Assembly (NCBI GenBank): GCA_036758605.1
Contig: DAIOWE010000004.1
Coordinates: forward strand, 1 to 54,954
DNA from: Pseudomonadota bacterium
GTDB lineage: Bacteria > Pseudomonadota > Alphaproteobacteria > UBA11222
Direction of reading: 5' to 3'
Length of the DNA stretch: 54,954 nucleotides
How positions within the stretch are numbered: the stretch's first letter is position 1; every line of letters starts with the position of its first letter. The notes beneath the pieces were generated by a model. That model was not told the origin of the DNA. It did not search any database and saw nothing but the letters and a program-made list of their open reading frames with translations. Position numbers and translations under genes: made by a program. Shown here piece by piece: positions 1 through 54,954 of the stretch.

Positions 1-311
1 GCAAAATAGGCCGCATCGCCCTTATTCGCACCATCGGGTTTGCGCACTTCTGCACTGCCGCCATGGCAATCCACGCATCCCAGGATTACGCCCGGACTTG
101 TGTGCATGCTGGCTGCATCACTTGATGTGTGACAGCTTTGACAGCCTGCGCTTTTCGCTGCCGCCTCCTCCTGACTTTGCGATGCGGGTGCAGGCGGCGT
201 TGCGTTATAGGTAATCTCGCGAGGCTTTTCTTCGCCAGATGCATAGACGGCGCCGGCGCCCGGCAAAGTCAGGCCAACCACAAGCATCAGTAATCGGAAA
301 AAAACACGCAT
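1..311 (-). CDS. multihaem c-type cytochrome, N-terminal part only (gene runs off the left edge)
   Basis: It is absent from the ORF track because there is no stop inside the window. The reverse-strand ATG at 311-309 gives MRVFFRLLMLVVGLTLPGAGAVYA/SGEEK, a signal peptide. Two CxxCH haem-c motifs (CQSCH, CVDCH) follow within about 100 aa. The ATG shares one base with the TGA of the upstream gene (TGATG). Confidence 0.8.
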   Translation of the reverse strand, partial: MRVFFRLLMLVVGLTLPGAGAVYASGEEKPREITYNATPPAPASQSQEEAAAKSAGCQSCHTSSDAASMHTSPGVILGCVDCHGGSAEVRKPDGANKGDAAYF

Positions 312-2260
312 CAATAAGCCAATGTAATATTTGCGAGCAGCGTATAGAAATGCTCATTATCTGTATGATACAAATCCTTGAACCCCTTGCCCGGCAGCAG
401 CGCTGCATAAGATAGCCGCATCACCACATTCTGGCTCATCATTGGCCGGTAAATTGCCGATGCCGACATGTCCCAGCCGATACCGTTGCGAATTTCACCT
501 TCGTTGCGCATCACCTCCAGCACATCCGTTTCATTGAAATTCAGATGGTTGATATTGGTGGACAGACGCAGTTGCGGCAGCACATCGAAATCGGCGCCAC
601 CGCCCAGCAGCCGCAGCCCCGGATTAACGAAATTTGATTGGCCATGTTCCCTTGACGAACGCAAATCCGGCAGCACCCCATTGCGCTGTGAAAGCGCCAC
701 GCCGCCACCGCCTATAAGCGGAATATTCTGACGAATCCAGAAACTGGTGTCGGCGCCTGCGAATTGCGGGTTCTCAAAGATGGACGAAAAGCCTTTGGAT
801 TTTTCATCGAACGGGTCTTTGTCGCCGCTGGCATACAGGAACGAACCGCGCAGGCGGGTCCAGCTATAATCAACCGAGGGTTCCGCCGCCAGAAAATAAG
901 CGCGGATGTCACTTTTCTCATCCGTGAACAGTGAACCATCTTCTTCGCCATAGGCATAATAGCCCGACACGGTAAGGTTCAAAAGGCCAAAATGGCCATC
1001 GCCATTATAGCCAAAATAGCCCACCTTGTAATCACGCGGACGCTCCAGCCCGGCAGAGGCGGGGCGCTGCAAAAAGCCGTTCTTGTCGTAGAAAAATTTC
1101 TTTTCCGTATTCCGGTTATAGATCGCGGTTATCTGGCTGGTGAAACCCAGCACCGGAAAATCCTGCCAGAAAAGGTTGCCGACAAACACATCATCGTCGC
1201 GGACTTTCTTTCCCAGATCATTCAGGCCGCTATTCGTGTCCTTTTCAAGCCGCCGGAACCATGCCAGATTGTACTGGAATATATTATTGTTGCGTGTGCC
1301 GAACAGGCGCACGCCAGGCTGGTTATCCAGAAACATAAAGCCACGGAAATCTGCGTTGAAGGGCTGAATGCCGACACGGATCGAGTCAAAATCATAGCGC
1401 TCCGACACATTGCGGATATGGTAATCCAGAAATAATTCCTGCATTCCAACATGATTATCCGAACGCGACTTACCCTGTTCCGGATTGCGCCGCAGCAGCC
1501 CCAGTTCTTTGACCTTGGCATAATTATAGTTAAATACCGGGGTAATGCGCAGTTCAAGGTCTGGCGGCTTGAACGCCGTATTGCCTTTGATCAGCGTCAG
1601 ATTGGTAATCAGATTCTGGTTGAAGACATATTGATCGGGCTTACCAAACAGATCATTCGTTCCCGGTCGCGATGTCGTCGCAAAGCCAACAGGAACCGGA
1701 AATGCGCGCGGTTCGTAAACGGTATCAGAAATGACGTTGAGAAGAACAAAGCCGTCCTTTCCAAATATAGGCTTGTCGCCTTTCAGGACATTGTTGTTGT
1801 AAGGGTCATACCATTTCCCCTTGATGCCGAGCCCTTCCAGAATGCGCCAGCGATCAGGCACCGGAACGATGTCGCCACGGGTTTGCAATTCTTCATAAGA
1901 ACGCGCACGCCCTGTGGCGATGGGCGCGCCCTGGCGTTCGCGTGGATCACCGCGCACCGTGTCATCAACCGGTTCTTCGCCGGGACGCGGACGGCGCAGC
2001 ACCTGTGCGACCTGCTGATATTCCGTATTCGGAGTATTGGCGGCAACAGCAACAGATTGCGGCCCGGCGTTCAGATGGGAAGAGGCGCTTGGAGAACCTG
2101 AAAATGCAGCAGGCGATGGTGTTCCCAGTGGCGGCCCAGCGGGAACCAGAGGCGGAATGACGACAGGTATCGCGTCGGGAATTGGCGGCGCAGCTTTACC
2201 CTGCGCCCAACAGGGGGCAACAGATAAAATCAGCAAGAGTGCAGCTATTCCCCCGCGCAT
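311..2260 (-). CDS. secreted protein, putative outer-membrane beta-barrel (family not recognised)
   Basis: The track ORF is 311..2326. I prefer the ATG at 2260 (MRGGIAALLLILSVAPCWA/QG, a clear signal peptide, 1 nt after the upstream stop). A Pro-rich linker is followed by about 550 aa of alternating hydrophobic/polar stretches with Gly/Asn/Asp turns. The protein ends ...LLANITLAY, with a terminal aromatic residue and hydrophobics at -3 and -5, like an OMP beta-signal. Confidence 0.7.
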   Translation of the reverse strand: MRGGIAALLLILSVAPCWAQGKAAPPIPDAIPVVIPPLVPAGPPLGTPSPAAFSGSPSASSHLNAGPQSVAVAANTPNTEYQQVAQVLRRPRPGEEPVDDTVRGDPRERQGAPIATGRARSYEELQTRGDIVPVPDRWRILEGLGIKGKWYDPYNNNVLKGDKPIFGKDGFVLLNVISDTVYEPRAFPVPVGFATTSRPGTNDLFGKPDQYVFNQNLITNLTLIKGNTAFKPPDLELRITPVFNYNYAKVKELGLLRRNPEQGKSRSDNHVGMQELFLDYHIRNVSERYDFDSIRVGIQPFNADFRGFMFLDNQPGVRLFGTRNNNIFQYNLAWFRRLEKDTNSGLNDLGKKVRDDDVFVGNLFWQDFPVLGFTSQITAIYNRNTEKKFFYDKNGFLQRPASAGLERPRDYKVGYFGYNGDGHFGLLNLTVSGYYAYGEEDGSLFTDEKSDIRAYFLAAEPSVDYSWTRLRGSFLYASGDKDPFDEKSKGFSSIFENPQFAGADTSFWIRQNIPLIGGGGVALSQRNGVLPDLRSSREHGQSNFVNPGLRLLGGGADFDVLPQLRLSTNINHLNFNETDVLEVMRNEGEIRNGIGWDMSASAIYRPMMSQNVVMRLSYAALLPGKGFKDLYHTDNEHFYTLLANITLAY

Positions 2261-2261
2261 A

Positions 2262-4286
2262 TTATTTCCCCTCACAGGCGCGCTGTTCACGTGAGTTGAT
2301 AAACGGCGAATACGGACAAGAGACATACCGCAATCGCACCCCAGCGGGCGTCAATTGGTCCGAACGGATCGCAGCGGGCGCATGCGACACACCCGTGCCA
2401 AGACCAATGCTGGCATTGTGCAGCCCCAAAAAGGCCACCATATCATCCTGATCAATGCCATCACCGGAAACCCCAATGGCGCCGACCAGCACCCCGTTTT
2501 TATAGATCGGCGAACTGCCCGCGAAAATCTGCAATCCATTGGCCAGTGGATTCAACCCCGAGCTGTTCGATACGACCGGCGTACATCCAAGGCCGGTGTC
2601 ATTGACGGCGCCATTCCCATCCGGATCAAAATCCCCCCGCCCATCACCGGTCACGTCAAGATTGAGATTCCGCACAAACAAAACGTGGTTGATAATATTG
2701 CCGACAATCAGATCAAATTGCAGACCGGTTGAAAACGGGCTCCAGTTTGCTACAGGTCGGCTTAGCGGACCGTTGCCATTGGTGTTGACCCCATCGGGAT
2801 AAAAAGGCCGCGCCAGATTGCTAATGGCGCGATCCGTATAGGCAATACCGTCAGACAAAGAACCCGGCCCCACAAAAGCCCGCATATTGGCGGCATAATT
2901 AGGCACGGTATACGCATGCCCTGGGATCAAGCCGTTTATCGCATTCGTCACCACCCGGATGGAGGGAAAGACAGCAGGATTTTCCAGATTTGCCGCCGCG
3001 TTCTGTCTGGACATGAAGGCCGCGCTGCGCGCTTTTTGTAGTGACACGTCAATGCCGAAGATCGGCGCATCCGGTGTTCGCGCCTGGCCCAGAACCTGTC
3101 CTTCCGCATCCACAATGGACACCGTAACCTGCGCAAAGCTTTGCAGAGGACGACGAATTTGCGCCCGCGCGCTGGCGGCAACACGCAGTGCATGCCCAAG
3201 GATGGCCGGAACCTCTGTTGCGGTCAGATTCTGACCCGCATTTGCAGCCCCCGGGACAATTGGAATGAACGGCATATCCGCCCCGCTGGTAAGCAAGAAT
3301 GGCACGAATCCCGCAATCGCCGCAACATTTGCATAACCCGGACCATCACTTGCCGCATTTACCGGACGAATACCCGATCCCGACGTCCCATAGGCCTGTC
3401 CTGCAAAGATACCCACATCCGTATAACCGGTAACCGCAATAAAACCGGTCGGCGCAACCAGGGGCGCCAGCGCCGGGTTGGAAGCAAGTGAACGCACACT
3501 CGCATCCGTATAACGCAGCGTCTTGCCTTCTACAGTTATTCTGCTGGCCAGAATATCCGCAGGTGGCGCGAAACCCGATGAACCCGCAATGGCGATGATT
3601 TCATCCAGATCCGCATCAATATTGCTAACGTCAGCGTCCAGACCATAGACGCCATCCGCCGCTACGCCTATGCCACCGACAACAGCGCCGCCAATATACA
3701 GGGGCAAGCCCCCCGGATCAGCGGACAGGCCAAGAGGTGAACGCTTGGGCCCACGAAATTGATCCGGCGGCACTGGGCTGGCGCCATTAAAGAAACGGCG
3801 ATTGAGATCCGAACAGGGAAGCTGGCTGAACTGCACCCCGAACAGTGGCCCGCCAGGAGCAAGGACTTCACCGGGATTGAAATTTTGCTGCACGATCTGG
3901 CTTGCGGTGCGTGTACTGAATGCATTGCCCGATGAAGACAGATATGCCCCGGTAACGGCCTTTGATATTGCCGCCAGCGTCGAAGGCACTAGCCCCGCAA
4001 GGCCATCAATGCCAGTACGTATCGTGCGCCCGGATGTCACCGCAACAGTGGAAGGGGCACCGGGCATCTGATAAACCGCCAACACATTGCCAACCCGGTC
4101 GGTCACAGCAATGGTGGCAGGACGGCCACGCACAGACGCTTCCTGCGCCGCCTGGGAAACGACACGATAAATATCAGGTCCGGACAAACTCTGCGCACCG
4201 GCCGAACGGCTGCCAGCCAGAATTGAGCCGATCGCAATCAGACCCGTTATGAAAGCCTTTGCCGTCATTCGCTGATTCTTTTTCAT
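2262..4286 (-). CDS. secreted protein with two GlcG/HbpS-like (DUF336, putative haem-binding) domains
   Basis: The track ORF is 2262..4322. The ATG at 4286 gives the signal peptide MKKNQRMTAKAFITGLIAIGSILAGSRSAGA/QS. Two regions carry GlcG-type signatures. The first is ATIAVTDRVGNVLAVYQM ... GGLPLYIGGAVVGGIGVAADG. The second is VTVSIVDAEGQVLGQART ... SLQKARSAAF ... GSSPIYKNGVLVGAIGVSGDGIDQDDMVA. Confidence 0.7.
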   Translation of the reverse strand: MKKNQRMTAKAFITGLIAIGSILAGSRSAGAQSLSGPDIYRVVSQAAQEASVRGRPATIAVTDRVGNVLAVYQMPGAPSTVAVTSGRTIRTGIDGLAGLVPSTLAAISKAVTGAYLSSSGNAFSTRTASQIVQQNFNPGEVLAPGGPLFGVQFSQLPCSDLNRRFFNGASPVPPDQFRGPKRSPLGLSADPGGLPLYIGGAVVGGIGVAADGVYGLDADVSNIDADLDEIIAIAGSSGFAPPADILASRITVEGKTLRYTDASVRSLASNPALAPLVAPTGFIAVTGYTDVGIFAGQAYGTSGSGIRPVNAASDGPGYANVAAIAGFVPFLLTSGADMPFIPIVPGAANAGQNLTATEVPAILGHALRVAASARAQIRRPLQSFAQVTVSIVDAEGQVLGQARTPDAPIFGIDVSLQKARSAAFMSRQNAAANLENPAVFPSIRVVTNAINGLIPGHAYTVPNYAANMRAFVGPGSLSDGIAYTDRAISNLARPFYPDGVNTNGNGPLSRPVANWSPFSTGLQFDLIVGNIINHVLFVRNLNLDVTGDGRGDFDPDGNGAVNDTGLGCTPVVSNSSGLNPLANGLQIFAGSSPIYKNGVLVGAIGVSGDGIDQDDMVAFLGLHNASIGLGTGVSHAPAAIRSDQLTPAGVRLRYVSCPYSPFINSREQRACEGK

Positions 4287-4290
4287 GGTG

Positions 4291-4734
4291 TCAATTTGTC
4301 CGCATGACATCAAAATAACCAAATTTCAGCTCCCCATTGGCCCGGTAATAGACCGTAACCCTGATGGGAAAGTTGAGCGATGACAGATCCTGATTTAATA
4401 TTTTGAAGTTAATCCGGCCTTCAGACTGCGGAAAACCGTTGTCAATAAGATGGGCGGGATCAATATCCCAGAGCCGGTACAAGCCCTGCCGGTCGCGCAT
4501 CAGGGGCGGACTTCCTGAAAGCTGCACAACGACATGCGTGGATTCCGCACTGTCACCGCCCAGGGCAACCTGCCTTTCCACGACCCCGTTAAGCAACCCG
4601 GACAGGACAACTGGCGCCAGTTGAACGCCTGTTGTGGTCAATTCCTGTGCTGAAACCCCAGATGCGGCACAGACAAACAGCACCGCACCGCAAAATCCGG
4701 TTCTGATTTTTCGGAATGTTTCCTGTGGCAACAT
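4291..4734 (-). CDS. small secreted protein of unknown function
   Basis: The ORF is 147 aa with an N-terminal signal peptide (...GAVLFVCAASGVSA/QE). It lies 3 nt after the upstream stop and 4 nt before the next start. I recognise no domain. Confidence 0.65.
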   Translation of the reverse strand: MLPQETFRKIRTGFCGAVLFVCAASGVSAQELTTTGVQLAPVVLSGLLNGVVERQVALGGDSAESTHVVVQLSGSPPLMRDRQGLYRLWDIDPAHLIDNGFPQSEGRINFKILNQDLSSLNFPIRVTVYYRANGELKFGYFDVMRTN

Positions 4735-4737
4735 TAC

Positions 4738-6504
4738 CTAGTTCTTTCCCGGTAACGGCATATCGCCCTGCAACACCGCCGCCTCATCTGCCTGCCGGTT
4801 CCCATGCGCCTTTACTTCCCCCATCCTGGGTGTGCCGGGCAGGTGGAAATCATGGCATGTAATACAGGTCGACGGAACCTTGTTGCTGGCGCTTTCCCCG
4901 CCATGACAATTCTGGCAAACAGCAATCTTTGGCAGTAGAACATCAGTTGCCTTTTTGGAGTTTTCCGCAGCATGGCATGAATCGCACTTCAACATATCAG
5001 AATGCGCAGAATGATCAAAGCGGCCACGCGGCAACCAATTTTTGTTCACAATCGCCGGAACGACAGCCCAGTTCAGAGGGCCATTTCCAGGGCCGGATGA
5101 AACTTCGTGGCATTTGCCGCACATGGTCTTGCCAAAAGACTGATCCGCCACCCGCTGCGCCTGCTGGTCCGCCCATGCCCGGGGATCGGTCTGCCGCTGC
5201 GAGGGAATAGCCGTGTTTTCTCCGGGACGCCGCCTGTCTGTCTCCTGCGCCGGATCTTGTGCGTCGTTCATGCCCCCGCGCAGTCCATAATCACTATAGA
5301 ATTCACGAATCAGCATTTGCGCATTGTCCGCTTGGCCATGCGGCAATGTCCGGTCGGGGCGTCTGGGGTCAAACACCAGCTGATGGCAACGTTCGCACGT
5401 TCCCTCCATTCCGATAGGATCAAAACTTGCCGCCCCTTTGGGAAGCTGATGACAGCCATTACAGTCCAGCGTCTCCTTACCCTTCGGACCCCGGATACCT
5501 TCTTTTTTCAGGTGCAGTTCATGCGGAAATTTCAGCCCGGAATTCTCAACCAGCGCCGCAGGGTCATCCCGTGTAACACGCCTGAATGTACGAGTGGCCG
5601 CATCTGAAACAATATTGGGCCGGAATTCCGGATGCTTCTGATCAAATTTGCCTACATTTTTGATGTTCGCGCCGGGAAGGTTTTTTTCAATTTCGCTGTG
5701 ACAGTCCGTACAAAAACTTTCCTTATTGATGGTAATGGCCTGATCCCCATTATGTTCCCTGTGACAGCCATTGCAGGTGTTTGCGGTCAGGTCTTTGAAC
5801 TGCGGAATACTGGCAATTTCTGCTTTGACGACATCAAAATGATTCGTGATCGGGGCATGACAGGAAAGGCAGGCTCCGTCCAAAACCTGAACGAATGGCT
5901 TCTGGTGGCACAGATTGCACTGATCAGATATGAACCGGTGCGGCGTCGAAATTGGGCCACTATCCCAAACCGAATCAAAACGCGCGCCAACCGTTTTTTC
6001 CGCTGTCGTCTCGGTATGCTGCGAATAAAATAAAACCGGCATTACCAGAAACATTGCCAAAACGATGAGAATGCCAAACCAGGACCAGAGTCTGCGGCTT
6101 AAACCATGATCCACCAGACGAACCGTGCTGCGTTTGGCAAGCTGGGCATAATCATCCCCCAGCGGCCGCACCAACTCCACTTCAATGGCAAGATCCTTGC
6201 CTTCGGGCGGTTCGGCAAGTGTTACGTCAAACGGGCCGATGCCAATCACATCACCAATAACGACAGGCCTGCTTCGGGTGGGTTGCCCATTAACGCGCAC
6301 ATCGGAAAGCTTTTCAACTTCGACAAACAGGCCACCTGGACGCTGATGTATGACCGCATGTTCAAAACGTATGCGTGGATCGGCAAGATAGACTTCCGCA
6401 TTGGTGCTCCGCCCGAAGTGAACGGTTTCAGCAGAGCGCTCCTCGCTTCTGCGTGAAACGCCTCCCTTTTGGCGCCGTGTAAGATATGTGACGAGAATTT
6501 CCAT
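4738..6504 (-). CDS. FHA-like domain / single TM / decahaem c-type cytochrome
   Basis: The N-terminal ~110 aa fits the FHA pattern (VHFGRSTNAEVYLADPRIRFEHAVI...VRVNGQP...GDVIGIGPF), although the usual Ser before the His is replaced. One TM helix follows (LWSWFGILIVLAMFLVMPVLFY). The rest contains ten CxxCH motifs: CNLCH, CLSCH, CNGCH, CTDCH, CNGCH, CERCH, CGKCH, CDSCH, CQNCH, CITCH. Confidence 0.85.
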   Translation of the reverse strand: MEILVTYLTRRQKGGVSRRSEERSAETVHFGRSTNAEVYLADPRIRFEHAVIHQRPGGLFVEVEKLSDVRVNGQPTRSRPVVIGDVIGIGPFDVTLAEPPEGKDLAIEVELVRPLGDDYAQLAKRSTVRLVDHGLSRRLWSWFGILIVLAMFLVMPVLFYSQHTETTAEKTVGARFDSVWDSGPISTPHRFISDQCNLCHQKPFVQVLDGACLSCHAPITNHFDVVKAEIASIPQFKDLTANTCNGCHREHNGDQAITINKESFCTDCHSEIEKNLPGANIKNVGKFDQKHPEFRPNIVSDAATRTFRRVTRDDPAALVENSGLKFPHELHLKKEGIRGPKGKETLDCNGCHQLPKGAASFDPIGMEGTCERCHQLVFDPRRPDRTLPHGQADNAQMLIREFYSDYGLRGGMNDAQDPAQETDRRRPGENTAIPSQRQTDPRAWADQQAQRVADQSFGKTMCGKCHEVSSGPGNGPLNWAVVPAIVNKNWLPRGRFDHSAHSDMLKCDSCHAAENSKKATDVLLPKIAVCQNCHGGESASNKVPSTCITCHDFHLPGTPRMGEVKAHGNRQADEAAVLQGDMPLPGKN

Positions 6505-6510
6505 ATGCCG

Positions 6511-7344
6511 CTACCAGTAAAAGTACACAGCGACAATATGCGCGATCAGGGCGCCAAGCAGTGCAAACGACAGCGGCACATGCACATAAAGCCAGATATC
6601 CAGAAGCGACTTGTACCGCACATCGCGCCTGGCGCGGGCCAGCAGTTCTTCCTTACGCGCCAATAAGCCCAAAAGCGCGCGAAATCCTTCCGCCTGTCCC
6701 GGCGGCGCATTGTCCGCCAGATGGCGTACCGCACGATTTGCATCCCTGGTGGCGCAATCAGGATCGTCGCCGGAAAGTTGACGGATCACACCCCCGCCAA
6801 TGCGGGTGTTTTGCGCCGCGCTCAGAACAATCTGATTAATTTCATCCCCAAGCGTCAGCGCAGCCTCGCGGCATTCTGCATCCAGATCAGAAATTTCGTG
6901 CATCATTTGCACCAGCGTCATGCCGCGCCGGTTATTGGTCATCAATTCCGGCACACGCATATACACAAACAACCCAAATACGCCGCTCAGGATAACAAGC
7001 AGCATAAGAACATAAGCCAGCGTATGGACATTCCAGCCGAACTGAAACCCCGTGTGCAGGGTGCCGATAATAATCAGCGCCAGGCCGAGATAAATATGCG
7101 CACTCAACCAGTCCTCAACCGGCGCCCCGCCCGCACCGTAACGGCGCTTGCGAATGCCAAACCACATCAGCCACAGGATCAGAAAAGCCCCAAAACCGCC
7201 CAGGGCGTAACCAAGCCATGTGCCGCCATTGGGGACGCCATAATCAGGTTCATGAATCCAATAGAGCAGCAGCGCAAGAGCAACGATCGCTGCCGCCCAC
7301 TTTAGATATCTAAAACCCCTGAATACCAGGATGGACTGATGCAT
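6511..7344 (-). CDS. integral membrane protein, putative di-haem b-type cytochrome
   Basis: The 277-aa product has five hydrophobic helices. Helix 3 (SAHIYLGLALIIIGTLHTG) and helix 5 (YVHVPLSFALLGALIAHIV) each carry an exact H-x13-H pair. An approximately 120-aa soluble loop separates helices 4 and 5. The start lies 43 nt after the upstream stop, and the stop lies 6 nt before the next start. Confidence 0.7.
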   Translation of the reverse strand: MHQSILVFRGFRYLKWAAAIVALALLLYWIHEPDYGVPNGGTWLGYALGGFGAFLILWLMWFGIRKRRYGAGGAPVEDWLSAHIYLGLALIIIGTLHTGFQFGWNVHTLAYVLMLLVILSGVFGLFVYMRVPELMTNNRRGMTLVQMMHEISDLDAECREAALTLGDEINQIVLSAAQNTRIGGGVIRQLSGDDPDCATRDANRAVRHLADNAPPGQAEGFRALLGLLARKEELLARARRDVRYKSLLDIWLYVHVPLSFALLGALIAHIVAVYFYW

Positions 7345-7387
7345 TTACTTCCCCGCAACCCCTCAAGGCATATCCGCAATCTGGTGT

Positions 7388-9793
7388 TTATAATCCCTGC
7401 GATACAACTTTGAAAAATTCTGATGGTTCCACCCGTAATGCCGCGCCGGTGGGACATGCCCGCACACAGGCCGGTCCGCCCAAAACATCTTTACACATGT
7501 CACATTTTACCGCTTTCTTTGGCCCGCCGCCTTCTTTTTTATTGCTGTCCGGCCCCCACTTGCCAGTGACTGCCTGTCCAGGACCGGGTCCCCGGCCAAA
7601 TAAAAGCCATTGCAGAAGACCCGGCTTCTTTGGCAGCTTCGCTGCCATATGAATAACGCCATATGGGCAATTGCGCTCACAGTTTCCACAGCCGATACAG
7701 CTATCTGTAATATACACCTCGCCATTGGCGTTACGGCGCAATGCGTCGGGCGGACAATCGACCATGCAATGCGGATGCTCGCAATGCCTGCACGATGTCG
7801 GAACGTGAAGCGTCTGATAGGTTGGGCCTGCTTCGCGGTTAAGGCGTGACGTGCCCTGATGGGTTTCGGCGCAGGCCTTTTCACAATTATCACAGCGCAC
7901 GCACAGCGCCTCATCAATCAGCAGCACGTCAGTTGCTTCACCCAGCCCCTGTTCGACCAGAAACTGGATGATACCGCCTGCCTCGGGCTGTTCGGTGGTT
8001 TCGATATTTTCCAGCATGCGGCCACGATAGCGCGCCTCAATAGTTCGCCGGACAGCTTCATTGCGCGACATCAGCGCCTGAAACGGCACACCGTCCAGAC
8101 GCAAGGCCTCAACCGCAACCGCCGCACGGATCGTTGCAGAGCGCGGCGCATTGCTGATCAGCGCCATTTCCCCAACATAATTGCCTGCGGCAACATAGGA
8201 GATGACGGCTTCCTTGCCGCCCACTTCACGCGAAACCGTCACCGAACCGCGCTGGATAAGATACAGGCAATCGCCTACATCCCCTTCGCGGAACAATACG
8301 GCACCCTGCTCAAATTTCTCTACTTTAACCGTGTGAATAAGATCTTCCAGATCGGACAAGGGAATGCCCGGTGCAATATATGTCTGAATTTGACGCCCGA
8401 CCGCGACCTCATCCATGACGCGCTTTACGGATTCAACCGAATTGATCAGCTTGATCATCGACCGGCGCGGAGTCTCGATCAGCAACGAAGGCTTGCTTGC
8501 CATCACCGTTGCGGTGCGCCGGCGGCCCGACAAAAGGCCCATCTCACCGAAAAAGGCGCCTTTTCCCAATGAGACAATCCTGGTTTCGTCATCGGAGTCG
8601 ACCTGAATATTCACTTCACCGTCAACGATGGAATAAAAACTGTTGGTGTAGTCATTACGCTCAAAGATAATGTCCCCGCCGCGCGGCGCATGCACATTAC
8701 TGTCCAGCAGGAATTCACGTAATTGCAGTGTCGTAAGCCCTGACAATAGCGGCACCGATTCCTGAATGAGCGCCAGAACTTCGGACACCGTCCTGTTCCC
8801 CAGAATATTGGCGAATTTCTGTTCCAGCAGCGGTTCATCCGCAGGCTTGAGCTGATTGCCCTGAATATATTCAATAACCTCATATCCCTGGTTCATGGCC
8901 TGTTTGATCAGCGGATATCCAGCCAGCGCCCCGATTACATACAGGCCGGGAACATTCGATTCATACTGACCGGAAAGCTCGGGCAATGAGGAAGGATCGG
9001 AGTTGGGAAACTTGATGCCGCAGGTTTCGACAAATTTACGCGGCGGCGAAGCCCCCAGGCGGGCGATAATCCGGTCGCACCTGACTTTGGTTTCGCCTTG
9101 CGGCGTCTTTACGACAATGCCGTCATCATCCACCCGCACCGTATCGGCGTTGTAGACACATTCAATCTGTTTTTTTTCTATGGCGGTCGTGATCGCCGTC
9201 AGATTACCCTGCTTGACACGGGCAAATTCACTGCCCCGGTTGAGGATAATGACATTGTTCTGCCTGGTTAGCGCCAGTGCATTTTCAATGCCCGCATCGC
9301 CCGCCCCCACCACAACAATGGTTTCATCGGAATATTCATCCGGATCATTGAGCTGATACTGCACCCAGTCGCGGTCCTGCCCCGGGACGCCAAGCAACCG
9401 GATGTTGCCCTGTAAACCAATGGCAAACACAACATATTCAGCGTTGATTCTTGTCCCATCCGAAAGTTTCAGCGTGAAATCGCCTTTGGCGCCGCTGATA
9501 GCGGTGACCTCGGAGTTAAAACGGACATTTACCTTCAGATCGGCGATCTGCTTTTCCCATGTGCCAAGAATATCCTCGCGAATGCCGATCTGGAATGAGA
9601 GTTCGCTGCGCAGCGGCAACACATCCGGCGTCGCCATCACCAGCTTGCCCTTCTGGTATTTGTAGATGGTATCGGAGACATGATCGCGCTGTTCCAGCAG
9701 CACATGCGAGACACCTATGGCGGCCGCCCGCCCTGCGGCGCTGAGACCGGCCGGCCCTGAACCGACAATTGCGACTTTTACCCGTTCCTGCAT
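7388..9793 (-). CDS. FAD/NAD(P)-dependent oxidoreductase (thioredoxin-reductase-like) fused to 2 cyclic-nucleotide-binding domains and a multi-[4Fe-4S] ferredoxin domain
   Basis: The 801-aa product starts with VAIVGSGPAGLSAAG (FAD Rossmann fold) and also has VVVGAGDAGIENA (a second dinucleotide fold). Two cNMP-binding signatures are present (FFGEMGLLSGRRRTATVMA and YVGEMALISNAPRSATIRA). There are four Cys clusters: CVRCDNCEKAC, CRHCEHPHCMVDCP, CIGCGNCERNCP and CDMCKD..GGPACVRACP. No signal peptide is present. Confidence 0.85.
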   Translation of the reverse strand: MQERVKVAIVGSGPAGLSAAGRAAAIGVSHVLLEQRDHVSDTIYKYQKGKLVMATPDVLPLRSELSFQIGIREDILGTWEKQIADLKVNVRFNSEVTAISGAKGDFTLKLSDGTRINAEYVVFAIGLQGNIRLLGVPGQDRDWVQYQLNDPDEYSDETIVVVGAGDAGIENALALTRQNNVIILNRGSEFARVKQGNLTAITTAIEKKQIECVYNADTVRVDDDGIVVKTPQGETKVRCDRIIARLGASPPRKFVETCGIKFPNSDPSSLPELSGQYESNVPGLYVIGALAGYPLIKQAMNQGYEVIEYIQGNQLKPADEPLLEQKFANILGNRTVSEVLALIQESVPLLSGLTTLQLREFLLDSNVHAPRGGDIIFERNDYTNSFYSIVDGEVNIQVDSDDETRIVSLGKGAFFGEMGLLSGRRRTATVMASKPSLLIETPRRSMIKLINSVESVKRVMDEVAVGRQIQTYIAPGIPLSDLEDLIHTVKVEKFEQGAVLFREGDVGDCLYLIQRGSVTVSREVGGKEAVISYVAAGNYVGEMALISNAPRSATIRAAVAVEALRLDGVPFQALMSRNEAVRRTIEARYRGRMLENIETTEQPEAGGIIQFLVEQGLGEATDVLLIDEALCVRCDNCEKACAETHQGTSRLNREAGPTYQTLHVPTSCRHCEHPHCMVDCPPDALRRNANGEVYITDSCIGCGNCERNCPYGVIHMAAKLPKKPGLLQWLLFGRGPGPGQAVTGKWGPDSNKKEGGGPKKAVKCDMCKDVLGGPACVRACPTGAALRVEPSEFFKVVSQGL

Positions 9794-9948
9794 CAGCAGC
9801 CCTTACGGAAATATCCCTGAAAGCATTTCATGATTCGTCCCCAAGCATTCATTTTTCCATGAATATCCATGGGCGTACAGTCTTCTATGGCATAGAAAAA
9901 ATAATCTGCGCGATCTGGTACTTTGTTACAAACTATTATTACGCTTCC

Positions 9949-9962
9949 TTGACATGGATCAA
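9949..9962 (-). promoter_or_regulatory. candidate FNR/FixK/Crp-family box (TTGA-N6-TCAA)
   Basis: The sequence TTGACATGGATCAA is a perfect TTGA-N6-TCAA palindrome (9/10 to TTGAT-N4-ATCAA on the minus strand). It lies about 155-170 nt upstream of the 9793 start codon and overlaps the ccmI stop codon. Confidence 0.3.
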
Positions 9963-11377
9963 GGTTTTCCCAATTCTTGCAGCGCGTCGGACACTGACCG
10001 GTATTCATCGCTGTCCGGCGGTAAATTCCCGCGCAATTTTTCCCAATAGCCGCGCGCTGCGGCCTTTTCTCCATTTTGCGCCGAGAATACCCCCATGAAC
10101 CACAATGCCTGATTATTTTCTGGCTCAACGGTCAGTATTTTCTGCATGGTTTGGGCAAAACGCGCAGTAATGGGGCTGGTCTCGCCCGCTGCCTGCAACG
10201 CCTCGCCATAGGCCGACAGCGCGTCCATGCGCCCGGGTCCGGCCTCTACCGCCCGGCCAAGCGCCGCAAGACTGTCAGCTTTGCGGCCCAGAACCTCATA
10301 AGCCCGCGAAAGTTGCAACCAGCCATCCACATTGTCTTTATCAGTGGACTCCTGCCGCGCGGCAAGGCGCGCCACCATGCCCTCGATCATCTGTTTGCGA
10401 TCACCTTCCGGCATTGCGGCGGCGGCGGCCATATCCCCGGCGTCGGGTCCGGATGGCGCCCTGGACTTTGTCGCCGATGGCGCAGCAGCCTGTTCCGCCA
10501 GCAGACTTTCCAGATCAACTTTCAGCAAATTGGCCACTTCCTGCGCCTGTTCGCGCACTGCGCCCGCCCAGGGCGCGCCGGGTTCCGCCTGTTTTAGCAG
10601 CGCTACCCAGTCTGCAAGCGCCCCCCCGGCGTCTCCCGCCTGCGCCTTTGCCAGCCCCAGATAAAACTGCGAACGCGGCTCTGCCGGGATGATTTTCAGC
10701 ACCCTGCGAAACTGTGCCTGGGCATCGTCCCCCACCAGGCCATTATTGCCCTGCACGAGGGTTTCCGCATATTCCGCCAGCACCATGGGCGCGGGTTTGT
10801 CGCCCGCCAGCGCCACCGCCTTGGCATAGGCCGCAATGGCCCTGGGAAAATCTTCAAGCGTCACATAAGACCGGCCCAGCAGCATCCAGCCCTGGATATC
10901 ATCAGGGCTTGCAGCCAGGCGCGCGGCGAGTTTTTCGGTCAGCGCCACCATATCCATATGTTCGGGATCAGCAGCGGTGACCTGTGTTGAATTCCGGTTC
11001 GGCGTAAGATTTGGGCTGCCTATCGTCAGATAGACGCCAAACGCAATAACAGACAGCAATAGCGCGACAGCCGCCGCGCCCGCCCGGCGGCCATTTTTCG
11101 ACCGGCCCCCCGCACCCGCTATTTCCAGTGCGTTATCCTCGTCATCCGCGCGCAGCATGCGGCGCTCTATTTCCAGGCGCGCCGATTTCGCTTCGATGTC
11201 GGAAATCACATTGCGGGCCAGTTCGCCATCGAGTTCGGCCAGTTGCTGCCGATATACCTCAAGCGCATGCGCGCCACGCGACGCGCCGCCCTCGCGTACG
11301 CGCAATAGTGGTATGGCGATCAGGGCCGTCGCGCCCACCGCCATGGCTGTGATGATGATCCAGAAAATTACCGGCAT
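9959..11377 (-). CDS. ccmI: c-type cytochrome biogenesis protein CcmI (CycH)
   Basis: The N-terminal TM helix is IFWIIITAMAVGATALIAIPLL. A charged coiled segment and a second TM helix (AAAVALLLSVIAFGVYLTIG) follow. The long Ala/Leu-rich TPR-like periplasmic domain is typical of alphaproteobacterial CycH. Confidence 0.8.
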   Translation of the reverse strand: MPVIFWIIITAMAVGATALIAIPLLRVREGGASRGAHALEVYRQQLAELDGELARNVISDIEAKSARLEIERRMLRADDEDNALEIAGAGGRSKNGRRAGAAAVALLLSVIAFGVYLTIGSPNLTPNRNSTQVTAADPEHMDMVALTEKLAARLAASPDDIQGWMLLGRSYVTLEDFPRAIAAYAKAVALAGDKPAPMVLAEYAETLVQGNNGLVGDDAQAQFRRVLKIIPAEPRSQFYLGLAKAQAGDAGGALADWVALLKQAEPGAPWAGAVREQAQEVANLLKVDLESLLAEQAAAPSATKSRAPSGPDAGDMAAAAAMPEGDRKQMIEGMVARLAARQESTDKDNVDGWLQLSRAYEVLGRKADSLAALGRAVEAGPGRMDALSAYGEALQAAGETSPITARFAQTMQKILTVEPENNQALWFMGVFSAQNGEKAAARGYWEKLRGNLPPDSDEYRSVSDALQELGKP

Positions 11378-11422
11378 GGCCGAACCGGTAGCACACTGCG
11401 CCGCGCGAGGTAAGTTGGAATT

Positions 11423-12172
11423 TCAGTTCTTCCTGTCCGGATCATCCAGCTCCGCAAGCCGCAATTTGCTTTTATGCGTTTCTATCTTTTCATCCGTGGT
11501 CAAACGCTGCCCCTGAAAATAATATTTCTGCCAGGCCTGCTTGATTGTCTCGGGGTCATGCTTGCCCAGATTGGCCAGAAAATCGGTACGGCTTTTCATC
11601 CAGGCGTCAAATTCCGCCTTAAGTTCCGGTTCTGCATCCAATACCCGCATTTCCGGCTGATAGGATTCCAGCATATCGTGATGGATCGGGATGATGGTGC
11701 AAAAGGGTTCCCCCTTTTCAAAACGCACTATACCCGGCGCCGTCATTTTCCAGTTCATCGTGAATGGAAATGGCAGCCAGTCCGTTTCAATGATGCCTGA
11801 CAATGCATAGATACCATGTTTGGGCCGGTTCATCGGCGCCGTCGCCAGCAGATCCCAACCCGGCGGGGTGCGAAACATATAGCCCACATGGAATGTGACC
11901 ACCCCCATGGAGAAATGCGATAAAACCAGATGTTCAATATGCGCGAAATTATCCAGCGCGCGAATTTGAATGGCCTCTTTTTCAGGCTGGCCATTCCAGG
12001 CAATCTCGAACGACGCCGGGCTGAGAATTTCCCAGCCATAGCCATTGGCGATATTGAGTGGCAGACAGCGATATGCAAAACGATCCGGCGAAGCGTCCAT
12101 CCAGTCCCGCGTTGGGCTGGCGGGGACCATGGCTGGCGGGTTGGGAACCAGTTTGTAGCAAAGCAGCTTCAT
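11423..12172 (-). CDS. conserved hypothetical protein (DUF6065-like)
   Basis: This 249-aa ORF (MKLLCYKLVPNPP...FAYRCLPLNIANGYGWEIL) matches my recollection of a conserved alphaproteobacterial family of unknown function. There is no signal peptide. Confidence 0.6.
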   Translation of the reverse strand: MKLLCYKLVPNPPAMVPASPTRDWMDASPDRFAYRCLPLNIANGYGWEILSPASFEIAWNGQPEKEAIQIRALDNFAHIEHLVLSHFSMGVVTFHVGYMFRTPPGWDLLATAPMNRPKHGIYALSGIIETDWLPFPFTMNWKMTAPGIVRFEKGEPFCTIIPIHHDMLESYQPEMRVLDAEPELKAEFDAWMKSRTDFLANLGKHDPETIKQAWQKYYFQGQRLTTDEKIETHKSKLRLAELDDPDRKN

Positions 12173-12178
12173 TTACGC

Positions 12179-12781
12179 CTATGCCCGCCCGGATGCGCCG
12201 GACAGATTGCCGGGATTAATACCAAGCTTGGCCAGCGCCGCGTCCCATTTGCCTTCCAGGCCGGCGGAAAAAATCAGATCCATATCGGCGTTGCAATGCA
12301 GCCAGGCGTTGGCCTGAATTTCATATTCCAACTGCCCAGGCCCCCAGCCGGAATAGCCCAGCGCCACCAGAACTTTTCGTGGCCCCCTGCCCTCCGCCAT
12401 GTCGCGCAGAATATCCATACTGGTGGTCAGGCCCACATGCTCCTTAACCGGCATGGTGACGCCTTTCAGAAAATAGTCATCCGTGTGCAGAATAAATCCG
12501 CGCCCGGTTTCAACAGGTCCACCCAGTTGAATACGGATATGTTCCGTACCAGGCGTGCATTTCATGTCCAGTTGCTCCAGCAGATCAGGAAACGAAATCG
12601 CGCCTGCATGTTTATTGATGATCAGCCCCAGCGCGCCGTCAGGCGAATGCGCGCACAGATAAATAACTGTGCGCCTGAAACGCGGATCGCCCATATTTGG
12701 CATGGCGATGAGTAACTTTCCCGCCAATGACTGGCCCCAGCCGCCGCCACCGCCACCGCCTGGTGTTGCATCAAAGGGCAT
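12179..12781 (-). CDS. yqgE: YqgE/AlgH family protein (UPF0301)
   Basis: The motifs LLIAMPNMGDPRFRRTVIYLCAHSPDGALGLIINK and GYSGWGPGQLEYE are characteristic of the family. Confidence 0.8.
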   Translation of the reverse strand: MPFDATPGGGGGGGWGQSLAGKLLIAMPNMGDPRFRRTVIYLCAHSPDGALGLIINKHAGAISFPDLLEQLDMKCTPGTEHIRIQLGGPVETGRGFILHTDDYFLKGVTMPVKEHVGLTTSMDILRDMAEGRGPRKVLVALGYSGWGPGQLEYEIQANAWLHCNADMDLIFSAGLEGKWDAALAKLGINPGNLSGASGRA

Positions 12782-12799
12782 TTCGAACCCTCCCTGAGC

Positions 12800-13531
12800 T
12801 TATGGTTTCAGATTCCTGCCAAACATATCGAACAGCCGTTCCCAGTGACGCTCCGCCGATGGCTTGTCATACATGCCCGTCCGGCTCGGAAAGGCAAAGC
12901 CATGATCCGCCCCGGGATACCATTCGATCCGGTAATTTATATTTAGTCCCGACAGATGCTTTTCAAGCGCGTCAATCTGTTCCTTTGGTGCGTAACCATC
13001 ATGTTCCGCGCAGCCAAAATACATCTCGCCCTTGATGTCCCTGGCGAACAGATGCGGGCTATCCTTCTGGTCCGTGATCAGACTGACGCCATATATGCTT
13101 GCTGAAACCGCCACCCGGTCCGCATGGCGCGACGCCGCCATAAAGGCGAAGGGGCCGCTCATGCAATAGCCAACCACGCCCACCTTGCCTTTGCGCGCTG
13201 CCGGCTGTGTATCGGCATAGGCCAGCATGGCGCCCACATCCTGCATCACCAGATCATTGGTAAGCGAGCGCATCAGTTCAAACATGCGCTTGCCGCCACC
13301 GGGATCCCGGCTCATGTCAAATTCGGGCGTTGTGCGGTAATAGAGATTGGGCAGGACCACATAATATCCGGCCGTGGCGATGCGCCGCGCCATATCATGC
13401 AGTTCTTCGCGCTTGCCCGGCGCATCCATCAGAAACAAGACCACCGGATGCGGCCCGCCTTCTTCCGGATGGGTGACGAAGCTGTTCATCATGCCGTCTT
13501 TGGTTTTAATGTCGATATGATGCTCTATCAT
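12800..13531 (-). CDS. dienelactone hydrolase family protein
   Basis: The 243-aa alpha/beta hydrolase has a G-Y-C-M-S-G nucleophile elbow (Cys-type, as in DLH) and a C-terminal ADHGF motif. Confidence 0.75.
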   Translation of the reverse strand: MIEHHIDIKTKDGMMNSFVTHPEEGGPHPVVLFLMDAPGKREELHDMARRIATAGYYVVLPNLYYRTTPEFDMSRDPGGGKRMFELMRSLTNDLVMQDVGAMLAYADTQPAARKGKVGVVGYCMSGPFAFMAASRHADRVAVSASIYGVSLITDQKDSPHLFARDIKGEMYFGCAEHDGYAPKEQIDALEKHLSGLNINYRIEWYPGADHGFAFPSRTGMYDKPSAERHWERLFDMFGRNLKP

Positions 13532-13752
13532 TGGGCCACCCTCATATTAAATTATATACGCCGGTCAAACGTTACCGTGACCGAATGTATGATCTTGTGG
13601 GGATCGCCGCAATATCCTCTTTCCCGCCCGGCCAGGAACCGCACCCAGCCCATAAAATGCGCCCAGCATCATACCCGTTGAGACATGACAGCTGATAGTC
13701 TTGCTTTCAGTTTATTCCAACACTGTTTTCCCCGGTTGCGCCGGTGACGCTT

Positions 13753-13985
13753 TCAACTGAAGTAGTCTCCCCGCTCGAGAGAGACACGTTTGCGCAAGTG
13801 AAGACCGGCTATGGATTCGTTCCCGCTAAATCCGATTTCGCCGATGGTCGCTTCTGGCCCGGCCAGAACATGATAGGTGATATCCACGCGCTGGTCATTG
13901 TGGTTAACAATAGCCTGATGCGACGTGCGTTGCTCAAAAAGACAGTTATTTTTTCAACTCATGCCGTTATGCTTCGCGGCAATAC
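13753..13985 (-). pseudogene. fragment of a tamA/bamA-like (POTRA region) gene
   Basis: Minus-strand translation between in-frame stops (13756-13953) gives KNNCLFEQRTSHQAIVNHNDQRVDITYHVLAGPEATIGEIGFSGNESIAGLHLRKRVSLERGDYFS. This aligns with the resident TamA (NNCLFEHHTSHQAILNHNEQRLDIEYHILAGPDARIGEIRFSGQETVADLHLRRRVTLKTGDCFT), with 45 of 65 residues identical by hand alignment. DNA similarity to 34690-34880 is visible. The fragment has no start, no signal peptide and no barrel domain. Confidence 0.75.
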
Positions 13986-14015
13986 ACAGGCCCGGCCGGG
14001 AATCACAGGTTTCTG

Positions 14016-15413
14016 ATGGAAAAAGCCTTTAATCTCCAGTTCTACATTGATCAATTCACGCTTGCGCGCAACTGGCTGGTGGAAAACGCGCTGGCGCTCA
14101 GCATTGCCACGTTCGGTCAACTGCTGGTCATTGGACTGTTGTTTATCGCGGTCCAACCTGTGGCAACCTATCTGCGCGGACGGCTTGACCAGGTGCCTGA
14201 ATTACCGCGTTTCGAACCGCCATTGCAGTGGATAGAAACGCCACTGCGCTGGATAGCCGCGACGATTACGCCGCTGGTACGGCCGATTCTATGGCTTTTT
14301 CTGCAATGGCTGACGCTTGGCGTCGTAAATTATTTCGAACTGCCGAACCAACTCATCCTGACCGCCGCGAGCCTGACTACCGCCTGGATCGTTATTCGCT
14401 TCAGCACATCGTTTGTCCGTAACGAGACGGTATCACGGCTTATCTCTGTAATCGCATGGACAATCGCAGCGCTGAACATCGTCGGCCTGTTAACGCCTAC
14501 GCTGGAGCTACTGGACAGCAAGGCGTTCACTGTGGGCGCATTGCGTGTCTCCGGCTTGACCGTCATCAATACATTGCTGTCGCTGACAATAACATTGTGG
14601 CTGGCGGCAATGGCCGGGCGGTTCCTCGAACACCGGGTGATGGCGTCCCTCAGCCTGTCGCCGTCTATGCAGGTGCTGATTGTAAAGCTGTTCAAGATCT
14701 TCGTTGTGGCCATTGCCGTCATGCTGGCGCTGTATGCGGTCGGCATTGATCTGACCATTTTTGCGGTTTTCAGCGGGGCCATTGGCATCGGCATCGGGTT
14801 TGGCCTGCAGAAGGCGGTGGCCAACTTTGTTAGCGGCATCACAATTCTGCTGGAAAACTCCATCAAACTGGGGGACGTGATTACCGTTGGTGATACCTAT
14901 GGCTGGGTCAATAGCCTCGGCGCCCGGTTTGTTTCCGTGCTAACACGCGACGGCGTGGAGTATCTGATCCCTAATGAGGATTTGATTACGCAACAGGTGG
15001 TCAACTGGTCACACAGTGACGACCGCGTACGGCTAAAGGCGCCATTCGGCGTTGCCTATAGCTCCAATCTGCGCCAGGTGATCGCATTATGTCTGGAGGC
15101 CGCGGCCGAATCGCCCCGCGTCATTGATGAGCCAAAACCTGTCTGTTTGCTGATGGGATTCGGGGACAGTTCCGTGGATTTTGAATTACGTTTCTGGATT
15201 CGCGATCCCCGCAATGGCTTCTCCAATGTAAAAAGCGACGTGCTGCTGCGCGTTTGGGACAAATTTCAGGCCAACAATATCTCCATGCCGTTCCCACAGC
15301 GCGACATTCACATCATATCATCGCCGAAAGACGGCGAAACTGGACCACAAAATGATCGCACCGCCATGCAAACCGTTGACGGCGCCGGTGCTGAGAATGT
15401 CGCGGCAAAATAG
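14016..15413 (+). CDS. mechanosensitive ion channel family protein (MscS-like), copy A
   Basis: The 465-aa product has several N-terminal TM helices. It carries the MscS core GIGIGFGLQKAVANFVSGITILLENSIKLGDVITVGDTYGWVNSLGARFVSVLTRDGVEYLIPNEDL. Confidence 0.85.
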   Translation: MEKAFNLQFYIDQFTLARNWLVENALALSIATFGQLLVIGLLFIAVQPVATYLRGRLDQVPELPRFEPPLQWIETPLRWIAATITPLVRPILWLFLQWLTLGVVNYFELPNQLILTAASLTTAWIVIRFSTSFVRNETVSRLISVIAWTIAALNIVGLLTPTLELLDSKAFTVGALRVSGLTVINTLLSLTITLWLAAMAGRFLEHRVMASLSLSPSMQVLIVKLFKIFVVAIAVMLALYAVGIDLTIFAVFSGAIGIGIGFGLQKAVANFVSGITILLENSIKLGDVITVGDTYGWVNSLGARFVSVLTRDGVEYLIPNEDLITQQVVNWSHSDDRVRLKAPFGVAYSSNLRQVIALCLEAAAESPRVIDEPKPVCLLMGFGDSSVDFELRFWIRDPRNGFSNVKSDVLLRVWDKFQANNISMPFPQRDIHIISSPKDGETGPQNDRTAMQTVDGAGAENVAAK

Positions 15414-15424
15414 AATTTACCCCC

Positions 15425-17263
15425 TTACAGCGGCCATACCAGCAGGATCATCGGTACGCTGATGGCTATAACGAGGATCTCAAGCGGCAGGCCCAGACGC
15501 CAGTAATCTCCAAAGCGAAAGCCCCCGGGCCCAAGTATCAGCGTGTTGTTCTGGTGGCCTATGGGGGTGAGGAACGCACAGGATGCGCCCACCGCCACGG
15601 CCATCAGAAACGGATCCGCGTTCAAGCCCAACTGGTTCGCAGCGCCAATGGCGATCGGACACATCACCGCCGCCGTGGCGGCGTTATTCATAAAGTCGGA
15701 AAGCGTCATGGTAACGATCAGGATTAACACCAATGTGGTGACCGGATAGCCCTGTGCGATCTCATGCAGTAACAGATCGGCAATAACAGCGGCGGCCCCC
15801 GTACTTTCCACTGCGCCGCCCACCGGGATCAGCGCCGCGAGCAGGATAATTACCGGCCAGTCGACGGCGTCATAAACAACGCGCGGCGACACCACACCCA
15901 GCGCCATCGACGCCAGAACTCCTGCCGCGAACATGATCGCCGCGGGGAAAAGCCCGAACGCCGCACCGCTGACCGCTAACAGCATAATCCCGGTGGCCTT
16001 AACTGTCAGGCTCCTATCGGGAAGGCGAATGCCGCGTTCCGCCAGCGGTACGCAGCCAAACTGGGCCGCGAATTCCGAGAGCGCCTCTGGCGTTCCCTGC
16101 ATCAACAAGACATCGCCCTCCATGATGTTTGTCGTGCGCAGCCGGGACATCGAACGCCGCCCCTGGCGCGATATGGCAAGCAGATTAATACCGTAACGCG
16201 CACGAAGACGGACATCAGTTACCGAACGTTCCGCCAGATATGAATTGGGCATCACCGCCAGTTCCATCAGTGTCACGTTTTCCGACTGAATTATCTTTCG
16301 GGCTTCAATATATTCAGGCGTTACAGGCTCCTGGTCCTTGTTGCCGTCGCCAGTAACTTCTTCATCTTTAAGAATATCACCAACCAGAGTCAGGCCCAGC
16401 GTGGACAAAACTGCGGCAAGCGCTTCTGGTTCGGCTTCGATTACCAGGATATCTCCGGCCCTTGCCTCCCGGTAGGGGTTTGGGGCTGGTATACGCACTT
16501 CATTGTGGATCAATCCAACAACCTGGGCGTCCGCTTCCTCCAGTGCGGCTTCAATCTCGCGCAGGGACATACCGGCAGCCTTGCTTTTTTCAGGTATACG
16601 GGCCTCGGTTAAGTAAGTCCCCGTCACGAAACCTTCCACCCCGGCGCGTTCGCGGGTGGGAACCAGCCGCCATCCAATCAACGTGACAAAAGCGACGCCG
16701 ATTGCGGCGATCCCAAGCCCTACCGGCGTAAAATCAAACATCCCAAAACCTTCTTCGGCGCCGTTCCTGGTCCGGAAACTGGAAACAATGAGATTGGGCG
16801 GCGTGCCAATAAGCGTTGTCATCCCACCCAAAATCGATCCGAATGATAGCGGCATCAATATCTTTCCCGCCGGAACTTTCAATCGGGAGGCGATTTGAAG
16901 GGCGACCGGCATCAACAGCGCCATCGCGCCTACATTGTTCATGAATGCCGATAGCACCGCCGCCAGCGAGGTCAGCGCCACAAGTGTCAGCACCACCCCG
17001 GCAGATTGCGGCAACACACGTTGCGCCAGAATATCCACGACGCCAGAGGTTTGCAAACCGCGGCTAAGTACAAGCACACATCCGACCGTAATAACGGCGG
17101 GATGACCGAAGCCCGAGAAAGCTTCTTCGGTTGGCACCACTCCCGCGGCTACACAGGCCAATAGCCCCGCCAGCGCCACCATATCATGGCGCCAGCGGTC
17201 CCATATAAATGCGGCAATCGTAGCAACAAGAATCGCGCTGACAATCGCTTGTTCAGGCGTCAT
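15425..17263 (-). CDS. SLC13/DASS-type permease with central TrkA-C (RCK_C) domains
   Basis: The 612-aa product has polytopic N- and C-terminal halves (…TLSDFMNNAATAAVMCPIA…FLTPIGHQNNTLI…). These flank a soluble central region (…AGDILVIEAEPEAL…, …EGDVLLMQGTPEAL…) typical of paired TrkA-C domains. Confidence 0.8.
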   Translation of the reverse strand: MTPEQAIVSAILVATIAAFIWDRWRHDMVALAGLLACVAAGVVPTEEAFSGFGHPAVITVGCVLVLSRGLQTSGVVDILAQRVLPQSAGVVLTLVALTSLAAVLSAFMNNVGAMALLMPVALQIASRLKVPAGKILMPLSFGSILGGMTTLIGTPPNLIVSSFRTRNGAEEGFGMFDFTPVGLGIAAIGVAFVTLIGWRLVPTRERAGVEGFVTGTYLTEARIPEKSKAAGMSLREIEAALEEADAQVVGLIHNEVRIPAPNPYREARAGDILVIEAEPEALAAVLSTLGLTLVGDILKDEEVTGDGNKDQEPVTPEYIEARKIIQSENVTLMELAVMPNSYLAERSVTDVRLRARYGINLLAISRQGRRSMSRLRTTNIMEGDVLLMQGTPEALSEFAAQFGCVPLAERGIRLPDRSLTVKATGIMLLAVSGAAFGLFPAAIMFAAGVLASMALGVVSPRVVYDAVDWPVIILLAALIPVGGAVESTGAAAVIADLLLHEIAQGYPVTTLVLILIVTMTLSDFMNNAATAAVMCPIAIGAANQLGLNADPFLMAVAVGASCAFLTPIGHQNNTLILGPGGFRFGDYWRLGLPLEILVIAISVPMILLVWPL

Positions 17264-17331
17264 GGTTTAACTCCAATGGAATTTCGCGGCGTTGCATGGG
17301 GACTATACGAGATCGCTGAATCCCGTTCCAC

Positions 17332-18603
17332 TTACTCACGTGCCGCCTCTACGTCACCGAAGTTACGAAAATCCAGCGACGTCGGGTCCTGGAAAAGCCT
17401 GAGGCCAAACTCCGGTAAGATCGCGAGAAGGTGATCGAAGATATCCGCCTGTATGGACTCATAGCCGTCCCACGCCGTGGTAGTGGTGAAGCAGTAAATC
17501 TGGATCGGCAAACCGGTCTGTGTTGGCGCAAGTTGCCGGACCAGCAGCGTCTTGTCCTGCGCAATGCACGGATGCGCGTTCAGATAGGCCATGACATAGG
17601 CGCGAAAGGTTCCGATGTTGGTCGGGCGGCGCTTGTTGACATCATTTTTACTGGCGTCCGGGTTTTTCGCGTTCCACTCGCGCAGCTCCTTTTCCTTGCT
17701 TTCCAGATAGGGGCACAACAGCGCAAAGCGGCGCATCGCGTCCCACTGTCCGGAGGTAAGAAAGCGTATGCTGCGCTGATCAATAAGCAACGACCGGCTT
17801 ATCCGCCGGCCGCCTGACTCAAACATGCCACGCCAGTTCTTGAAAGACCCTTCAATCAGGCGATAGGTTGGAATTGTGGTGATTGTCTTGTCCCAGTTCT
17901 GGACCTTCACCGTATGCAGCGCGATATCGATTACGTCGCCATCGGCATTGAATTGTGGCATTTCTATCCAGTCGCCGACGCGAAGCATATCATTGGAACT
18001 GAGCTGCACCGATGCGACAAGTGACAGGAGAGTGTCTTTGAACACCAGAAGCAGTATGGCCGCCATGGCGCCCAAACCAGAGAACAAAAGCACTGGCGAG
18101 CGGTCAATGAGCGCCGCGATGATCAATATCACCGCCACGCCATAAACGATTATTTTTGTGACCTCCAAAAAACCCTTGATGGGCCGATTTCGGGCCTCGG
18201 GGCGCCGCTCGTAAACGTAATTGGCAAAGTTTAGCGCCGCACCGATTGCCAGCCCGATTGTCATGATGATAAAGGCAGCGGCCACGTTCTGGACTACAAT
18301 AAACACCGGCATCGGAATACCGGACACCAGAACAATGCCCAGTTGTATGACAAGCGCCGGCACAATATTGGATAGCCGCGTGACAACCGCACCGAGCGCC
18401 GGTGTTTCACCGTAAAGAGACATGCGCGCCAACAACCGCATCACGATACGCACGATGATGCGTTTGGATATCCAATTGGCGATCACCATAACCGCGATCA
18501 GAATGGCCAAGGCGATAGAAGTGGCAATCCAGGGCTGCAGGTCATTTGCAATGGACAAATATGTAATGACTACCTCCATTTGCTTGTTGTGGTTCCGGTG
18601 CAA
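17332..18603 (-). CDS. mechanosensitive ion channel family protein (YbdG/MscM-like), copy A
   Basis: The MscS core is LVASVQLSSNDMLRVGDWIEMPQFNADGDVIDIALHTVKVQNWDKTITTIPTYRLI. The track start at 18603 is a TTG, and an in-frame ATG at 18579 (MEVVITYLS) is at least as plausible. Confidence 0.8.
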   Translation of the reverse strand: MHRNHNKQMEVVITYLSIANDLQPWIATSIALAILIAVMVIANWISKRIIVRIVMRLLARMSLYGETPALGAVVTRLSNIVPALVIQLGIVLVSGIPMPVFIVVQNVAAAFIIMTIGLAIGAALNFANYVYERRPEARNRPIKGFLEVTKIIVYGVAVILIIAALIDRSPVLLFSGLGAMAAILLLVFKDTLLSLVASVQLSSNDMLRVGDWIEMPQFNADGDVIDIALHTVKVQNWDKTITTIPTYRLIEGSFKNWRGMFESGGRRISRSLLIDQRSIRFLTSGQWDAMRRFALLCPYLESKEKELREWNAKNPDASKNDVNKRRPTNIGTFRAYVMAYLNAHPCIAQDKTLLVRQLAPTQTGLPIQIYCFTTTTAWDGYESIQADIFDHLLAILPEFGLRLFQDPTSLDFRNFGDVEAARE

Positions 18604-18772
18604 TCTGCGCGCAACCCAATTTGGCGACGATTAAATGCAAGTGCCGCGTTAAACTTGATGATGTTCCCGCGCCAGAATGTCGCGCACCGCCGCCACCAGA
18701 TTTACGCGCGGCACACCTATAGCCCTTCTTCCCGTGAACAACCCGTTGAGACATGACAGCTAACCCTGGCCA

Positions 18773-19027
18773 TCACTTGGGCAGTCCGTGCTCGTCGTAT
18801 AGCCAGCTTTCACCGTGATCGGCTGGCCTCTCGGTCAGGAGTGCGGCGCAGCTTCGGCCAATGGCAAGCAACTCCTCGGCTAAGACCTTGTTTTTACTAT
18901 CTTGCAGACGCTCCAGACGCTCCCGCAGGGCCACTGTCACGGCGCGGGCCATGGTTTCGCCGGTGGCTTTGGCGACGGCCTGGGCCAGACGATTCGCTTC
19001 CGGGTCTTTGATGTTGGGGGATATAAT
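18773..19027 (-). CDS. VapB/FitA-like type II antitoxin, orphan and possibly defective
   Basis: The minus-strand frame is open from 19069 to the TGA at 18773-18775. It encodes ..IISPNIKDPEANRLAQAVAKATGETMARAVTVALRERLERLQDSKNKVLAEELLAIGRSCAALLTERPADHGESWLYDEHGLPK, which is typical of the M-x-LNIKDPE...LA..TGES...AV..AL.ERL antitoxin family. There is no ATG/GTG/TTG at the expected N-terminus (only ATT/ATA), so it is missing from the ORF track. Confidence 0.55.
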   Translation of the reverse strand: MISPNIKDPEANRLAQAVAKATGETMARAVTVALRERLERLQDSKNKVLAEELLAIGRSCAALLTERPADHGESWLYDEHGLPK

Positions 19028-19104
19028 TCCAGCCTGGTAGAAATTTTTCCACCTTTCTACATATCCATTTTACCGGCTTTTCGCAATTGGCAACCTCGTG
19101 GCGT

Positions 19105-19650
19105 TTACTGGATCAGCTTCGACAAAATCTTGAAATCATCCGTCCCGGCCTGCTCCAGCCATTCAAACACCGCCATTTCGGTGGTGATGATGGCGCCGCC
19201 CGCATCCTCAATACGGGCAAAGGCGTGGTCCATGCTGGATTGTTTACGCGACGCCACCGCATCGGCGGCGACGAACACCGCCAGCCCCTGCGCGCGCAGT
19301 TTCAATGCAGTTTGCAGAACACAAATATGCGCTTCCATACCAGCTATTACAGCCTGTTTCTTACCTAATAGATTAAGCCTGTCCGCGAACCCCGCATTGC
19401 TGGGGCAGGCGAATTCGAGCTTTTCCACCGGGCCGTCGGCGGGCATATATTCCGCCAGTTGCGGCACGGTGCGGCCCAGTCCGCGCGGATATTGCTCGGA
19501 CACCAGCACTGGCACCCCCAGGCGTTTGGCGGCCTGCAACAGAATTGCGGCATTGCGGATGGCCTCGGCCCCGCCGTCAAACATGGCAGGCGCCAGGCGC
19601 TCCTGAATGTCCACTATGATCAAACAGCTGTGATTTTTATCAAGCAACAT
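19105..19650 (-). CDS. isochorismatase-family (cysteine) hydrolase
   Basis: The 181-aa product has the motifs CLIIVDIQERL and AGMEAHICVLQTA, characteristic of the family. Confidence 0.75.
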   Translation of the reverse strand: MLLDKNHSCLIIVDIQERLAPAMFDGGAEAIRNAAILLQAAKRLGVPVLVSEQYPRGLGRTVPQLAEYMPADGPVEKLEFACPSNAGFADRLNLLGKKQAVIAGMEAHICVLQTALKLRAQGLAVFVAADAVASRKQSSMDHAFARIEDAGGAIITTEMAVFEWLEQAGTDDFKILSKLIQ

Positions 19651-19748
19651 GGCCTGTTCTCCTGTTTTATTGAATTGGACGATTGCATTGCCCTGCCTCC
19701 GCCTTCTATTCTAGCCGTCAAGCATAACCATAATCGGGGAAGAATCAC

Positions 19749-21407
19749 ATGGCGGCAATTCATGGCGGTAAATTGGCGGCGCGCGCACTCAAACAGGCGG
19801 GGGTGGAATGCGTGTTCACCCTTAGCGGCGGGCATGTGATGGCCATCTATGATGGCTGTCTGGACGAAGGCATCCGCATCATCGATGTGCGCCACGAACA
19901 GGCCGCCGTCCATGCCGCCGATTCCTGGAGCAGGCTAAACCCCGGCAGCATTGGCTGCGCGGTGCTGACAGCGGGGCCCGGCGTGACCGATGGCGTCACT
20001 GGTGTCGCCAATGCCTGGCGCGCCAATTCACCCATTCTGGTGATCGGCGGGCAAGGCCCCTTCGGCGCGGCGCGCAAGGGATCCTTGCAGGAAATGGATC
20101 ATGTCAGCGTGATGCGCCCCATCACCAAATGGGCCGACGCCTGTTACGACACCAAGCGCATTCCGGATTATATCGAAATGGGCGTGCGCCATGCGGTGTC
20201 TGGCAATCCGGGGCCGTCCTTCCTGGAAATTCCCATGGATGTGCTGATGGGGACAGTCGAAAGCTTTGAGTCGGTGCGGTTCCCGACCTATCGCCCTGCC
20301 CCCAAAATGCTGCCGGATGAAGATGATTGCCGGCGGGCGCTAGAGATTCTGTCCAAGGCCAAGCGGCCGGTGATGTTGGCGGGCACCAGCGTCAAATGGT
20401 CGAACGCTTCCGGTCCAATGAATGATTTTCTGGCACGCACCAATATTCCCACCTATGTCAATGGCATGGGGCGCGGCACGGTGCCGCCGGGGTCCAACTA
20501 TCTGTTGAACCGTTCGCGCAAGGACGCCATGAAGAATTGCGACGTGTTCATCTGCGCGGGCGTGTTGCTGGATTTCCGTCTGGCCTTTGGCAATTCCATT
20601 CCCAAAAACGCCAAGATCATTCAGCTTGATATCGACAATACGCTGATCGGCACCAACCGGTCGGCGGATGTGGGGGTTGTGGGCAATCTGGGATCATCGT
20701 TTGAATCCATCGTAAAGATGATGGACCGCGAAAAACTGCATCTGGATTTCTCCGGCTGGCTGGATGAACTCAAACCCATCGAGGCGAAGCTGGAAGCGGA
20801 AAATGAAAAGGGTCTGAACTCCGATGAAAGCCCGGTCGATCCGCTGCGCATGTGCCGCGAGGTGCGCGACTTTCTGGGCAGTTACGATAAGGAAGTGATC
20901 TTGATCGGCGATGGCGGCGATATTGTCGCGCAGGCCTCCAAGGTGCTGCCGGTTCCGGGCGAAAATGGCTGGATGGATCCGGGTCCGCTCGGCACGCTGG
21001 GCGTTGGCATGCCCTTCGCGCTGGCCGCACAGGCGTCAAAGCCCGACAAACGTGTGCTGATCATTTATGGCGATGGCTCGTTCGGACTTAACGGTTTTGA
21101 ATATGACACCGCCGTGCGCTTCAACCTGCCCATCGTCGGCATTGTCGGAAATGACGCCGCCTGGGGCCAGATGGCGCGCCCGCAAGCCGCCAGTTACGGC
21201 GCCAACCGCATGGTCGCCACCACGCTGAACTATACCCGCTATGACAAAATCGTCGAGGCGATGGGCGGTTATGGCGAACATTGCGAACGCCCCGAAGAAA
21301 TCCGGCCGGCGCTGGAACGCGCCTTCGCCTCGGGCAAGCCCGCACTGGTCAACGTGAAACTACGCCAGGATCTGGATACGGGCATGAAGGGGAGTACGTA
21401 TGTGTGA
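19749..21407 (+). CDS. thiamine-diphosphate-dependent enzyme (acetolactate synthase / oxalyl-CoA decarboxylase family)
   Basis: The 552-aa product has the N-terminal Pyr domain GVECVFTLSGGHVMAIYDGC...IDVRHEQAAVHAADSWSRL. It has the C-terminal ThDP motif GDGSFGLNGFEYDTAVRFNLPIVGIVGNDAAWG. The substrate cannot be assigned. Confidence 0.75.
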   Translation: MAAIHGGKLAARALKQAGVECVFTLSGGHVMAIYDGCLDEGIRIIDVRHEQAAVHAADSWSRLNPGSIGCAVLTAGPGVTDGVTGVANAWRANSPILVIGGQGPFGAARKGSLQEMDHVSVMRPITKWADACYDTKRIPDYIEMGVRHAVSGNPGPSFLEIPMDVLMGTVESFESVRFPTYRPAPKMLPDEDDCRRALEILSKAKRPVMLAGTSVKWSNASGPMNDFLARTNIPTYVNGMGRGTVPPGSNYLLNRSRKDAMKNCDVFICAGVLLDFRLAFGNSIPKNAKIIQLDIDNTLIGTNRSADVGVVGNLGSSFESIVKMMDREKLHLDFSGWLDELKPIEAKLEAENEKGLNSDESPVDPLRMCREVRDFLGSYDKEVILIGDGGDIVAQASKVLPVPGENGWMDPGPLGTLGVGMPFALAAQASKPDKRVLIIYGDGSFGLNGFEYDTAVRFNLPIVGIVGNDAAWGQMARPQAASYGANRMVATTLNYTRYDKIVEAMGGYGEHCERPEEIRPALERAFASGKPALVNVKLRQDLDTGMKGSTYV

Positions 21408-21453
21408 GTGGGGTAAATGCGCCCCTCCAAATAGATTGAAGCCCAGCCCCGCC

Positions 21454-21547
21454 GTCATTGCGAGCGAAGCGTGGCAATCCAGAGTCACAAACACAGGCTT
21501 TTCCGTGAGACTCTGGATTGCCACGTCGCTTCGCTCCTCGCAATGAC
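21454..21547. repeat. REP/MITE-like imperfect palindrome between convergent genes
   Basis: The left arm is gtcattgcgagcgaagcgtggcaatccagagtc (21454-21486). The right arm is gactctggattgccacgtcgcttcgctcctcgcaatgac (21509-21547). The loop is 22 nt and the arms differ by small indels. The element generates the typical spurious peptides ..VIASEAWQSR.. and ..LPRFARNDG... Confidence 0.6.
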
Positions 21548-21569
21548 GAAACGACAGGGGGATAAGGAT

Positions 21570-22349
21570 CTAAAACTCCAGCACCATGCCGTCATAGGCG
21601 GGAACGACGCCCTCGGGCAGTTCGCGCAGCAGGGTTTGATAGTCCATGTCGATATGCAGGTTAGTGAGCACGGCGAGTTTTGGTTTCGCGCGCGCGATCC
21701 ATTCCAGGGTGCGCGCCAGATGCGCGTGCGTCGGATGCGGGGTGTAGCGCAGCGCATCGACGATCCAGCATTGCGCGCCGCCAATCGCGGCGAAGGCCGC
21801 TTCCGATAATCCAACCACATCCGGCGTATAGGCGAAGTTTCCAAAACGATAGCCCACGCAATGCGCGCCGCCATGATCGACCTCGAATGGCGCGGCCTCA
21901 ATGACGCCGCCCGGCCCTTCAACACGCGCCACGTCCTTGATCAGATGGCCGTTCAGGATTGCGGGATAGGAACTGCCTTCCGCCTGGGAAAAGCAATAGC
22001 CAAAACGCGCATTCAGCTCATCAAAGGTAACTTCATCCGCATACACATTAACGCGCTTGCGCATATTCATCACCACCATGCGCAGATCATCAATGCCGTT
22101 CGCCTGATCGGCATGGGAATGGGTATAGAGTACGCCGTGCAGATGGCTGACCTTTGCCACCAGCAATTGTTCACGCATATCGGGCGAGGTGTCGATCAGA
22201 GCCGTCGTATCACCGCGCTGCACCAGTATGGAACAGCGCAGGCGGCGGTTGCGCGGCTCTTGCGGGTCGCATACGCCCCAGTCGCCGCCAATGCGCGGCA
22301 CGCCGCCCGATGACCCGCTGCCCAGGATAGTGACTTTATGTCCGGGCAT
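21570..22349 (-). CDS. MBL-fold metallo-hydrolase
   Basis: The track ORF 21570..22517 is N-terminally over-extended. The ATG at 22349 gives [25 protein letters not shown]..., and the HSHADQ metal motif (YTHSHADQANG) is present. It overlaps the tatD stop by 14 nt. Confidence 0.8.
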   Translation of the reverse strand: MPGHKVTILGSGSSGGVPRIGGDWGVCDPQEPRNRRLRCSILVQRGDTTALIDTSPDMREQLLVAKVSHLHGVLYTHSHADQANGIDDLRMVVMNMRKRVNVYADEVTFDELNARFGYCFSQAEGSSYPAILNGHLIKDVARVEGPGGVIEAAPFEVDHGGAHCVGYRFGNFAYTPDVVGLSEAAFAAIGGAQCWIVDALRYTPHPTHAHLARTLEWIARAKPKLAVLTNLHIDMDYQTLLRELPEGVVPAYDGMVLEF

Positions 22350-23136
22350 TGGCGCGGTCCGCTTTGGTGAACAGTGCGAAAAAATTATCCGTGGTGCGGG
22401 CGGCGAAAGCCTCGCGCGTCTCGTCAAAAAACTCCGCCAGATAGCGCGCCGTATCGGCCACAAAGGCCGGCTCGTTGCGCTTGCCCCGATGCGGCATGGG
22501 CGCCAGAAACGGCGCATCAGTTTCGATCAGCAGCCGGTCAGACGGAATCATGCGCACGGTTTCGCGCAAGTCCCGTGCGCTTTTGAAGGTCACAATCCCC
22601 GACAGCGAAATATACAGGCCCAGATCAAGAGCGGCCCGCGCCAGTTCCGGCCCCGCCGTAAAACAGTGAATGACGCCGGGAAAGGCCCCCTTCCCCGCTT
22701 CATCCTGCAAAATTTCTATTGTGTCGCTATCTGCGTCGCGGGCATGGACAATCAGCGGCAGGCCTGTTTCACGCGCCGCTGCAATATGTGCGCGGAAGGA
22801 TATTTTCTGCGCCGCGCGCGAACCATGTTCATAAAAATAATCCAGCCCGGTTTCACCAATGCCGATCACCTTGGGATGCCCGGTCAAAGATACGATGCGC
22901 GCGCAATCGGCGGCGGGTTCATTATCCGCCTCATGCGGGTGAATGCCGACCGAACAGTAAATATGGTCATATTGATCCGCCACGGCGCGGATGCGTTCAA
23001 ATTCGCTAATCCGTGTACAGATGGTCAGCATCATGCCAATGCCCGCCAGCCTGGCGCGGCGCACCACAGTGTCCATTTCCCCGGCGAAATCCGGGAAATC
23101 CAGATGGCAATGGCTATCGACCAGCATCCGGCTCAA
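22336..23136 (-). CDS. tatD: TatD-family metal-dependent hydrolase/DNase
   Basis: The motifs [10 protein letters not shown] and GETGLDYFY, plus conserved His/Asp positions, are present. The start overlaps the metG stop by 4 nt. Confidence 0.85.
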
Positions 23137-24668
23137 ACCTTCTCAACATAACGCGGAAAAACGCCGGTTGGCGCGGGCAATGCCGTGCGGGACACCAGCC
23201 GGTGGGCCTCACCCAACGCCGCAAAATTGCGCTCATCCGACGCTATCGCCAACTGATCCAGCAAGGCCGCAGCACTTTGCGGGATCACCGGTTGCGCCAG
23301 AATGCACACCTGCCGCACGACCTCCGCTGTCACATACAACACCGTTTGCATGCGCGCGGGATCGGATTTGGCCAGCGCCCAGGGCGCCTGATCCGCGAAA
23401 TAGCGGTTGGCGTCGGCGACAATTTTCCATACCTCCGCCAGCGCCAGATGAATGGCCTGCATCCCCATATGGGCGCGCGCCTTGTCCAGCATCGCATCAG
23501 CCTCACGCAGCATGGCGTTGTCGGCCTCGCTAAATGCACCGGGAATCGGAACGGCGCCGCCGCAGTTTTTCGCGATCATCGACAACGAGCGTTGCGCCAG
23601 ATTGCCCAGATCATTGGCCAGATCGGCATTGGTGCGGTTGACCAGCGATTCATGGGAATAGTTTCCGTCGCTGCCGAACGGCACTTCGCGCATGAAAAAA
23701 TAGCGCACCTGATCCAGCCCATAACGTTCCACCAGATCCAGCGGGCTGACCACATTGCCAAGCGACTTCGACATTTTCTCGCCCTGGCTTTGCAAAAACC
23801 CATGGCCAAACACCCGCCTGGGCAACGGTACCCCCGCTGACATCAAAAACGCCGGCCAATAGATGGCGTGAAAACGCACTATGTCCTTGCCTATAATATG
23901 CACATCCGCAGGCCAGAATTTTTCAAACTTTTCACCATCGGGATAACCGATGGCGGAAATATAATTGGTCAGCGCGTCCAGCCAGACATACATCACATGC
24001 TTCGCGTCATCAGGCACTGGTATGCCCCAGTCAAAACTGGTGCGTGATATGGACAGATCCTTCAACCCGGATTTTACGAAACTTACCACCTCATTGCGGC
24101 GCGTATGCGGCAGAATAAAATCGGGATGCGCATCATAATGCGCCAGTAGTCTGTCCCCATAGGCCGACAGGCGGAAAAAGTAGCTTTCCTCTTCCACCCA
24201 CGACACTGGCGTACCGGTGGGCGCAAGCTTCGCGCCATCCGCCGCCTCGGTTAATTCGTCCTCGCCATAGAACGCCTCGTCGCGCACGGAATACCATCCG
24301 GCATATTTGCCAAGATAAATATCCCCATTTGCCGCCATTTGCCGCCACAAATGTGTGACAGCCTTATGATGGCGCGGCTCGCGCGTGCCGATGAAGTCAT
24401 CATTGCTGCAATTCAGCCGCCTGACCATTTCGCGAAAGCGCGGTGAATTCCGGTCTGCCAATTCACCCGGCGTGACGCCTTCCTTGCGCGCGGTCTGTTC
24501 CATTTTCTGACCATACTCATCCGTGCCCGTCAGAAACATGACTTCATAGCCATCCAGACGCTTGAAGCGCGCCAGCACATCGGTCGCTATCGCCTCATAG
24601 GCATGGCCAATATGCGGCGGCCCATTGGGATAGGATATCGCCGTCGTAATATAAAAACGCTTGGCCAA
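23133..24668 (-). CDS. metG: methionine--tRNA ligase
   Basis: The sequence [27 protein letters not shown] carries the HIGH motif, and KMSKSLGN is the KMSKS motif. The product is 511 aa (short form). Confidence 0.95.
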
Positions 24669-24693
24669 GGTTCATGGTTCCAGATTACAGGGC

Positions 24694-25806
24694 CTAACGG
24701 CGTTGCGCCGTTTGGGCCAGACGTGAAAAAATGCTCAAAATCACCTGTTTACGGCTGAGATTTACGCTATCCGCGCGCCGCAAAAGACTATTGATGTTTT
24801 CCCATACCTGCGCCCATTGATCAAGGGGCGCTGCAGCCAGCAAGCGCTGCATCAACGCCCCCTCGCCCGCCACGCGATCGGGCGGCATGGCGCCGGCCGC
24901 ACCCAGACGAACCATTCGCGCTAACCATGTGGTCAACATTTCCATCATGGTTTCATAGCTTTGCCCGGCATTGACACGGGACAGGCGGTCCCCCAGCGCA
25001 TGCAGCGCCGCCAGATCAGGTTGTGGCAGCGCCATTAACAGCGCGATCATTTCCCGGAAAAGCTCCAGCCCGCCGTCGCGTGCCAGGGCCAGTGCACTGC
25101 CGGGGCGCCCCTCCGCAAGCTGTGCTGCAAGGTGCAGTTCATCCTTGTTCAATTCCGGAAAATGCGCGGCAACAACCTGCAACAGATCACTGTCATTCAG
25201 CGAACTGAGCATCAGCTTACGGCAACGCGACCGGATGGTTGGCAACAAGCGCCCCGGCGAATGGCTGATCAGCAGAAATATGGACTGCCTCGGCGGTTCT
25301 TCAAGTATTTTCAGCAAGGCGTTGGCGGCGGCGATGTTCATATCATCCGCACTATCCACAATGCATACGCGCCAGCCGCCTTCGCCCGCACTCAGGGAAA
25401 AGAAATCAAACGCCTTGCGTACTTCATCCACCGGCATGACGCCCTGAATGCGATCTGTCTTATCAACGGGACGTCGTAACAACAGCAGGTCGGGATGCGA
25501 TAACGCCATGACCTTGCGAAACACCGGGTCATCAATTGGTACCGCCAGATCCGGTGGAACCGCTGCCCCCGCGCCATGTTTCAGCAAAGTGCGCGCCATA
25601 CGATAGGCCAGAGTGGCTTTGCCAATGCCTTTGGGGCCGGATATCAGCCAGGCGTGATGCATCCGGCCAGACATGATGGCGCCGGCCGCATCCGCCATTG
25701 CCTCTTGATGGCCAACAATATCCGGCGCTTCACGCGGATGCGGAAATCCTTCCAGCCGGTCAGATTCGATGATGTCGGCGCTATCGCTAGTGGGGCGTCT
25801 GGCCAT
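24694..25806 (-). CDS. holB: DNA polymerase III subunit delta-prime
   Basis: The motifs HAWLISGPKGIGKATLAYRMARTLL and LKILEEPP are present. The gene sits in the conserved tmk-holB-metG order. Confidence 0.85.
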   Translation of the reverse strand: MARRPTSDSADIIESDRLEGFPHPREAPDIVGHQEAMADAAGAIMSGRMHHAWLISGPKGIGKATLAYRMARTLLKHGAGAAVPPDLAVPIDDPVFRKVMALSHPDLLLLRRPVDKTDRIQGVMPVDEVRKAFDFFSLSAGEGGWRVCIVDSADDMNIAAANALLKILEEPPRQSIFLLISHSPGRLLPTIRSRCRKLMLSSLNDSDLLQVVAAHFPELNKDELHLAAQLAEGRPGSALALARDGGLELFREMIALLMALPQPDLAALHALGDRLSRVNAGQSYETMMEMLTTWLARMVRLGAAGAMPPDRVAGEGALMQRLLAAAPLDQWAQVWENINSLLRRADSVNLSRKQVILSIFSRLAQTAQRR

Positions 25807-25818
25807 GATGCGCTCCGG

Positions 25819-26460
25819 CTAAATCCCAAGCCGGGACGTGAGCGCCGCGATGATCGCGCGCGCCACCGCTTCTGGCGCGGGCGCCGCATCAATCAGAATG
25901 CAGCGCGCCGGTTCGCGCCTGGCAATCTGCAAAAAACTGTCACGCAGCCGTTGATGAAACGCCGCACCCAGACTTTCAAAGCGGTTTTCCACATCACCAC
26001 GCGCTTGCGCCCGCGCCAGCCCCTGCGCAACGGGTATATCAAGCACCAGCGTCACATCCGGAACCGGACTGTCTGCATCCAGCGCAATCGCCGCCAATCG
26101 TTCAATCGTCGCGCGCCCAAGCCCCCCCGCGTCCCCCTGATACGCAAATGTAGAATCGGTGAAACGATCGCAGATCACCCAATCGCCACGGTCAAGCGCG
26201 GGAACAATGGTTTCACGCAAATGCACGCGCCGCGCTGCAAACAGAAGCAGGGCTTCGCTCATCGCATCCCAGCGCGCGGCGTCTCCCTCAACCAGTAATT
26301 TTCGAATGAACTCCGCGCCCGGCGCACCGCCCGGTTCGCGTGTTAGCACCACCTCCAGCCCACGTTGCTGCAAGGCTGATTGCAGCAAGCGCGCCTGGGT
26401 TGATTTACCGGTCCCCTCACCGCCCTCCAGGGTTATAAACTTTCCGCGAGATGGGGCCAT
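25819..26460 (-). CDS. tmk: dTMP kinase
   Basis: The ATG at 26460 gives MAPSRGKFITLEGGEGTGKSTQ (P-loop). The track ORF extends 14 codons further upstream, into the preceding gene. Confidence 0.9.
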   Translation of the reverse strand: MAPSRGKFITLEGGEGTGKSTQARLLQSALQQRGLEVVLTREPGGAPGAEFIRKLLVEGDAARWDAMSEALLLFAARRVHLRETIVPALDRGDWVICDRFTDSTFAYQGDAGGLGRATIERLAAIALDADSPVPDVTLVLDIPVAQGLARAQARGDVENRFESLGAAFHQRLRDSFLQIARREPARCILIDAAPAPEAVARAIIAALTSRLGI

Positions 26461-26480
26461 ATTATTATTCCGCCTACGGA

Positions 26481-27620
26481 TTAACCGCTGGACGCCCCCC
26501 ATAAAAGATAATTGAACGCCGCCGGAATTTTTCCAAAAAATCCCAGCTTTTCGACAGCTTCTCCAGCCACAACTGGCACAGTTACAGGCTGCATTCCAGT
26601 CGCGGTGAACGTCACAGCCCCCACTTGTGCCCCCTTGACCACCGGCGCAGCCAACGGCGCCTGATAAACAAGTTTTGCCTGCATCGATTTGCGCGCCGCC
26701 CGTGGAAGGGTTACGCGAATATCCTTGCCGGCGACCAACGGAATTTTATCCGCCTCACCCAGCCAGACATCCGCATCCTCCAGTTTCTGGCCTGCGCTCA
26801 GCAGCGTATAGGTCTCAAAATCATTAAAGCCCAGTGTCAGCAACCGTTCGGCTTCTATGCCCCGGCGCTTGTCGCTTTCCAGCCCCGTGACAACCACAAT
26901 CAAACGCCGCCCGTTACGTTCCGCCGATCCGGTAAGGCCATAGCCCGCCTCTTCCGTATGCCCGGTTTTCAGGCCATCCGCGCCGGGATAGGAATATAGC
27001 AGCGGGTTCCGGTTACCCTGCCTGATGCCGTGCCAGGTAAAATCCATCTCGGAAAAAATGCTGTAATATTGCTTGTGTGTATTGACCAGATAGGCCGCCA
27101 ACGTGGCCAGATCGCGCGCCGTCATCAAATGTTCGGGGTCGGGCCAGCCCGACGCGTTACGAAACTCCGAATGAGTCATGCCGATTTCGCGCGCCCGTTC
27201 GGTCATCATGCGGGCGAAGTTTTTCTCATCACCGCCAAGACCTTCGGCGACCACCACGCAGGCGTCATTGCCGGACTGCACGATAATGCCCCGCAACAAA
27301 TCTGCGACCGGAATGCGCGTCCCCAATTCGACGAACATTTTTGATCCCTGAATGCGCCATGCGCTTTCGGAAACCGGGAATGTGTCTTCCATTTTCACGC
27401 TGCCATCGGCCAGTCTGTCAAACAGCATGGCGATCGTCATAAGCTTGCTCATGGAAGCAGGATGCATCGGGGTATCGGCATTTTTTTCAAACAGCACCGC
27501 GCCTGTTTCGACATCCACCAGGATTGCTTCGCGCGCCGCCGTCTCAAGGGCCTGCTGCGCCGCCACTGGCGTCACAGCGCCAATTGCAAATAACAGAATC
27601 AGAAAAAGATGTTTACGCAT
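26481..27620 (-). CDS. D-alanyl-D-alanine carboxypeptidase (PBP5/6 family)
   Basis: The ATG at 27620 gives the signal peptide MRKHLFLILLFAIGAVTPVAA/QQ. The SxxK (SMSK), SxN (SGND) and KTG (KTGHT) motifs are all present. Confidence 0.9.
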   Translation of the reverse strand: MRKHLFLILLFAIGAVTPVAAQQALETAAREAILVDVETGAVLFEKNADTPMHPASMSKLMTIAMLFDRLADGSVKMEDTFPVSESAWRIQGSKMFVELGTRIPVADLLRGIIVQSGNDACVVVAEGLGGDEKNFARMMTERAREIGMTHSEFRNASGWPDPEHLMTARDLATLAAYLVNTHKQYYSIFSEMDFTWHGIRQGNRNPLLYSYPGADGLKTGHTEEAGYGLTGSAERNGRRLIVVVTGLESDKRRGIEAERLLTLGFNDFETYTLLSAGQKLEDADVWLGEADKIPLVAGKDIRVTLPRAARKSMQAKLVYQAPLAAPVVKGAQVGAVTFTATGMQPVTVPVVAGEAVEKLGFFGKIPAAFNYLLWGASSG

Positions 27621-27645
27621 GCCGCCACCCATCCAATAACCCCAA

Positions 27646-28581
27646 TTAATCCACAACAATCTGCGCGCCCTGCTGGCCCGCAGCAATGACCCGCGCCAGT
27701 GTCGCATCCGCAATTTCAACCGTCGCCAGCGGCCCCGTCCGAACACGATAGAAAGCCTTTCCCTCGACAGTTATGGGGCTGATCTGAAAGCCTGGTTCCG
27801 CGCGCAACAGACGGCCCCGCAAGCGTTCTGCATTCACCCGTTCACGAAAGGAACCCACCTGCACATACATATTGCGGCTGGCTGGGACCGGACGTAACTC
27901 AACTTGCGGCTCGGTCTTCGATTCTGCAACGGCAACCGGCTCCTTGCCAATTTCAAGCGGCGTGGGCTGCGCTTTTGCCCGTGCCGCAGACTTTACCCTG
28001 TTATCCACGACGCTGCCGGGCAATACCTGACTGCTGACCCCCGATGATGGCGCGGCGGCAACCATCGTTTTCTCTTCCGCGCTGGTATGGGGTCGTGCCG
28101 CTACAAATGCACCCGCGCCACCGCCGTCCAGTATCTGCACACGCACGGGCGCCGTTCCAGCCCCACTGAAACCCAGCAATTGCGCGCCGCGCCGCGACAC
28201 GTCAATGATGCGGCCATTAACAAACGGCCCCCGGTCATTGACCTTTAGCACGATCGAGCGGCCATTTTCCAGATTGGTCACCCGCACATTCACCGGCATG
28301 GGCAAGGTCTTGTGCGCCGCCGTCAGCGCATTCATATCATAGATTTCGCCATTCGCTGTCGGCTTGCCATGAAAACCCGGTCCGTACCAGGATGCCAGGC
28401 CGGTTTCGTCGTAATCAGGCTGTTCACGCGGATAGTACCACACGCCCGCAACCTTGTAGGGTTGACCAACTTTATAAACAGGCTTGGGTGCAGGCGGCGG
28501 CGGTTTGCCCGCACACCCGGCAAGCACCAGTGACAGCGCGGCCAGGGCCGCAAAACACTGAGATAAGCGAAAAACACTCAT
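27646..28581 (-). CDS. rlpA: septal ring lytic transglycosylase RlpA-family lipoprotein with SPOR domain
   Basis: The ATG at 28581 gives MSVFRLSQCFAALAALSLVLAGC (lipobox). The DPBB domain is ASWYGPGFHGKPTANGEIYD...VNDRGPF. The C-terminal SPOR-like segment is MYVQVGSFRERVNAERL. Confidence 0.85.
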   Translation of the reverse strand: MSVFRLSQCFAALAALSLVLAGCAGKPPPPAPKPVYKVGQPYKVAGVWYYPREQPDYDETGLASWYGPGFHGKPTANGEIYDMNALTAAHKTLPMPVNVRVTNLENGRSIVLKVNDRGPFVNGRIIDVSRRGAQLLGFSGAGTAPVRVQILDGGGAGAFVAARPHTSAEEKTMVAAAPSSGVSSQVLPGSVVDNRVKSAARAKAQPTPLEIGKEPVAVAESKTEPQVELRPVPASRNMYVQVGSFRERVNAERLRGRLLRAEPGFQISPITVEGKAFYRVRTGPLATVEIADATLARVIAAGQQGAQIVVD

Positions 28582-28585
28582 AGGA

Positions 28586-29668
28586 TCAGCCGCCCCCAAT
28601 CCGATCAGACAAGGCGCCAACCGTCAGCGCATAATAATGCGCGCAGTTATAACGCAGAATGGCTTCGTAATTTCCATATACAATAAACGCTGGTCCGGTC
28701 GCCGCTTCGGGTAATGCCAGCGCAGCCTGCAAATCCAGCGCAGGCAGATCCGTTCCGTCGGCACGGCGTACGCCCCGTGCCTGCCATTCTTTCAACGAAC
28801 GCGCCACACTCAATTTATCCATGGCGCGGCAGCCGGATTTTCCCATACGTTGCATCTGTGGCAACGCCTGACTGACTTCAGAAGAAAGCTTTACCTGACG
28901 TCCCCATGTCTGCGCGTCCGACCAGCCATTGCTGGCAAGATAATACGCAATTGAGGCAAACACATCACCGGGATTATTCCAGATATCCCGCCTGCCGTCC
29001 CCGTCCCAGTCCTGTGCAAATTTCATATAGCTGGACGGCATGAATTGCGGCTGGCCCATGGCCCCCGCCCAGGACCCCATCAGATCAGGCACATCCGCAT
29101 ATCCCGCATCCAGCATGCGCAACGCCTGCATCATCTCATTGCGAAAGAACGCCGATCTGCGCCCGTCATAGGCCAGTGTCGCCAGCGCGGGCATTACCGG
29201 CATCGTGGGTTTTACCGCGCCATAGCGGGTTTCGATCCCCCAGATGGCAAGAATAAATCGCGGCTGCACCCCATATTTCGCGGCAACCGCCGTCAGCAAC
29301 GGGCCATGCTGCGCCAGCTTGCGCTGTCCCGCCGCAATATTCGCCGGTGTCAACACCCGGTCACGATAGGTTGCAAATGCAAGCGTGAACTCCGCCTGGT
29401 TCCGGTCACGGGAAACCACCTTTTCCACCGGCTGCACATCACGCAGGGCCGCTTCGATGATGGCCGGACGGATACCCTGCCCGGCAGCTTCCTTCTTGAA
29501 TTCGGCGAGCCATTTGGCAAAGCCCGGACTGGACGGCGCTGTGGCAGGCTTTACCGCCTGATTTTTCTGGCGTGGCGCAACGGACGCCCCGGCCTGCACG
29601 GAACGTTCATCCGCACATGCCGCCAGCACCAGCATGACCAGCGAGATTAGCCCAACGATGCGCCGCAT
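28586..29668 (-). CDS. lytic murein transglycosylase (MltB/Slt35-like)
   Basis: The ATG at 29668 gives MRRIVGLISLVMLVLAAC. The motifs ILAIWGIETRYG and GQPQFMPSSY are typical of the family. Confidence 0.85.
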   Translation of the reverse strand: MRRIVGLISLVMLVLAACADERSVQAGASVAPRQKNQAVKPATAPSSPGFAKWLAEFKKEAAGQGIRPAIIEAALRDVQPVEKVVSRDRNQAEFTLAFATYRDRVLTPANIAAGQRKLAQHGPLLTAVAAKYGVQPRFILAIWGIETRYGAVKPTMPVMPALATLAYDGRRSAFFRNEMMQALRMLDAGYADVPDLMGSWAGAMGQPQFMPSSYMKFAQDWDGDGRRDIWNNPGDVFASIAYYLASNGWSDAQTWGRQVKLSSEVSQALPQMQRMGKSGCRAMDKLSVARSLKEWQARGVRRADGTDLPALDLQAALALPEAATGPAFIVYGNYEAILRYNCAHYYALTVGALSDRIGGG

Positions 29669-29801
29669 GCACGCTCCTGCAATACCCGAATCTTCCATAT
29701 TCTGCCATAAATCGCTTGTGCCACGGGCCGGGGCCGGACGCAAGTACGCTTGCCCATAGGAGGCTGACCATGTATGAAGGCCGCGCACGACAAGACGCGA
29801 T

Positions 29802-29891
29802 GGATGGGTGGCCGAGTGGTTTAAGGCACCGGTCTTGAAAACCGGCGAGGCTTCACGGCCTCCGTGAGTTCGAATCTCACCCCATCCGCCA
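29802..29891 (+). tRNA. tRNA-Ser (anticodon UGA)
   Basis: The 90-nt sequence ggatggg...cccatcc-g-cca forms a 7-bp acceptor stem. The anticodon loop is c-t-TGA-a-a, there is a long variable arm (ggcgaggcttcacggcctccg), and the T-arm is gtgag-ttcgaat-ctcac. The 3' CCA is encoded. Confidence 0.9.
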
Positions 29892-29915
29892 TTTTCAAGT
29901 CGCGAACCGAAACCG

Positions 29916-29945
29916 AGGCCCCGATGTGGGCCTTTTTTCTTTTTG
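29916..29945 (+). terminator. rho-independent terminator after tRNA-Ser (bidirectional-looking)
   Basis: The stem aggccc/gggcct (29916-29921 and 29928-29933) has a 6-nt loop and is followed by tttttctttttg. Confidence 0.6.
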
Positions 29946-30273
29946 TTTCAAAGGGGGTTAGCCGATGCGACCGAATCTCGGAGACTGGCGCAGTCCTCAT
30001 TTTCGGTCTCTGAATGGCCCTCCGTCTCAAACCGAGCGAACCTCGGCCGAATTGGTTCGGCTTCGCGAAGGCCAGCGTTTCCTATGGGTTTGGCAGGTCG
30101 CTCAACAATGCATTCAGCGGGCGTTCTCCCGGCTGGCGTCGGCGCCCAGAGAATGCTCGGTAGGCGTTTCAAGGCGGGTCTACGGGCAGTTGTTCGAAAT
30201 GGACCTTAGTTCAAGGCCGGGCCGGCTCTTCAGCGCGTCTCGACGCTTCCCGTCGACATCATGCTCATCTGAA

Positions 30274-33200
30274 TTAATAATCATGTTTCCAGTTCACCCC
30301 GACATTGTTGTCACCAGTTGCGCCAGTGCTGCTTTCAACTGAGATGTTTGGCGCCACCTGCACCTCGATACGCGCCTTGCCGTTGCCGGTTTGCGCGCCG
30401 CTCTCGACTTCAAGGTAAATGTTGTCGCCGATGTATTTTCCAATTCCAACGGATGCGCCGGCGCCATTTTCAACGCCGCCATTTATGTTGAAATCATCCA
30501 CACCCAGCAGATTTCTGACCGTACCCGCCGGATCAAAGCCTCCGCCGCCTTTACCAGATAGTTTGCGCAGGCTGTTCGCAAGTTGAACGGCCTGAACCGG
30601 GCTGATTTTGGTAGAATTTTTTCCAAACAGCAGGATGGACAAGGCCTCGTCCTGCGGCATGGCAGGGGTGGATTCTATTTTTAGGGCAGGTTCGCGTATG
30701 GGCCCGGTGATTACCGGCCTTATTTCCACACCCGATTCTGTTGTTGCTGCGATGACATTCAGATAGGGCGATGGTGGGATGTCGCCTTCAAACAGCAGTT
30801 CCGCCTGTTGTAGCTTGAACCGCCTGCCAAACTCTTCATAGCGGCCACGCAGGGTGGTGAATTTGCCCCGGATTGCGGGGTCGAGAATATTTCCCGTTAA
30901 ATGCAGTTGCCCTTTCAATTCGGCATCTATTCCCCAGCCTCTAACAAATACTTTGTTTTCGGCTTGCAGAGTTACATCCAGCACTATGGGGCTTTTATCC
31001 GCTATCGCGCCGGTTTGGGGCTTTTCAGGTTTGGCGGAATCTGGGATGGTTGCGACAATGTTCAGCACCGGCACATCGCCAACAAACCGGTCCGGCAAAA
31101 ATATATTAAGGGTCTCACTCTTGATCTGGCCTGCAATGACGCCTGATTGTGTGTCACCTTTCATAGTTAGATCACCGGAAATTACGCCACGCGCGCTGGG
31201 ATGATTGATCAGGGCCAGATGTTTGGCGCCGATGCGCATATCATAGGCGTATGCATTGACCGATGTAAAATCCGCCTTTCCCGCCGCCGTTAAGCTGTTG
31301 GCTTTGGCGTCTTCGGCGTGAAACTGCATCAGCGTAAAAGACTGATTATCCGCAGTAATTGTTGCACTGATTTTTTGCAGGCTTACGCCCAATGGTAAAA
31401 AATTATACGCACCCTGATCCAGTTTTATCTGTCCATTTATTTGGGGCGCAGCAATGCTGCCAGATAGAGCCAGCTTGGCGCGCATCGTCCCCTTCAACAC
31501 ATGTTCCGGCGGCAGAAGCATTGTGGATAGCGCGGTTATGTTCAGTGCGATGTCGGCATCGCCATCGATGGGTGAATTCTCTTCAAGTGACATTATGAAA
31601 GGGTCAAGACTGAAATTCACTGGCAAGCGGGCGTTGATGTTCGAGCGCAGCGGCGACGTGTTATCTGTAACGATGCGGATATCCATCTTTCCATTTTGTA
31701 ATATTGCTTTGGCGTTTATGAGTGATTCCGGAGAGGTGTCAAAAAACCTTGCGCCCGTGAGATTTGCATCCAGTTCCACGCGCGGGCCATTGTGGCTGCC
31801 ATTCATTTTCAGCGCGAACGCCAGTTGGGAATCTTCGATTTCGGCCGGCAGGTCTGAGCCAAATTGAGAAATCAGAATATTTTTCCCCGTAGCGGTTGCG
31901 CTAACCGCTTTATTCTTCAGCGCAGCTTCCAGCGTCAGTTCGCCACTGCCGATTTTCAGCGCGGGCGCAGACACGCTCTGGCGGTCCTTGCCCGCAAAAA
32001 GCGCTATCGGGGCAAGGCTATCGAAAGCGATTTTGCCATAAGCGCCCGTGAAGGCAGTTAGCTTGGCAACAACGCCTGTTGCGGTGGTCACGCTCAATTC
32101 GCCGCTGGTATTTATACTGAACGGCCTGCCGGCATTTCCGTCGCCAATAAATGTTGCCTGCCAGTGTTGGCCTTTCCGGGAAGCCTCCAGAACGGCCCGG
32201 TTAATGGTTATATCTGCATACTGGGCGTTGGTGAGATTTGATTTAATGTTGTCAGGTTCTGCTGTTGCAAGATTGGAGAAATCCATCTCTACAGTGGCGG
32301 CGGATAGTGCCGCACCCCGGACCTTGATGTTCTGAAGATCAAACACCAGCGTGGCGGCCTGTTTTTCCAGCCTGGAGGATAGCGTTGCCGAGATATTGGC
32401 GCGGCCATTGACCGGTTCAGGAAAATACAGGGAAAATTGCTGTATTTCGGGTATTTTTGCCAGCAATATTCCGCCGGCAAGAAAGGTCTCCAGATCAATT
32501 TGAAGATTGCCCGTTATTTCGCTTTTAAAATACCGGGCGGCAATATCTTTCAGATCCAGGGTGGTTTCAGACAATCTGTAATTTGCGCGGGCTTCTCCAT
32601 CATCCGCCGCGTCAATGTGTATGCTGCCCAGCCATGTATTTTCCTGTCTGGAAATTGTTGCTGAAGTGGTGGCGGCAGGAACAGGCGTTTGCTTGTACGC
32701 AACATCCTGGGTGCGTATCATGGCGTTGATAATTGGGCTTTCAACCGTTCCGGCGATTGACGCATCAAGGGTGGCGGCGCCAGTGACACCCTCGCGCCAT
32801 TGCTCAAGTTTCAACTGGTCCGCTTTCAATTCCGCCTTTATTTCGCGAGAAGCGAGATTAATGCTGCCGCTGGCGCTGGCGGCAAATTTCGGATTTGAAA
32901 ATTGCAGCGTTTCAAAATCAACGCGGCTATCTTTCAGTAGATACAGTCCTGACGCAGAAAAATCACCCGCATCAAGCCCGGGCGCTGCCTGACTGATATG
33001 AGAATTCACCTGAAAGGCCAGTCCCCCGGCGCTGGCGGCTAATCCGATTGATCCCGACACCGTGCCGATTACATCTTGCGGGAGGCCTGTTGCTTTACTG
33101 GCAAGCAAGGCTTGCCTAATTCCAACGCCAAGAACAGAAACATCCATGCCTGCGCCATTACCATCGCCACTGGTGGCGGGGCCTTCAGGCGAGCGCAGCA

Positions 33201-33558
33201 GGCGGAGCGTGTCCGCATCAATTTTACGGATTACAAGATGACGCAGAATATTGGGTGCAGGCAGCAAGTGGATAGAAACATTTTCAGCCTCCAGCCAAAC
33301 CCCCTCTGGGTCGGCCAGGGATATTCTGGATATTGCGGCGGTCAATGGAAACCGTATACGGAGAGATCGCGTTTGTATCTGATAGCCGATGGCCGCAGAC
33401 AGTTCGTTCTGAACGATATTTTCGACATAGCCGCGCCCGGAATCGGTGGATAGCCACCACAGCCCTCCGCCCAGTGCGAACAGCAGCAGTGTTATCACAC
33501 CGGACGTAATTCTTAGCGGCCATATCAGATAGCCTGGCATGTTAAATTGACGCGCCAT
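30274..33558 (-). CDS. tamB: translocation and assembly module protein TamB
   Basis: The 1094-aa product has an N-terminal anchor helix (ITSGVITLLLFALGGGLWWL), a long beta-rich body and a DUF490-type C-terminus. Its ATG overlaps the tamA stop by 1 nt (TGATG). Confidence 0.85.
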   Translation of the reverse strand: MARQFNMPGYLIWPLRITSGVITLLLFALGGGLWWLSTDSGRGYVENIVQNELSAAIGYQIQTRSLRIRFPLTAAISRISLADPEGVWLEAENVSIHLLPAPNILRHLVIRKIDADTLRLLRSPEGPATSGDGNGAGMDVSVLGVGIRQALLASKATGLPQDVIGTVSGSIGLAASAGGLAFQVNSHISQAAPGLDAGDFSASGLYLLKDSRVDFETLQFSNPKFAASASGSINLASREIKAELKADQLKLEQWREGVTGAATLDASIAGTVESPIINAMIRTQDVAYKQTPVPAATTSATISRQENTWLGSIHIDAADDGEARANYRLSETTLDLKDIAARYFKSEITGNLQIDLETFLAGGILLAKIPEIQQFSLYFPEPVNGRANISATLSSRLEKQAATLVFDLQNIKVRGAALSAATVEMDFSNLATAEPDNIKSNLTNAQYADITINRAVLEASRKGQHWQATFIGDGNAGRPFSINTSGELSVTTATGVVAKLTAFTGAYGKIAFDSLAPIALFAGKDRQSVSAPALKIGSGELTLEAALKNKAVSATATGKNILISQFGSDLPAEIEDSQLAFALKMNGSHNGPRVELDANLTGARFFDTSPESLINAKAILQNGKMDIRIVTDNTSPLRSNINARLPVNFSLDPFIMSLEENSPIDGDADIALNITALSTMLLPPEHVLKGTMRAKLALSGSIAAPQINGQIKLDQGAYNFLPLGVSLQKISATITADNQSFTLMQFHAEDAKANSLTAAGKADFTSVNAYAYDMRIGAKHLALINHPSARGVISGDLTMKGDTQSGVIAGQIKSETLNIFLPDRFVGDVPVLNIVATIPDSAKPEKPQTGAIADKSPIVLDVTLQAENKVFVRGWGIDAELKGQLHLTGNILDPAIRGKFTTLRGRYEEFGRRFKLQQAELLFEGDIPPSPYLNVIAATTESGVEIRPVITGPIREPALKIESTPAMPQDEALSILLFGKNSTKISPVQAVQLANSLRKLSGKGGGGFDPAGTVRNLLGVDDFNINGGVENGAGASVGIGKYIGDNIYLEVESGAQTGNGKARIEVQVAPNISVESSTGATGDNNVGVNWKHDY

Positions 33559-35369
33559 CAGAAAGCCTGCCCAAAGCTGAAATAAACCTGGAATGCGTCA
33601 TCAACACCGGACCGCCGGTTCAGAGGGACGGCAATGTCCGCTCTGATGGGACCGAAATCCGTGTAATATCTTGCGCCCAGACCCGCCCCCCAGCGAAGGC
33701 CGCCTTTGAAATCGGGATAGATGGCGTCAAAGCTATTGCCGCCATCAAGGAACGCAACCACGCCATAGTCCTCGCCAATGCGCTGACGCAATTCCGTGGA
33801 CAGTTCGGTAAAAGATCGCCCGCCCAGCGGATCCCTGCCCGCATCCAGCGGGCCTGCAAGCTGAAAGCCATAGCCCCGGATTGATCCGCCGCCGCCCGTA
33901 TAAAACCGGTCAGTAGCAGGCACCTGATCTGTCGTTGCCCCCGCAATGCTGCCGGCGGCGATCCGCACGGCCAGCACGGATCGCCCCGCTGAGGAGAGCG
34001 GCTGATAATAGCTTCCACTGATGCGGTTTTTCAGAAATGATGTTGAGGGCTCCAATGTGTCAATCGACGGCGCGGTGTCAAAGCGCAATGTCCATCCGCT
34101 TTGTGGATTAAGCAGATCATCGCGCCTGTCCTGAAATGCAAACAGCGGAATGGAAAACAGCGCAAAATTATCCTTGCTGTTCTGGTCCCGGATTTGCTCA
34201 AAACCGTACACGAGACCAGCTCCCAGCAGCCATTTATTGCTAAAATCACGGTCTATGCCTGCTGAAAAATTCAGCCCTGTGGTTTCGAAGGCGTCGTTAT
34301 CTTCCTGCTTGATGATATTGCCGAATTTTAGCCGCTGGTCGGTTCGCAGGAAAAATGGCTTTACCAGTTGCGTGTCCAGCCTGCGTTCCTGCGTGGCCAG
34401 GGACAGATCGACCGTGAATTTTTCACCGTGCGCCAGAAAATTGCGGTGTTCCCACCCGGCGCTTATGCCGGGGCCGATGTCCGTGCTGTAACTGGCGCCG
34501 CCCTTGATGGAGCGATGCGCCCTTTCAGTAACCGAAAACGTCACCGGAACCATCCCGTCCGGGGCGGGGGCGCCGGCAAGTACCGGGTCCGATTTGGCCA
34601 GCAGCCCCGATCGCAGAAGCGCTACATTGGCGCGATTTATTTCTGATCGCGTGAAGCAGTCCCCCGTCTTCAGAGTGACCCGTCTGCGCAAATGAAGATC
34701 CGCAACGGTTTCCTGTCCGCTAAACCGGATTTCGCCGATCCTTGCGTCGGGCCCGGCCAGAATGTGATATTCAATGTCCAGGCGTTGTTCGTTGTGATTG
34801 AGTATGGCCTGGTGCGACGTGTGATGTTCAAAAAGACAATTATTTTCATCAACCCATGCCGCTATGCTTTGCTCATCGGCCAGCACCGCAGCCGCCAGCG
34901 CCGGGGCGCCTGGTTTCGCATTCAGTTTTTCAATCTCAGGAAGGCTGATGGCCTTGCCTTCCCTGTCACCCCGCGCATTTACGATCAGTTCAATATTGCC
35001 AAACTGATATTGCGCGCCGGCATCGACCCCGAAAGTTGCGGCCCCTGTCGTTTCATCAAAACCGGCGTCTATTACGGCCTTATAATAGCCTGCCGCGTGA
35101 AGAGACTTTTTCAGAAACACGCGATCCTTTTCAAAACGATAGCGCAGATAGTCCGTATCCGGAATTTCCTGCTCTACGTGCGCTTCAAGCGTTTTTTGCA
35201 GGCCGCTTAATAAGGTTTGCAGTTCTTTTGAAGAGGCTTTGCTTTGAATGATGGCGGCATATCTAACATCGCGAGCCTTAGCAATCGCTTCAGCGCAGAA
35301 TAAGGTAAAAACGGATGTCTGTATTGCAAGGCAGACAAGCAGGGTATTTATAAATTTCATGCCAAGCAT
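33558..35369 (-). CDS. tamA: outer-membrane protein assembly factor TamA (BamA/Omp85 family)
   Basis: The 603-aa product has a signal peptide, POTRA-like repeats and an Omp85 barrel ending ...AFQVYFSFGQAF (aromatic terminus). It pairs with tamB. Confidence 0.85.
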   Translation of the reverse strand: MLGMKFINTLLVCLAIQTSVFTLFCAEAIAKARDVRYAAIIQSKASSKELQTLLSGLQKTLEAHVEQEIPDTDYLRYRFEKDRVFLKKSLHAAGYYKAVIDAGFDETTGAATFGVDAGAQYQFGNIELIVNARGDREGKAISLPEIEKLNAKPGAPALAAAVLADEQSIAAWVDENNCLFEHHTSHQAILNHNEQRLDIEYHILAGPDARIGEIRFSGQETVADLHLRRRVTLKTGDCFTRSEINRANVALLRSGLLAKSDPVLAGAPAPDGMVPVTFSVTERAHRSIKGGASYSTDIGPGISAGWEHRNFLAHGEKFTVDLSLATQERRLDTQLVKPFFLRTDQRLKFGNIIKQEDNDAFETTGLNFSAGIDRDFSNKWLLGAGLVYGFEQIRDQNSKDNFALFSIPLFAFQDRRDDLLNPQSGWTLRFDTAPSIDTLEPSTSFLKNRISGSYYQPLSSAGRSVLAVRIAAGSIAGATTDQVPATDRFYTGGGGSIRGYGFQLAGPLDAGRDPLGGRSFTELSTELRQRIGEDYGVVAFLDGGNSFDAIYPDFKGGLRWGAGLGARYYTDFGPIRADIAVPLNRRSGVDDAFQVYFSFGQAF

Positions 35370-35585
35370 AATGTATTATATCGTGTTCCCATGCACCCAG
35401 CTTTTCGGCTTCCGTTCAACTTTAGGCGCGAAATTCTGTGCGCAAAAGTATCCGCGCCCCAGCGAACACCTTCTGGTCAAGTTGTGTGTGGATCCGTCAC
35501 GGGCTAGTAATTTCCTGCTTTCTGTGGTATAGTCACACTCTAATGAATGGTGCCGGGCGAACATGTAAAATCCGTATGAAAATCA

Positions 35586-36944
35586 ATGCCCGATAGCAAA
35601 CTCATCTTACCCGTCCCGGCTCATCTGCCGGAGCAACGGGTAACCAGGCTGGTTGAGCCTATTACAAACTTCCTGCAGGTCGAGGCCATGAGCGGCGTCG
35701 TACTGCTGGCGGCCACCGTTGCTGCACTTTTCCTCGCCAACTCCGCCTGGGCTGAATCTTATCTCACATTCTGGAACACGCCTGTTGGCGTCCGCATTGG
35801 ATCACTGGAGATTGCTCACTCCTTAAAGCATGTGATCAATGATGGGCTCATGACACTTTTTTTCTTTGTCGTCGGCCTTGAGATCAAGCGTGAACTTCTT
35901 CTTGGCGAGCTTAAAGACCTACGTGTGGCCGCATTGCCGGTCGCCGCCGCGCTGGGGGGAATGCTTGTGCCGGTGGGCCTCTATTTGTCTTTACAGCTTG
36001 GCGAGCCCGGCGAGAGCGGATGGGGGGTCGTCATGGCAACGGATATTGCCTTTGTTGTGGGCTGCCTCGCGGTTCTGGGAGACCGCGTACCGCGCAGCCT
36101 GCGCATCTTTGTGCTGTCACTCGCAATTATCGACGACATAGGTGCTATTCTTGTGATCGCGATTGGCTACACCGCCAATCTTGATCTCGTGGCGCTTGGT
36201 CTTGGTGTATTTGGCGTTGCCAGCATACTGAGCCTTCGATATCTGGGCGTACGAAGCATCGCAATTTATTACCTCGCCGGCATCCTGACCTGGCTTGCGG
36301 TCTTTGCATCCGGCGTTCATCCCACCATTGTTGGCGTTGTCCTCGGGCTTCTCACGCCGGCGTACGCCTGGGTCGGCTCTTACCGGTTTCAGGCGATTAC
36401 GCACCGGGTAAACGCCTATCTGCGTGGCGAAAGCGCAGCCGGAGCGGAAGCCGACACTCAGGATCATCATGGCCTGCTGCACACCGTCGCGGTTGCCGCA
36501 CGCGAGACGCTGTCACCTCTTGAGCGTCTTGAAACGGCCCTTCACCCGTGGGTGGCCTTTGGGATCATGCCGGTATTTGCGTTTGCCAATGCAGGCATAC
36601 CGGTTACGGCCGCCGGGTTCAGTAATCCACTCGTGCTCGCGGTGATTGCCGGTCTTGTCCTTGGCAAGCCTATCGGCATCGTTGCAGCTAGCTGGATGGC
36701 GGTACGGCTGGGGATTGCAACGCGTCCAGACGAACTCCGCTGGTCAGTGATTGCGGCGGCCGGCGCTCTCTCCGGCATTGGTTTCACGATGGCGTTGTTC
36801 ATTGCCGGACTTGCGTTAGACGAGGGGCTGCTAACAGCTGCAAAACTTGGCATTCTGGTGGCGTCGTTCGTATCCGCAGTAATCGGTCTCGCACTGCTTA
36901 TCGTGTTTCTGGGGCGGGGCCAAACTGCCACGCATCAATCATGA
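35586..36944 (+). CDS. nhaA: Na+/H+ antiporter NhaA
   Basis: The motifs INDGLMTLFFFVVGLEIKRELLLGEL and LSLAIIDDIGAILVIA (the DD motif) and the FANAG segment are hallmark NhaA sequences. Confidence 0.9.
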   Translation: MPDSKLILPVPAHLPEQRVTRLVEPITNFLQVEAMSGVVLLAATVAALFLANSAWAESYLTFWNTPVGVRIGSLEIAHSLKHVINDGLMTLFFFVVGLEIKRELLLGELKDLRVAALPVAAALGGMLVPVGLYLSLQLGEPGESGWGVVMATDIAFVVGCLAVLGDRVPRSLRIFVLSLAIIDDIGAILVIAIGYTANLDLVALGLGVFGVASILSLRYLGVRSIAIYYLAGILTWLAVFASGVHPTIVGVVLGLLTPAYAWVGSYRFQAITHRVNAYLRGESAAGAEADTQDHHGLLHTVAVAARETLSPLERLETALHPWVAFGIMPVFAFANAGIPVTAAGFSNPLVLAVIAGLVLGKPIGIVAASWMAVRLGIATRPDELRWSVIAAAGALSGIGFTMALFIAGLALDEGLLTAAKLGILVASFVSAVIGLALLIVFLGRGQTATHQS

Positions 36945-37072
36945 ATGCATGCGACGCGGCGTCGTTAAAAAACCATTCATAGTTCTGCGTTCTGCGCATT
37001 CTGGTTTTTACGCTGCTGCAAGGATATGCTGCATATTAAAGCGTCGGCTCAGCGGGCACACAAGGATCCCCG

Positions 37073-38482
37073 ATGGAACAATTGTTCGACATTCAGTTCT
37101 ATTATGACCAGTTCATACTTTCACGAAACTGGCTTGTGGAAAATGCGCTTGCGCTGAGTATCGCCTCATTAGGCCAATTGCTGGTCATCGGTTTATTGTT
37201 TCTGGCGGCGCGGCTTATTTCAAAGTACGCGCAGATCCTGCTCAGCGAGCTTGCCAAAACACCGCGTTTCGATGCGCCCTTGCGATGGATATCAACACCA
37301 CAGCGCTGGATAGCGGTTACACTCTTTCCCATAGCGCTGCCGATCCTCTGGCTTATTTTGCAATGGCTGGCGCTTGCAGTCTTCAGTTACTTCGATTTGC
37401 CGAACCAGTTCATACGGACGGCTGTTAACCTGATCGCCGCCTGGATCGTTATTCGCTTTAGCACATCATTTGTCCGCAATGCGGCGATATCACGGATTAT
37501 CGCGGGGATAGCGTGGACGATCGCGGCGCTGAACATTGTCGGGTTGCTTACCCCAACCGTCCAACTGCTGGACAGTCAGGCGTTTAATTTAGGCGGGTTG
37601 CGCATCTCGGCCATGACCGTGATCAATGCGTTGCTGTCGTTGAGTGTAATGTTATGGCTGGCGATTGTTGCCGAACGGTTTCTGGAACAGCGCGTGATGT
37701 CATCGCTTAGCCTGTCACCCTCAATGCAGGTGCTGATCGTAAAGCTGTTCAAGATCTTCGTGGTTACCGCGGCGGTCCTGGTGGCGTTATACGCCGTCGG
37801 CATTGATCTGACGGTGTTTGCAGTTTTTAGCGGCGCCATAGGGATTGGCATTGGTTTTGGCCTGCAAAAGGCGGTTGCGAATTTCGTAAGCGGCATCACC
37901 ATCCTGGTGGAACGTTCGATAAAGCTGGGCGATGTAATCTCTGTTGGTGAAACCTATGGCTGGGTCAACACGCTGGGCGCGCGCTTTGTTTCCGTGCTGA
38001 CGCGCGACGGCATAGAATATCTGATCCCAAACGAAGATTTACTCACCCAGCAGGTTATCAACTGGTCATACAGCAATAACCAGGTCCGGTTAAAGGTGCC
38101 CGTCGGTATTTCCTACCAGGCCGACGTTCACAAGGCGATAGCGCTATGTATTGAAGCCGCCAAGGAATCTCCGCGCGTACTTGCCGAGCCGGCGCCGGTA
38201 TGCCTGCTTAAAGGGTTTGGGGACAATGCGGTGGAACTTGAACAACGCTTCTGGATCAGAGATGCGCGCAATGGCGTCACAAATGTCAAAAGCGAAGTGC
38301 TGTTGCGCATTTGGGACAAGTTCAAGGCCAACAATATAGAGATACCGTTCCCGCAGCGCGATCTGCACTTCAAGTCACCCCTGAAGGTCGACGTCACAAC
38401 GCATCAGAATGACGTTGCTTCTGCGGTCATTGAGGGCAGAACTGAATTAAAGATGAACCTCCCGCCAAATAGCGCCGGATAA
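37073..38482 (+). CDS. mechanosensitive ion channel family protein (MscS-like), copy B
   Basis: The 469-aa product is colinear with the 14016..15413 product over its whole length, roughly three-quarters identical by eye. It has the same GIGIGFGLQKAVANFVSGITIL core. Confidence 0.85.
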   Translation: MEQLFDIQFYYDQFILSRNWLVENALALSIASLGQLLVIGLLFLAARLISKYAQILLSELAKTPRFDAPLRWISTPQRWIAVTLFPIALPILWLILQWLALAVFSYFDLPNQFIRTAVNLIAAWIVIRFSTSFVRNAAISRIIAGIAWTIAALNIVGLLTPTVQLLDSQAFNLGGLRISAMTVINALLSLSVMLWLAIVAERFLEQRVMSSLSLSPSMQVLIVKLFKIFVVTAAVLVALYAVGIDLTVFAVFSGAIGIGIGFGLQKAVANFVSGITILVERSIKLGDVISVGETYGWVNTLGARFVSVLTRDGIEYLIPNEDLLTQQVINWSYSNNQVRLKVPVGISYQADVHKAIALCIEAAKESPRVLAEPAPVCLLKGFGDNAVELEQRFWIRDARNGVTNVKSEVLLRIWDKFKANNIEIPFPQRDLHFKSPLKVDVTTHQNDVASAVIEGRTELKMNLPPNSAG

Positions 38483-38486
38483 GTAT

Positions 38487-39007
38487 TCAAAGCGGCCATA
38501 CCAGCAGGATCATCGGTATGCTGACAGCCAGCACAAGGATCTCCAATGGCAAACCCAGGCGCCAGTAATCTCCGAAGCGGAACCCCCCCGGCCCAAGGAT
38601 CAGGGTATTGTTCTGGTGTCCAATGGGCGTGAGAAAGGCGCAGGACGCACCCACCGCAACGGCCATCAGAAATGGATCCGCATTTACGCCCAGCTGATTT
38701 GCCGTGCCGATGGCGATCGGGCACATCAGCGCCGCCGTAGCGGTATTGTTCATAAAATCTGATAAAGTCATTGTGACGACGAGGATCAGCACCAGGCCAG
38801 GCACTGCATAAGCACAAGAACACATGCGACAGTAATGACAGCGGGATGGCCAAATCCGGTAAAAGCTTCCGCCGCCGACACCACGCCCGCAAGCACACAG
38901 GCCAGCAAGGCGCCTAACGCCACCATATCATGGCGCCAGCGGCCCCACAGAAATGCAGCAATCGTGGCCGCAAGAATGGCGCTTATTACAGCCTGTTCCG
39001 TGGTCAA
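38487..39007 (-). pseudogene. SLC13/DASS permease gene inactivated by a large internal deletion
   Basis: A TTG at 39007, preceded by GGAG, opens (M)TTEQAVISAILAATIAAFLWGRWRHDMVALGALLACVLAGVV...GFGHPAVITVACVLVL, matching residues 1 to ~65 of the 15425..17263 protein. The frame then stops. A different frame (38487-38800) encodes LVLILVVTMTLSDFMNNTATAALMCPIA...ILLVWPL, matching the last ~105 residues. The central ~430 codons, including the TrkA-C domains, are missing. Confidence 0.85.
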
Positions 39008-39147
39008 TATTAAACTCCGGCAAATGCGCTGCATGAGCACCGTAATCACGCAAAATACGGCGGCATAGAATGATCTATGTCCCAAATCATATTTTTAGGG
39101 TGCGAGCGGGCTATGCCGGCATTTCAGATAATAAAACGCCGGCCCTG

Positions 39148-40404
39148 TCAATCACCCGTACCGCTGACGTTACGAAAATCCAGCGAGGTCGGATCCTGAA
39201 ACAGCCTGAGGCCGAACTCTGGCAAGATCGCTAGAAGATGATCGAACATATCGGCCTGGATCGCTTCGTACGCATTCCATTCAGTGGTTTTGGAGAAACA
39301 ATAAATCTGGATCGGCAGGCCGGTTTGTGTTGGAGCGAGTTGCCGGATCAGCAGCGTCTTGTCCTGCGCAATGCCCGGATGCGACTTAAGATAGGCGATC
39401 ACATAGGCGCGAAAAGTTCCGATATTGGTTGTGCGGCGTTTGTTGACGTCATTCTGGCTGATGTTCAGGGGTTCGGCGTTCCATTCAAGCAGCTCATTTT
39501 CCTTGCTTTCCAGATAGTGGGCCAGCAGCTCAATGCGGTGCATGGCGTCCCATTGTTCAGGGGACAGAAAGTGTATGCCGCGCTGATCAATAAGCAATGA
39601 CCGCTGTATCCGCCGTCCCCCGGATTCGAACATCCCGCGCCAATTTTTATAGGATTCGGCAATCAACCTGTAAGTTGGAATGGTGGTGATTGTCTTGTCC
39701 CAGTTCTGTACCTTTACCGTGTGCAGGGCGATATCGATTACGTCGCCATCCGCATTAAGCTGCGGCATTTCAATCCAGTCACCCACACGAAGCATGTCAT
39801 TGGAATTAAGTTGAACGGATGCGACGAGAGAGAGGATGGTGTCCTTGAACACCAGAAGCAGAATCGCCGCCATGGCGCCCAGACCCGAAATGAGAAGTAC
39901 TGGAGAGCGGTCGATCAGTGTTGCTATTATTAATATCGCCGCAACGCCGTATATGATTATCTTGCCGACTTCCAAAAATCCCTTGATAGGCTGGTTTCCA
40001 GCATCAGGGCGCTGCTCATAAATATAATTCACGAGGGTCAGGCCTGCACCCATCGCCAGCGTGATTGCCAGAATGATGAACGCTGCGGCAACATTTTGAA
40101 CTGCGATGACCAGCTGCTCCGGAATGTCAGGCACCAGGATCACACCCAGTTGAATGACGAGCGCGGGCACAATATTGGATAGCCGTTTTATTATGACGCC
40201 CAATAACGGTGTTGAGGCGAAGACAGACAAGCGCGCGAGTACCCGCATGAGGATCTGTACAATGATGCGTTTGGTGATCCAGTTTGCGACAATCATAACT
40301 GCAACAAGCAGTAGGACGGCCAGTGCGGTAGCAGCAAAGGGCTGTGAATCCGGCGGCAGTGAAAAGTAAGTGATAATTTTCTCCAAGATGATTAGCCGGG
40401 TCAA
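39148..40404 (-). CDS. mechanosensitive ion channel family protein (YbdG/MscM-like), copy B
   Basis: The product is colinear with and highly similar to the 17332..18603 product (LVASVQLNSNDMLRVGDWIEMPQLNADGDVIDIALHTVKVQNWDKTITTIPTYRLI). The start is a TTG at either 40404 (overlapping the ectR stop, TTGA) or 40386. Confidence 0.8.
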   Translation of the reverse strand: MTRLIILEKIITYFSLPPDSQPFAATALAVLLLVAVMIVANWITKRIIVQILMRVLARLSVFASTPLLGVIIKRLSNIVPALVIQLGVILVPDIPEQLVIAVQNVAAAFIILAITLAMGAGLTLVNYIYEQRPDAGNQPIKGFLEVGKIIIYGVAAILIIATLIDRSPVLLISGLGAMAAILLLVFKDTILSLVASVQLNSNDMLRVGDWIEMPQLNADGDVIDIALHTVKVQNWDKTITTIPTYRLIAESYKNWRGMFESGGRRIQRSLLIDQRGIHFLSPEQWDAMHRIELLAHYLESKENELLEWNAEPLNISQNDVNKRRTTNIGTFRAYVIAYLKSHPGIAQDKTLLIRQLAPTQTGLPIQIYCFSKTTEWNAYEAIQADMFDHLLAILPEFGLRLFQDPTSLDFRNVSGTGD

Positions 40405-40904
40405 CCGGCTGAGGGACCCGGGCGGTCAATTTTACCCGCATCTATCACTGGCGCGGCGTCACTTGTATCGGCATTCAGTAACGCCGTCAGCCGTTCAAGC
40501 ATGGCGGCGATCATTGCCTGTTCCCAGTCGGGCAACGCCTCATAACTTGCCTGGAACGTGTCTTGCAGCATATCTGGCGCCGCCGACAATACAGAACGCC
40601 CTTTGGCGGTAATCGTGACCCAAACCTGACGCCGGTCCTGTTCGCCGCGCCTGCGGACAACCAGACCATTCTGCTCGAGCCTGTCGACAATATTGGTCAC
40701 CGTCGCGTGTCCAAAGCGCACAGCTGTGGAAATCGCGCCTGCTGTTGTTTTTTCGTGCCGGGCCACCTCCTGCAATACCACAAGTTGAGAGGGCGTGAGG
40801 CCCGTGGCCGCGGCCAGCCGCTTGCCTCCCAATTCCACCGCACGGATCAGGCTCCTGATTGCGCGCAACACGGATTCCGTTCGGTGCTTGTAATTTACCA
40901 TCAT
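40401..40904 (-). CDS. ectR: MarR-family transcriptional regulator, EctR-like
   Basis: The ATG at 40904/40901 (MMVNYKHRTESVLRAIRSLIRAVE...) is preferred over the track start at 40991, which lies in AT-rich promoter DNA. The winged-helix core is LTPSQLVVLQEVARHEKTTAGAIS...ATVTNIVDRLEQNGLVVRRR. It is divergent from ectA. Confidence 0.75.
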   Translation of the reverse strand: MMVNYKHRTESVLRAIRSLIRAVELGGKRLAAATGLTPSQLVVLQEVARHEKTTAGAISTAVRFGHATVTNIVDRLEQNGLVVRRRGEQDRRQVWVTITAKGRSVLSAAPDMLQDTFQASYEALPDWEQAMIAAMLERLTALLNADTSDAAPVIDAGKIDRPGPSAG

Positions 40905-40937
40905 AAAAATCCCGTTATAAAACTTAAAACAGTAAAA

Positions 40938-40958
40938 ATATTTCACATATTGAAATAT
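40938..40958. promoter_or_regulatory. inverted repeat in the ectR-ectA intergenic region (candidate EctR operator)
   Basis: The sequence ATATTTCA-catat-TGAAATAT is a perfect 8-bp inverted repeat with a 5-bp spacer. It lies 34-54 nt upstream of the ectR start, inside a ~250-bp AT-rich divergent promoter region that also contains a TATAAT at 41088-41093. Confidence 0.3.
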
Positions 40959-41152
40959 ATTTTTATCCGAAAAATCAAAAACATAGTTCAATTTTCAAAT
41001 AAAATATCGCGTATTTACGGCTTTCTCCTTGCAATTTCCTTTCCGAAGTGAAAGACTGCATCCATACAAGCACCAGAATATATTTTGTATAATAAAATAT
41101 TTAAATAAGAAAATAAATTACGTCGAATAGCCAACTAACAGAGGAGGGTGTT

Positions 41153-41692
41153 GTGCGCCTTTCCGATACAGGAACATTGGATCAGCCGATAGAGACGCTT
41201 GTTTTCCGCACTCCCACAGCGAACGATGGTCCCGCCATTTCGCGGCTGATTGCGTCGTGCCCACCCCTCGATTCCAATTCGTTATACTGCAATCTATTGC
41301 AGTGTACACATTTCGCCAGCACCTGCATTCTGGCTGAACATACCGGCGGCATTGCCGGTTGGATTTCGGGATACCGCCCGCCGCAAGAGCCCGGCAGCAT
41401 GTTCGTCTGGCAGGTCGCTGTTCACGAATCCGCGCGCGGCCAGGGCCTTGGCCAACGTTTGCTTAATGAGCTTTTCCTGCTTCCCGGGGTGCGCGGCGCC
41501 ACACGTCTGATCACCACCGTCACCCCCTCCAACACAGCCTCCCGCAGAATGTTTGAGGGCTTTGCAAACCATCACCGGGCGGTGCTGCAAGCTCGCCCGC
41601 ATTTCAGGAGCGACGTCCACTTTGGCGGCGCACATGAGTCCGAAGAGTTGATTTCTATCGGGCCGATCAGGGTGTCCCAAAATACGCCCTGA
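41153..41692 (+). CDS. ectA: L-2,4-diaminobutyrate acetyltransferase
   Basis: The gene has a GTG start preceded by GAGGAGGG. The motifs FRTPTANDGPAISRLIASCPPLDSNSLYCNLLQCTHF and MFVWQVAVHESARGQGLG are typical EctA/GNAT motifs. Confidence 0.9.
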   Translation: MRLSDTGTLDQPIETLVFRTPTANDGPAISRLIASCPPLDSNSLYCNLLQCTHFASTCILAEHTGGIAGWISGYRPPQEPGSMFVWQVAVHESARGQGLGQRLLNELFLLPGVRGATRLITTVTPSNTASRRMFEGFANHHRAVLQARPHFRSDVHFGGAHESEELISIGPIRVSQNTP

Positions 41693-41716
41693 TATTACCA
41701 GAGAGAGGAAAATGTC

Positions 41717-43027
41717 ATGATAGTTTCACCGGCGCCTTCGAATGCGAAACCCGATATATCAGTCTATGAACGCCTGGAATCAAATGTGCGAAGCTATTGC
41801 CGCGCGATACCGCGCCAGTTCGTGCGTGCCGAAGGGCCATGGATGTATGACAGCAAGGGCGGCCGCTATCTTGATTTTCTATCCGGCTGCAGCAGCCTCA
41901 ATTATGGACATAACCACCCGGTCCTGAAGCAGGCGCTGCTCGATTATATCAATGCTGACGGCGTGACCCACAGCCTGGACATGCATACGAACGCGAAGCA
42001 GGCATTCCTTGAGGAACTGGAGGCAACCATACTGAAGCCCCGCAGCCTGAAATATAAGGTGATGTTCCCCGGACCGACCGGCACCAATGCGGTCGAAGCG
42101 GCGCTTAAGCTGGCCCGAAAGGTGACAGGACGCTCCAATGTCATCGCCTTCACCAATGGATTTCATGGCATGACGCTTGGCTCGCTCGCATGCACCGGGA
42201 ACGAGAGCAAACGCGGCGGCGCAGGCGTCACACTTACGCATGTCAGCCATGAGCCGTTCGACGGCTATTTCGGCGATGACATCGACACCGCCGACATGCT
42301 GGAGCGGCGCCTCAATGATTCGTCCAGCGGGCTGGACCCGGCTTGCGCGATTCTGGTTGAAACTGTTCAGGGCGAAGGCGGTCTCAACGTGGCGTCGCCA
42401 GAATGGCTGCGCAAGATCGCACGCATCGCGAAGGCGCATGGCGCATTGCTGATCGTTGATGACATTCAGGCCGGATGCGGCCGCACCGGCGGATTTTTCA
42501 GTTTCGAAAAATCCGGCGTCAAGCCGGACATCGTCACCATGGCGAAATCACTTTCCGGGATGGGGCTGCCTTTCGCGCTTACCCTTTTCAGTCCGGAACT
42601 GGACCAATGGAATCCCGGCGAGCACAACGGCACTTTTCGCGGCAACTGCCATGCCTTTGTGACCGCGACGGCGGCGCTCCGGCATTTCTGGCGAACGGAC
42701 AGTTTCGCGGCCGATGTGCAGCGGCGCGCGGACTTGCTTGCCAATACCCTTGAACAGATTGTCGCGGATCACAATGGCCGGCTCAAAATCAAGGGCCGCG
42801 GCATGATGTTGGGCATTGATGCCGGATCCGGAAAAATTGCGGCCGCCATCACACGGACGGCGTTCCAGAAAGGCCTGATCATTGAAACCAGCGGCGCCGA
42901 AGATGAAGTTGTCAAAGTGCTGGCGCCGCTTACCATCGAGGATGATGTTTTTGCGGCCGGCCTCAGCATTCTGCGGCAGGCCTTCCACACTGTTCTTTCC
43001 CAGAGCCATTTCATGGCCGCAGAATAG
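41717..43027 (+). CDS. ectB: diaminobutyrate--2-oxoglutarate transaminase
   Basis: The motifs [31 protein letters not shown] and [11 protein letters not shown]...VTMAKSLSG (PLP lysine region) are present. Confidence 0.9.
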
Positions 43028-43040
43028 GAAAACTATCCAG

Positions 43041-43430
43041 ATGCTGATCAAAAGACTTGATGAAATCCGCAAATCCGACCGGAATGTCACGGACAAGGGT
43101 TGGGAAAGCAGCCGTCTGCTTCTGAAAGAAGACGGCATGGGGTTCTCCTTTCACATTACAACATTAAAGGCGGGTGGTGAATGGACTTTCCATTATCAGC
43201 ACCACCTTGAGGCCGTGTTCGTAATCAGCGGCACGGGCAGTGTAACGGAATTGGCCACCGGCACAGTTCACCAGCTTGCGCCTGGCACGCTCTACGCTCT
43301 GAACGAACATGATCACCATACCCTGCGCGCCGAAACCGAACTGGTGACGGTCTGTGTTTTCAATCCGCCGGTGACCGGAAATGAAGTGCACGACGAAACC
43401 GGCGCCTACCGGCTAACCGAAACGGTTTAG
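43041..43430 (+). CDS. ectC: L-ectoine synthase
   Basis: The ATG at 43041 gives [66 protein letters not shown], a 129-aa cupin. The track ORF starting at 42882 overlaps ectB and is over-extended. Confidence 0.9.
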
Positions 43431-43478
43431 CAAGTCTGTGCATCAGCAGCATGCACCAGCCAATCTGAGACGCATAAA

Positions 43479-44396
43479 ATGACCGATCTTTATCCCTCCC
43501 GCGGCCAAGGCATACCGGAACTTATTTCCCGGTGTGATCCTGTCGTTCACAACACTTGGCATGAAAGCGCGCCAATCAACCTGGCCCAGACGCAGAAGTT
43601 TGAGCGCGACGGCTATCTGGAACTTGATAATCTGTTCACAGATGATGAAGTTGCAGTTCTGCAGTCGGAAACGGCAAAGCTGCTTGCAGATCCACACGCG
43701 CTTGCCGCAGAGACCGTCATTACCGAACCCGGTGAACGGGAAATCCGTTCGATCTTCATGATCCACCGGCAAAACGCCGTGATGGCGCGGCTAGCGGCGG
43801 ACGAGCGTCTGGCAGGGGTCGCGCGCTTCCTTCTGGGCGATGATGTCTATATCCACCAATCACGGCTGAACTATAAGCCGGGTTTTCAGGGCAAGGAGTT
43901 TTACTGGCATTCCGATTTCGAAACCTGGCATATCGAGGATGGCATGCCGCGAATGCGCGCGCTTTCGATGTCCATATTGCTTTCGCCGAATACCGTTCAT
44001 AATGGCCCGCTGATGCTGATTCCCGGATCGCACAAAAAATTCCTGAGTTGCATCGGGGAAACCCCTGAAAACCATTACCAGATGTCGCTCAAGCGGCAGG
44101 AATATGGTGTACCAGACCAGAACAGCCTGGCCGAACTGGCGGTCGAGCATGGCATTGTTGCGCCCCTTGGTGATCCCGGCACGGTGATCATTTTTGATTG
44201 CAATATAATGCATGGGTCCAACGGCAACATCACCCCCTTTCCACGCGCCAATGCCTTCATGGTTTATAACGCTGTGTCTAACCGGCTTGTGGCCCCGTTT
44301 GGCCCAAAAACGCCACGCCCCGAATTCATCGCCGCACGCAAGCACACGCCAGTGATAGAAAAGCCCGTCCTCACATTGCTTGAGGTCGCGGCATGA
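43479..44396 (+). CDS. ectD: ectoine hydroxylase
   Basis: The motifs DLYPSRG and FYWHSDFETWHIEDGMPRMRALSMSILLSPNTVHNGPLMLIPGSH form the EctD signature with the 2-His-1-carboxylate site. Confidence 0.9.
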   Translation: MTDLYPSRGQGIPELISRCDPVVHNTWHESAPINLAQTQKFERDGYLELDNLFTDDEVAVLQSETAKLLADPHALAAETVITEPGEREIRSIFMIHRQNAVMARLAADERLAGVARFLLGDDVYIHQSRLNYKPGFQGKEFYWHSDFETWHIEDGMPRMRALSMSILLSPNTVHNGPLMLIPGSHKKFLSCIGETPENHYQMSLKRQEYGVPDQNSLAELAVEHGIVAPLGDPGTVIIFDCNIMHGSNGNITPFPRANAFMVYNAVSNRLVAPFGPKTPRPEFIAARKHTPVIEKPVLTLLEVAA

Positions 44397-45859
44397 GTGT
44401 GCCGTTTATTTCGACGCATCCCCACACGGTAGAAAAAATCGGGGGGACATCAATAGCCGCAACCGAACAGGTTTTTGACAATGTGCTCATTGGCGAACGG
44501 ACCGGCGCCAGTATTTACAATCGCATTTTTGTCGTTTCCGCATATGCCGGTATGACAGACCTGTTGCTTGAGCATAAAAAAACCGGGGAGGCCGGAGTCT
44601 ATGGTAATTTTATTGCGAATGACGCCGACTGTTCATGGGAACAGGCGCTTGATGCGGTCGAAGGAGCAATGCTCGCAAAAAATGCTGAAATCTTTGACAG
44701 CTTCAAGAGCCGCGCTGGTGCAGATGCCTTTGCCGATGAGCGGATACGCGAACTGCGTGACTGCCTGAATAATGTCGGCCAATTGCGCGAGCACGGGCAC
44801 TTCCGTCTGACTGAACCACTGGCGGATCTTCGCGAGATGCTGGCGGCAGCTGGCGAAGCGCATAGCGCGCACAACACCGCCCTGCTCCTGCGGGACCGGG
44901 GCGTCAACGGCGTATTCGTTGACCTGAGCCGCTGGCAGGGTGATCGCCCTTCGCTGGATGAACGCATACTGCAGGGGCTAAAAAATATTGACCTGAACAC
45001 CCAACTCCCGATCGTTACCGGTTACGCTCTTTGCCAGGGTGGCATGGTAAGCCGGTATGACCGCGGCTACTCGGAAATAACGTTTTCCCGGGCTGCCGTG
45101 ACTACTGGCGCATGCGAGGCCATCATTCACAAAGAGTTTCACCTCTCCAGCGCTGACCCCCGCCTGGTGGGTGAGAGAAACGCACACAAGATCGGGCTTA
45201 CCAATTATGATGTCGCCGATCAGCTTGCCAATCTGGGCATGGAGGCGATTCATCCTGGCGCTGGCCGGGGTTTGCGCCAGTCAAATATTTCTTTGCGGGT
45301 CAAGAATATCTTCCACCGGAACGATGAAGGCACACTCATCTGCGGTGATTACGTATCGGCGACACCGCGCGTCGAAATTATCGCCGGCAGTCGTGAGATG
45401 TTTGCCCTGGAGTTTTTCGAACAGGACATGGTTGGGGAAAAAGGGTATGACGCAACCATATTGGAGGCGCTGACCCGTCATAGGGTAGCAATCGTAAGTA
45501 AATCCTCTAATGCCAATACGATTACCCACTATCTTTCCGCGCCAGTCAAATTGGTACGGCGCGTTATCAACGATCTGGAGATCAAATATCCCGGTGCGAC
45601 GATCGCGGTACATTCCGTATCGATGGTCTCACTTATCGGCAGCGATTTGGATGCCCCTGGTCTCACTCTGAAAGCCATGGCGGCGCTTGGAAACGCGGGC
45701 GTCAAAGTGCTTGGTCTGCAGCACCAGATTCGTAACGTTGACATTCAGTTCATTGTCGCGCGGGAGGATTTTGAAAACACTATTCGCCTGCTGCACAGAG
45801 CGTTGATAGAACCGCGCATAACGGCTATTCCGGACACCCAACCGAATGTAGCGGCATAG
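44393..45859 (+). CDS. ask: aspartate kinase, ect-cluster-associated (Ask_Ect type)
   Basis: The N-terminus HTVEKIGGTSIAA is present, and paired ACT-like C-terminal segments follow. The ATG overlaps the ectD stop (ATGA). Confidence 0.85.
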   Translation: MSVPFISTHPHTVEKIGGTSIAATEQVFDNVLIGERTGASIYNRIFVVSAYAGMTDLLLEHKKTGEAGVYGNFIANDADCSWEQALDAVEGAMLAKNAEIFDSFKSRAGADAFADERIRELRDCLNNVGQLREHGHFRLTEPLADLREMLAAAGEAHSAHNTALLLRDRGVNGVFVDLSRWQGDRPSLDERILQGLKNIDLNTQLPIVTGYALCQGGMVSRYDRGYSEITFSRAAVTTGACEAIIHKEFHLSSADPRLVGERNAHKIGLTNYDVADQLANLGMEAIHPGAGRGLRQSNISLRVKNIFHRNDEGTLICGDYVSATPRVEIIAGSREMFALEFFEQDMVGEKGYDATILEALTRHRVAIVSKSSNANTITHYLSAPVKLVRRVINDLEIKYPGATIAVHSVSMVSLIGSDLDAPGLTLKAMAALGNAGVKVLGLQHQIRNVDIQFIVAREDFENTIRLLHRALIEPRITAIPDTQPNVAA

Positions 45860-45866
45860 CCAGGCC

Positions 45867-47291
45867 GTGATACTTGCAAGTTTCATCGTATTTCTGCTGA
45901 CGTTTCTGGCCATCGGGCTTGCGTCCTACTTTCGCTCCAGAAAGACGCCGACGGACTATTATCTCGCCAGCAGGCAGGTGCCGCCATGGCTGGCGGGTTT
46001 GTCGGCGGTGGCGACGAACAATTCCGGCTATATGTTCATCGGCGTTATTGGCTATACCTACACCGTTGGTCTGGTTGCCGTTTGGCTGATGGTAGGGTGG
46101 ATAGCGGGCGATTTACTTGCGTCACAGTTCATCCACCGACGCCTGAACATGGCAACCCGGAGGACAGGCGAGGTTTCGTTCAACGGCGTACTGGCGCGCT
46201 GGAACGGTGGCGACATGCCGGTTTGGCGGCGTGTGGCGGCGATTTTCACAATTATATTCCTCGGCGCTTACGCCGCAGCGCAGATTTCGGCTGGCGGCAA
46301 GGCGTTGCACGGGGTACTGGGCTGGGACCAGACATTGGGCGCCTGGCTGGTTGCGCTGATGGTGCTTGCATATTGTATTGCCGGGGGCATCCGCGCCTCA
46401 ATTTGGACCGATGCGGCGCAGGCCGCGGTGATGATGGTTGCGATGCTGCTGCTGTTCTTCACCGGCGTCTACAATCTGGGGGGGGTGCTCGCGACAGTCG
46501 GGATGCTGGCCGATATACCGGACTATCTTAATCTGACACCGCCCAATCTGCTCATTCCTGCTGTACCCGGGCTGCTGCTATTCATTTTTGGCTGGGTGTT
46601 TGCGGGGGTTAGTGTGATTGGTCAGCCGCATATTATGGTGCGGTTCATGGCGATCGAAGATCCACGCGGCATAAACGTGGCCCGAATATGGTACTACTCC
46701 TACTTTGCCATATTCTACGCACTGGCGACCGGGGTAGGAATGTTATCCCGGCTTTACCTGCCTGAACTGCAGACGATGGACCCGGAACTCGCACTTCCCA
46801 CCATCGCGGTTCAATTACTGCATCCTGCCCTGGTGGGCGTCATCCTGGCGGGGATTTTTGCCGCGACAATGTCAACGGCGGACAGTCTGGTGCTATCCTG
46901 TTCCGTTGCGGTCACCAATGATATCGTGCCCGGCATGGCCAATAATCCGGTGCTGATCAAAACAGCGACCGCCCTGATCACCGGCTTTGCGCTGATCATA
47001 GCCTTAAGTAATTCGTCCAGCGTGTTCAGCCTGGTCATCCTGTCATGGTCCACCCTGGCGTGCGCCTTCGGACCATTGCTGATCTTGTATACACTCCAGC
47101 GGCAAGTGACGGAACGCGGCGCCATCGTGACAATGCTGGCGGGCGTTGCCGTCGCGTTAGCCTGGCGGCAGATTGGATGGCATGAAAATATTTATGAGGG
47201 CATGCCGGGCATATTGGCGGGCGTGGCGCTTGGTCTGCTGCTTTCCAAAAGCCGTCATACGGCTAAAACGACAAGCCCGATACCACACTGA
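45867..47291 (+). CDS. sodium:solute symporter (SSS) family transporter
   Basis: The 474-aa polytopic product has a GTG start 7 nt after the ask stop. It shows PutP/SSS-like features: N-terminal YYLASRQVPPWLAGLSAVATNNSGYMFIG, and later FAATMSTADS. Confidence 0.8.
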   Translation: MILASFIVFLLTFLAIGLASYFRSRKTPTDYYLASRQVPPWLAGLSAVATNNSGYMFIGVIGYTYTVGLVAVWLMVGWIAGDLLASQFIHRRLNMATRRTGEVSFNGVLARWNGGDMPVWRRVAAIFTIIFLGAYAAAQISAGGKALHGVLGWDQTLGAWLVALMVLAYCIAGGIRASIWTDAAQAAVMMVAMLLLFFTGVYNLGGVLATVGMLADIPDYLNLTPPNLLIPAVPGLLLFIFGWVFAGVSVIGQPHIMVRFMAIEDPRGINVARIWYYSYFAIFYALATGVGMLSRLYLPELQTMDPELALPTIAVQLLHPALVGVILAGIFAATMSTADSLVLSCSVAVTNDIVPGMANNPVLIKTATALITGFALIIALSNSSSVFSLVILSWSTLACAFGPLLILYTLQRQVTERGAIVTMLAGVAVALAWRQIGWHENIYEGMPGILAGVALGLLLSKSRHTAKTTSPIPH

Positions 47292-48517
47292 TGCTCAAAG
47301 CCATCAGTCCAGTCAGCACATTACTGATCGCCATTTTCATGATTATGGCGGGCAGCGGCTTTCTGGCGCCACTGTTAAGCCTCCGGCTGGAGGCGGCCGG
47401 CGTATCGCCAGTTCTTGTCGGGTTTCTCACCACTGCTTATTTTGCCGGATTGATGAGCGGCTCACTCACGGTGTTTCGCATCATTACCCGGGTTGGCCAT
47501 ATTCGCGCATTTACCGCTTTCGTTACATTGTTTTCGGCGACAGCGCTGAGCTACGCCATTCACCTTGATCCGGTATTATGGTCGCTCATAAGGTTTATTG
47601 AAGGCTTCTGCATGGCCGGGGTATTCGTCTGTCTTGAAAGCTGGCTTAATGAACGCGCCGAACCGCAGTCGCGCGGCGCGGTGCTGGGCTATTACATGAT
47701 CGCGCTGTATGCCGGGCAGGCTGCGGGCCAGTTCCTGCTTAATCTGAATAACAGTCTGCCATCCATGCCCTTCATCGCCGCCTCTATCCTGCTGTCGCTG
47801 GGGATCATCCCGGTCGCCCTGACGCATATCCCCGCCCCGGTCCTCACAGCGGGCGCCGCCATGCGGATTACGGAACTGTACCGCGTGTCGCCGCTTGGCG
47901 TGACGGGCGCCATCGCCACGGGTATGATGCTGGGCGCCTTTTACGGGCTGGGTGCGGTTTTCGCACTTGGTGTTGGCCTCAAACTTGCCGGCATCGCACT
48001 GTTTATGAGCGCCACCATCGCAGGCGGCGTCGCGCTGCAATGGCCTCTTGGCCGGTTGTCCGATCTGTTTGACCGGCGTCTTGTGATTGTATGGACCATC
48101 GCCGCGACACTTGCCATCTGCATACTGATTGTCGCTGCTGTGGAGGGGCGGTATGCAGTAATGGCTTCAGGCGCATTTTTTGGCGGGGTATCGTTTGCAT
48201 TATACCCGCTGTGCGTAGCGCATACCAACGATCACCTCACGCCTGATCAGCGTGTTGGCGCCAGCGGCGGACTGGTGCTTGCCTATTCTTTGGGAGCGGT
48301 AGCAGGCCCGATGGCAGGTGTGGGTTTCATGTCGGCCTTCGGGCCGCGTGGTCTGTTCGTCTTTATCGGTTTTTGCGCAATGGCCGTGCTGGGATTTGCG
48401 CTATGGCGTCTCAGGGCCGCGCCAGCTGTTCCAGCCACGCAACAGATGCCCTATCAGGTTCTGCCACGCACCACCCCAGCCATGGCGGTGTTGGATCCCC
48501 TGGCGACGGACAACTAA
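47291..48517 (+). CDS. MFS transporter
   Basis: The 408-aa product has about 12 hydrophobic helices. Its ATG shares one base with the SSS gene stop (TGATG). An MFS-like loop (GRLSDLFDRR) lies between helices in the second half. Confidence 0.8.
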   Translation: MLKAISPVSTLLIAIFMIMAGSGFLAPLLSLRLEAAGVSPVLVGFLTTAYFAGLMSGSLTVFRIITRVGHIRAFTAFVTLFSATALSYAIHLDPVLWSLIRFIEGFCMAGVFVCLESWLNERAEPQSRGAVLGYYMIALYAGQAAGQFLLNLNNSLPSMPFIAASILLSLGIIPVALTHIPAPVLTAGAAMRITELYRVSPLGVTGAIATGMMLGAFYGLGAVFALGVGLKLAGIALFMSATIAGGVALQWPLGRLSDLFDRRLVIVWTIAATLAICILIVAAVEGRYAVMASGAFFGGVSFALYPLCVAHTNDHLTPDQRVGASGGLVLAYSLGAVAGPMAGVGFMSAFGPRGLFVFIGFCAMAVLGFALWRLRAAPAVPATQQMPYQVLPRTTPAMAVLDPLATDN

Positions 48518-48917
48518 ACCATTTTTCAGCAAATATCATCGTAGTGGGATACATGCTGGGAGGAGAGAAAGTGATGCGGCGCGGAATCACGATATTAAAA
48601 AATATCTATATTTATCAATAAATTAATATGAAGCCATGTTCACCGATACCAACACAATATTGTTATAGGCCGGTTCAATTCCCAATTATCTCATATTCGG
48701 CTACTTTTTGTGCAGCCAGCCCGCCATCGTGAAAAAGCTGGAAAACTCTAACTTCCGGCGGTCCAAAGAATGATCTCGGATCACTGGGAAAGATGACGCG
48801 GAAATCAGCTCGCGGGCAAGCTGCAATACGAGACGCAGATGCCAGTCTGCGGGATTGAAATCGTAAACCGCAGCGCGCTTTGGATCAACCTCGTGCCACG
48901 CGATTGGTTTTTATCGT

Positions 48918-49061
48918 TTATTGCCCGGTACAATCTCGCCAGCGGCACCCCGATTGCAGCACATGAATGATGCCGCTGATCACCCGCCGGTCATCCACCC
49001 GTCGCGCACCGGGACGGTTTTTGGGCAGCAACGGCTCGACCCTCGCCCACTGTGCATCCAT
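48918..49061 (-). mobile_element. IS5-family (DUF4096-type N-terminus) transposase stub
   Basis: The peptide MDAQWARVEPLLPKNRPGARRVDDRRVISGIIHVLQSGCRWRDC matches the conserved N-terminus of IS5/IS427-group transposases, then stops after 47 codons. There is no DDE domain and no recognisable terminal inverted repeats. It is fused in frame to the upstream nuclease remnant. Confidence 0.6.
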
Positions 49062-49841
49062 CAGGTTGCCGATCCTGTTCTTGCAATCCTCGTAATCAGC
49101 CTGCGGATTATTTGCCTCAAAATCAGCACGCAGCTCTGGTTTGGGGTTATCGGGCAGAATGTGCTCTATCTCCAGCTTGATGTATTCGTCTAACGAACCT
49201 GACTCTTTCAGCCCTTTATATGCCAAATCCACATGCTGCGTCAGTTTTGCCAGGAAGTAACGTGTGCGGTATTTCTGCATTGAAAAGAGTGAATAGCGTT
49301 TCAACGCATCATGCAATTCCGCCTCTTTGGCCTGCATCCCTTTTTCAAAATGCTCGGAGATAAACTGATTCAGCTTGTCTTTCTGGCTTTTGGGATCGGC
49401 TTCTGCCGCTATTTCACGCAATTCATCTGCCCATAGAGAGAAGTTACGCTCCAGGTCTTTGGTGGGGGTTTTGGTGAATATGTAATGGAATATGAAACTT
49501 TCCAGCTGGCGAACGAAATAATCAAACAGCGGCTTTGGTAAGCTGCTGGCCGCAAGCAATGGCACATAGTGCAGACTGAACGCGCCGCCCGTGAGCAGCC
49601 TCAAATTCTCCATCGCAGTGTTGGCTTTTCCGTCATTGCCACGCCCTTCCGCGAAAGCGAGGTAATGCTCTACGTTACGGGTAATTTTGCGAACAAAGCC
49701 GAACGGATCGGTTTTGTAGTTACAAAGCCCGGCATTCGTATCGTCGATGAGCCAGTCATAAATCTCATCTTCTCTAACGACTGAGTCTTTGCGCGCATTG
49801 TTGATATGGTAACCTTTAATTCCTGGGCAACTTATTGCCTG
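49062..49841 (-). pseudogene. GmrSD-like (DUF262/DUF1524) nuclease gene remnant, truncated at both ends
   Basis: The open frame runs from an in-frame TGA (49842-49844) with no usable start codon at its 5' end. It encodes a helical middle region and the DUF1524 His-Me finger region (LEIEHILPDNP ... NRIGNL). It then runs directly into the IS5 stub. The N-terminal DUF262 (DGQQR) domain is absent. Confidence 0.6.
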
Positions 49842-49982
49842 TCATGGAAAATGGGGGTGGGCAACGGCAATAGCACATAAACGGTTCAATTCCGCGGACG
49901 AGGCGCGCTTCCATGTGCGCGTGCGGCGGGGCGATCCGCGCATCGCCCTCTAATTCCCCCTCACGGGTGGCATTACCCGCGC

Positions 49983-50249
49983 CTAATCCAGATACTCATC
50001 ATTAAATTTGCGCGCCGCGTCGCGGCGCTGTTTGCGGCGGCCCCATTTGACTTCAGCACGGCGGCGCAGGCGGCGGATGACGTGAAATTCGTTGGACAGC
50101 ACCAGAATGCCCAGCGGAATCATCCAGAACCCCACTATGGGCAGAAAACCCAATATTCCGCCAATGATCAGCGCCCCCCCCACAAGAACGCGCAATGTGC
50201 GCGATTGCGGCAGTTTGAAGGTGCGGTTGCCTATGCGAAGATTGGTCAT
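49983..50249 (-). CDS. small two-TM membrane protein (PGPGW-like)
   Basis: The ATG at 50249 gives MTNLRIGNRTFKLPQSRTLRVLVGGALIIGGILGFLPIVGFWMIPLGILVLSNEF..., followed by a basic tail. The track start at 50306 is over-extended. Confidence 0.55.
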   Translation of the reverse strand: MTNLRIGNRTFKLPQSRTLRVLVGGALIIGGILGFLPIVGFWMIPLGILVLSNEFHVIRRLRRRAEVKWGRRKQRRDAARKFNDEYLD

Positions 50250-50384
50250 GACGTTTCTTGTGGGTAAACCGGAAAGATTGCAAGGCCTGATCTGGACAGG
50301 CCACATTTAGGGGTGGTGCGGGGGCGAACAGTTTGCTATAGCCAGCATGCTGATCGCTGCTAATTGCCTTGTTCGGGTATCTGT

Positions 50385-50459
50385 TCCTCGGTAGCTCAGT
50401 GGTAGAGCAACCGGCTGTTAACCGGTTGGTCGCTGGTTCGAATCCGGCCCGGGGAGCCA
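50385..50459 (+). tRNA. tRNA-Asn (anticodon GUU)
   Basis: The sequence is tcctcgg-ta-gctc-agtggta-gagc-a-accgg-ctGTTaa-ccggt-tggtc-gctgg-ttcgaat-ccggc-ccgggga-g-cca. The cloverleaf is complete and the CCA is encoded. Confidence 0.9.
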
Positions 50460-50668
50460 TCCTTTACCTGTCCAGCCCGGACGCCCAGGCCGAAGGGGGG
50501 GCGTATCTATTGGTTGGGCAACCTTGCGCCGGACCGATATGGTCGGCGTATCTCCCAAAGGGCTGTGAACCTGCCCGCCTGCGCCAGCAGACAAATGTCT
50601 TCAAATCAACTCTTCCTTAACCATTAACGTATAACGTGTATTCCTGACTCGGGTATCCCGGGCGGATA

Positions 50669-51925
50669 TTGTATGTCTTTCTCGGGCTTATTGGTATGCG
50701 TAACATGGACAAGGCCCCCGCCTGCCTGACGGATGCTATCTCTCTTGATGGCCGTCATTTAAAAGCCTTGCTGGGCCTAACTGCTAGCCCTGCCTTGGCG
50801 TTGGGTTCCCTCGACGACATAGCGGCAGAGATTGCTTCAAAATCGCTGGCTTCGTTTGAATTGGATGCGGCCCAGGTCTGGCATCTGGCCGATGGCTGGC
50901 AATGCCTGAGGGATGCGCGCAGCAGCAAGAGCGAGACAGCCATCTATCCACAACCTGGCGAACCGTTGCTGCCTGACCTTGCGATACGCGTAACCGATTG
51001 CCCGGTCAGAACGCCGGATCACACACCAATTGTGATATTGCGGCTGATCAAACCAGCCGGAATGAAATGGAGCGAAGAGGAAATCCATATTTCTGACGGC
51101 TATACAAATGTGCTGACAAATGCGGTTGGCATGGCGCAAACGCGCCGAAAAATTGAATCGCTGATAAATGCAAAAATATCCGCCGAAGAAGCCAACCGGT
51201 CAAAAACCGAATTCATGGCGAATATGAGCCATGAACTGCGCACCCCGCTCAATGCGATTATTGGCTTTTCGGAAATTCTGGCCCAGGAATATTTCGGCGT
51301 CCACAACAACCCGAAATACAAGGACTATGCGCAGGATATTCTGCATAGCGGCCAGCACCTGCTATCCCTTATCAACGATATTCTCGACCTGTCACGGATC
51401 GAAAGTGGAAAACAGACCTTGCAGGAGGAAGCTATAAATCTGGATGAGTTATTACAATCCACTATACGGCTGGTGCGAGGGCGAGCGGGCGATAAAAATC
51501 AGCGATTACACATTCAGGGCGAAAGCAATATTACGTTCTTTGCAGATTCCCGGGCGATCAGGCAGATAATCGCAAATCTGCTATCCAACGCCATCAAATT
51601 CACGCCAGAAAATGGAAACATCGAACTGGGCATTACCATAGACAATAATCTGAGCATTGCCATACGCGATTCCGGCAGAGGGATAGAAAAGCACCAGCTT
51701 GCAAAACTTTTTCAGCCGTTCAACCGTGGTCAGGAAGACGCCGCGCGAACCGAGGAAGGCGCAGGACTCGGCCTTGCAATATCCCGCAAACTTGCCCGTT
51801 TGCATGGTGGCGATCTGGAATTACATAGCGAACCGGGCACCGGTACGACCGCCCTACTAACATTACCCCTGGAGCGGCTAATAGGAGGCGCACAAGGCAT
51901 ATTGCCGTGGGAAATTCGCACATGA
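50669..51925 (+). CDS. soluble sensor histidine kinase (HisKA + HATPase_c), no TM segment and no receiver
   Basis: The H-box is EFMANMSHELRTPLNAIIGFSEIL. The N-box (LLSNAIKFTP) and G-boxes (DSGRGI, GAGLGLAISRKLARLHGG) are present. The ~190-aa N-terminal sensor region has no obvious hydrophobic helix. The start may be the TTG at 50669 or the ATG at 50696 or 50705. Confidence 0.85.
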   Translation: MYVFLGLIGMRNMDKAPACLTDAISLDGRHLKALLGLTASPALALGSLDDIAAEIASKSLASFELDAAQVWHLADGWQCLRDARSSKSETAIYPQPGEPLLPDLAIRVTDCPVRTPDHTPIVILRLIKPAGMKWSEEEIHISDGYTNVLTNAVGMAQTRRKIESLINAKISAEEANRSKTEFMANMSHELRTPLNAIIGFSEILAQEYFGVHNNPKYKDYAQDILHSGQHLLSLINDILDLSRIESGKQTLQEEAINLDELLQSTIRLVRGRAGDKNQRLHIQGESNITFFADSRAIRQIIANLLSNAIKFTPENGNIELGITIDNNLSIAIRDSGRGIEKHQLAKLFQPFNRGQEDAARTEEGAGLGLAISRKLARLHGGDLELHSEPGTGTTALLTLPLERLIGGAQGILPWEIRT

Positions 51926-53256
51926 CCCGTCTGCCTGTCCCCAGTAAACTTATCACTATCAACCAGAAAACGCTGGATCAGGTTGCCGCAGGCAATGCGG
52001 AATATGTGGCGGAGAAAGGCCGCCGTGGAAAGCGGGCAAATCTGGCTTTCCATGATCTTTCCAGCATGGACCTGGGCGGGCGTGATTTATCCTATGCCGA
52101 TCTTTCGGGGGCCAACCTCACGGATGCGGCGCTGCATAAGGTGAAACTTACCTGTTCAATATTATCATCGGCAATATTCCGGCTGGCGCATCTTGACGGC
52201 GCAGATTTAAGCCAGACGGATATGCGCGGATGTTCATTGTACGGAGCAAAATTGACGCAGGCAAATCTGCGCGGCGCGGACATGGGCGAAGGCCCCCGCT
52301 TAAGAATATCTGAAAACAATGACATTACGTTCCGGGATGATTCCTTTGAACCAACTGAGCTGGTTGCCGCAAACCTTGTTCAGGCCGATCTGTCAGGGGC
52401 GATAATCTCGCATGGGCATATCATGCAGGCCAATTTAAGCGATGTCATATTGCGTAATGCAATACTTTCCGGAGCAAGTTTTCGCGGCGCCGTTCTGGAC
52501 GGCGCCGATCTTGGAAGTGCTGATTTATCCGGCGCCGATCTGTCCGATACATCCATGCAGGGGGCAATATTAGAGGGCGCGAAACTGTCCGGCACGTCCC
52601 TGAATGGCGCAGATATGCTTGGGGCGATCATAGACCGGCGCGCTATTGGCGCAGGCTCAGGCGTAAAAAACCTGCCAGAACGCACCAGGCCGGCACCGGG
52701 TTCGTTTTCCGCAATGCTTGCTGCGCACGAACTCTGGGTCACATCATATGGGCGGGATGGTTCGCGTCTGGAATTGCTCAATGCCGATCTTTCAGATGTT
52801 GTGTTTGCCGAACTGGACCTGTCCGGGGCCAGGTTCATAAATTGTGATCTCTCCAGGGCCAATCTGACGCGCTGCAAATTACGGCTGGTGGATATGTCGC
52901 TGTCCAACCTGCAAGACGCCATTTTGCTGGAAGCAGATATGCGCGCGGCTGTGATGAAGCGGTCATTTTGCCGGCGGGCCAATTTTTCGGGGGTGACTTT
53001 TGCGTCCGTTGAGACCGGCGTTAATTCCGAAAAAAGGATATCCGCCAATTTACGGAAAAGTCATTTCCAGCAGACCGAGTTCAGCACCTGTAACTTTACG
53101 GACGCAGATTTGACAGGCTGCAATCTCGAAGGGGCCAACATGGCCAATGTAATATTGGAAGGCGCCAGCCTGACAAACGCCAAAGTGACCGCCGGAACAT
53201 TTGATCAGATCGAGGCGGCGGGCGGTAATCTTGACGGCATTCGCATCCATACCTGA
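51922..53256 (+). CDS. pentapeptide-repeat protein, 444 aa
   Basis: The product contains long runs of A(D/N)LXX units (ADLSG ANLTD AALHK ..., ADLGS ADLSG ADLSD ..., ADLTG CNLEG ANMAN ...). The ATG at 51922 overlaps the kinase stop (ATGA). The track start is a GTG at 51907. Confidence 0.85.
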   Translation: MTRLPVPSKLITINQKTLDQVAAGNAEYVAEKGRRGKRANLAFHDLSSMDLGGRDLSYADLSGANLTDAALHKVKLTCSILSSAIFRLAHLDGADLSQTDMRGCSLYGAKLTQANLRGADMGEGPRLRISENNDITFRDDSFEPTELVAANLVQADLSGAIISHGHIMQANLSDVILRNAILSGASFRGAVLDGADLGSADLSGADLSDTSMQGAILEGAKLSGTSLNGADMLGAIIDRRAIGAGSGVKNLPERTRPAPGSFSAMLAAHELWVTSYGRDGSRLELLNADLSDVVFAELDLSGARFINCDLSRANLTRCKLRLVDMSLSNLQDAILLEADMRAAVMKRSFCRRANFSGVTFASVETGVNSEKRISANLRKSHFQQTEFSTCNFTDADLTGCNLEGANMANVILEGASLTNAKVTAGTFDQIEAAGGNLDGIRIHT

Positions 53257-53302
53257 TAAAAGGGGCTGGCGCGATTCGACGCTGGACCATCCTTGGACTC
53301 AC

Positions 53303-54954
53303 ATGGCCGATTTATTCAAAAAAACTGCTTCTGCCGCTGATCAAAGCTATACCGCCCAGGACATTGAGGTGCTGGAGGGGCTGGAGCCTGTGCGCCGCCG
53401 CCCCGGCATGTATATTGGCGGCACCGATGAACGCGCCCTGCATCATCTGGCGGCAGAAATTCTCGACAATGCCATGGACGAGGCGGTTGCCGGACACGCC
53501 ACGCGCATCGAAATGACATTGGAGGCGGATGGCAGCCTGACTGTGCATGATAATGGGCGCGGCATTCCGGTTGATCCGCATCCGAAGTTCAAATCCAAAT
53601 CCGCGCTGGAAGTTATTCTCACCACCCTGCATTCCGGCGGCAAGTTTGGCGGCAAGGCCTATGCGACCTCTGGCGGTCTGCATGGGGTGGGCCTGTCTGT
53701 CGTAAACGCATTGTCGGAACGCCTCACCGTCGAGGTTGCCCGCGACAAACAGCATTATGTGCAGGAATATGCCCGGGGCGCGCCTGCCGGAAAGCTGCGC
53801 AATACCGGGCCTGCAAATAACCGGCGCGGCACCACCATCAGCTTTTTCCCGGACAAGCAGATTTTCGGCGCACAGGCCCATTTCAAACCAGCGCTTTTGT
53901 ACAAGATGGCGCGTTCAAAAGCCTATCTGTTTGCAGGCGTCGAAATCCGCTGGAAATGCGCGCCAGAATTGCTGAAGGGCGCGGGCGATACACCCGAAAG
54001 CGAAGTGCTGCATTTTTCCGGCGGGCTTTCCGATTATCTTGCAGCCGCCATCAAGGGATATGCGCTGGTCACGCCCAACAGCTTTACCGGCAGCGAAAAA
54101 CTTCCCAGGGATCGTGGCAAGGTGGAATGGGCCATTGCCTGGTATGGAGATGGCGATGCGCTCATGGAATCCTATTGCAATACGATCCCAACACCCGCCG
54201 GCGGCACCCATGAAGCCGGATTGAAGACTGCCCTTTATCGGGCTTTGCGCGGCTATGGCGAACTGACCGGCAACAAAAAGGCGGCGCTGCTGACCGCCGA
54301 TGATGTGACGGGAACGGCCGGTGTCATATTGTCCCTGTTTATCCGGGAACCGGAGTTTCAGGGCCAGACCAAGGAAAAACTGTCTTCGGCAGATGCGGCG
54401 CGGCTGGTTGAAAATGCTGTGCGCGATCATTTCGACCATTGGCTTTCGGGTGCGCCCAGCGACGCCAACAAACTTCTGGACTGGTGCATCGAGCGCGCCG
54501 AGGAACGGCTGCGCCGCCGCCAGGAACGCGAGACCAGCCGCAAAACCGCCACCCGCAAACTGCGCCTGCCCGGAAAACTTTCGGACTGCTCCAGCGACCG
54601 CATCGAGGAAACCGAAATCTTCCTGGTCGAAGGTGACAGCGCCGGCGGATCGGCCAAGCAGGCGCGCGACCGCAAAACCCAGGCTATATTGCCGTTGCGG
54701 GGAAAAATTCTGAATGTCGCCAGCGCATCCCTCGACAAGCTTTCCGGAAATCAGGAAATTGCCGATATTTCTCTGGCGCTGGGGTGCGGGATCAGGGATA
54801 AATATCGCGACAGCGAATTGCGTTATGGCAAGGTCATCATCATGACCGATGCCGATGTGGATGGCGCGCATATCGCGTCTCTGCTGATCACATTTTTCTA
54901 CCGGCAGATGCCGGAATTGATCAGGAGCGGGCGGCTGTATCTTGCCATGCCGCC
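53303..54954 (+). CDS. parE: DNA topoisomerase IV subunit B (partial, continues past the right edge)
   Basis: It is absent from the ORF track because there is no stop in the window. The ATG at 53303 gives MADLFKKTASAADQSYTAQDIEVLEGLEPVRRRPGMYIGGTDERALHHLAAEILDNAMDEA...DNGRGIPVDPHPKF...GGLHGVGLSVVNALS. The Toprim region follows: EIFLVEGDSAGGSAKQARDR...IMTDADVDGAHI. The GGTD motif is ParE-like rather than GyrB-like. Confidence 0.9.
   Translation, partial: MADLFKKTASAADQSYTAQDIEVLEGLEPVRRRPGMYIGGTDERALHHLAAEILDNAMDEAVAGHATRIEMTLEADGSLTVHDNGRGIPVDPHPKFKSKSALEVILTTLHSGGKFGGKAYATSGGLHGVGLSVVNALSERLTVEVARDKQHYVQEYARGAPAGKLRNTGPANNRRGTTISFFPDKQIFGAQAHFKPALLYKMARSKAYLFAGVEIRWKCAPELLKGAGDTPESEVLHFSGGLSDYLAAAIKGYALVTPNSFTGSEKLPRDRGKVEWAIAWYGDGDALMESYCNTIPTPAGGTHEAGLKTALYRALRGYGELTGNKKAALLTADDVTGTAGVILSLFIREPEFQGQTKEKLSSADAARLVENAVRDHFDHWLSGAPSDANKLLDWCIERAEERLRRRQERETSRKTATRKLRLPGKLSDCSSDRIEETEIFLVEGDSAGGSAKQARDRKTQAILPLRGKILNVASASLDKLSGNQEIADISLALGCGIRDKYRDSELRYGKVIIMTDADVDGAHIASLLITFFYRQMPELIRSGRLYLAMP

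Follow-up and report, generated by a model that had tools for sequence, protein, structure and literature searches.

Among the closest described counterparts of the locus analysed here is ptdABCDEFG, a putative porin–cytochrome operon known from bioinformatics and metatranscripts only (Elbon, Stewart & Glass, bioRxiv 10.1101/2023.11.21.568154), whose genes these authors found in nitrite-oxidising bacteria and in ODZ Alphaproteobacteria that oxidise sulfide. A second account, from Ferrigenium straubiae, describes a cluster for an FHA–nonahaem cytochrome (NHC), a 5-TM protein and a [4Fe-4S] protein, for which the authors favour inward electron flow, with Fe(II) oxidases as the source and quinone as the recipient (bioRxiv 10.64898/2026.01.22.701106). 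Both preprints are bioinformatic descriptions that assign the core no function.

We analysed a 54,954-nucleotide stretch of alphaproteobacterial DNA (the window), whose minus strand carries seven tightly packed genes, A to G, that an earlier note had read as a candidate undescribed, signal-gated electron conduit across the envelope. The system is partly known: the A/B/C core had already been noticed in both preprints, so the claim of novelty fails for the inner three genes, and the outer module E-F-G, for which we found no description in the literature searched, is an undescribed alternative module.

Like the Ptd complex, the window locus follows a proposed logic of electron transfer from the cytoplasm to the outer membrane, and its A/B/C core fits the description of PtdE/PtdF/PtdG, a match made on the published description and not at the level of the accessions in the authors' Table S7. 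The decahaem protein C is 38% identical to that of a Pacificispira locus (L017), whose cluster also encodes a pentahaem cytochrome, a porin and a tetrahaem cytochrome exactly as described for PtdA, PtdB and PtdD. The window differs in having the non-homologous E, F and G in place of the PtdA pentahaem and the PtdB porin, and no PtdD tetrahaem is encoded anywhere in its 55 kb. In addition, Ptd has a separate flavohaemoprotein-like PtdC where the window has a fused TrxR/YpdA-like domain, and A has four Fe-S motifs in contrast to the "two" of the Ptd account. The Ferrigenium cluster has the same three-gene core (a cytosolic FHA–TM–periplasmic multihaem fusion, a 5-TM protein annotated to no family and a cytosolic Fe-S protein), homology here being judged from the description and not from sequence; it differs in having nine haems where C has ten, and its authors report no E-F-G neighbours.

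Operon organisation and conservation

An ORF check and domain annotation confirmed the seven co-directional genes, their positions, their spacing and their products, with flavin, cNMP, FHA, HbpS-like and LVIVD domains all recovered by profile HMMs. From A to G the intergenic gaps are 43, 6, 3, 4, 1 and −1 nt, values that presuppose ATG starts at 4286 for E and 2260 for F, both of which also have longer TTG- or ATG-started ORFs. The TGA of F overlaps the ATG of G, with which the operon ends, as seen on a contig of 99.9% DNA identity (L090). This spacing suggests that the seven genes are translationally coupled.

Among 80 species-level genomes of Alpha-, Beta- and Gammaproteobacteria, B adjoins C in 75 of 75 loci, A, B and C occur together in 50 of 51 fully flanked loci, and E, F and G do so in 43 of those 51. 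The proposal of a conserved redox operon spanning several compartments is thereby borne out: recurrence of this gene set in different classes puts the arrangement far beyond chance, and the operon is real and very widespread. At least four gene orders occur, including BCEFGHA with A at the far end, where H is a c554-like tetrahaem cytochrome that the outer module also carries in many relatives. The hosts are mostly aerobes (Erythrobacter, Porphyrobacter, Sphingomonas, Lysobacterales, Nisaea) and mostly organoheterotrophic.

Both modules have undergone exchange. The pentahaem cytochrome plus porin is found only in L017–L020, L024, L043 and L046, exactly the loci that lack E-F-G, and the E-F-G outer module and PtdA/PtdB are mutually exclusive replacements. 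On the inner side, a verrucomicrobial locus (L006) encodes, instead of A, a separate FAD_binding_6/NAD_binding_1/Fer2 reductase and a cNMP plus Fer4 protein, a split arrangement that fits PtdC/PtdE of Elbon et al. This reductase is an FNR-type NAD(P)H oxidoreductase unrelated to the flavin domain of A. Since the flavin domain has been swapped non-orthologously, we argue that electron exchange between NAD(P)H and Fe-S clusters is the required function.

Directly upstream, as had been noted, lies a ccmI/cycH-like gene for a 472-aa TPR cytochrome-c maturation protein (9959–11377, minus strand; PF23914 TPR_CcmH_CycH, E = 2.7e-32), co-directional with A and 165 nt from it. Such a gene flanks the cluster, co-directionally or divergently, in 35 of 87 fetched loci, and in L003 the entire ccm operon adjoins it. 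Overlapping the ccmI stop codon, 169 nt upstream of the ATG of A, is a TTGA-N6-TCAA palindrome (TTGATCCATGTCAA; 9949–9962, unstranded), a putative Crp/Fnr-family (FixK/FNR-type) site that may have a regulatory role. The box is retained at the equivalent position in L001, L002 and L008 despite an otherwise diverged spacer, is not found at that position in the loci of other lineages, and is rare, with only 20 occurrences in 1.59 Mb of loci.

The inner module

A (7388–9793, minus strand) is an 801-aa cytoplasmic flavo-iron-sulfur protein in which no signal peptide was found. By its Pfam, NCBIfam and PDB matches it comprises an N-terminal YpdA/TrxR-like FAD/NAD(P)H domain (Pyr_redox_2/3), two cNMP_binding domains (E = 7e-41) and a C-terminal HycB/NrfC-like four-cluster [4Fe-4S] ferredoxin domain with four Cys4 motifs; the PDB matches include Bdr (7a7b, 2.6e-22) and HycB (7z0s_B, 2.7e-17). 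The 16 Fe-S cysteines are at least 95% conserved among 59 homologues, as are the two GxGxxG motifs and the two phosphate-binding cassettes. Residues 624–796 align end to end with HycB, including all 16 cluster cysteines, and by likeness to HycB, NrfC, DmsB and PsrB this domain would be expected to dock on a membrane partner. Unlike those proteins, A has its ferredoxin domain fused to a flavin and two cNMP domains, is cytoplasmic with no Tat signal, and is partnered by a putative haem-b protein unrelated to NrfD/PsrC.

That partner, B (6511–7344, minus strand; 277 aa), is an inner-membrane protein of five hydrophobic helices with a cytoplasmic helical insert of roughly 110 aa between TM4 and TM5; its AF2 model is all-helical (pLDDT 77), and its homologues make up more than 5,200 clusters at 90% identity. 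Two H-x13-H helices had been pointed out, and their four haem-type histidines (H83/H97 and H255/H269) proved invariant among homologues, as is H107; both pairs are retained in the L006 relative at 25% identity. Positive-inside topology sets the two pairs in register across the membrane. From the five invariant histidines we infer that B binds haem b, and we describe it as a putative di-haem b transmembrane relay. Pfam gave only sub-threshold matches, to Ni_hydr_CYTB (21.6 bits) and DUF4405, and neither Pfam nor the fold search returned a significant match to any known haem protein.

The proposed path from cytoplasmic NAD(P)H through flavin and two transmembrane b-haems to a far-side acceptor resembles that of NOX and MsrQ (PMC5676040, PMC11031084, PMC12525009), as do the histidine pairs 13 residues apart on two helices. 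The kinship with NOX and ferric reductases that had been suggested for B is nevertheless analogy only: it has no Pfam Ferric_reduct match and no detectable sequence or fold homology to that domain, and it has five TM helices in place of six. Moreover, the dehydrogenase is the separate TrxR-like/Fe-S protein, and twenty c-haems come next instead of O2 or a molybdoenzyme.

C (4738–6504, minus strand; 588 aa) comprises a cytoplasmic FHA-like domain, a single predicted TM helix (about residues 137–164) and a periplasmic decahaem c domain. Exactly 10 CxxCH motifs are present in 83 of 83 locus homologues, and these together with nine further histidines are invariant in 17 diverse sequences. At about 42 aa per haem the domain is wire-like, and a 50%-identity library holds 1,641 representatives at E ≤ 1e-30. 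FHA is matched weakly, at 26.1 bits with a cutoff of 20.7. Of the two cytoplasmic signalling modules proposed earlier, the cNMP-binding one gains support from its conserved cassettes, whereas phospho-signalling through FHA is open to doubt, since the match lacks the canonical phosphothreonine-binding Ser; in distant members there is no FHA domain at all. Electron entry differs from that of known conduits in not running through a quinol dehydrogenase (CymA, ImcH, CbcL), as had been proposed, and the cytoplasmic NAD(P)H/flavin/Fe-S protein A is the obligatory partner of B and C.

The outer module

D (4291–4734, minus strand), a 147-aa signal-peptide protein with no match in Pfam, NCBIfam or PDB, is a lineage-restricted accessory: Rhodospirillales-type clusters alone carry it, and it occurs in 10 of the 51 fully flanked loci. 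E (2262–4286, minus strand; 674 aa) is a secreted tandem HbpS-like/GlcG (DUF336) protein with PF03928 matches in three stretches (E = 1.5e-20), remote PDB matches to PduO-C and EfgA, four conserved cysteines and no conserved histidine; in Sphingomonadales and Lysobacterales it is a lipoprotein (lipobox).

F (311–2260, minus strand; 649 aa, with a signal peptide) is an outer-membrane β-barrel, as had been predicted. In the AF2 model, an all-β barrel of about 18 long strands spans residues 170–648, the N terminus forms a Pro-rich, disordered periplasmic extension of roughly 110 aa, and the chain ends in ...TLAY. The top Foldseek match is AlgE (3rbh; E = 7.8e-15, probability 1.0, TMt 0.66), followed by the 18-strand OccK/OprD porins; MtrB is not among the listed matches. 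F has more than 7,200 homologous clusters, is about 60% identical across orders, and has 139 positions at least 95% conserved in 58 sequences.

The window holds only the first 103 codons of G (1–311, minus strand), encoding a signal peptide and two CxxCH motifs. The full-length gene on L090 encodes a 1255-aa protein with 10 CxxCH and a C-terminal LVIVD β-propeller (E = 3.6e-15). Its cytochrome part, at about 80 aa per haem, is distantly similar to ExtM (NCBIfam NF040943, E = 1.4e-23, 83 bits against a cutoff of 800), and a choice-of-anchor-B match falls far below threshold (22.5 bits, cutoff 100). The signal peptide is of type I with no lipobox, and no secretion route is evident from the sequence. 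With 443 of 1254 positions (35%) at least 95% conserved among 49 homologues, G looks enzyme-like: such conservation is more usual in an enzyme of the periplasm than in a cytochrome at the cell surface.

The suggested resemblance to MtrCAB/PioAB/MtoAB and the Geobacter Pcc/Ext conduits holds for the architecture, an outer-membrane barrel gene beside multihaem cytochrome genes with a periplasmic decahaem (C) of wire-like haem density. It does not extend to the components: MtrB-type barrels have 26 strands, whereas F has about 18 and is AlgE-like; C reaches 17.8 bits with the MtrA/DmsE model, which has a cutoff of 192; and G is neither a lipoprotein nor near the cutoff for ExtM (GSU2935), a 12-haem protein (PMC5877670).

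Proposed electron path and alternatives

We tentatively favour, at a little short of an even chance, the reading that the operon encodes a modular system for electron transfer in the envelope, a relative of the putative Ptd complex, and that this system exports NAD(P)H electrons under cNMP regulation and independently of quinones. A would oxidise NAD(P)H at its FAD domain in the cytoplasm and pass electrons onward along its four [4Fe-4S] clusters, the two cyclic-nucleotide-binding domains acting as an allosteric gate. In B, two stacked b-haems, one ligated by H83/H255 towards the cytoplasm and the other by H97/H269 towards the periplasm, would conduct them through the inner membrane, and the membrane-anchored C would bring them into the periplasm, its FHA-like domain probably docking onto A or B and not reading phosphothreonine. 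The exchangeable outer module (here F, G and E) would take the electrons and reduce an acceptor at or beyond the outer membrane. Such outward flow would bypass the quinone pool and for that reason be dissipative, not energy-conserving, making the system an electron sink or a reductase supply and not a classical respiratory chain. With hosts that are mostly aerobes, the system is unlikely to serve bulk respiration.

Export is supported by the invariable adjacency of A, B and C despite the varied gene orders, by the exchange of the flavin domain for another NAD(P)H-type module in L006, by the in-register histidine pairs of B, by the recurrent ccmI-like neighbour, and by the conserved cNMP cassettes, the wire-like C and the barrel F. 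Outward movement of electrons is favoured by the potential of NAD(P)H, −320 mV, as well as by a membrane potential that is negative inside. LVIVD repeats and choice-of-anchor-B are typical of cell-surface proteins, and their occurrence on G, the latter as a weak match, argues for export to the cell surface. Against a conduit, a barrel of 18 strands probably lacks the width to enclose a decahaem in the way that MtrB encloses MtrA; against a surface conduit stand the type-I signal peptide, the missing lipobox and the high, enzyme-like conservation of G.

These last features would be expected if electrons ran outward through A, B and C as before to a periplasmic terminal reaction, which we regard as possible, though on the unlikely side. 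G would then be a soluble multihaem oxidoreductase with its propeller as substrate-binding or catalytic domain, F a substrate-specific outer-membrane channel through which a soluble substrate enters or leaves, and E a subunit with an accessory or cofactor-binding role; PtdA/PtdB would be another enzyme-plus-channel cassette for another substrate. The fold of F, shared with 18-strand substrate channels, the haem spacing of G and the mutually exclusive cassettes, each a cytochrome with its own barrel, agree with this. The PtdA-like pentahaem is weakly similar to ExtKL, in Geobacter a characterised polysulfide reductase (PMC13510729), and MsrPQ sets a precedent, with cytoplasmic reductant, a haem-b membrane protein and a periplasmic enzyme as acceptor (PMC12525009). 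However, the surface-type domains of G point to exposure, F shows much stronger conservation than ordinary diffusion channels do, and this together with its long Pro-rich periplasmic arm suggests that it holds a protein partner. Nor was a catalytic-site motif (CxxCK, or a Cys-, Lys- or Tyr-ligated haem) identified from the sequence.

Multihaem wires are intrinsically reversible, and electrons from an extracellular or periplasmic donor (Fe(II), reduced sulfur, Mn(II) or a cathode) might instead enter through G/F and C and be passed on either via B to the quinone pool or via A to NAD(P)+; we consider this distinctly unlikely. Uptake has been proposed for the FHA-cytochrome cluster of the Fe(II) oxidiser Ferrigenium (10.64898/2026.01.22.701106), and the nitrite- and sulfide-oxidising hosts of ptd genes are in keeping with it (Elbon et al., 10.1101/2023.11.21.568154). 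Inward movement would nevertheless oppose the membrane potential; reduction of NAD(P)+ by donors in the Fe(II) range is strongly endergonic, with no pmf-coupling subunit present, and no quinone site is recognisable in the sequence of B. It would also leave unexplained the invariable NAD(P)H-type flavin module, including its NAD(P)H-type swap in L006, and the hosts are mostly organoheterotrophic aerobes.

A redox-sensing device, in which the cytochromes report the periplasmic or extracellular redox state through the FHA and cNMP domains, is very improbable: signalling-type domains do occur in the cytoplasmic parts, HbpS, namesake of the family of E, is a redox-sensor accessory in Streptomyces (PMC3754957), and a Ser/Thr kinase gene adjoins the cluster of one distant relative (L007), but the operon encodes no output domain (kinase, DNA-binding or cyclase), thirty-six redox centres (FAD, four Fe-S, two haem b, twenty haem c and more) would be excessive, and the FHA domain lacks its canonical Ser or is missing, as described above.

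For the favoured outward export, the putative FNR-type box upstream of A in the window's clade would fit an electron sink that operates when O2 is low, while its restriction to that lineage counts against this reading.

Organization and conservation of the operon

The operon comprises seven minus-strand genes, here designated A to G in order of transcription. A (7388-9793) encodes 801 residues, B (6511-7344) 277, C (4738-6504) 588 and D (4291-4734) 147; E (2262-4286) and F (311-2260), both counted from an ATG, encode 674 and 649 residues, and G (1-311) is represented by 103 codons before it runs past the window edge. With these start codons, the intergenic gaps from A to G are 43, 6, 3, 4, 1 and -1 nt, with the TGA of F overlapping the ATG of G, and the ORFs, coordinates and gaps of the seven-gene arrangement noticed earlier are all reproduced. 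The complete G gene is found on L090, a contig with 99.9% DNA identity across the operon, where it encodes 1255 residues with 10 CxxCH motifs. Because an unrelated hydrolase gene follows 46 nt 3′ of G on this contig, we conclude that the operon consists of exactly seven genes.

The spacer between A and the upstream ccmI/cycH-like gene is 165 nt long. At 9949-9962, at a distance of 169 nt upstream of A and overlapping the stop codon of ccmI, the minus strand carries TTGATCCATGTCAA, a perfect palindrome of the FixK/FNR type. The TTGA-N6-TCAA box is found at the same place in the related loci L001, L002 and L008, in which the surrounding spacer has diverged. Only four of 75 loci carry the box at that place, all of them from the window's clade and none from other lineages, and we therefore rejected it as a general feature of the family; within this clade, it suggests induction at low oxygen. 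Promoter and terminator scans and Rfam returned nothing informative within the operon.

Alignment of C homologues (eight sequences) against one genome per GTDB species yielded 80 loci, whose gene content was established family by family with tblastn. B adjoins C in all 75 loci with enough flanking sequence. Among the 51 fully flanked loci, A, B and C occur together in 50 and E, F and G in 43; H, a c554-like tetrahaem gene found beside many of the clusters, is present in 40 and D in 10. Several arrangements occur. The window's clade shares the order ABCDEFG with Nisaea and marine Rhodospirillaceae, and Betaproteobacteria, for example Casimicrobiaceae, have BCEFGHA; in 20 Sphingomonadales, ABC and HEFG are convergent, and Lysobacterales have ABCEFG(H). 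That the gene set is kept through such rearrangement is strong evidence of functional linkage, and it upholds the proposal of the earlier note that these genes form a single system.

The family is very common and spans Alpha-, Beta- and Gammaproteobacteria, Verrucomicrobia and others, and includes cultured aerobes. The full window-type set is present in the cultured Nisaea acidiphila and Oceanibacterium hippocampi, and other cultured hosts are Erythrobacter colymbi, E. sanguineus, E. tepidarius, Porphyrobacter sp. AAP60, Sphingoaurantiacus capsulatus and Pseudomarimonas salicorniae. A proteobacterial-type cluster also occurs in metagenome-assembled records named Klebsiella pneumoniae, Synechococcus sp., Mesoflavibacter, Marinimicrobia and Legionellales (L044, L069, L018, L021, L023, L019 and L024), which are probably mis-binned or mislabelled contigs and not true hosts.

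The inner module

No signal peptide was found in A. Its N-terminal part is an FAD/NAD(P)H domain resembling TrxR and YpdA (PDB 7a7b, 2.6e-22), its middle carries two cNMP-binding domains (PF00027, 138.6 bits), and its C-terminal domain can be aligned over its whole length with HycB, a four-cluster ferredoxin (HycB residues 5-175). This last domain of ~170 residues, from C631 to C780, contains 16 cysteines in four Cys4 motifs, as in the [4Fe-4S] ferredoxins of the HycB/NrfC/DmsB type. All 16 cluster cysteines and both GxGxxG motifs are at least 95% conserved in 59 homologues, as are both cNMP phosphate-binding cassettes (Gly-Glu...Arg-x-Ala), with G416/E417/R426 and G541/E542/R551/A553 retained. 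The domains thus match the CAP/PKA-R type in both profile and cassette and may bind their ligand, and the conservation of the cassettes makes nucleotide gating of A plausible. Between the third and fourth Fe-S motifs, residues ~715-760 (window 7568-7700) form a conserved hydrophobic/Gly-Pro insert, ...LLQWLLFGRGPGPG..., in which W729, G733, G735, P738 and G739 are at least 95% conserved. The insert may be a loop that docks to the membrane or to B; PSORTb assigned PtdE, a related cNMP-binding Fe-S protein, to the "cytoplasmic membrane" (Elbon et al., bioRxiv 10.1101/2023.11.21.568154).

B has five hydrophobic helices, with the N terminus and a ~110-residue helical insert placed in the cytoplasm by the positive-inside rule, and its family comprises more than 5,200 clusters at 90% identity. 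Two histidine pairs, H83/H97 on TM3 and H255/H269 on TM5, are each separated by 13 residues; these pairs are invariant in 22 sequences and at least 95% conserved in 58. Such spacing is that expected of a transmembrane relay with two haems, and B is accordingly predicted to bind haem. This geometry, shared with the NOX/ferric-reductase superfamily, agrees with the relay of that kind proposed earlier, and a 61%-identical homologue is named "Ferric reductase like transmembrane component" in UniRef. Membership of the superfamily, however, is not supported by the sequence and fold comparisons. B has no Pfam match to Ferric_reduct (PF01794) at E<=0.01, and its only sub-threshold matches are to Ni_hydr_CYTB (21.6 bits, cutoff 30.1) and DUF4405 (18 bits). 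Foldseek of the B model (pLDDT 77; an apo model that may be imperfect) against the PDB gave no match at E<0.1, and no fold match to NOX/STEAP/MsrQ-type transmembrane domains was seen. The family profile likewise found nothing relevant among PDB sequences, and with nothing usable from either type of search we dropped B as a member of this superfamily.

C combines a cytoplasmic FHA-like domain, one transmembrane helix and a periplasmic domain of ~420 residues with ten CxxCH motifs. These ten motifs and nine further histidines are invariant in 17 diverse sequences, and exactly ten CxxCH are present in 83 of 83 locus homologues. An exhaustive search of a 50%-identity library at E<=1e-30 gave 1,641 representatives of the C family; PDB sequence searches with C, D, E and G returned remote domain matches only. 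The FHA match is weak (PF00498, 26.1 bits against a cutoff of 20.7), and a model of the non-phospho FHA domain of the T3SS YscD type matches as well. G31-R32 is invariant and H49 conserved, but the position of the expected serine is variable, and the domain is missing from the most distant relatives. For these two reasons, we read the FHA-like domain as a probable docking module and not as a phosphothreonine reader. In L007, the locus of the most distant relative examined (24% identity), the decahaem lacks the FHA domain and a Ser/Thr protein kinase gene divergently adjoins the cluster (5471-7339, 10001-11707).

The outer module

D is a small secreted protein with relatives only in Rhodospirillales-type clusters. 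In Oceanibacterium hippocampi, the D position is occupied by an unrelated 311-residue protein with faint CusB/biotin-lipoyl-like matches (L088, 12642-13577), and what lies between C and E therefore varies. E is secreted and made of HbpS-like/GlcG (DUF336) repeats, with four conserved cysteines and no conserved histidine. It has a lipobox (e.g. LASCGGGG, LPACSGG) in Sphingomonadales and Lysobacterales (loci L054, L071, L077, L084, L033 and L042) and a plain signal peptide in the window and marine Rhodospirillaceae, which indicates that its anchoring differs between lineages.

F consists of a signal peptide, a proline-rich disordered stretch of ~110 residues and an all-beta region; its family has more than 7,200 clusters at 90% identity. 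The all-beta region models as a barrel of ~18 long strands, in keeping with the outer-membrane-type protein expected from the sequence, and its best fold match is AlgE (E=7.8e-15, probability 1.0), with the OccK/OprD porins of 18 strands next. MtrB is absent from the 50 matches listed for this model.

G has a type-I signal peptide with no lipobox cysteine, ten widely spaced CxxCH motifs in ~800 residues and a C-terminal LVIVD beta-propeller. Its conservation is unusually high: across 49 sequences drawn from three classes of Proteobacteria, 443 of 1254 positions reach at least 95% identity. Geobacter ExtM is a distant relative of the cytochrome part (83 bits, cutoff 800), and a Pfam search gave no significant match to an MtrC/MtrF domain. 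The uet cluster of Tenderiales, which appears in the literature on LVIVD and multihaem proteins, is unrelated; the LVIVD protein there is a separate adhesion candidate.

Exchangeable cassettes and relation to known systems

Seven loci (L017-L020, L024, L043 and L046) are without E, F and G, and these seven, and only these, encode a pentahaem (5 CxxCH, 641 residues) and a different porin-like protein, together with the tetrahaem. Neither the porin-like protein and F nor the pentahaem and G share sequence similarity. This distribution indicates two mutually exclusive outer cassettes that accompany one inner module. The NAD(P)H module also varies: in the verrucomicrobial L006, E, F and G are present, and A is split over two genes, one for an FNR-type reductase (FAD_binding_6/NAD_binding_1/Fer2) and one for a cNMP+Fer4 protein, which by their domain content represent a non-orthologous replacement.

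Parts of this system have been noticed before. The ptdABCDEFG operon was named by Elbon, Stewart and Glass, who described it from marine Alphaproteobacteria as well as other phyla (bioRxiv 10.1101/2023.11.21.568154). It encodes three multihaem cytochromes, the pentahaem PtdA, the tetrahaem PtdD and the decahaem PtdG, along with the porin PtdB, an FAD/NAD(P) oxidoreductase resembling flavohaemoproteins (PtdC), PtdE, which binds cNMP and carries 4Fe-4S clusters, and a transmembrane protein resembling ferric reductases (PtdF); its function, in the authors' words, "remains completely unknown". Three of our loci, L017-L019, fit this description gene for gene, with B beside C as elsewhere, and their decahaem is 36-38% identical to C of the window (38% for L017). 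C, with its 10 CxxCH, corresponds to PtdG as a membrane-associated or periplasmic decahaem, B to PtdF beside it, and A, with two cNMP-binding domains and four Cys4 motifs, to PtdE, of which L006 supplies the stand-alone form, split from PtdC. In contrast, the window has no separate PtdC gene and carries the fused Pyr_redox_2/YpdA-like domain instead. A pentahaem with a beta-sandwich and a PtdB porin are likewise missing, since tblastn with the PtdA- and PtdB-like proteins of L017 gave no match in the window or at any locus with E-F-G, and no PtdD-type tetrahaem (H homologue) occurs within the 55-kb window. The operon thus has three of the defining features of Ptd (those of PtdE, PtdF and PtdG) and lacks four (PtdA, PtdB, PtdC and PtdD). 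In Ferrigenium straubiae, as described in a 2026 preprint (10.64898/2026.01.22.701106), genes for a 5-TM protein and a [4Fe-4S] protein accompany that for an FHA-nonahaem cytochrome; the authors suggested inward flow to quinone and regarded its function as unknown. None of our 80 fetched contigs is listed in Table S7 of Elbon et al., and the link to Ptd and Ferrigenium is drawn from matching architectures and homology to ptd-type loci, not from accession-level identity.

The earlier description of the operon as undescribed therefore needs qualification: the A-B-C core has been noticed twice, in silico only, but the E-F-G module, or any HbpS-like protein paired with an AlgE-like barrel and a decahaem-propeller, is not described in the literature searched (full text). 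This analysis adds the outer cassette E-F-G, the mutual exclusion of the two cassettes, the TrxR-type NAD(P)H module in its fused form, the barrel model, and the family size and host range, including culturable aerobes.

Despite its likeness to porin-cytochrome conduits, the operon differs from them in each component. The barrel of F, with ~18 strands and an AlgE/OccK/OprD-like fold, is not of the ~26-strand MtrB/PioB family of Mtr/Pio/Mto conduits; C scores 17.8 bits on the MtrA/DmsE model (TIGR03508, cutoff 192.2); and G, unlike the surface lipoproteins MtrC/OmcA, lacks a lipobox. With respect to the Geobacter Ext system (extHIJKLMNOPQS), G falls below the ExtM equivalog cutoff and is a distant homologue only, and no ExtO/P bc-type genes are present. 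Because C fails as an MtrA/DmsE, F is not MtrB-like, G is not MtrC-like and B fails the ferric-reductase tests, the operon is a member of neither group, although it would work like a porin-cytochrome conduit and like a two-component NOX. The trans-envelope conduit proposed in the earlier note is supported in part, by the conserved gene set and the barrel.

Proposed direction and destination of electron flow

The best-supported reading, held tentatively at not quite an even chance, is outward flow from NAD(P)H through A, B and C to the outer module. Electrons from NAD(P)H would leave through the flavin and then the four [4Fe-4S] clusters of A, cross the membrane on the two haems of B, enter the ten-haem wire of C and reach the outer module last, through H where it is present. 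Such a chain would bypass quinones and would consume, not build, membrane potential, and would therefore act as a regulated electron sink or a reductase supply. Four considerations argue for this reading. A, B and C invariably form a trio; where the flavin module is exchanged, its substitute is again of the NAD(P)H type; the histidine pairs of B are in register with its membrane topology; and thermodynamics favours the outward direction, as a donor at -320 mV and an inside-negative membrane potential both promote electron exit. A sink or supply role also fits the mostly aerobic hosts and the FixK/FNR-type box of the window's clade.

The same inner chain may instead drive chemistry in the periplasm, with G as an enzyme and F as its substrate channel, a reading we consider rather less probable. 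It would account for the 18-strand, AlgE/OprD-like barrel, for the missing lipobox and enzyme-like conservation of G, and for the cassette-like exchange with a pentahaem whose nearest named relative is ExtKL, a polysulfide reductase (PMC13510729); MsrPQ offers a precedent (PMC12525009). Electron uptake, as put forward for Ferrigenium, is quite unlikely, given the energetics and the presence of an NAD(P)H module. A sensor is very improbable, as no output domain is present.

Returning to outward flow, a more far-reaching proposal, which we regard as speculative and on balance unlikely, is that A-B-C is a widespread bacterial counterpart of NADPH oxidase and ferric reductase assembled from unrelated parts: a cNMP-gated, quinone-independent NAD(P)H:periplasm electron pump that, together with E-F-G, feeds the cell surface. 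The cells so supplied would be ordinary heterotrophs living aerobically as well as aerobic anoxygenic phototrophs (Erythrobacter, Porphyrobacter, Sphingomonas, Lysobacterales and Nisaea). If this were true, the system could be the missing enzyme for extracellular superoxide production or for non-respiratory Fe(III)/Mn(IV) reduction in such bacteria.

To our knowledge, the known routes of extracellular electron transfer start at quinol dehydrogenases and belong to metal-respiring specialists. Here, in contrast, a flavo-Fe-S protein that would use cytoplasmic NAD(P)H is coupled with a putative transmembrane haem relay of its own and ~20 c-haems. Should the direction of flow be right, many ordinary bacteria would hold a regulated spill of reducing power to the periplasm or cell surface, with a bearing on iron and manganese cycling, reactive-oxygen production, low-oxygen redox balancing and bioelectrochemistry. 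The combination of one inner module with different outer cassettes (E-F-G or PtdA/B) and different NAD(P)H modules, two of each and unrelated to one another, provides a concrete, testable framework. Nisaea acidiphila, Oceanibacterium hippocampi, Erythrobacter spp. and Pseudomarimonas salicorniae are hosts that can be cultured.

Chromosomal surroundings

A ccmI-like gene stands beside the cluster in 35 of 87 loci. We rejected the operon as a part of cytochrome maturation itself, as ccmI is a mere neighbour and the ccm operon of locus L003 is separate. An origin as a mobile element or island was also rejected, because the base composition of the window is even and the flanks are ordinary chromosomal ones, with genes for MetRS, DNA polymerase III delta', thymidylate kinase (Tmk), PBP5, TamA/TamB and NhaA. 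The TamA (Omp85/POTRA) and TamB pair, which functions in outer-membrane protein assembly, lies at 30274-35369, 20 kb from the operon, and is probably housekeeping. Beside ccmI, the order of DUF6065, AlgH-like DUF179 and dienelactone hydrolase genes (11423-13531) is shared by L001, L002 and L090, with no evident link to the operon.

In the Nisaea acidiphila locus (L089), a small mono- or dihaem cytochrome c gene follows G, and a prepilin peptidase (Peptidase_A24) gene at 1820-2551 lies directly upstream of A, in this one genome only, a possible hint of a link to type II secretion or pilins. The window also contains four separate genes for MscS-family mechanosensitive channels within 26 kb (14016-15413, 17332-18603, 37073-38482 and 39148-40404), an unusual density.

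What the first reader, a model, noticed from the sequence alone, without database searches (positions are those of the whole stretch)
4738..6504. Cytoplasmic FHA-like domain tethered through one TM helix to a periplasmic decahaem cytochrome
The sequence shows directly an N-terminal ~110 aa with the FHA scaffold pattern (FGR ... EHAVI ... VNG ... GDVIGIG), one TM helix, then ten CxxCH motifs. FHA domains normally read phosphothreonine marks in Ser/Thr-kinase signalling. Fusing one to a multihaem electron carrier implies either phospho-dependent assembly or gating of the conduit, or signalling from periplasmic redox state to the cytoplasm. The canonical Ser of the S-R-x-H motif is replaced here (I-R-F-E-H), so the domain may be a degenerate, non-pThr-binding variant.
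Basis: partly seen in the sequence, partly recalled or inferred. Interest (0 to 1): 0.65.

Follow-up and report, generated by a model that had tools for sequence, protein, structure and literature searches.

The report
FHA-anchored decahaem cytochrome, electron-export operon
The gene is real: a membrane protein with a cytoplasmic FHA domain that lacks the usual phosphothreonine-binding residues and a periplasmic ten-haem wire, sitting in a conserved operon that probably carries NAD(P)H electrons out of the cell; two recent papers list or describe such proteins, and none has been characterised.

Summary
Residues 1-111 score as FHA in Pfam and fold as FHA. One TM helix (138-160) follows, then ten CxxCH motifs plus ten further invariant His, which implies all-bis-His haems.

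The domain keeps the Gly-Arg pair. The phosphate-binding Ser is lost: R46 in the window, and Ser in only 15 of 132 relatives. A family-specific D-P-R loop is conserved instead.

The gene belongs to an operon conserved in nearly all of the 49 related genome loci:
- a cytoplasmic FAD/NAD(P)H protein with two cNMP domains and 4x[4Fe-4S];
- a 5-TM protein with two invariant H-x13-H pairs (probable dihaem b);
- the FHA-decahaem cytochrome;
- a small periplasmic protein;
- a triple HbpS-like protein;
- an alginate-export-like outer-membrane barrel.

FHA-less relatives keep the same core but use other NAD(P)H modules.

Best reading: a cyclic-nucleotide-gated, quinone-independent NAD(P)H-to-periplasm electron exporter. 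Its FHA domain most likely acts as a phospho-independent docking or regulatory module, as in SctD/YscD. The core matches PtdE-F-G (2024 preprint) and the Ferrigenium "NHC" (2026 preprint). It is a new member of a known but uncharacterised kind.

The parts
4738..6504 (-). Whole ORF, 588 aa: FHA, one TM helix, decahaem cytochrome c (PtdG/'NHC'-like)
   Evidence: The ATG lies 6 nt after the stop codon of the upstream gene. M1 is nearly invariant in homologues.
6172..6504 (-). Cytoplasmic FHA domain, residues 1-111. G31-R32 are kept, the canonical Ser is R46, and a family-specific L40-x-D42-P43-R44 loop is conserved.
   Evidence: Pfam 26.1 bits, above the 20.7 cut-off. AF2 pLDDT 87.2. Foldseek hits are FHA domains. 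GarA profile alignment. Column counts in 132 N-termini.
6094..6171 (-). Conserved juxtamembrane linker, residues 112-137 (V-R-P-L-G-D-D ... L..R-S), with a short helix at 119-125
   Evidence: Conservation. Modelled with lower confidence, pLDDT about 60-66.
6025..6093 (-). Single TM helix, residues 138-160, oriented N-in/C-out
   Evidence: Hydropathy maximum. Found at the same position in 68 homologues. Positive-inside rule: 5 K/R before the helix, 2 after (sequence).
4741..6024 (-). Periplasmic decahaem domain, residues 161-588. Ten CxxCH plus ten further invariant His (189, 222, 251, 291, 328, 331, 389, 498, 501, 554), which implies all-bis-His haems.
   Evidence: Pfam Cytochrome_C7 50.8 bits, Cytochrom_c3_2 42.8 bits, Paired_CXXCH 32 bits. 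Only weak matches to solved c7/c3, nine-haem and ActA structures.
6511..7344 (-). 277-aa 5-TM subunit (PtdF-like, 'ferric-reductase-like'). Probable dihaem cytochrome b: H83/H97 in TM3 and H255/H269 in TM5.
   Evidence: The four His plus H107 are 100% conserved in 48 sequences. Both H-x13-H motifs persist down to about 24% identity. 32 of 32 members hit PF01292 below threshold, 13 hit DUF4405 and 8 hit Ferric_reduct. UniRef name. The Foldseek search of the AF2 model was uninformative.
7388..9793 (-). 801-aa cytoplasmic flavo-iron-sulfur protein: Pyr_redox FAD/NAD(P)H domain, two cNMP-binding domains with canonical phosphate-binding cassettes, and a four-cluster ferredoxin domain with 16 invariant Cys
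   Evidence: NCBI name 'cyclic nucleotide-binding domain-containing protein'.
4291..4734 (-). 147-aa secreted protein with no family assignment; present in about two thirds of related operons
2262..4322 (-). 686-aa secreted protein with three HbpS-like (PF03928) regions. The real start is probably the ATG at residue 13.
   Evidence: Homologues also lie next to FHA-less decahaem genes.
311..2326 (-). 671-aa secreted protein: Pro-rich N-terminal region, highly conserved C-terminal 520 aa ending in ...L-A-Y. Probable alginate-export-like outer-membrane barrel.
   Evidence: UniRef name of the Oceanibacterium homologue. 37% identical to the Verrucomicrobial neighbour.

Best explanation
The gene encodes the periplasmic-wire subunit of a three-subunit inner-membrane electron-export complex.

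Proposed electron path: NAD(P)H, then FAD, then four [4Fe-4S] clusters in the 801-aa cytoplasmic protein, whose two cNMP domains gate it. Next come two b-haems held by the H-x13-H pairs of the 277-aa 5-TM protein, then ten bis-His c-haems of this protein in the periplasm. From there electrons would pass to the co-transcribed secreted partners: the HbpS-like protein and the alginate-export-like outer-membrane barrel. The quinone pool is bypassed.

The N-terminal FHA domain sits on the cytoplasmic face beside the flavo-FeS subunit and the 115-aa cytoplasmic loop of the b-type subunit. Its canonical phosphothreonine ligands are not conserved, but its peptide-binding face is (G-R and D-P-R loops). 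It most likely works as a phospho-independent docking or regulatory module that holds or positions the cytoplasmic donor. This would resemble the non-canonical FHA of SctD/YscD, which has the same FHA, one-TM, periplasmic-domain layout.

Shown here: the fold, the topology logic, the haem and His counts, operon conservation, and loss of the Ser.
Inferred: b-haem binding, the direction of electron flow, and the FHA partner.
For: Fold and sequence of the FHA domain.

Degenerate pThr pocket, counted in 132 N-termini:
- Ser position: R30, A30, P24, S15, L12, Q7.
- Next residue: L88, F22.
- Conserved instead: G31/R32 in 130 of 130, D42 in 121, R44 in 116.

This FHA subtype is found only on decahaems. 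All 32 full-length N-terminal single-stretch hits among 1.84 billion representatives carry 10 CxxCH (one carries 9).

The operon flavo-FeS / 5-TM / FHA-decahaem / (147 aa) / HbpS-like / barrel is conserved in order and strand in nearly all of 49 genome loci from Alpha- and Gammaproteobacteria.

Three different NAD(P)H-oxidising modules feed the same cNMP-Fer4 / TM / decahaem core:
- fused Pyr_redox (the window);
- FNR-like protein plus a 2Fe-2S domain (Verrucomicrobia);
- NuoF/NuoG-like proteins (Acidobacteria).

Other support:
- The TM subunit has invariant H83/H97 and H255/H269 at matching membrane depths, kept down to 24% identity, and 32 of 32 members give weak cytochrome b561 hits.
- All 16 ferredoxin Cys and all 10+10 haem ligands are invariant.
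- No kinase or PP2C domain is nearby.
- One relative has an adjacent CHASE2-guanylate/adenylate cyclase, which fits cNMP control.
- Precedent for non-canonical FHA on a single-TM protein: SctD (PMC4045390).
Against: - FHA-less relatives have the same core, so the FHA is not needed for basic assembly. It is an add-on, which fits regulation at least as well as docking.
- Two invariant or near-invariant arginines (R32, R44) on the canonical face could still bind a phosphate or an acidic mimic, and 15 of 132 members do have Ser.
- One FHA-bearing relative (L068) has no flavo-FeS gene next to it.
- Foldseek gave no significant match for the 5-TM model (best E 0.35), so b-haem binding rests on sequence pattern and sub-threshold Pfam hits.
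- The direction of electron flow and the terminal acceptor are unknown.
- The Ferrigenium preprint proposes inward flow from Fe(II) oxidases to quinone.
- No partner of the FHA domain was identified by any computation here.
Confidence: 0.55

Rival explanations
1. The FHA domain is a working phosphothreonine (or phosphoserine) reader. A Hanks-type kinase encoded elsewhere phosphorylates a cytoplasmic site, and FHA binding switches electron export on or off. Candidate sites are the conserved Thr/Ser143 at the start of the cytoplasmic loop of the 5-TM subunit, or a site on the flavoprotein.
For: - The GR arginine is invariant, and a second arginine (R44) plus D42 are conserved in the loop that normally carries the Ser.
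- The closest sequence and structural relatives are true pThr readers: GarA, OdhI, Rv1747.
- There is a conserved N-R-R-G-x-T/S motif in the 5-TM loop of FHA-bearing systems.
- A kinase gene lies beside one distant relative, though that relative is FHA-less.
Against: - The phosphate-binding Ser is absent in 117 of 132 members, the following Arg/Asn is L or F, and the N-G-T loop is not conserved.
- No kinase or PP2C domain is in the window, and no Hanks kinase was found by tblastn in 855 kb around 49 loci (a single query, so limited sensitivity).
- T143 sits at the N-cap of a predicted helix, which is a structural explanation for its conservation.
Confidence: 0.2
2. The protein is a CymA/NapC-like quinol dehydrogenase or quinone reductase. 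The TM helix and the membrane-proximal haem exchange electrons with the quinone pool. The 5-TM protein is only a scaffold, and the FHA domain is regulatory. This is the hypothesis of the Ferrigenium preprint, with electron flow possibly inward from Fe(II) oxidation.
For: - It has the same gross layout as NapC/NirT proteins: one N-terminal TM helix and a periplasmic multihaem domain.
- The preprint argues this for the nonahaem relative.
- The family occurs in Fe(II)-oxidising Gallionellaceae: a 10-CXXCH 'Forkhead-associated protein' cluster in 27 genomes (PMC10734462).
Against: - There is no Pfam Cytochrom_NNT hit, and only 17.8 bits against the 192.2-bit cut-off for DmsE/MtrA.
- The first haem motif starts 36 residues beyond the helix.
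- The neighbouring 5-TM protein has four invariant, depth-matched His and cytochrome-b-like hits, so it is unlikely to be redox-inert.
- A cytoplasmic NAD(P)H module of three different kinds is always recruited, which a quinone-coupled enzyme would not need.
Confidence: 0.12
3. The FHA domain is an oligomerisation or ring-forming element, as in SctD rings or TIFA dimers. It clusters several decahaem wires into a supramolecular assembly rather than binding another subunit.
For: - Sub-threshold Yop-YscD_cpl hit, 22 bits.
- YscD and other T3SS FHA structures are among the Foldseek hits.
- The layout is identical to SctD.
Against: - The score is below the Pfam cut-off of 33.2.
- There are no T3SS genes nearby.
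- The conserved residues lie on the canonical peptide-binding loops, not on the sheet faces typically used for self-association.
Confidence: 0.08
4. Outside-in signalling. The redox state of the periplasmic haems is transmitted through the TM helix to the FHA domain, which then recruits or releases a cytoplasmic effector. The protein would be mainly a redox sensor rather than a conduit.
For: - FHA domains are signalling modules.
- The linker between the FHA domain and the TM helix is strongly conserved (R-P-L-G-D-D).
- The FHA is an accessory that ancestral-looking FHA-less forms lack.
Against: - Ten bis-His haems is far more than a sensor needs.
- The operon encodes a complete donor-to-outer-membrane chain.
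- No transcription factor or output enzyme is conserved in the operon.
Confidence: 0.07

Closest known systems
Ferrigenium straubiae 'NHC' (bioRxiv 10.64898/2026.01.22.701106) and the Gallionellaceae 10-CXXCH 'Forkhead-associated protein' cluster 403 (PMC10734462)
   Same: Cytosolic FHA domain, one TM helix and a periplasmic multihaem domain. The gene lies next to a 5-TM protein and a [4Fe-4S] protein. Function unknown.
   Different: The preprint counts nine haems; here there are ten. Its 5-TM protein was reported as having no motifs; here four invariant His and cytochrome-b-like hits are shown. The neighbours differ (nirK and SHP there; HbpS-like protein and outer-membrane barrel here).
PtdE-PtdF-PtdG of the ptdABCDEFG operon (bioRxiv 10.1101/2023.11.21.568154)
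   Same: A cNMP-binding 4Fe-4S protein, a ferric-reductase-like membrane protein and a decahaem cytochrome in a row, in marine Alpha- and Gammaproteobacteria, with a suspected porin-cytochrome type function.
   Different: In the window the FAD/NAD(P)H module is fused to the cNMP-FeS protein. There are no pentahaem (PtdA) or tetrahaem (PtdD) genes. The outer-membrane barrel is alginate-export-like and is paired with an HbpS-like protein. The paper does not mention an FHA domain.
SctD (YscD/PrgH/MxiG) of type III secretion systems
   Same: N-terminal cytoplasmic FHA fold lacking the full pThr-binding set, one TM helix and a periplasmic domain. The FHA acts as a phospho-independent docking site for a cytoplasmic assembly (PMC4045390). 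Structural hits 4a0e and 4d9v.
   Different: No sequence-level membership: PF16697 scores 22 bits against a 33.2 cut-off. The periplasmic part is a cytochrome, not ring-building motifs. There is no secretion-system context.
GarA/OdhI-type bacterial FHA domains
   Same: They are the best sequence (E = 5e-14) and structure matches. GarA also binds metabolic enzymes through its FHA face.
   Different: GarA keeps the S-R-x-H and N-G-T pThr ligands. This family does not.
Tmc/Hmc-type transmembrane redox complexes of sulfate reducers, and NOX/ferric-reductase-domain enzymes (comparison from general knowledge)
   Same: The logic is the same: a cytoplasmic FeS or flavin donor, a membrane dihaem b with His pairs 13 residues apart on two helices, and an extracytoplasmic acceptor (multihaem c in Tmc/Hmc). 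There are weak NCBIfam hits to TmcA and QrcA in the C-terminal c7-like part.
   Different: No subunit reaches family thresholds. The donor here is NAD(P)H-linked and cNMP-gated. The cytochrome is membrane-anchored and carries an FHA domain.

Membership tests
FHA domain (Pfam PF00498) | Scores above the Pfam gathering threshold | tested here: met
   26.1 bits against 20.7, residues 29-90. PF00498 or PF16697 is precomputed on 36 of 68 FHA-bearing homologues.
FHA domain (Pfam PF00498) | Beta-sandwich FHA fold | tested here: met
   AF2 pLDDT 87.2. All 50 listed Foldseek PDB matches are FHA domains, with TM-scores of 0.6-0.79 normalised by target length for the best matches.
FHA domain (Pfam PF00498) | Conserved Gly-Arg in the beta3-beta4 loop | tested here: met
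   G31-R32, present in 130 of 130 aligned N-termini.
FHA domain (Pfam PF00498) | Phosphate-binding Ser of S-x-x-H and the following Arg/Asn | tested here: not met
   The window has R46-F47. Across the family the Ser position is R30/A30/P24/S15/L12/Q7 and the next position is L88/F22. H49 is kept in 97 of 132.
FHA domain (Pfam PF00498) | Asn/Thr of the beta6-beta7 loop (x-N-G-T) | tested here: not met
   GarA S-L-N-G-T aligns with window K-L-S-D-V, and these columns are variable in the family.
FHA domain (Pfam PF00498) | Binding of phosphothreonine peptides | not testable with these tools
   Needs ITC or peptide arrays.
SctD/YscD cytoplasmic domain (PF16697) | Pfam gathering threshold and T3SS gene context | tested here: not met
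   22.0 bits against 33.2. No T3SS genes in the window. Only the layout (FHA, one TM helix, periplasmic domain) is shared.
Multihaem cytochrome c (c3/c7 superfamily) | Multiple CxxCH motifs with distal His, and Pfam domain hits | tested here: met
   10 CxxCH plus 10 further invariant His. PF14522 50.8 bits against 24.8; PF14537 42.8 bits against 25.
Multihaem cytochrome c (c3/c7 superfamily) | Covalent haem attachment, ten haems | not testable with these tools
   Needs haem staining and mass spectrometry. ccmI lies upstream in close relatives.
MtrA/DmsE decahaem family (TIGR03508) | NCBIfam cut-off | tested here: not met
   17.8 bits against 192.2.
NapC/NirT/CymA quinol dehydrogenases (PF03264) | Family HMM match | tested here: not met
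   No hit at E<=0.01. Only the single N-terminal TM anchor is shared.
PtdG of ptdABCDEFG | Decahaem gene directly after a ferric-reductase-like TM gene and a cNMP/4Fe-4S gene | tested here: met
   compared with the description.
PtdG of ptdABCDEFG | Operon also holds pentahaem PtdA, porin PtdB and tetrahaem PtdD | tested here: not met
   No other cytochrome gene in the window operon. An alginate-export-like barrel and an HbpS-like protein are present instead. Some relatives do have extra multihaem genes.
PtdG of ptdABCDEFG | Sequence homology to the published PtdG | not tested
   The sequences are not in the held supplements.
Dihaem cytochrome b / ferric-reductase-domain clan (for the 277-aa neighbour) | Four His on two TM helices about 13 residues apart; family HMM | tested here: inconclusive
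   The His pattern is met and invariant. PF01292 scores 21.6 bits against 30.1 for the window protein, and 32 of 32 members hit at E<=1 (best 3.5e-7). Foldseek gave no match.

The most novel reading that the evidence does not exclude
The operon encodes a previously uncharacterised type of trans-envelope electron exporter. It would be a bacterial, multi-subunit, NOX-like machine with this path: NAD(P)H, FAD, 4x[4Fe-4S], two b-haems, ten c-haems, then an HbpS-like protein and an alginate-export-like barrel. It bypasses the quinone pool and is doubly gated from the cytoplasm, by cyclic nucleotide on the donor subunit and by a non-canonical FHA domain on the wire subunit. It occurs in aerobic marine heterotrophs such as SAR116 and Oceanibacterium. 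There it could account for enzymatic extracellular reduction (metals, or oxygen to superoxide) or for redox dumping.
Probability: 0.3. Interest if true: 0.8.

Novelty: new member of a known kind. Interest (0 to 1): 0.55.

Why it matters
If the model holds, bacteria have a quinone-independent, signal-gated route that moves cytoplasmic NAD(P)H electrons across both membranes. The route is widespread in pelagic Alpha- and Gammaproteobacteria and also in Fe(II)-oxidisers.

That bears on open questions: who performs extracellular metal reduction or reactive-oxygen production in the ocean, and how periplasmic multihaem wires are fed and controlled.

The FHA fusion would extend the SctD principle beyond secretion systems to respiratory-type complexes. 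In that principle, a non-canonical FHA acts as the cytoplasmic docking foot of a single-pass membrane protein.

Cultured carriers exist (Oceanibacterium hippocampi CECT 7691, Desertibaculum subflavum), so the model is directly testable.

Tried and rejected
- Plus-strand reading of 4738-6504: it is full of stops, and the gene is on the minus strand.
It worked with the closer set A3.
It was redone after a protein search.
- Foldseek of that model against the PDB: no significant match (best E 0.35). The long cytoplasmic helices probably dominated the comparison. It neither supports nor refutes a cytochrome b fold.
- Profile of the outer-membrane barrel candidate against PDB sequences: no hit. Pfam gave only 1 of 17 members with a weak Alginate_exp hit. 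The name comes from UniRef.
- Search for kinases and phosphatases: none by Pfam in any large ORF of the window, and none by tblastn with one Hanks kinase in all fetched loci. That query has limited sensitivity, and PP2C was not searched in the loci.
- MtrA/DmsE, NapC/NirT and YscD membership: rejected on scores.
- Supplements of the ptd preprint: they hold no PtdG, FHA, forkhead or ferric-reductase entries, so direct homology to PtdG could not be checked.
- The idea that FHA always accompanies the fused Pyr_redox flavoprotein: it holds in the 49 genome loci (where enough flank is present) and in L061-L063, but L068 is a counter-example. The correlation may simply follow phylogeny.
- Iron-uptake role: considered and judged unlikely, because the machine would need about 28 Fe atoms. 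This is inference only.
Full report
**Observation**

The interval 4738-6504 holds a 588-aa ATG ORF on the minus strand; the plus strand is full of stops. It carries ten CxxCH motifs, at residues 196, 212, 244, 265, 348, 370, 462, 507, 530 and 547, and no variant motifs. Composition-preserving shuffles give a mean of 0.03 motifs and a maximum of 2 in 20,000 trials. There is a single hydrophobic segment at about residues 138-160.

Pfam places FHA (PF00498) on residues 29-90 at 26.1 bits, above the 20.7 gathering score. Cytochrome_C7, Cytochrom_c3_2 and Paired_CXXCH hits cover the C-terminal part. A Yop-YscD_cpl hit falls below threshold. The start codon lies 6 nt after the stop of the upstream gene, and M1 is nearly invariant in homologues.

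**FHA fold**

I aligned 38 N-termini (A4) and modelled residues 1-135. The model has mean pLDDT 87.2 and pTM 0.76, with ten predicted strands in residues 2-111 and then a short helix. Foldseek against the PDB returned 62 matches at E<=0.001. All 50 listed are FHA domains: GarA, Rv1747 FHA-2, OdhI, Ki67, the kinesin-3 FHAs, and the T3SS proteins YscD (4a0e) and 4d9v. The family profile also finds GarA by sequence alone at E = 5e-14.

**Topology**

- There is no signal peptide; residue 2 already starts strand 1.
- Five Arg/Lys precede the helix and two follow it.
- c-Haem attachment takes place outside the cytoplasm (established knowledge of the Ccm system; a ccmI gene lies upstream).

The protein is therefore N-in/C-out, and the FHA domain is cytoplasmic. 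This is inference from sequence, not a run of a topology predictor.

**State of the phosphothreonine pocket**

The GarA alignment maps GarA G-R onto G31-R32. GarA V-S-R-R-H-A maps onto window I-R-F-E-H-A, and the GarA S-L-N-G-T loop maps onto K-L-S-D-V. Counts in 132 non-identical N-termini of the family:

| Position | Residues found |
|---|---|
| G31, R32 | 130 of 130 |
| 46 (canonical Ser) | R30, A30, P24, S15, L12, Q7 |
| 47 (next residue) | L88, F22 |
| H49 | 97 |
| N-G-T columns | variable |
| L40 | 126 |
| D42 | 121 |
| P43 | 89 |
| R44 | 116 |

The linker motif E-L-V-R-P-L-G-D-D...L..R-S is also conserved. The canonical binding face is thus under selection, but not for the canonical ligand set. 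Phosphate or acidic-mimic binding through R32 and R44 cannot be excluded.

**The family**

A protein search found 75 relatives. Sixty-eight of them share the layout: a TM helix at about 140-160, the first CxxCH at about 196, and ten motifs. Seven distant relatives (Verrucomicrobia, Acidobacteria and others) lack the FHA and have the helix at about residue 30.

A profile search of the FHA part against 1.84 billion representatives returned generic FHA proteins plus single-stretch N-terminal hits. All 32 of those that are 500 aa or longer carry ten CxxCH (one carries nine). This FHA subtype is therefore specific to decahaem cytochromes.

All ten CxxCH and ten further His (189, 222, 251, 291, 328, 331, 389, 498, 501, 554) are invariant in 48 sequences. 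That fits ten bis-His electron-transfer haems rather than a catalytic site. Solved structures match only weakly: a c7-type domain of a Geobacter polymer, ActA, and the nine- and sixteen-haem cytochromes.

**Genomic context**

A scan of species-representative genomes gave 49 loci with full-length relatives. Most are Alphaproteobacteria: Rhodospirillales, SAR116, Kiloniellaceae and the cultured Oceanibacterium hippocampi CECT 7691. Some are Gammaproteobacteria (Granulosicoccaceae, Sulfuriflexus). The closest is a MAG at 96% identity.

tblastn shows one operon, with the same order and strand, in nearly all loci:
1. an 801-aa flavo-FeS protein;
2. a 277-aa membrane protein;
3. the FHA-decahaem cytochrome;
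4. a 147-aa protein, present in about two thirds of loci;
5. a 686-aa HbpS-like protein;
6. a 671-aa protein.

ccmI, AlgH and DUF6065 are neighbours only in close relatives.

**The partners**

*The 801-aa protein.* It has a Pyr_redox FAD/NAD(P)H domain and two cNMP-binding domains with canonical phosphate-binding cassettes (FGE...RRTA and GE...RSA). It also has 16 invariant Cys in four ferredoxin-type motifs, and no TM segment.

*The 277-aa protein.* It has five predicted helices crossing the membrane, with an R-K-R-R cytoplasmic loop and a 115-aa cytoplasmic helical insert. H83 and H97 (TM3), H255 and H269 (TM5) and H107 are 100% conserved in 48 sequences. Both H-x13-H motifs persist in homologues at 24-28% identity. 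This is the spacing and depth-matching of dihaem cytochromes b and ferric-reductase domains (general knowledge). All 32 sampled members hit PF01292 below or near threshold, 13 hit DUF4405 and 8 hit Ferric_reduct. UniRef names the Oceanibacterium protein "Ferric reductase like transmembrane component". Foldseek of the AF2 model (pLDDT 78) found nothing significant, so haem b binding remains an inference.

*The secreted proteins.* The 147-, 686- and 671-aa proteins have signal peptides. The 686-aa protein has three HbpS-like regions. The 671-aa protein ends in L-A-Y and is unusually conserved. Its Oceanibacterium homologue is named "Alginate export domain-containing protein", which points to an outer-membrane barrel.

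**What the FHA-less relatives show**

- In a Verrucomicrobial locus the decahaem gene is preceded by a homologous TM protein and a cNMP-Fer4 protein. Before those lies a separate FNR-like protein with FAD, NAD and 2Fe-2S domains. HbpS-like and 671-like homologues are nearby.
- In an Acidobacterial locus the donor is a NuoF-like protein plus a NuoG-like/cNMP/Fer4 protein.
- Two short contigs show the same cNMP-Fer4, TM, decahaem order.

Three unrelated NAD(P)H-oxidising modules thus feed one conserved core. This is the strongest argument that the core takes electrons from cytoplasmic NAD(P)H. The relatives also show that the FHA is an accessory, not a requirement for assembly.

FHA-bearing systems carry the fused Pyr_redox form, a K-K-P-G-L-L-x-W-L-L-F-G insertion in the ferredoxin domain, and an N-R-R-G-x-T/S motif after TM4. 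These correlations may simply follow phylogeny. One FHA-bearing locus has no flavoprotein gene beside it and has a CHASE2 cyclase instead.

**Mechanism proposed**

NAD(P)H reduces FAD, and electrons pass through four [4Fe-4S] clusters to the cytoplasmic-side b-haem (H83/H255). They cross the membrane to the outer b-haem (H97/H269) and enter the ten-haem wire. The HbpS-like protein and the barrel would take them onward. Outward flow is favoured by the membrane potential. Inward flow to NAD(P)+ from typical periplasmic donors would be strongly uphill (inference). The cNMP domains would gate the donor.

The FHA domain sits next to the donor and the 5-TM loop. It most likely positions or regulates the cytoplasmic subunit without phosphorylation, as the non-canonical FHA of SctD does for the T3SS sorting platform. 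No Ser/Thr kinase or PP2C domain occurs in the window, and no Hanks kinase was found in the flanks of the 49 loci.

I put about 0.55 on this composite. The identity of the parts carries much more confidence, and the FHA's partner carries less.

**Rivals**

- A true pThr reader with a distant kinase (0.2).
- A CymA-like quinone-coupled enzyme, as proposed for Ferrigenium (0.12).
- An oligomerisation foot (0.08).
- An outside-in redox sensor (0.07).

**Comparison with the literature**

- A 2023 Gallionellaceae pangenome lists a "Forkhead-associated protein" cluster with 10 CXXCH in 27 genomes, without comment.
- A 2024 preprint names ptdABCDEFG. Its PtdE (cNMP plus 4Fe-4S), PtdF (ferric-reductase-like) and PtdG (decahaem) match the window's core. 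The function is stated to be unknown, and FHA is not mentioned.
- A 2026 preprint describes the Ferrigenium nonahaem "NHC" with a cytosolic FHA, next to a 5-TM protein and a [4Fe-4S] protein. It says the combination had not been reported before, and it found no motifs in the TM protein.

The window protein is therefore a new alphaproteobacterial member of a kind already noticed but not characterised.

What this analysis adds:
- family-level loss of the pThr ligands, with a conserved D-P-R face;
- the ten distal His;
- the four-His dihaem signature of the TM subunit;
- the interchangeable NAD(P)H modules;
- the conserved HbpS-like and barrel partners.

**Verdict**

Novelty: new member of a known kind. 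Interest: 0.55.

Noticed in passing
window 6511-7344 (-): The 277-aa membrane protein upstream has two invariant H-x13-H pairs (H83/H97, H255/H269) plus H107. That is a dihaem-b signature. The Ferrigenium preprint reported no redox-active or other InterPro motifs in its neighbouring 5-TM protein.
   Followed up: yes
window 7388-9793 (-), residues ~722-740: The flavo-FeS proteins of FHA-bearing systems carry a conserved hydrophobic insertion, K-K-P-G-L-L-Q-W-L-L-F-G-x-G-P-G-P-G, between ferredoxin motifs 3 and 4. FHA-less systems lack it. It is a candidate membrane anchor or FHA ligand.
   Followed up: partly
window 311-2326 (-): The probable outer-membrane barrel is unusually conserved: 37% identity between Alphaproteobacteria and Verrucomicrobia, with many invariant D/N/R/G residues. 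It has a Pro-rich N-terminal region and no Pfam model above threshold.
   Followed up: partly
window 2262-4322 (-): A secreted protein with three HbpS-like regions and four conserved Cys but almost no conserved His. It recurs beside decahaem genes across phyla, and its cofactor and role are unknown.
   Followed up: partly
window 14016-15413 (+) / 37073-38482 (+) and 17332-18603 (-) / 39148-40404 (-): Two pairs of MscS-like mechanosensitive channel paralogues, 70% and 76% identical, lie about 22 kb apart.
   Followed up: partly
window 48918-49613 (-): An ORF combines a GmrSD C-terminal nuclease region with an IS4/5 transposase N-terminal piece (DUF4096). It is probably a remnant or a fusion at a mobile-element scar.
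   Followed up: no
window 50669-53256 (+): A histidine kinase gene overlaps the start of a 449-aa pentapeptide-repeat protein gene.
   Followed up: no
window 4291-6504 (-) products; The 90%-identity clusters of the window's 147-aa protein and of the FHA-decahaem each include a record filed under the alga Phaeothamnion confervicola (CAM9491760.1, CAM9491689.1). These are probably bacterial contigs in an algal assembly.
   Followed up: no
L058 10001-11728; L064, L068: The Verrucomicrobial FHA-less homologue has a Cys-rich N-terminus of about 100 aa in place of the FHA. Three distant loci also encode a protein of about 1,300 aa with cytochrome-c3 and LVIVD-repeat hits, which suggests a cell-surface end to the chain.
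   Followed up: no
L068 4303-6612 (-): A CHASE2 adenylate/guanylate cyclase is transcribed divergently next to one FHA-decahaem operon. This fits cyclic-nucleotide control of the system.
   Followed up: no

Follow-up and report, generated by a model that had tools for sequence, protein, structure and literature searches.

Gene A lies on the minus strand of the window (the whole stretch of DNA analysed, 54,954 nt) and heads a conserved operon, A-B-C-D-E-F-G. The genes and their features are as follows.

Gene A: 7388..9793, minus strand; 801-aa flavoprotein with two cNMP-binding (CNB) domains and a four-cluster Fe-S part, as read from the ORF list, Pfam, NCBIfam, and homologs
Flavin module of A: residues 3–312, nt 8858..9787, minus strand; FAD/NAD(P)H two-Rossmann module with TrxR fold and no redox Cys (Pyr_redox_3/Pyr_redox_2, Foldseek)
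cNMP-binding domain A of gene A: residues 352–470, nt 8384..8740, minus strand (Pfam cNMP_binding)
Phosphate-binding cassette (PBC) of domain A, GEMGLLSGRRRTA: residues 416–428, nt 8510–8548, minus strand (motif read)
cNMP-binding domain B of gene A: residues 478–598, nt 8000..8362, minus strand (Pfam, best stretch 492–578)
PBC of domain B, GEMALISNAPRSA: residues 541–553, nt 8135–8173, minus strand (motif read)
HycB-type ferredoxin module of A: residues 620–795, nt 7409..7936, minus strand; 16 Cys in four groups, four predicted [4Fe-4S] clusters (Fer4, HycB alignment)
Gene B: 6511..7344, minus strand; 277-aa membrane protein with five helices, beginning 43 nt downstream of A
Gene C: 4738..6504, minus strand; 588 aa, with N-terminal FHA-fold domain, one TM helix, and decahaem c-type cytochrome
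Gene D: 4291..4734, minus strand; 147-aa exported protein, a called gene in the identical contigs L004–L006
Gene E: 2262..4286, minus strand; 674-aa exported protein with three HbpS-like (haem-binding/GlcG-type) stretches
Gene F: 311..2260, minus strand; 649-aa exported protein, 41–63% identical in syntenic loci
Gene G, start only: 1..311, minus strand; cut by the window edge, the frame matching the start of G in contig L004
CcmI (cytochrome c maturation): 9959..11377, minus strand; immediately upstream of gene A (TIGR03142, TPR_CcmH_CycH)

A scan of the operon for promoters and terminators gave counts at or below chance.

Gene A opens with an ATG codon, and since the alignments of its homologs begin at residue 1–3, the annotated start was considered correct. 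The reading frame proved real, and the single 801-aa polypeptide described in the first-pass annotation carries all the motifs listed there. Its domain composition was recovered by HMM search: Pfam returned 24 matches at E ≤ 0.01, with support far above chance, including two cNMP_binding domains, Pyr_redox_3, Pyr_redox_2, and Fer4 families, several of the latter above their cutoffs. The fusion had been called unusual, which is true of its architecture but not of its frequency. The best 120 database matches are nearly all of ~800 aa with the same domains, and the full architecture was present in 50 of the best 150 representatives (clustered at 50% identity). Homologs of ~800 aa, all with generic names, number in the thousands and occur at least in Alpha- and Gammaproteobacteria, Acidobacteriota, and Chloroflexota, the spread taken from the genome scan being a lower bound. 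Gene A is one more copy of a family already catalogued and already noticed. The AF2 model of the protein reached a pTM of 0.56, with a pLDDT below 50 for the Fe-S domain, so that neither the flavin-to-cluster geometry nor an occlusion by the CNB domains can be read from it.

The N-terminal module matched Pyr_redox_3 (E 1.6e-31) and Pyr_redox_2 (E 2.2e-29). The two dinucleotide-binding folds proposed earlier were confirmed, with GSGPAG at residues 11–16 and GAGDAG at residues 163–168, and both motifs are kept in 40–41 of 43 homologs. TrxR-type ferredoxin-NADP+ reductases carry a C-terminal sub-domain in which an aromatic residue stacks on the FAD; in gene A, the chain past residue ~300 runs into the CNB linker. 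These motifs and the homology to YpdA are the sole grounds on which gene A would be a user of NAD(P)H. The description as "TrxR-like" stood at the level of the fold only. The best structural match in Foldseek was YpdA/Bdr (7a7b_A; E 2e-23, target TM 0.80), alongside TrxR-type ferredoxin-NADP+ reductases (FNRs; 2zbw, 5ygq, 3ab1, 6gar, and 3lzw; E 1e-20 to 1e-22). The two-Rossmann FAD/NAD(P)H fold without CxxC is shared with YpdA/Bdr (7a7b) and with the FNRs of B. subtilis (YumC, 3lzw), C. tepidum (3ab1), and R. palustris (5ygq); the structural alignments show 17–22% identity, with Foldseek E-values of about 1e-21 to 1e-23. Unlike these proteins, gene A is fused to CNB and Fe-S domains, falls below every family cutoff, and lacks Cys14 of YpdA.

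From this ranking, with YpdA (TIGR04018) also the best NCBIfam match, one might suspect a disulfide reductase (thioredoxin or YpdA/bacillithiol type) under cNMP regulation. The sequence effectively refutes it. The YpdA model scored 133.9 bits against a cutoff of 339.9 and the TrxB model (TIGR01292) 59.7 bits against 343.45. No CxxC occurs in residues 1–630, the first one, at residue 631, lying in the Fe-S domain; GGGPCGLSAA of YpdA aligns with GSGPAGLSAA of gene A, placing Ala15 at the position of Cys14; and the conservation of Cys212, Cys239, and Cys258 of the flavin module is lost at depth (43 sequences down to 32% identity). Given a TrxR fold without redox-active Cys, the module therefore resembles YpdA or the TrxR-type FNRs and is no thioredoxin reductase. 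TrxR-type FNRs reduce ferredoxin; by analogy, the ferredoxin reduced by the flavin module of gene A would be the fused Fe-S domain.

All 16 Cys of this Fe-S domain are in register with the four groups of E. coli HycB (7z0s_B; E 2.6e-17), a four-cluster protein. The groups (residues 631–641, 668–680, 699–709, and 764–780) had all been described as CxxCxxCxxxC(P). Four groups are indeed present, but this spacing is found only in groups 1 and 3. Group 2 reads CxxCx4CxxxCP, group 4 reads CxxCx8CxxxCP, and group 1 lacks the final Pro, which is the exact HycB pattern; the register, including CxxCx4C and CxxCx8C, extends to HydN and HDCR HycB3-4. Each of the 16 Cys is kept in 41–42 of 43 sequences down to 32% identity, and the module is predicted to hold four [4Fe-4S] clusters. 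HycB-type subunits serve as an electron wire linking a catalytic subunit with a membrane or partner module. They are free subunits, whereas the one in gene A is the C-terminal domain of a multidomain protein. Unlike HycB, it carries a conserved insert, LLxWLLFGxGPGPG (residues ~725–740), between groups 3 and 4.

The domain coordinates bear out the proposed placement of the cNMP domains between the flavin module and the Fe-S wire. Both Crp-type effector domains were recovered with Pfam cNMP_binding (PF00027; E 6.7e-41, 138.6 bits against a cutoff of 27.5). The best PDB matches of the tandem are those of PKA-R/PKG (E 1e-24 to 1e-30), whose CNB-A/CNB-B pairs likewise have canonical PBCs. In gene A, both PBCs carry the canonical Gly-Glu...Arg-[Ser/Thr]-Ala. 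Among 47 homologs at 59–90% identity, G416, E417, R426, G541, and E542 are invariant and R551, A428, and A553 are at least 90% conserved. Where CRP/FNR factors have a C-terminal helix-turn-helix (HTH), the CNB domains of gene A precede Fer4 domains, and no HTH or other DNA-binding family appeared among the 24 Pfam matches. A CRP-type transcription factor was rejected because of the missing HTH; this, and the location in a conserved operon that also encodes a membrane protein and multihaem cytochromes, agrees with the earlier view that transcription is not what is controlled. The mycobacterial Pat acetyltransferase (an NCBIfam match) and Bd1971 EAL (a PDB match) are CNB-regulated bacterial enzymes switched directly by cAMP. 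Unlike in PKA-R/PKG, Pat, and Bd1971, the regulated partner in gene A would be an electron-transfer chain, for which we know of no characterized precedent. Gating is plausible, since both PBCs are canonical; that cNMP binding directly gates electron flow in the gene A protein is a serious possibility, to which we lean slightly less than to its opposite.

The product of gene B has two His pairs, His83/97 and His255/269, each 14 residues apart in one TM helix, in keeping with the pattern of the ferric-reductase-domain and cytochrome b561 families, two pairs in two TM helices at a spacing of ~13–14 residues. All four His are invariant in 22 homologs and in distant homologs from Nitrospirota, Nitrospinota, and Acidiferrales. 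Judged by these residues, B is a candidate di-haem b transmembrane relay. Its AF2 model has a pLDDT of 80.7. The Ni_hydr_CYTB match in Pfam was below threshold (21.6 vs. 30.1 bits), and Foldseek gave no significant PDB fold match (best E 0.5). Neither a family HMM nor a fold match assigned B to the ferric-reductase-domain or cytochrome b561 families.

Gene C matched the Pfam families FHA, Cytochrome_C7, and c3_2. It has a TM segment at 141–159 and ten CxxCH; ten haem motifs were found in 13 of 14 syntenic homologs. The FHA-fold domain keeps its GR and His across these homologs but shows no conservation of the canonical Ser, which makes a function as phospho-Thr reader uncertain. The N-terminus of D resembles a signal peptide, and this protein had no Pfam or NCBIfam match. 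Gene E (Pfam HbpS-like, E 1.6e-20) is syntenic in 13 loci and gave one negligible NCBIfam match, while for F no family was found, NCBIfam giving no match, and no homolog by PDB sequence search. Gene G encodes an exported decahaem cytochrome of ~1255 aa with a C-terminal LVIVD beta-propeller; a full-length homolog (locus L002) shows 10 CxxCH and LVIVD. With 54–67% identity across phyla, it is the most conserved member of the cluster. A PDB sequence search gave no match for G, and its ExtM-like multihaem match in NCBIfam was far below threshold (70 vs. 800 bits); two weaker ones were also below threshold.

Besides the window's own contigs L004–L006 and locus L076, another 10 loci, found in Alpha- and Gammaproteobacteria and in Thermoanaerobaculia, retain the gene order A-B-C-E-F-G. 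Two more loci contain all six genes in rearranged order, and in loci L002 and L015 gene A adjoins E-F-G without B and C. One Kofleriaceae locus encodes a protein with two CNB domains, Fer4, and a B-like TM region, followed by a protein with four FHA domains, cytochrome c, Fer4, and a gene A-type flavoprotein module. Such domain-shuffled (Rosetta-stone) versions tie A, B, and C together. Ca. Acidiferrales encodes, in this order, a NuoE/NuoF-like FMN/NADH protein, a Fer2_4 + Nqo3-like + CNBx2 + Fer4 protein, a B homolog, and a 10-haem cytochrome; in this independent fusion, too, the paired CNB domains are placed between electron input and HycB-like wire. As the NuoEF/NuoG-like module replaces the TrxR-like one here, two unrelated NAD(P)H-type modules appear to feed the same core. 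In Nitrospinae, a gene for a GAF-HD-GYP-cNMP protein adjoins the module.

The literature on the module comprised two preprints, neither containing biochemistry. [quoted passage not shown] Likened by description, this order matches A-B-C, with C having 10 CxxCH. That preprint counts two clusters in PtdE, whereas gene A, with its 16 Cys in HycB register, should have four. PtdA-D (pentahaem, porin, FAD/NAD oxidoreductase, and tetrahaem) have no counterpart in the window cluster, which instead has CcmI upstream and D-E-F-G downstream. In Ferrigenium straubiae, an FHA-bearing single-TM nonahaem cytochrome, a combination of FHA and multihaem cytochrome unreported before according to the authors, adjoins a 5-TM protein without known motifs and a cytosolic [4Fe-4S] protein (bioRxiv 10.64898/2026.01.22.701106). 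This cluster, also likened by description, differs in its nine haems against ten in C and in its neighbors nirK and an SHP-like gene. Literature matches on LVIVD/Tenderiales and on Magnetospirillum were irrelevant.

Gene A probably encodes the subunit through which electrons from NAD(P)H are fed to B and C. In the mechanism we propose, the FAD of the TrxR-fold module would be reduced by NAD(P)H, and the HycB-type domain, with its four [4Fe-4S] clusters, would conduct the electrons to membrane protein B and its two bis-His haems b. From these haems, they would reach the periplasmic decahaem domain of C and then an exported assembly of D, E, F, and the decahaem/beta-propeller protein G, which would act on some substrate. 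The tandem PKA-R-like domains would be a post-translational switch: on binding cAMP or cGMP, they would shift either the flavin module with respect to the first cluster or the wire with respect to B, and the electron path would thereby open or close. For this full statement, i.e., gene A as the cNMP-regulated, NAD(P)H-driven cytoplasmic input subunit of an A-B-C transmembrane electron-export module, we see the chances for and against as evenly balanced. NOX/ferric reductases and MsrQ-Fre lead electrons from cytoplasmic NAD(P)H via a flavin and two transmembrane bis-His haems b to an acceptor on the outer side. A-B-C would follow the same logic, as a functional analogy only; it would differ in the four-cluster wire and cNMP tandem inserted along the way, and B is no detectable FRD or cytochrome b561 member. 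The term "respiratory control" used in the first-pass annotation claims too much, as it presupposes which process the periplasmic partners take part in.

The switch is challenged by a reading in which the cNMP-like domains are structural spacers, dimerization scaffolds, or binders of another ligand, the electron-input role being the same. Many CRP/FNR-family domains bind ligands other than cAMP or cGMP. In a set of 43 full-length sequences reaching down to 32% identity, the Glu/Arg pair is missing from PBC-A in 15, from PBC-B in 21, and from both in 12, and yet the domains are retained; furthermore, no cyclase or Ser/Thr kinase gene was found in the 54,954-nt window. Against this stand the PBCs of the gene A clade, both canonical and invariant, and the presence of at least one canonical PBC in most variant architectures (57 of 68 stand-alone forms and 50 of 51 NuoG-like fusions). 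In Ca. Acidiferrales, a CHASE2-nucleotide cyclase gene adjoins the CNB fusion locus. A flavin-Fe-S fusion without CNB exists (1 of 150 representatives), so that a spacer is not required. We consider this reading unlikely, though it deserves some weight.

Reverse operation of the chain, in which G and C oxidize, e.g., Fe(II) or sulfur compounds and the electrons travel inward via B and the Fe-S wire to NAD(P)+, which is reduced for use in biosynthesis, is improbable. All cofactors are reversible in principle, and inward flow is discussed for the related module of the Fe(II) oxidizer Ferrigenium (bioRxiv 10.64898/2026.01.22.701106). The hosts of gene A homologs, however, include the ordinary heterotrophic Alphaproteobacteria Zavarzinia, Oceanibacterium, and Nisaea. 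The membrane potential assists electrons that leave the negative side for the positive one. Inward flow would run against it, and only donors below about −320 mV could reduce NAD(P)+, with no coupling site visible; because the inward direction is uphill on both counts, we infer outward flow. A signaling device rather than a conduit, with flavin and Fe-S sensing redox state, the cNMP domains integrating a second messenger, and a conformational output to the FHA-fold domain of C, would account for three sensory-type modules in one system (CNB, FHA-fold domain, and Fe-S) and for a weak match to the LdpA Fe-S domain (23.2 bits, below the cutoff). Four clusters in HycB register are nevertheless the signature of a wire, and a NuoEF-type NADH dehydrogenase module is sensible only for catalytic throughput. 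Moreover, the Nitrospirota, Nitrospinota, and Acidiferrales versions lack the FHA-fold domain, while B and the cytochrome always follow. The signaling device thus also has little probability.

Returning to gene A as an electron-input subunit, we tentatively put forward a more far-reaching and more speculative interpretation, which we regard as rather unlikely in its full form. The conserved core would consist of the tandem cNMP sensor with its four-cluster ferredoxin, the four-His membrane protein, and the anchored multihaem cytochrome; cAMP or cGMP would connect or disconnect a swappable NAD(P)H dehydrogenase module; and electrons would be exported to the periplasm, bypassing the quinone pool and powering the decahaem/beta-propeller enzyme G. 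If true, electron flow would be subject to post-translational control of a new kind. As the hosts Zavarzinia, Oceanibacterium hippocampi, and Nisaea acidiphila are cultivable, the hypothesis is directly testable. If the proposal holds, bacteria of at least five phyla would have a direct conduit from NAD(P)H to the periplasm that bypasses quinones, with a cyclic-nucleotide switch at the protein level. Control would be exerted on the protein itself instead of on gene expression, which would add a regulatory principle to bioenergetics, and cAMP and cGMP would gain a new class of bacterial target. It would also open a way to learn what chemistry G, the highly conserved decahaem/LVIVD protein, carries out with its partners E and F.

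Protein A is encoded by an open reading frame of 801 codons on the minus strand (7388-9793). The motifs quoted for it in the first-pass annotation were all located in the sequence:

Residues 11-16: Rossmann motif GSGPAG
Residues 163-168: Rossmann motif GAGDAG
Residues 416-428: phosphate-binding cassette GEMGLLSGRRRTA
Residues 541-553: phosphate-binding cassette GEMALISNAPRSA
Residues 631-641: cysteine group 1, CxxCxxCxxxC
Residues 668-680: cysteine group 2, CxxCx4CxxxCP
Residues 699-709: cysteine group 3, CxxCxxCxxxC
Residues 764-780: cysteine group 4, CxxCx8CxxxCP

All four cysteine groups had been assigned the pattern CxxCxxCxxxC(P); four groups are indeed present, but only groups 1 and 3 have the CxxCxxCxxxC spacing. 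Pfam upheld the combination of flavin, two cNMP-binding (CNB) and Fe-S domains in one chain: Pyr_redox_3/Pyr_redox_2 cover residues 6-303, the cNMP_binding family matched twice (E 6.7e-41), and several 4Fe-4S families match at residues ~660-785. The view of this fusion as unusual is right for its make-up but not for how often it occurs. Nearly all of the best 120 matches in a 90%-clustered protein collection were ~800 aa long with an identical domain set. In a 50%-clustered library A matched 1009 clusters (E ≤ 1e-30), and among the 150 top-ranking representatives there, 50 carried the full flavin-CNB-CNB-FeS order, down to ~32% identity. A adds a further member to a large family whose annotations are generic and which has been noticed before but never characterised.

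The flavin module has the low-Mr TrxR fold. YpdA/Bdr were the closest structures (Foldseek, TM 0.80), and the TrxR-type ferredoxin-NADP reductases 2zbw, 5ygq, 3ab1, 6gar and 3lzw were also among the best matches. The earlier TrxR-like label is thus appropriate for the fold, but not beyond: a sequence scan found no CxxC upstream of residue 631, and the TrxB and YpdA HMM scores were both far below the family cutoffs. Furthermore, Ala15 occupies the place of Cys14 of YpdA in the alignment, and conservation of the module's three cysteines is lost at depth. Identity as a disulfide reductase was rejected on these four grounds. Residues N185-R186...R192-K194, past the second Rossmann strand, line up with the NADPH-side arginine of YpdA, which hints at NADPH.

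In the alignment of the C-terminal domain to E. coli HycB (7z0s_B, E 2.6e-17), the four cysteine groups are all in register, odd spacings included, and each of the domain's 16 cysteines is kept in 41-42 of 43 sequences. As HycB is a wire of four [4Fe-4S] clusters, the four clusters proposed earlier are a reasonable prediction. Two other short elements show little or no variation within the clade: KPADEPLL (residues ~316-324, in the linker between the flavin module and CNB-A) and the hydrophobic LLxWLLFGxGPGPG (residues ~725-740, between cysteine groups 3 and 4). The latter could be a docking point for membrane protein B.

The CNB tandem showed the greatest similarity to the CNB-A/CNB-B tandems of PKA-R/PKG (E 1e-24 to 1e-30). 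Among 47 homologs of 59-90% identity, G416, E417, R426, G541, and E542 were invariant, and R551, A428, and A553 were conserved to at least 90%. Of the full-length sequences, which reached down to 32% identity, 28/43 kept the Glu/Arg pair in domain A and 22/43 in domain B, and 12/43 had lost it from both domains. At least one canonical cassette was found in 57/68 stand-alone and 50/51 NuoG-fused relatives. Judged by these counts across homologs and variant architectures, nucleotide sensing looks ancestral and maintained in the clade of A, yet dispensable in some lineages, and nucleotide binding by A is likely. One representative (P0284) fuses the flavin module directly to the Fe-S domain without CNB domains; hence the tandem is not needed as a spacer. 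Cyclic-nucleotide switching of an enzyme has functional analogies in PKA-R, mycobacterial Pat, and Bd1971. In the AF2 model of A (pTM 0.56), the flavin and CNB modules are confident and the Fe-S domain has a pLDDT <50.

Six genes lie downstream of A on the same strand:

6511-7344, minus: B, membrane protein of 277 aa with five helices
4738-6504, minus: C, decahaem cytochrome with an FHA-fold domain, one TM helix and 10 CxxCH
4291-4734, minus: D
2262-4286, minus: E, three HbpS-like stretches
311-2260, minus: F, no family
Window edge, minus, start only: G, decahaem cytochrome

Signal peptides were called by eye from the N-terminal sequence, and TM helices were derived from hydropathy and AF2 secondary structure. 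As the intergenic gaps from A onward are ≤43 nt or the genes overlap, A to G probably form a single operon. CcmI is encoded just upstream of A. A DUF6065 protein (Pfam E 1e-98; 11423-12172, minus strand) lies between an AlgH-like gene and CcmI, and its gene has the same position in L004-L006, three contigs encoding an identical protein A; these and the window are probably one population.

Comparison of six-frame ORFs by blastp revealed the order A-B-C-E-F-G in at least 10 further loci from Alphaproteobacteria, Gammaproteobacteria, and Thermoanaerobaculia, as well as in Oceanibacterium (L076) and in L004-L006. Two of the loci compared had a rearranged gene set, and A occurs without B and C, beside E-F-G or F-G, in Chromatiales (L002) and Thermoflexus (L015). 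D-E-F-G (window 1-4734, minus strand; L002:11658-19397) is a conserved exported set for which no characterised homolog was found. Full-length homologs of G (~1255-1330 aa) have a signal peptide, 10 CxxCH, and a C-terminal LVIVD propeller. Homologs of G in lineages as far apart as Alphaproteobacteria, Thermoanaerobaculia, and Thermoflexus share 54-67% identity, the highest conservation in the cluster; the best NCBIfam match of G was ExtM-like and far sub-threshold. G is probably the system's catalytic heart. In the FHA-fold domain of C, the Gly-Arg and His are retained; the phospho-Thr dependence of this domain appears doubtful because conservation does not extend to the Ser of the canonical SxxH.

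Fusions in a Kofleriaceae MAG (L021:9869-15909) connect A, B, and C. Two CNB domains, Fer4, and a B-like membrane region are combined in one 772-aa protein, and the next protein (1240 aa), the topology of which must cross the membrane twice, combines four FHA domains, cytochrome c, Fer4, and the same Pyr_redox_3 flavoprotein. B has two histidine pairs, His83/97 and His255/269, each with a spacing of 14 residues inside a single helix. All four residues are invariant across 22 close homologs, and likewise across distant homologs in Nitrospirota, Nitrospinota, and Acidiferrales (HMM E 6e-13 to 2e-21), in which His107 is not invariant. This pattern is as expected for two membrane-spanning bis-His haems b, which B would carry. 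The haem b role stays putative, since a PDB fold search gave no significant match and the match to the cytochrome b family was sub-threshold. Together, the fusions and the invariant histidines are evidence, at the sequence level, that A, B, and C may act together. NOX/ferric reductases and MsrQ-Fre offer functional analogies for the membrane step.

Nitrospinota, Nitrospirota, and Thermodesulfovibrionia have CNB-CNB-FeS proteins that stand alone (445-520 aa); in every case examined, the genes downstream encode a B homolog and a small anchored multihaem cytochrome. Ca. Acidiferrales has a 723-aa protein made up of Fer2_4 (5-80), Nqo3-like Fer4 (143-209), two CNB domains, and Fer4 (605-699). Its upstream neighbour is a NuoE/NuoF-like protein (thioredoxin-like 2Fe-2S, Nuo51 FMN-binding domain, SLBB, NADH_4Fe-4S); downstream lie genes for a B homolog and a cytochrome with 10 haems. 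One common core would thus be fed by two unrelated modules that oxidise NAD(P)H, the input being TrxR-like in A and NuoEF/NuoG-like in Acidiferrales. In both fusions the CNB tandem separates the input module from the HycB-like wire.

At the Acidiferrales locus (L079:7295-15863), an immediately neighbouring gene on the opposite strand encodes a CHASE2-adenylate/guanylate cyclase. HbpS-like and cytochrome c554-like genes also lie near this locus, and six similar places were reported. In a Nitrospinae MAG (L078:6559-8916), a GAF-HD-GYP-cNMP_binding protein is encoded directly upstream of a stand-alone CNB-CNB-FeS gene, a hint that cNMP and c-di-GMP signalling communicate at this locus. GGDEF-EAL (L002) and PilZ (L021, L077) genes were found near family members, the PilZ gene of L021 just upstream of the fusion genes.

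The module has already been noticed in two preprints. The ptdABCDEFG cluster, the function of which its authors call completely unknown, encodes PtdE (cNMP + 4Fe-4S), PtdF (TM, ferric-reductase-like), and the periplasmic decahaem PtdG (bioRxiv 10.1101/2023.11.21.568154). PtdE is likened to A by description; PtdA-D are missing from the window, which has D-G instead. In Ferrigenium, an FHA-nonahaem cytochrome of unknown function adjoins a 5-TM protein and a cytosolic [4Fe-4S] protein (bioRxiv 10.64898/2026.01.22.701106), a cluster likened to A-B-C by the description of its proteins.

Elsewhere in the window, two pairs of MscS-type channel paralogs (14016-18603 and 37073-40404) lie ~23 kb apart in the same relative orientation. 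The 465/469-aa proteins are 70% and the 423/418-aa proteins 76% identical, with just 304 nt still matching (82%) at the DNA level, which looks like an old segmental duplication. A 231-aa ORF (48918-49613, minus strand), consisting of a GmrSD_C restriction-endonuclease fragment and the N-terminal DUF4096 of an IS4/IS5 transposase, is probably a chimeric mobile-element remnant. Genes for a class-III aminotransferase, a PhyH-family dioxygenase, an aspartokinase with ACT domain, and SSF and MFS transporters (41717-48517, plus strand) resemble an ectoine/hydroxyectoine-type osmolyte cluster. With NhaA and the four MscS channels added, the gene content suggests that the host is adapted to salt.

The best-supported reading of A-B-C with D/E/F/G is an electron-export chain. 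NAD(P)H would donate electrons to the FAD of A, from which they would pass via the four [4Fe-4S] clusters to two haems b in B, then to the ten haems c of C, and finally to the exported D/E/F/G assembly. Outward flow is favoured on bioenergetic grounds, as the membrane potential assists movement from the negative to the positive side; inward flow is disfavoured because reaching NAD(P)+ would be uphill on two counts. A quinone-bypassing NAD(P)H drain would need tight control, which provides a rationale for the cNMP tandem and, in the clade of A, for the FHA-fold domain of C. The earlier interpretation is supported in part. A role outside transcription is upheld, as Pfam detected no HTH after the CNB tandem and A lies in a conserved gene set with a membrane protein and multihaem cytochromes; a role linked to an electron conduit is supported as well. 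That cNMP binding gates electron transfer in A is unproven; at the level of the family, the idea of a cNMP-gated electron valve is interesting and directly testable.
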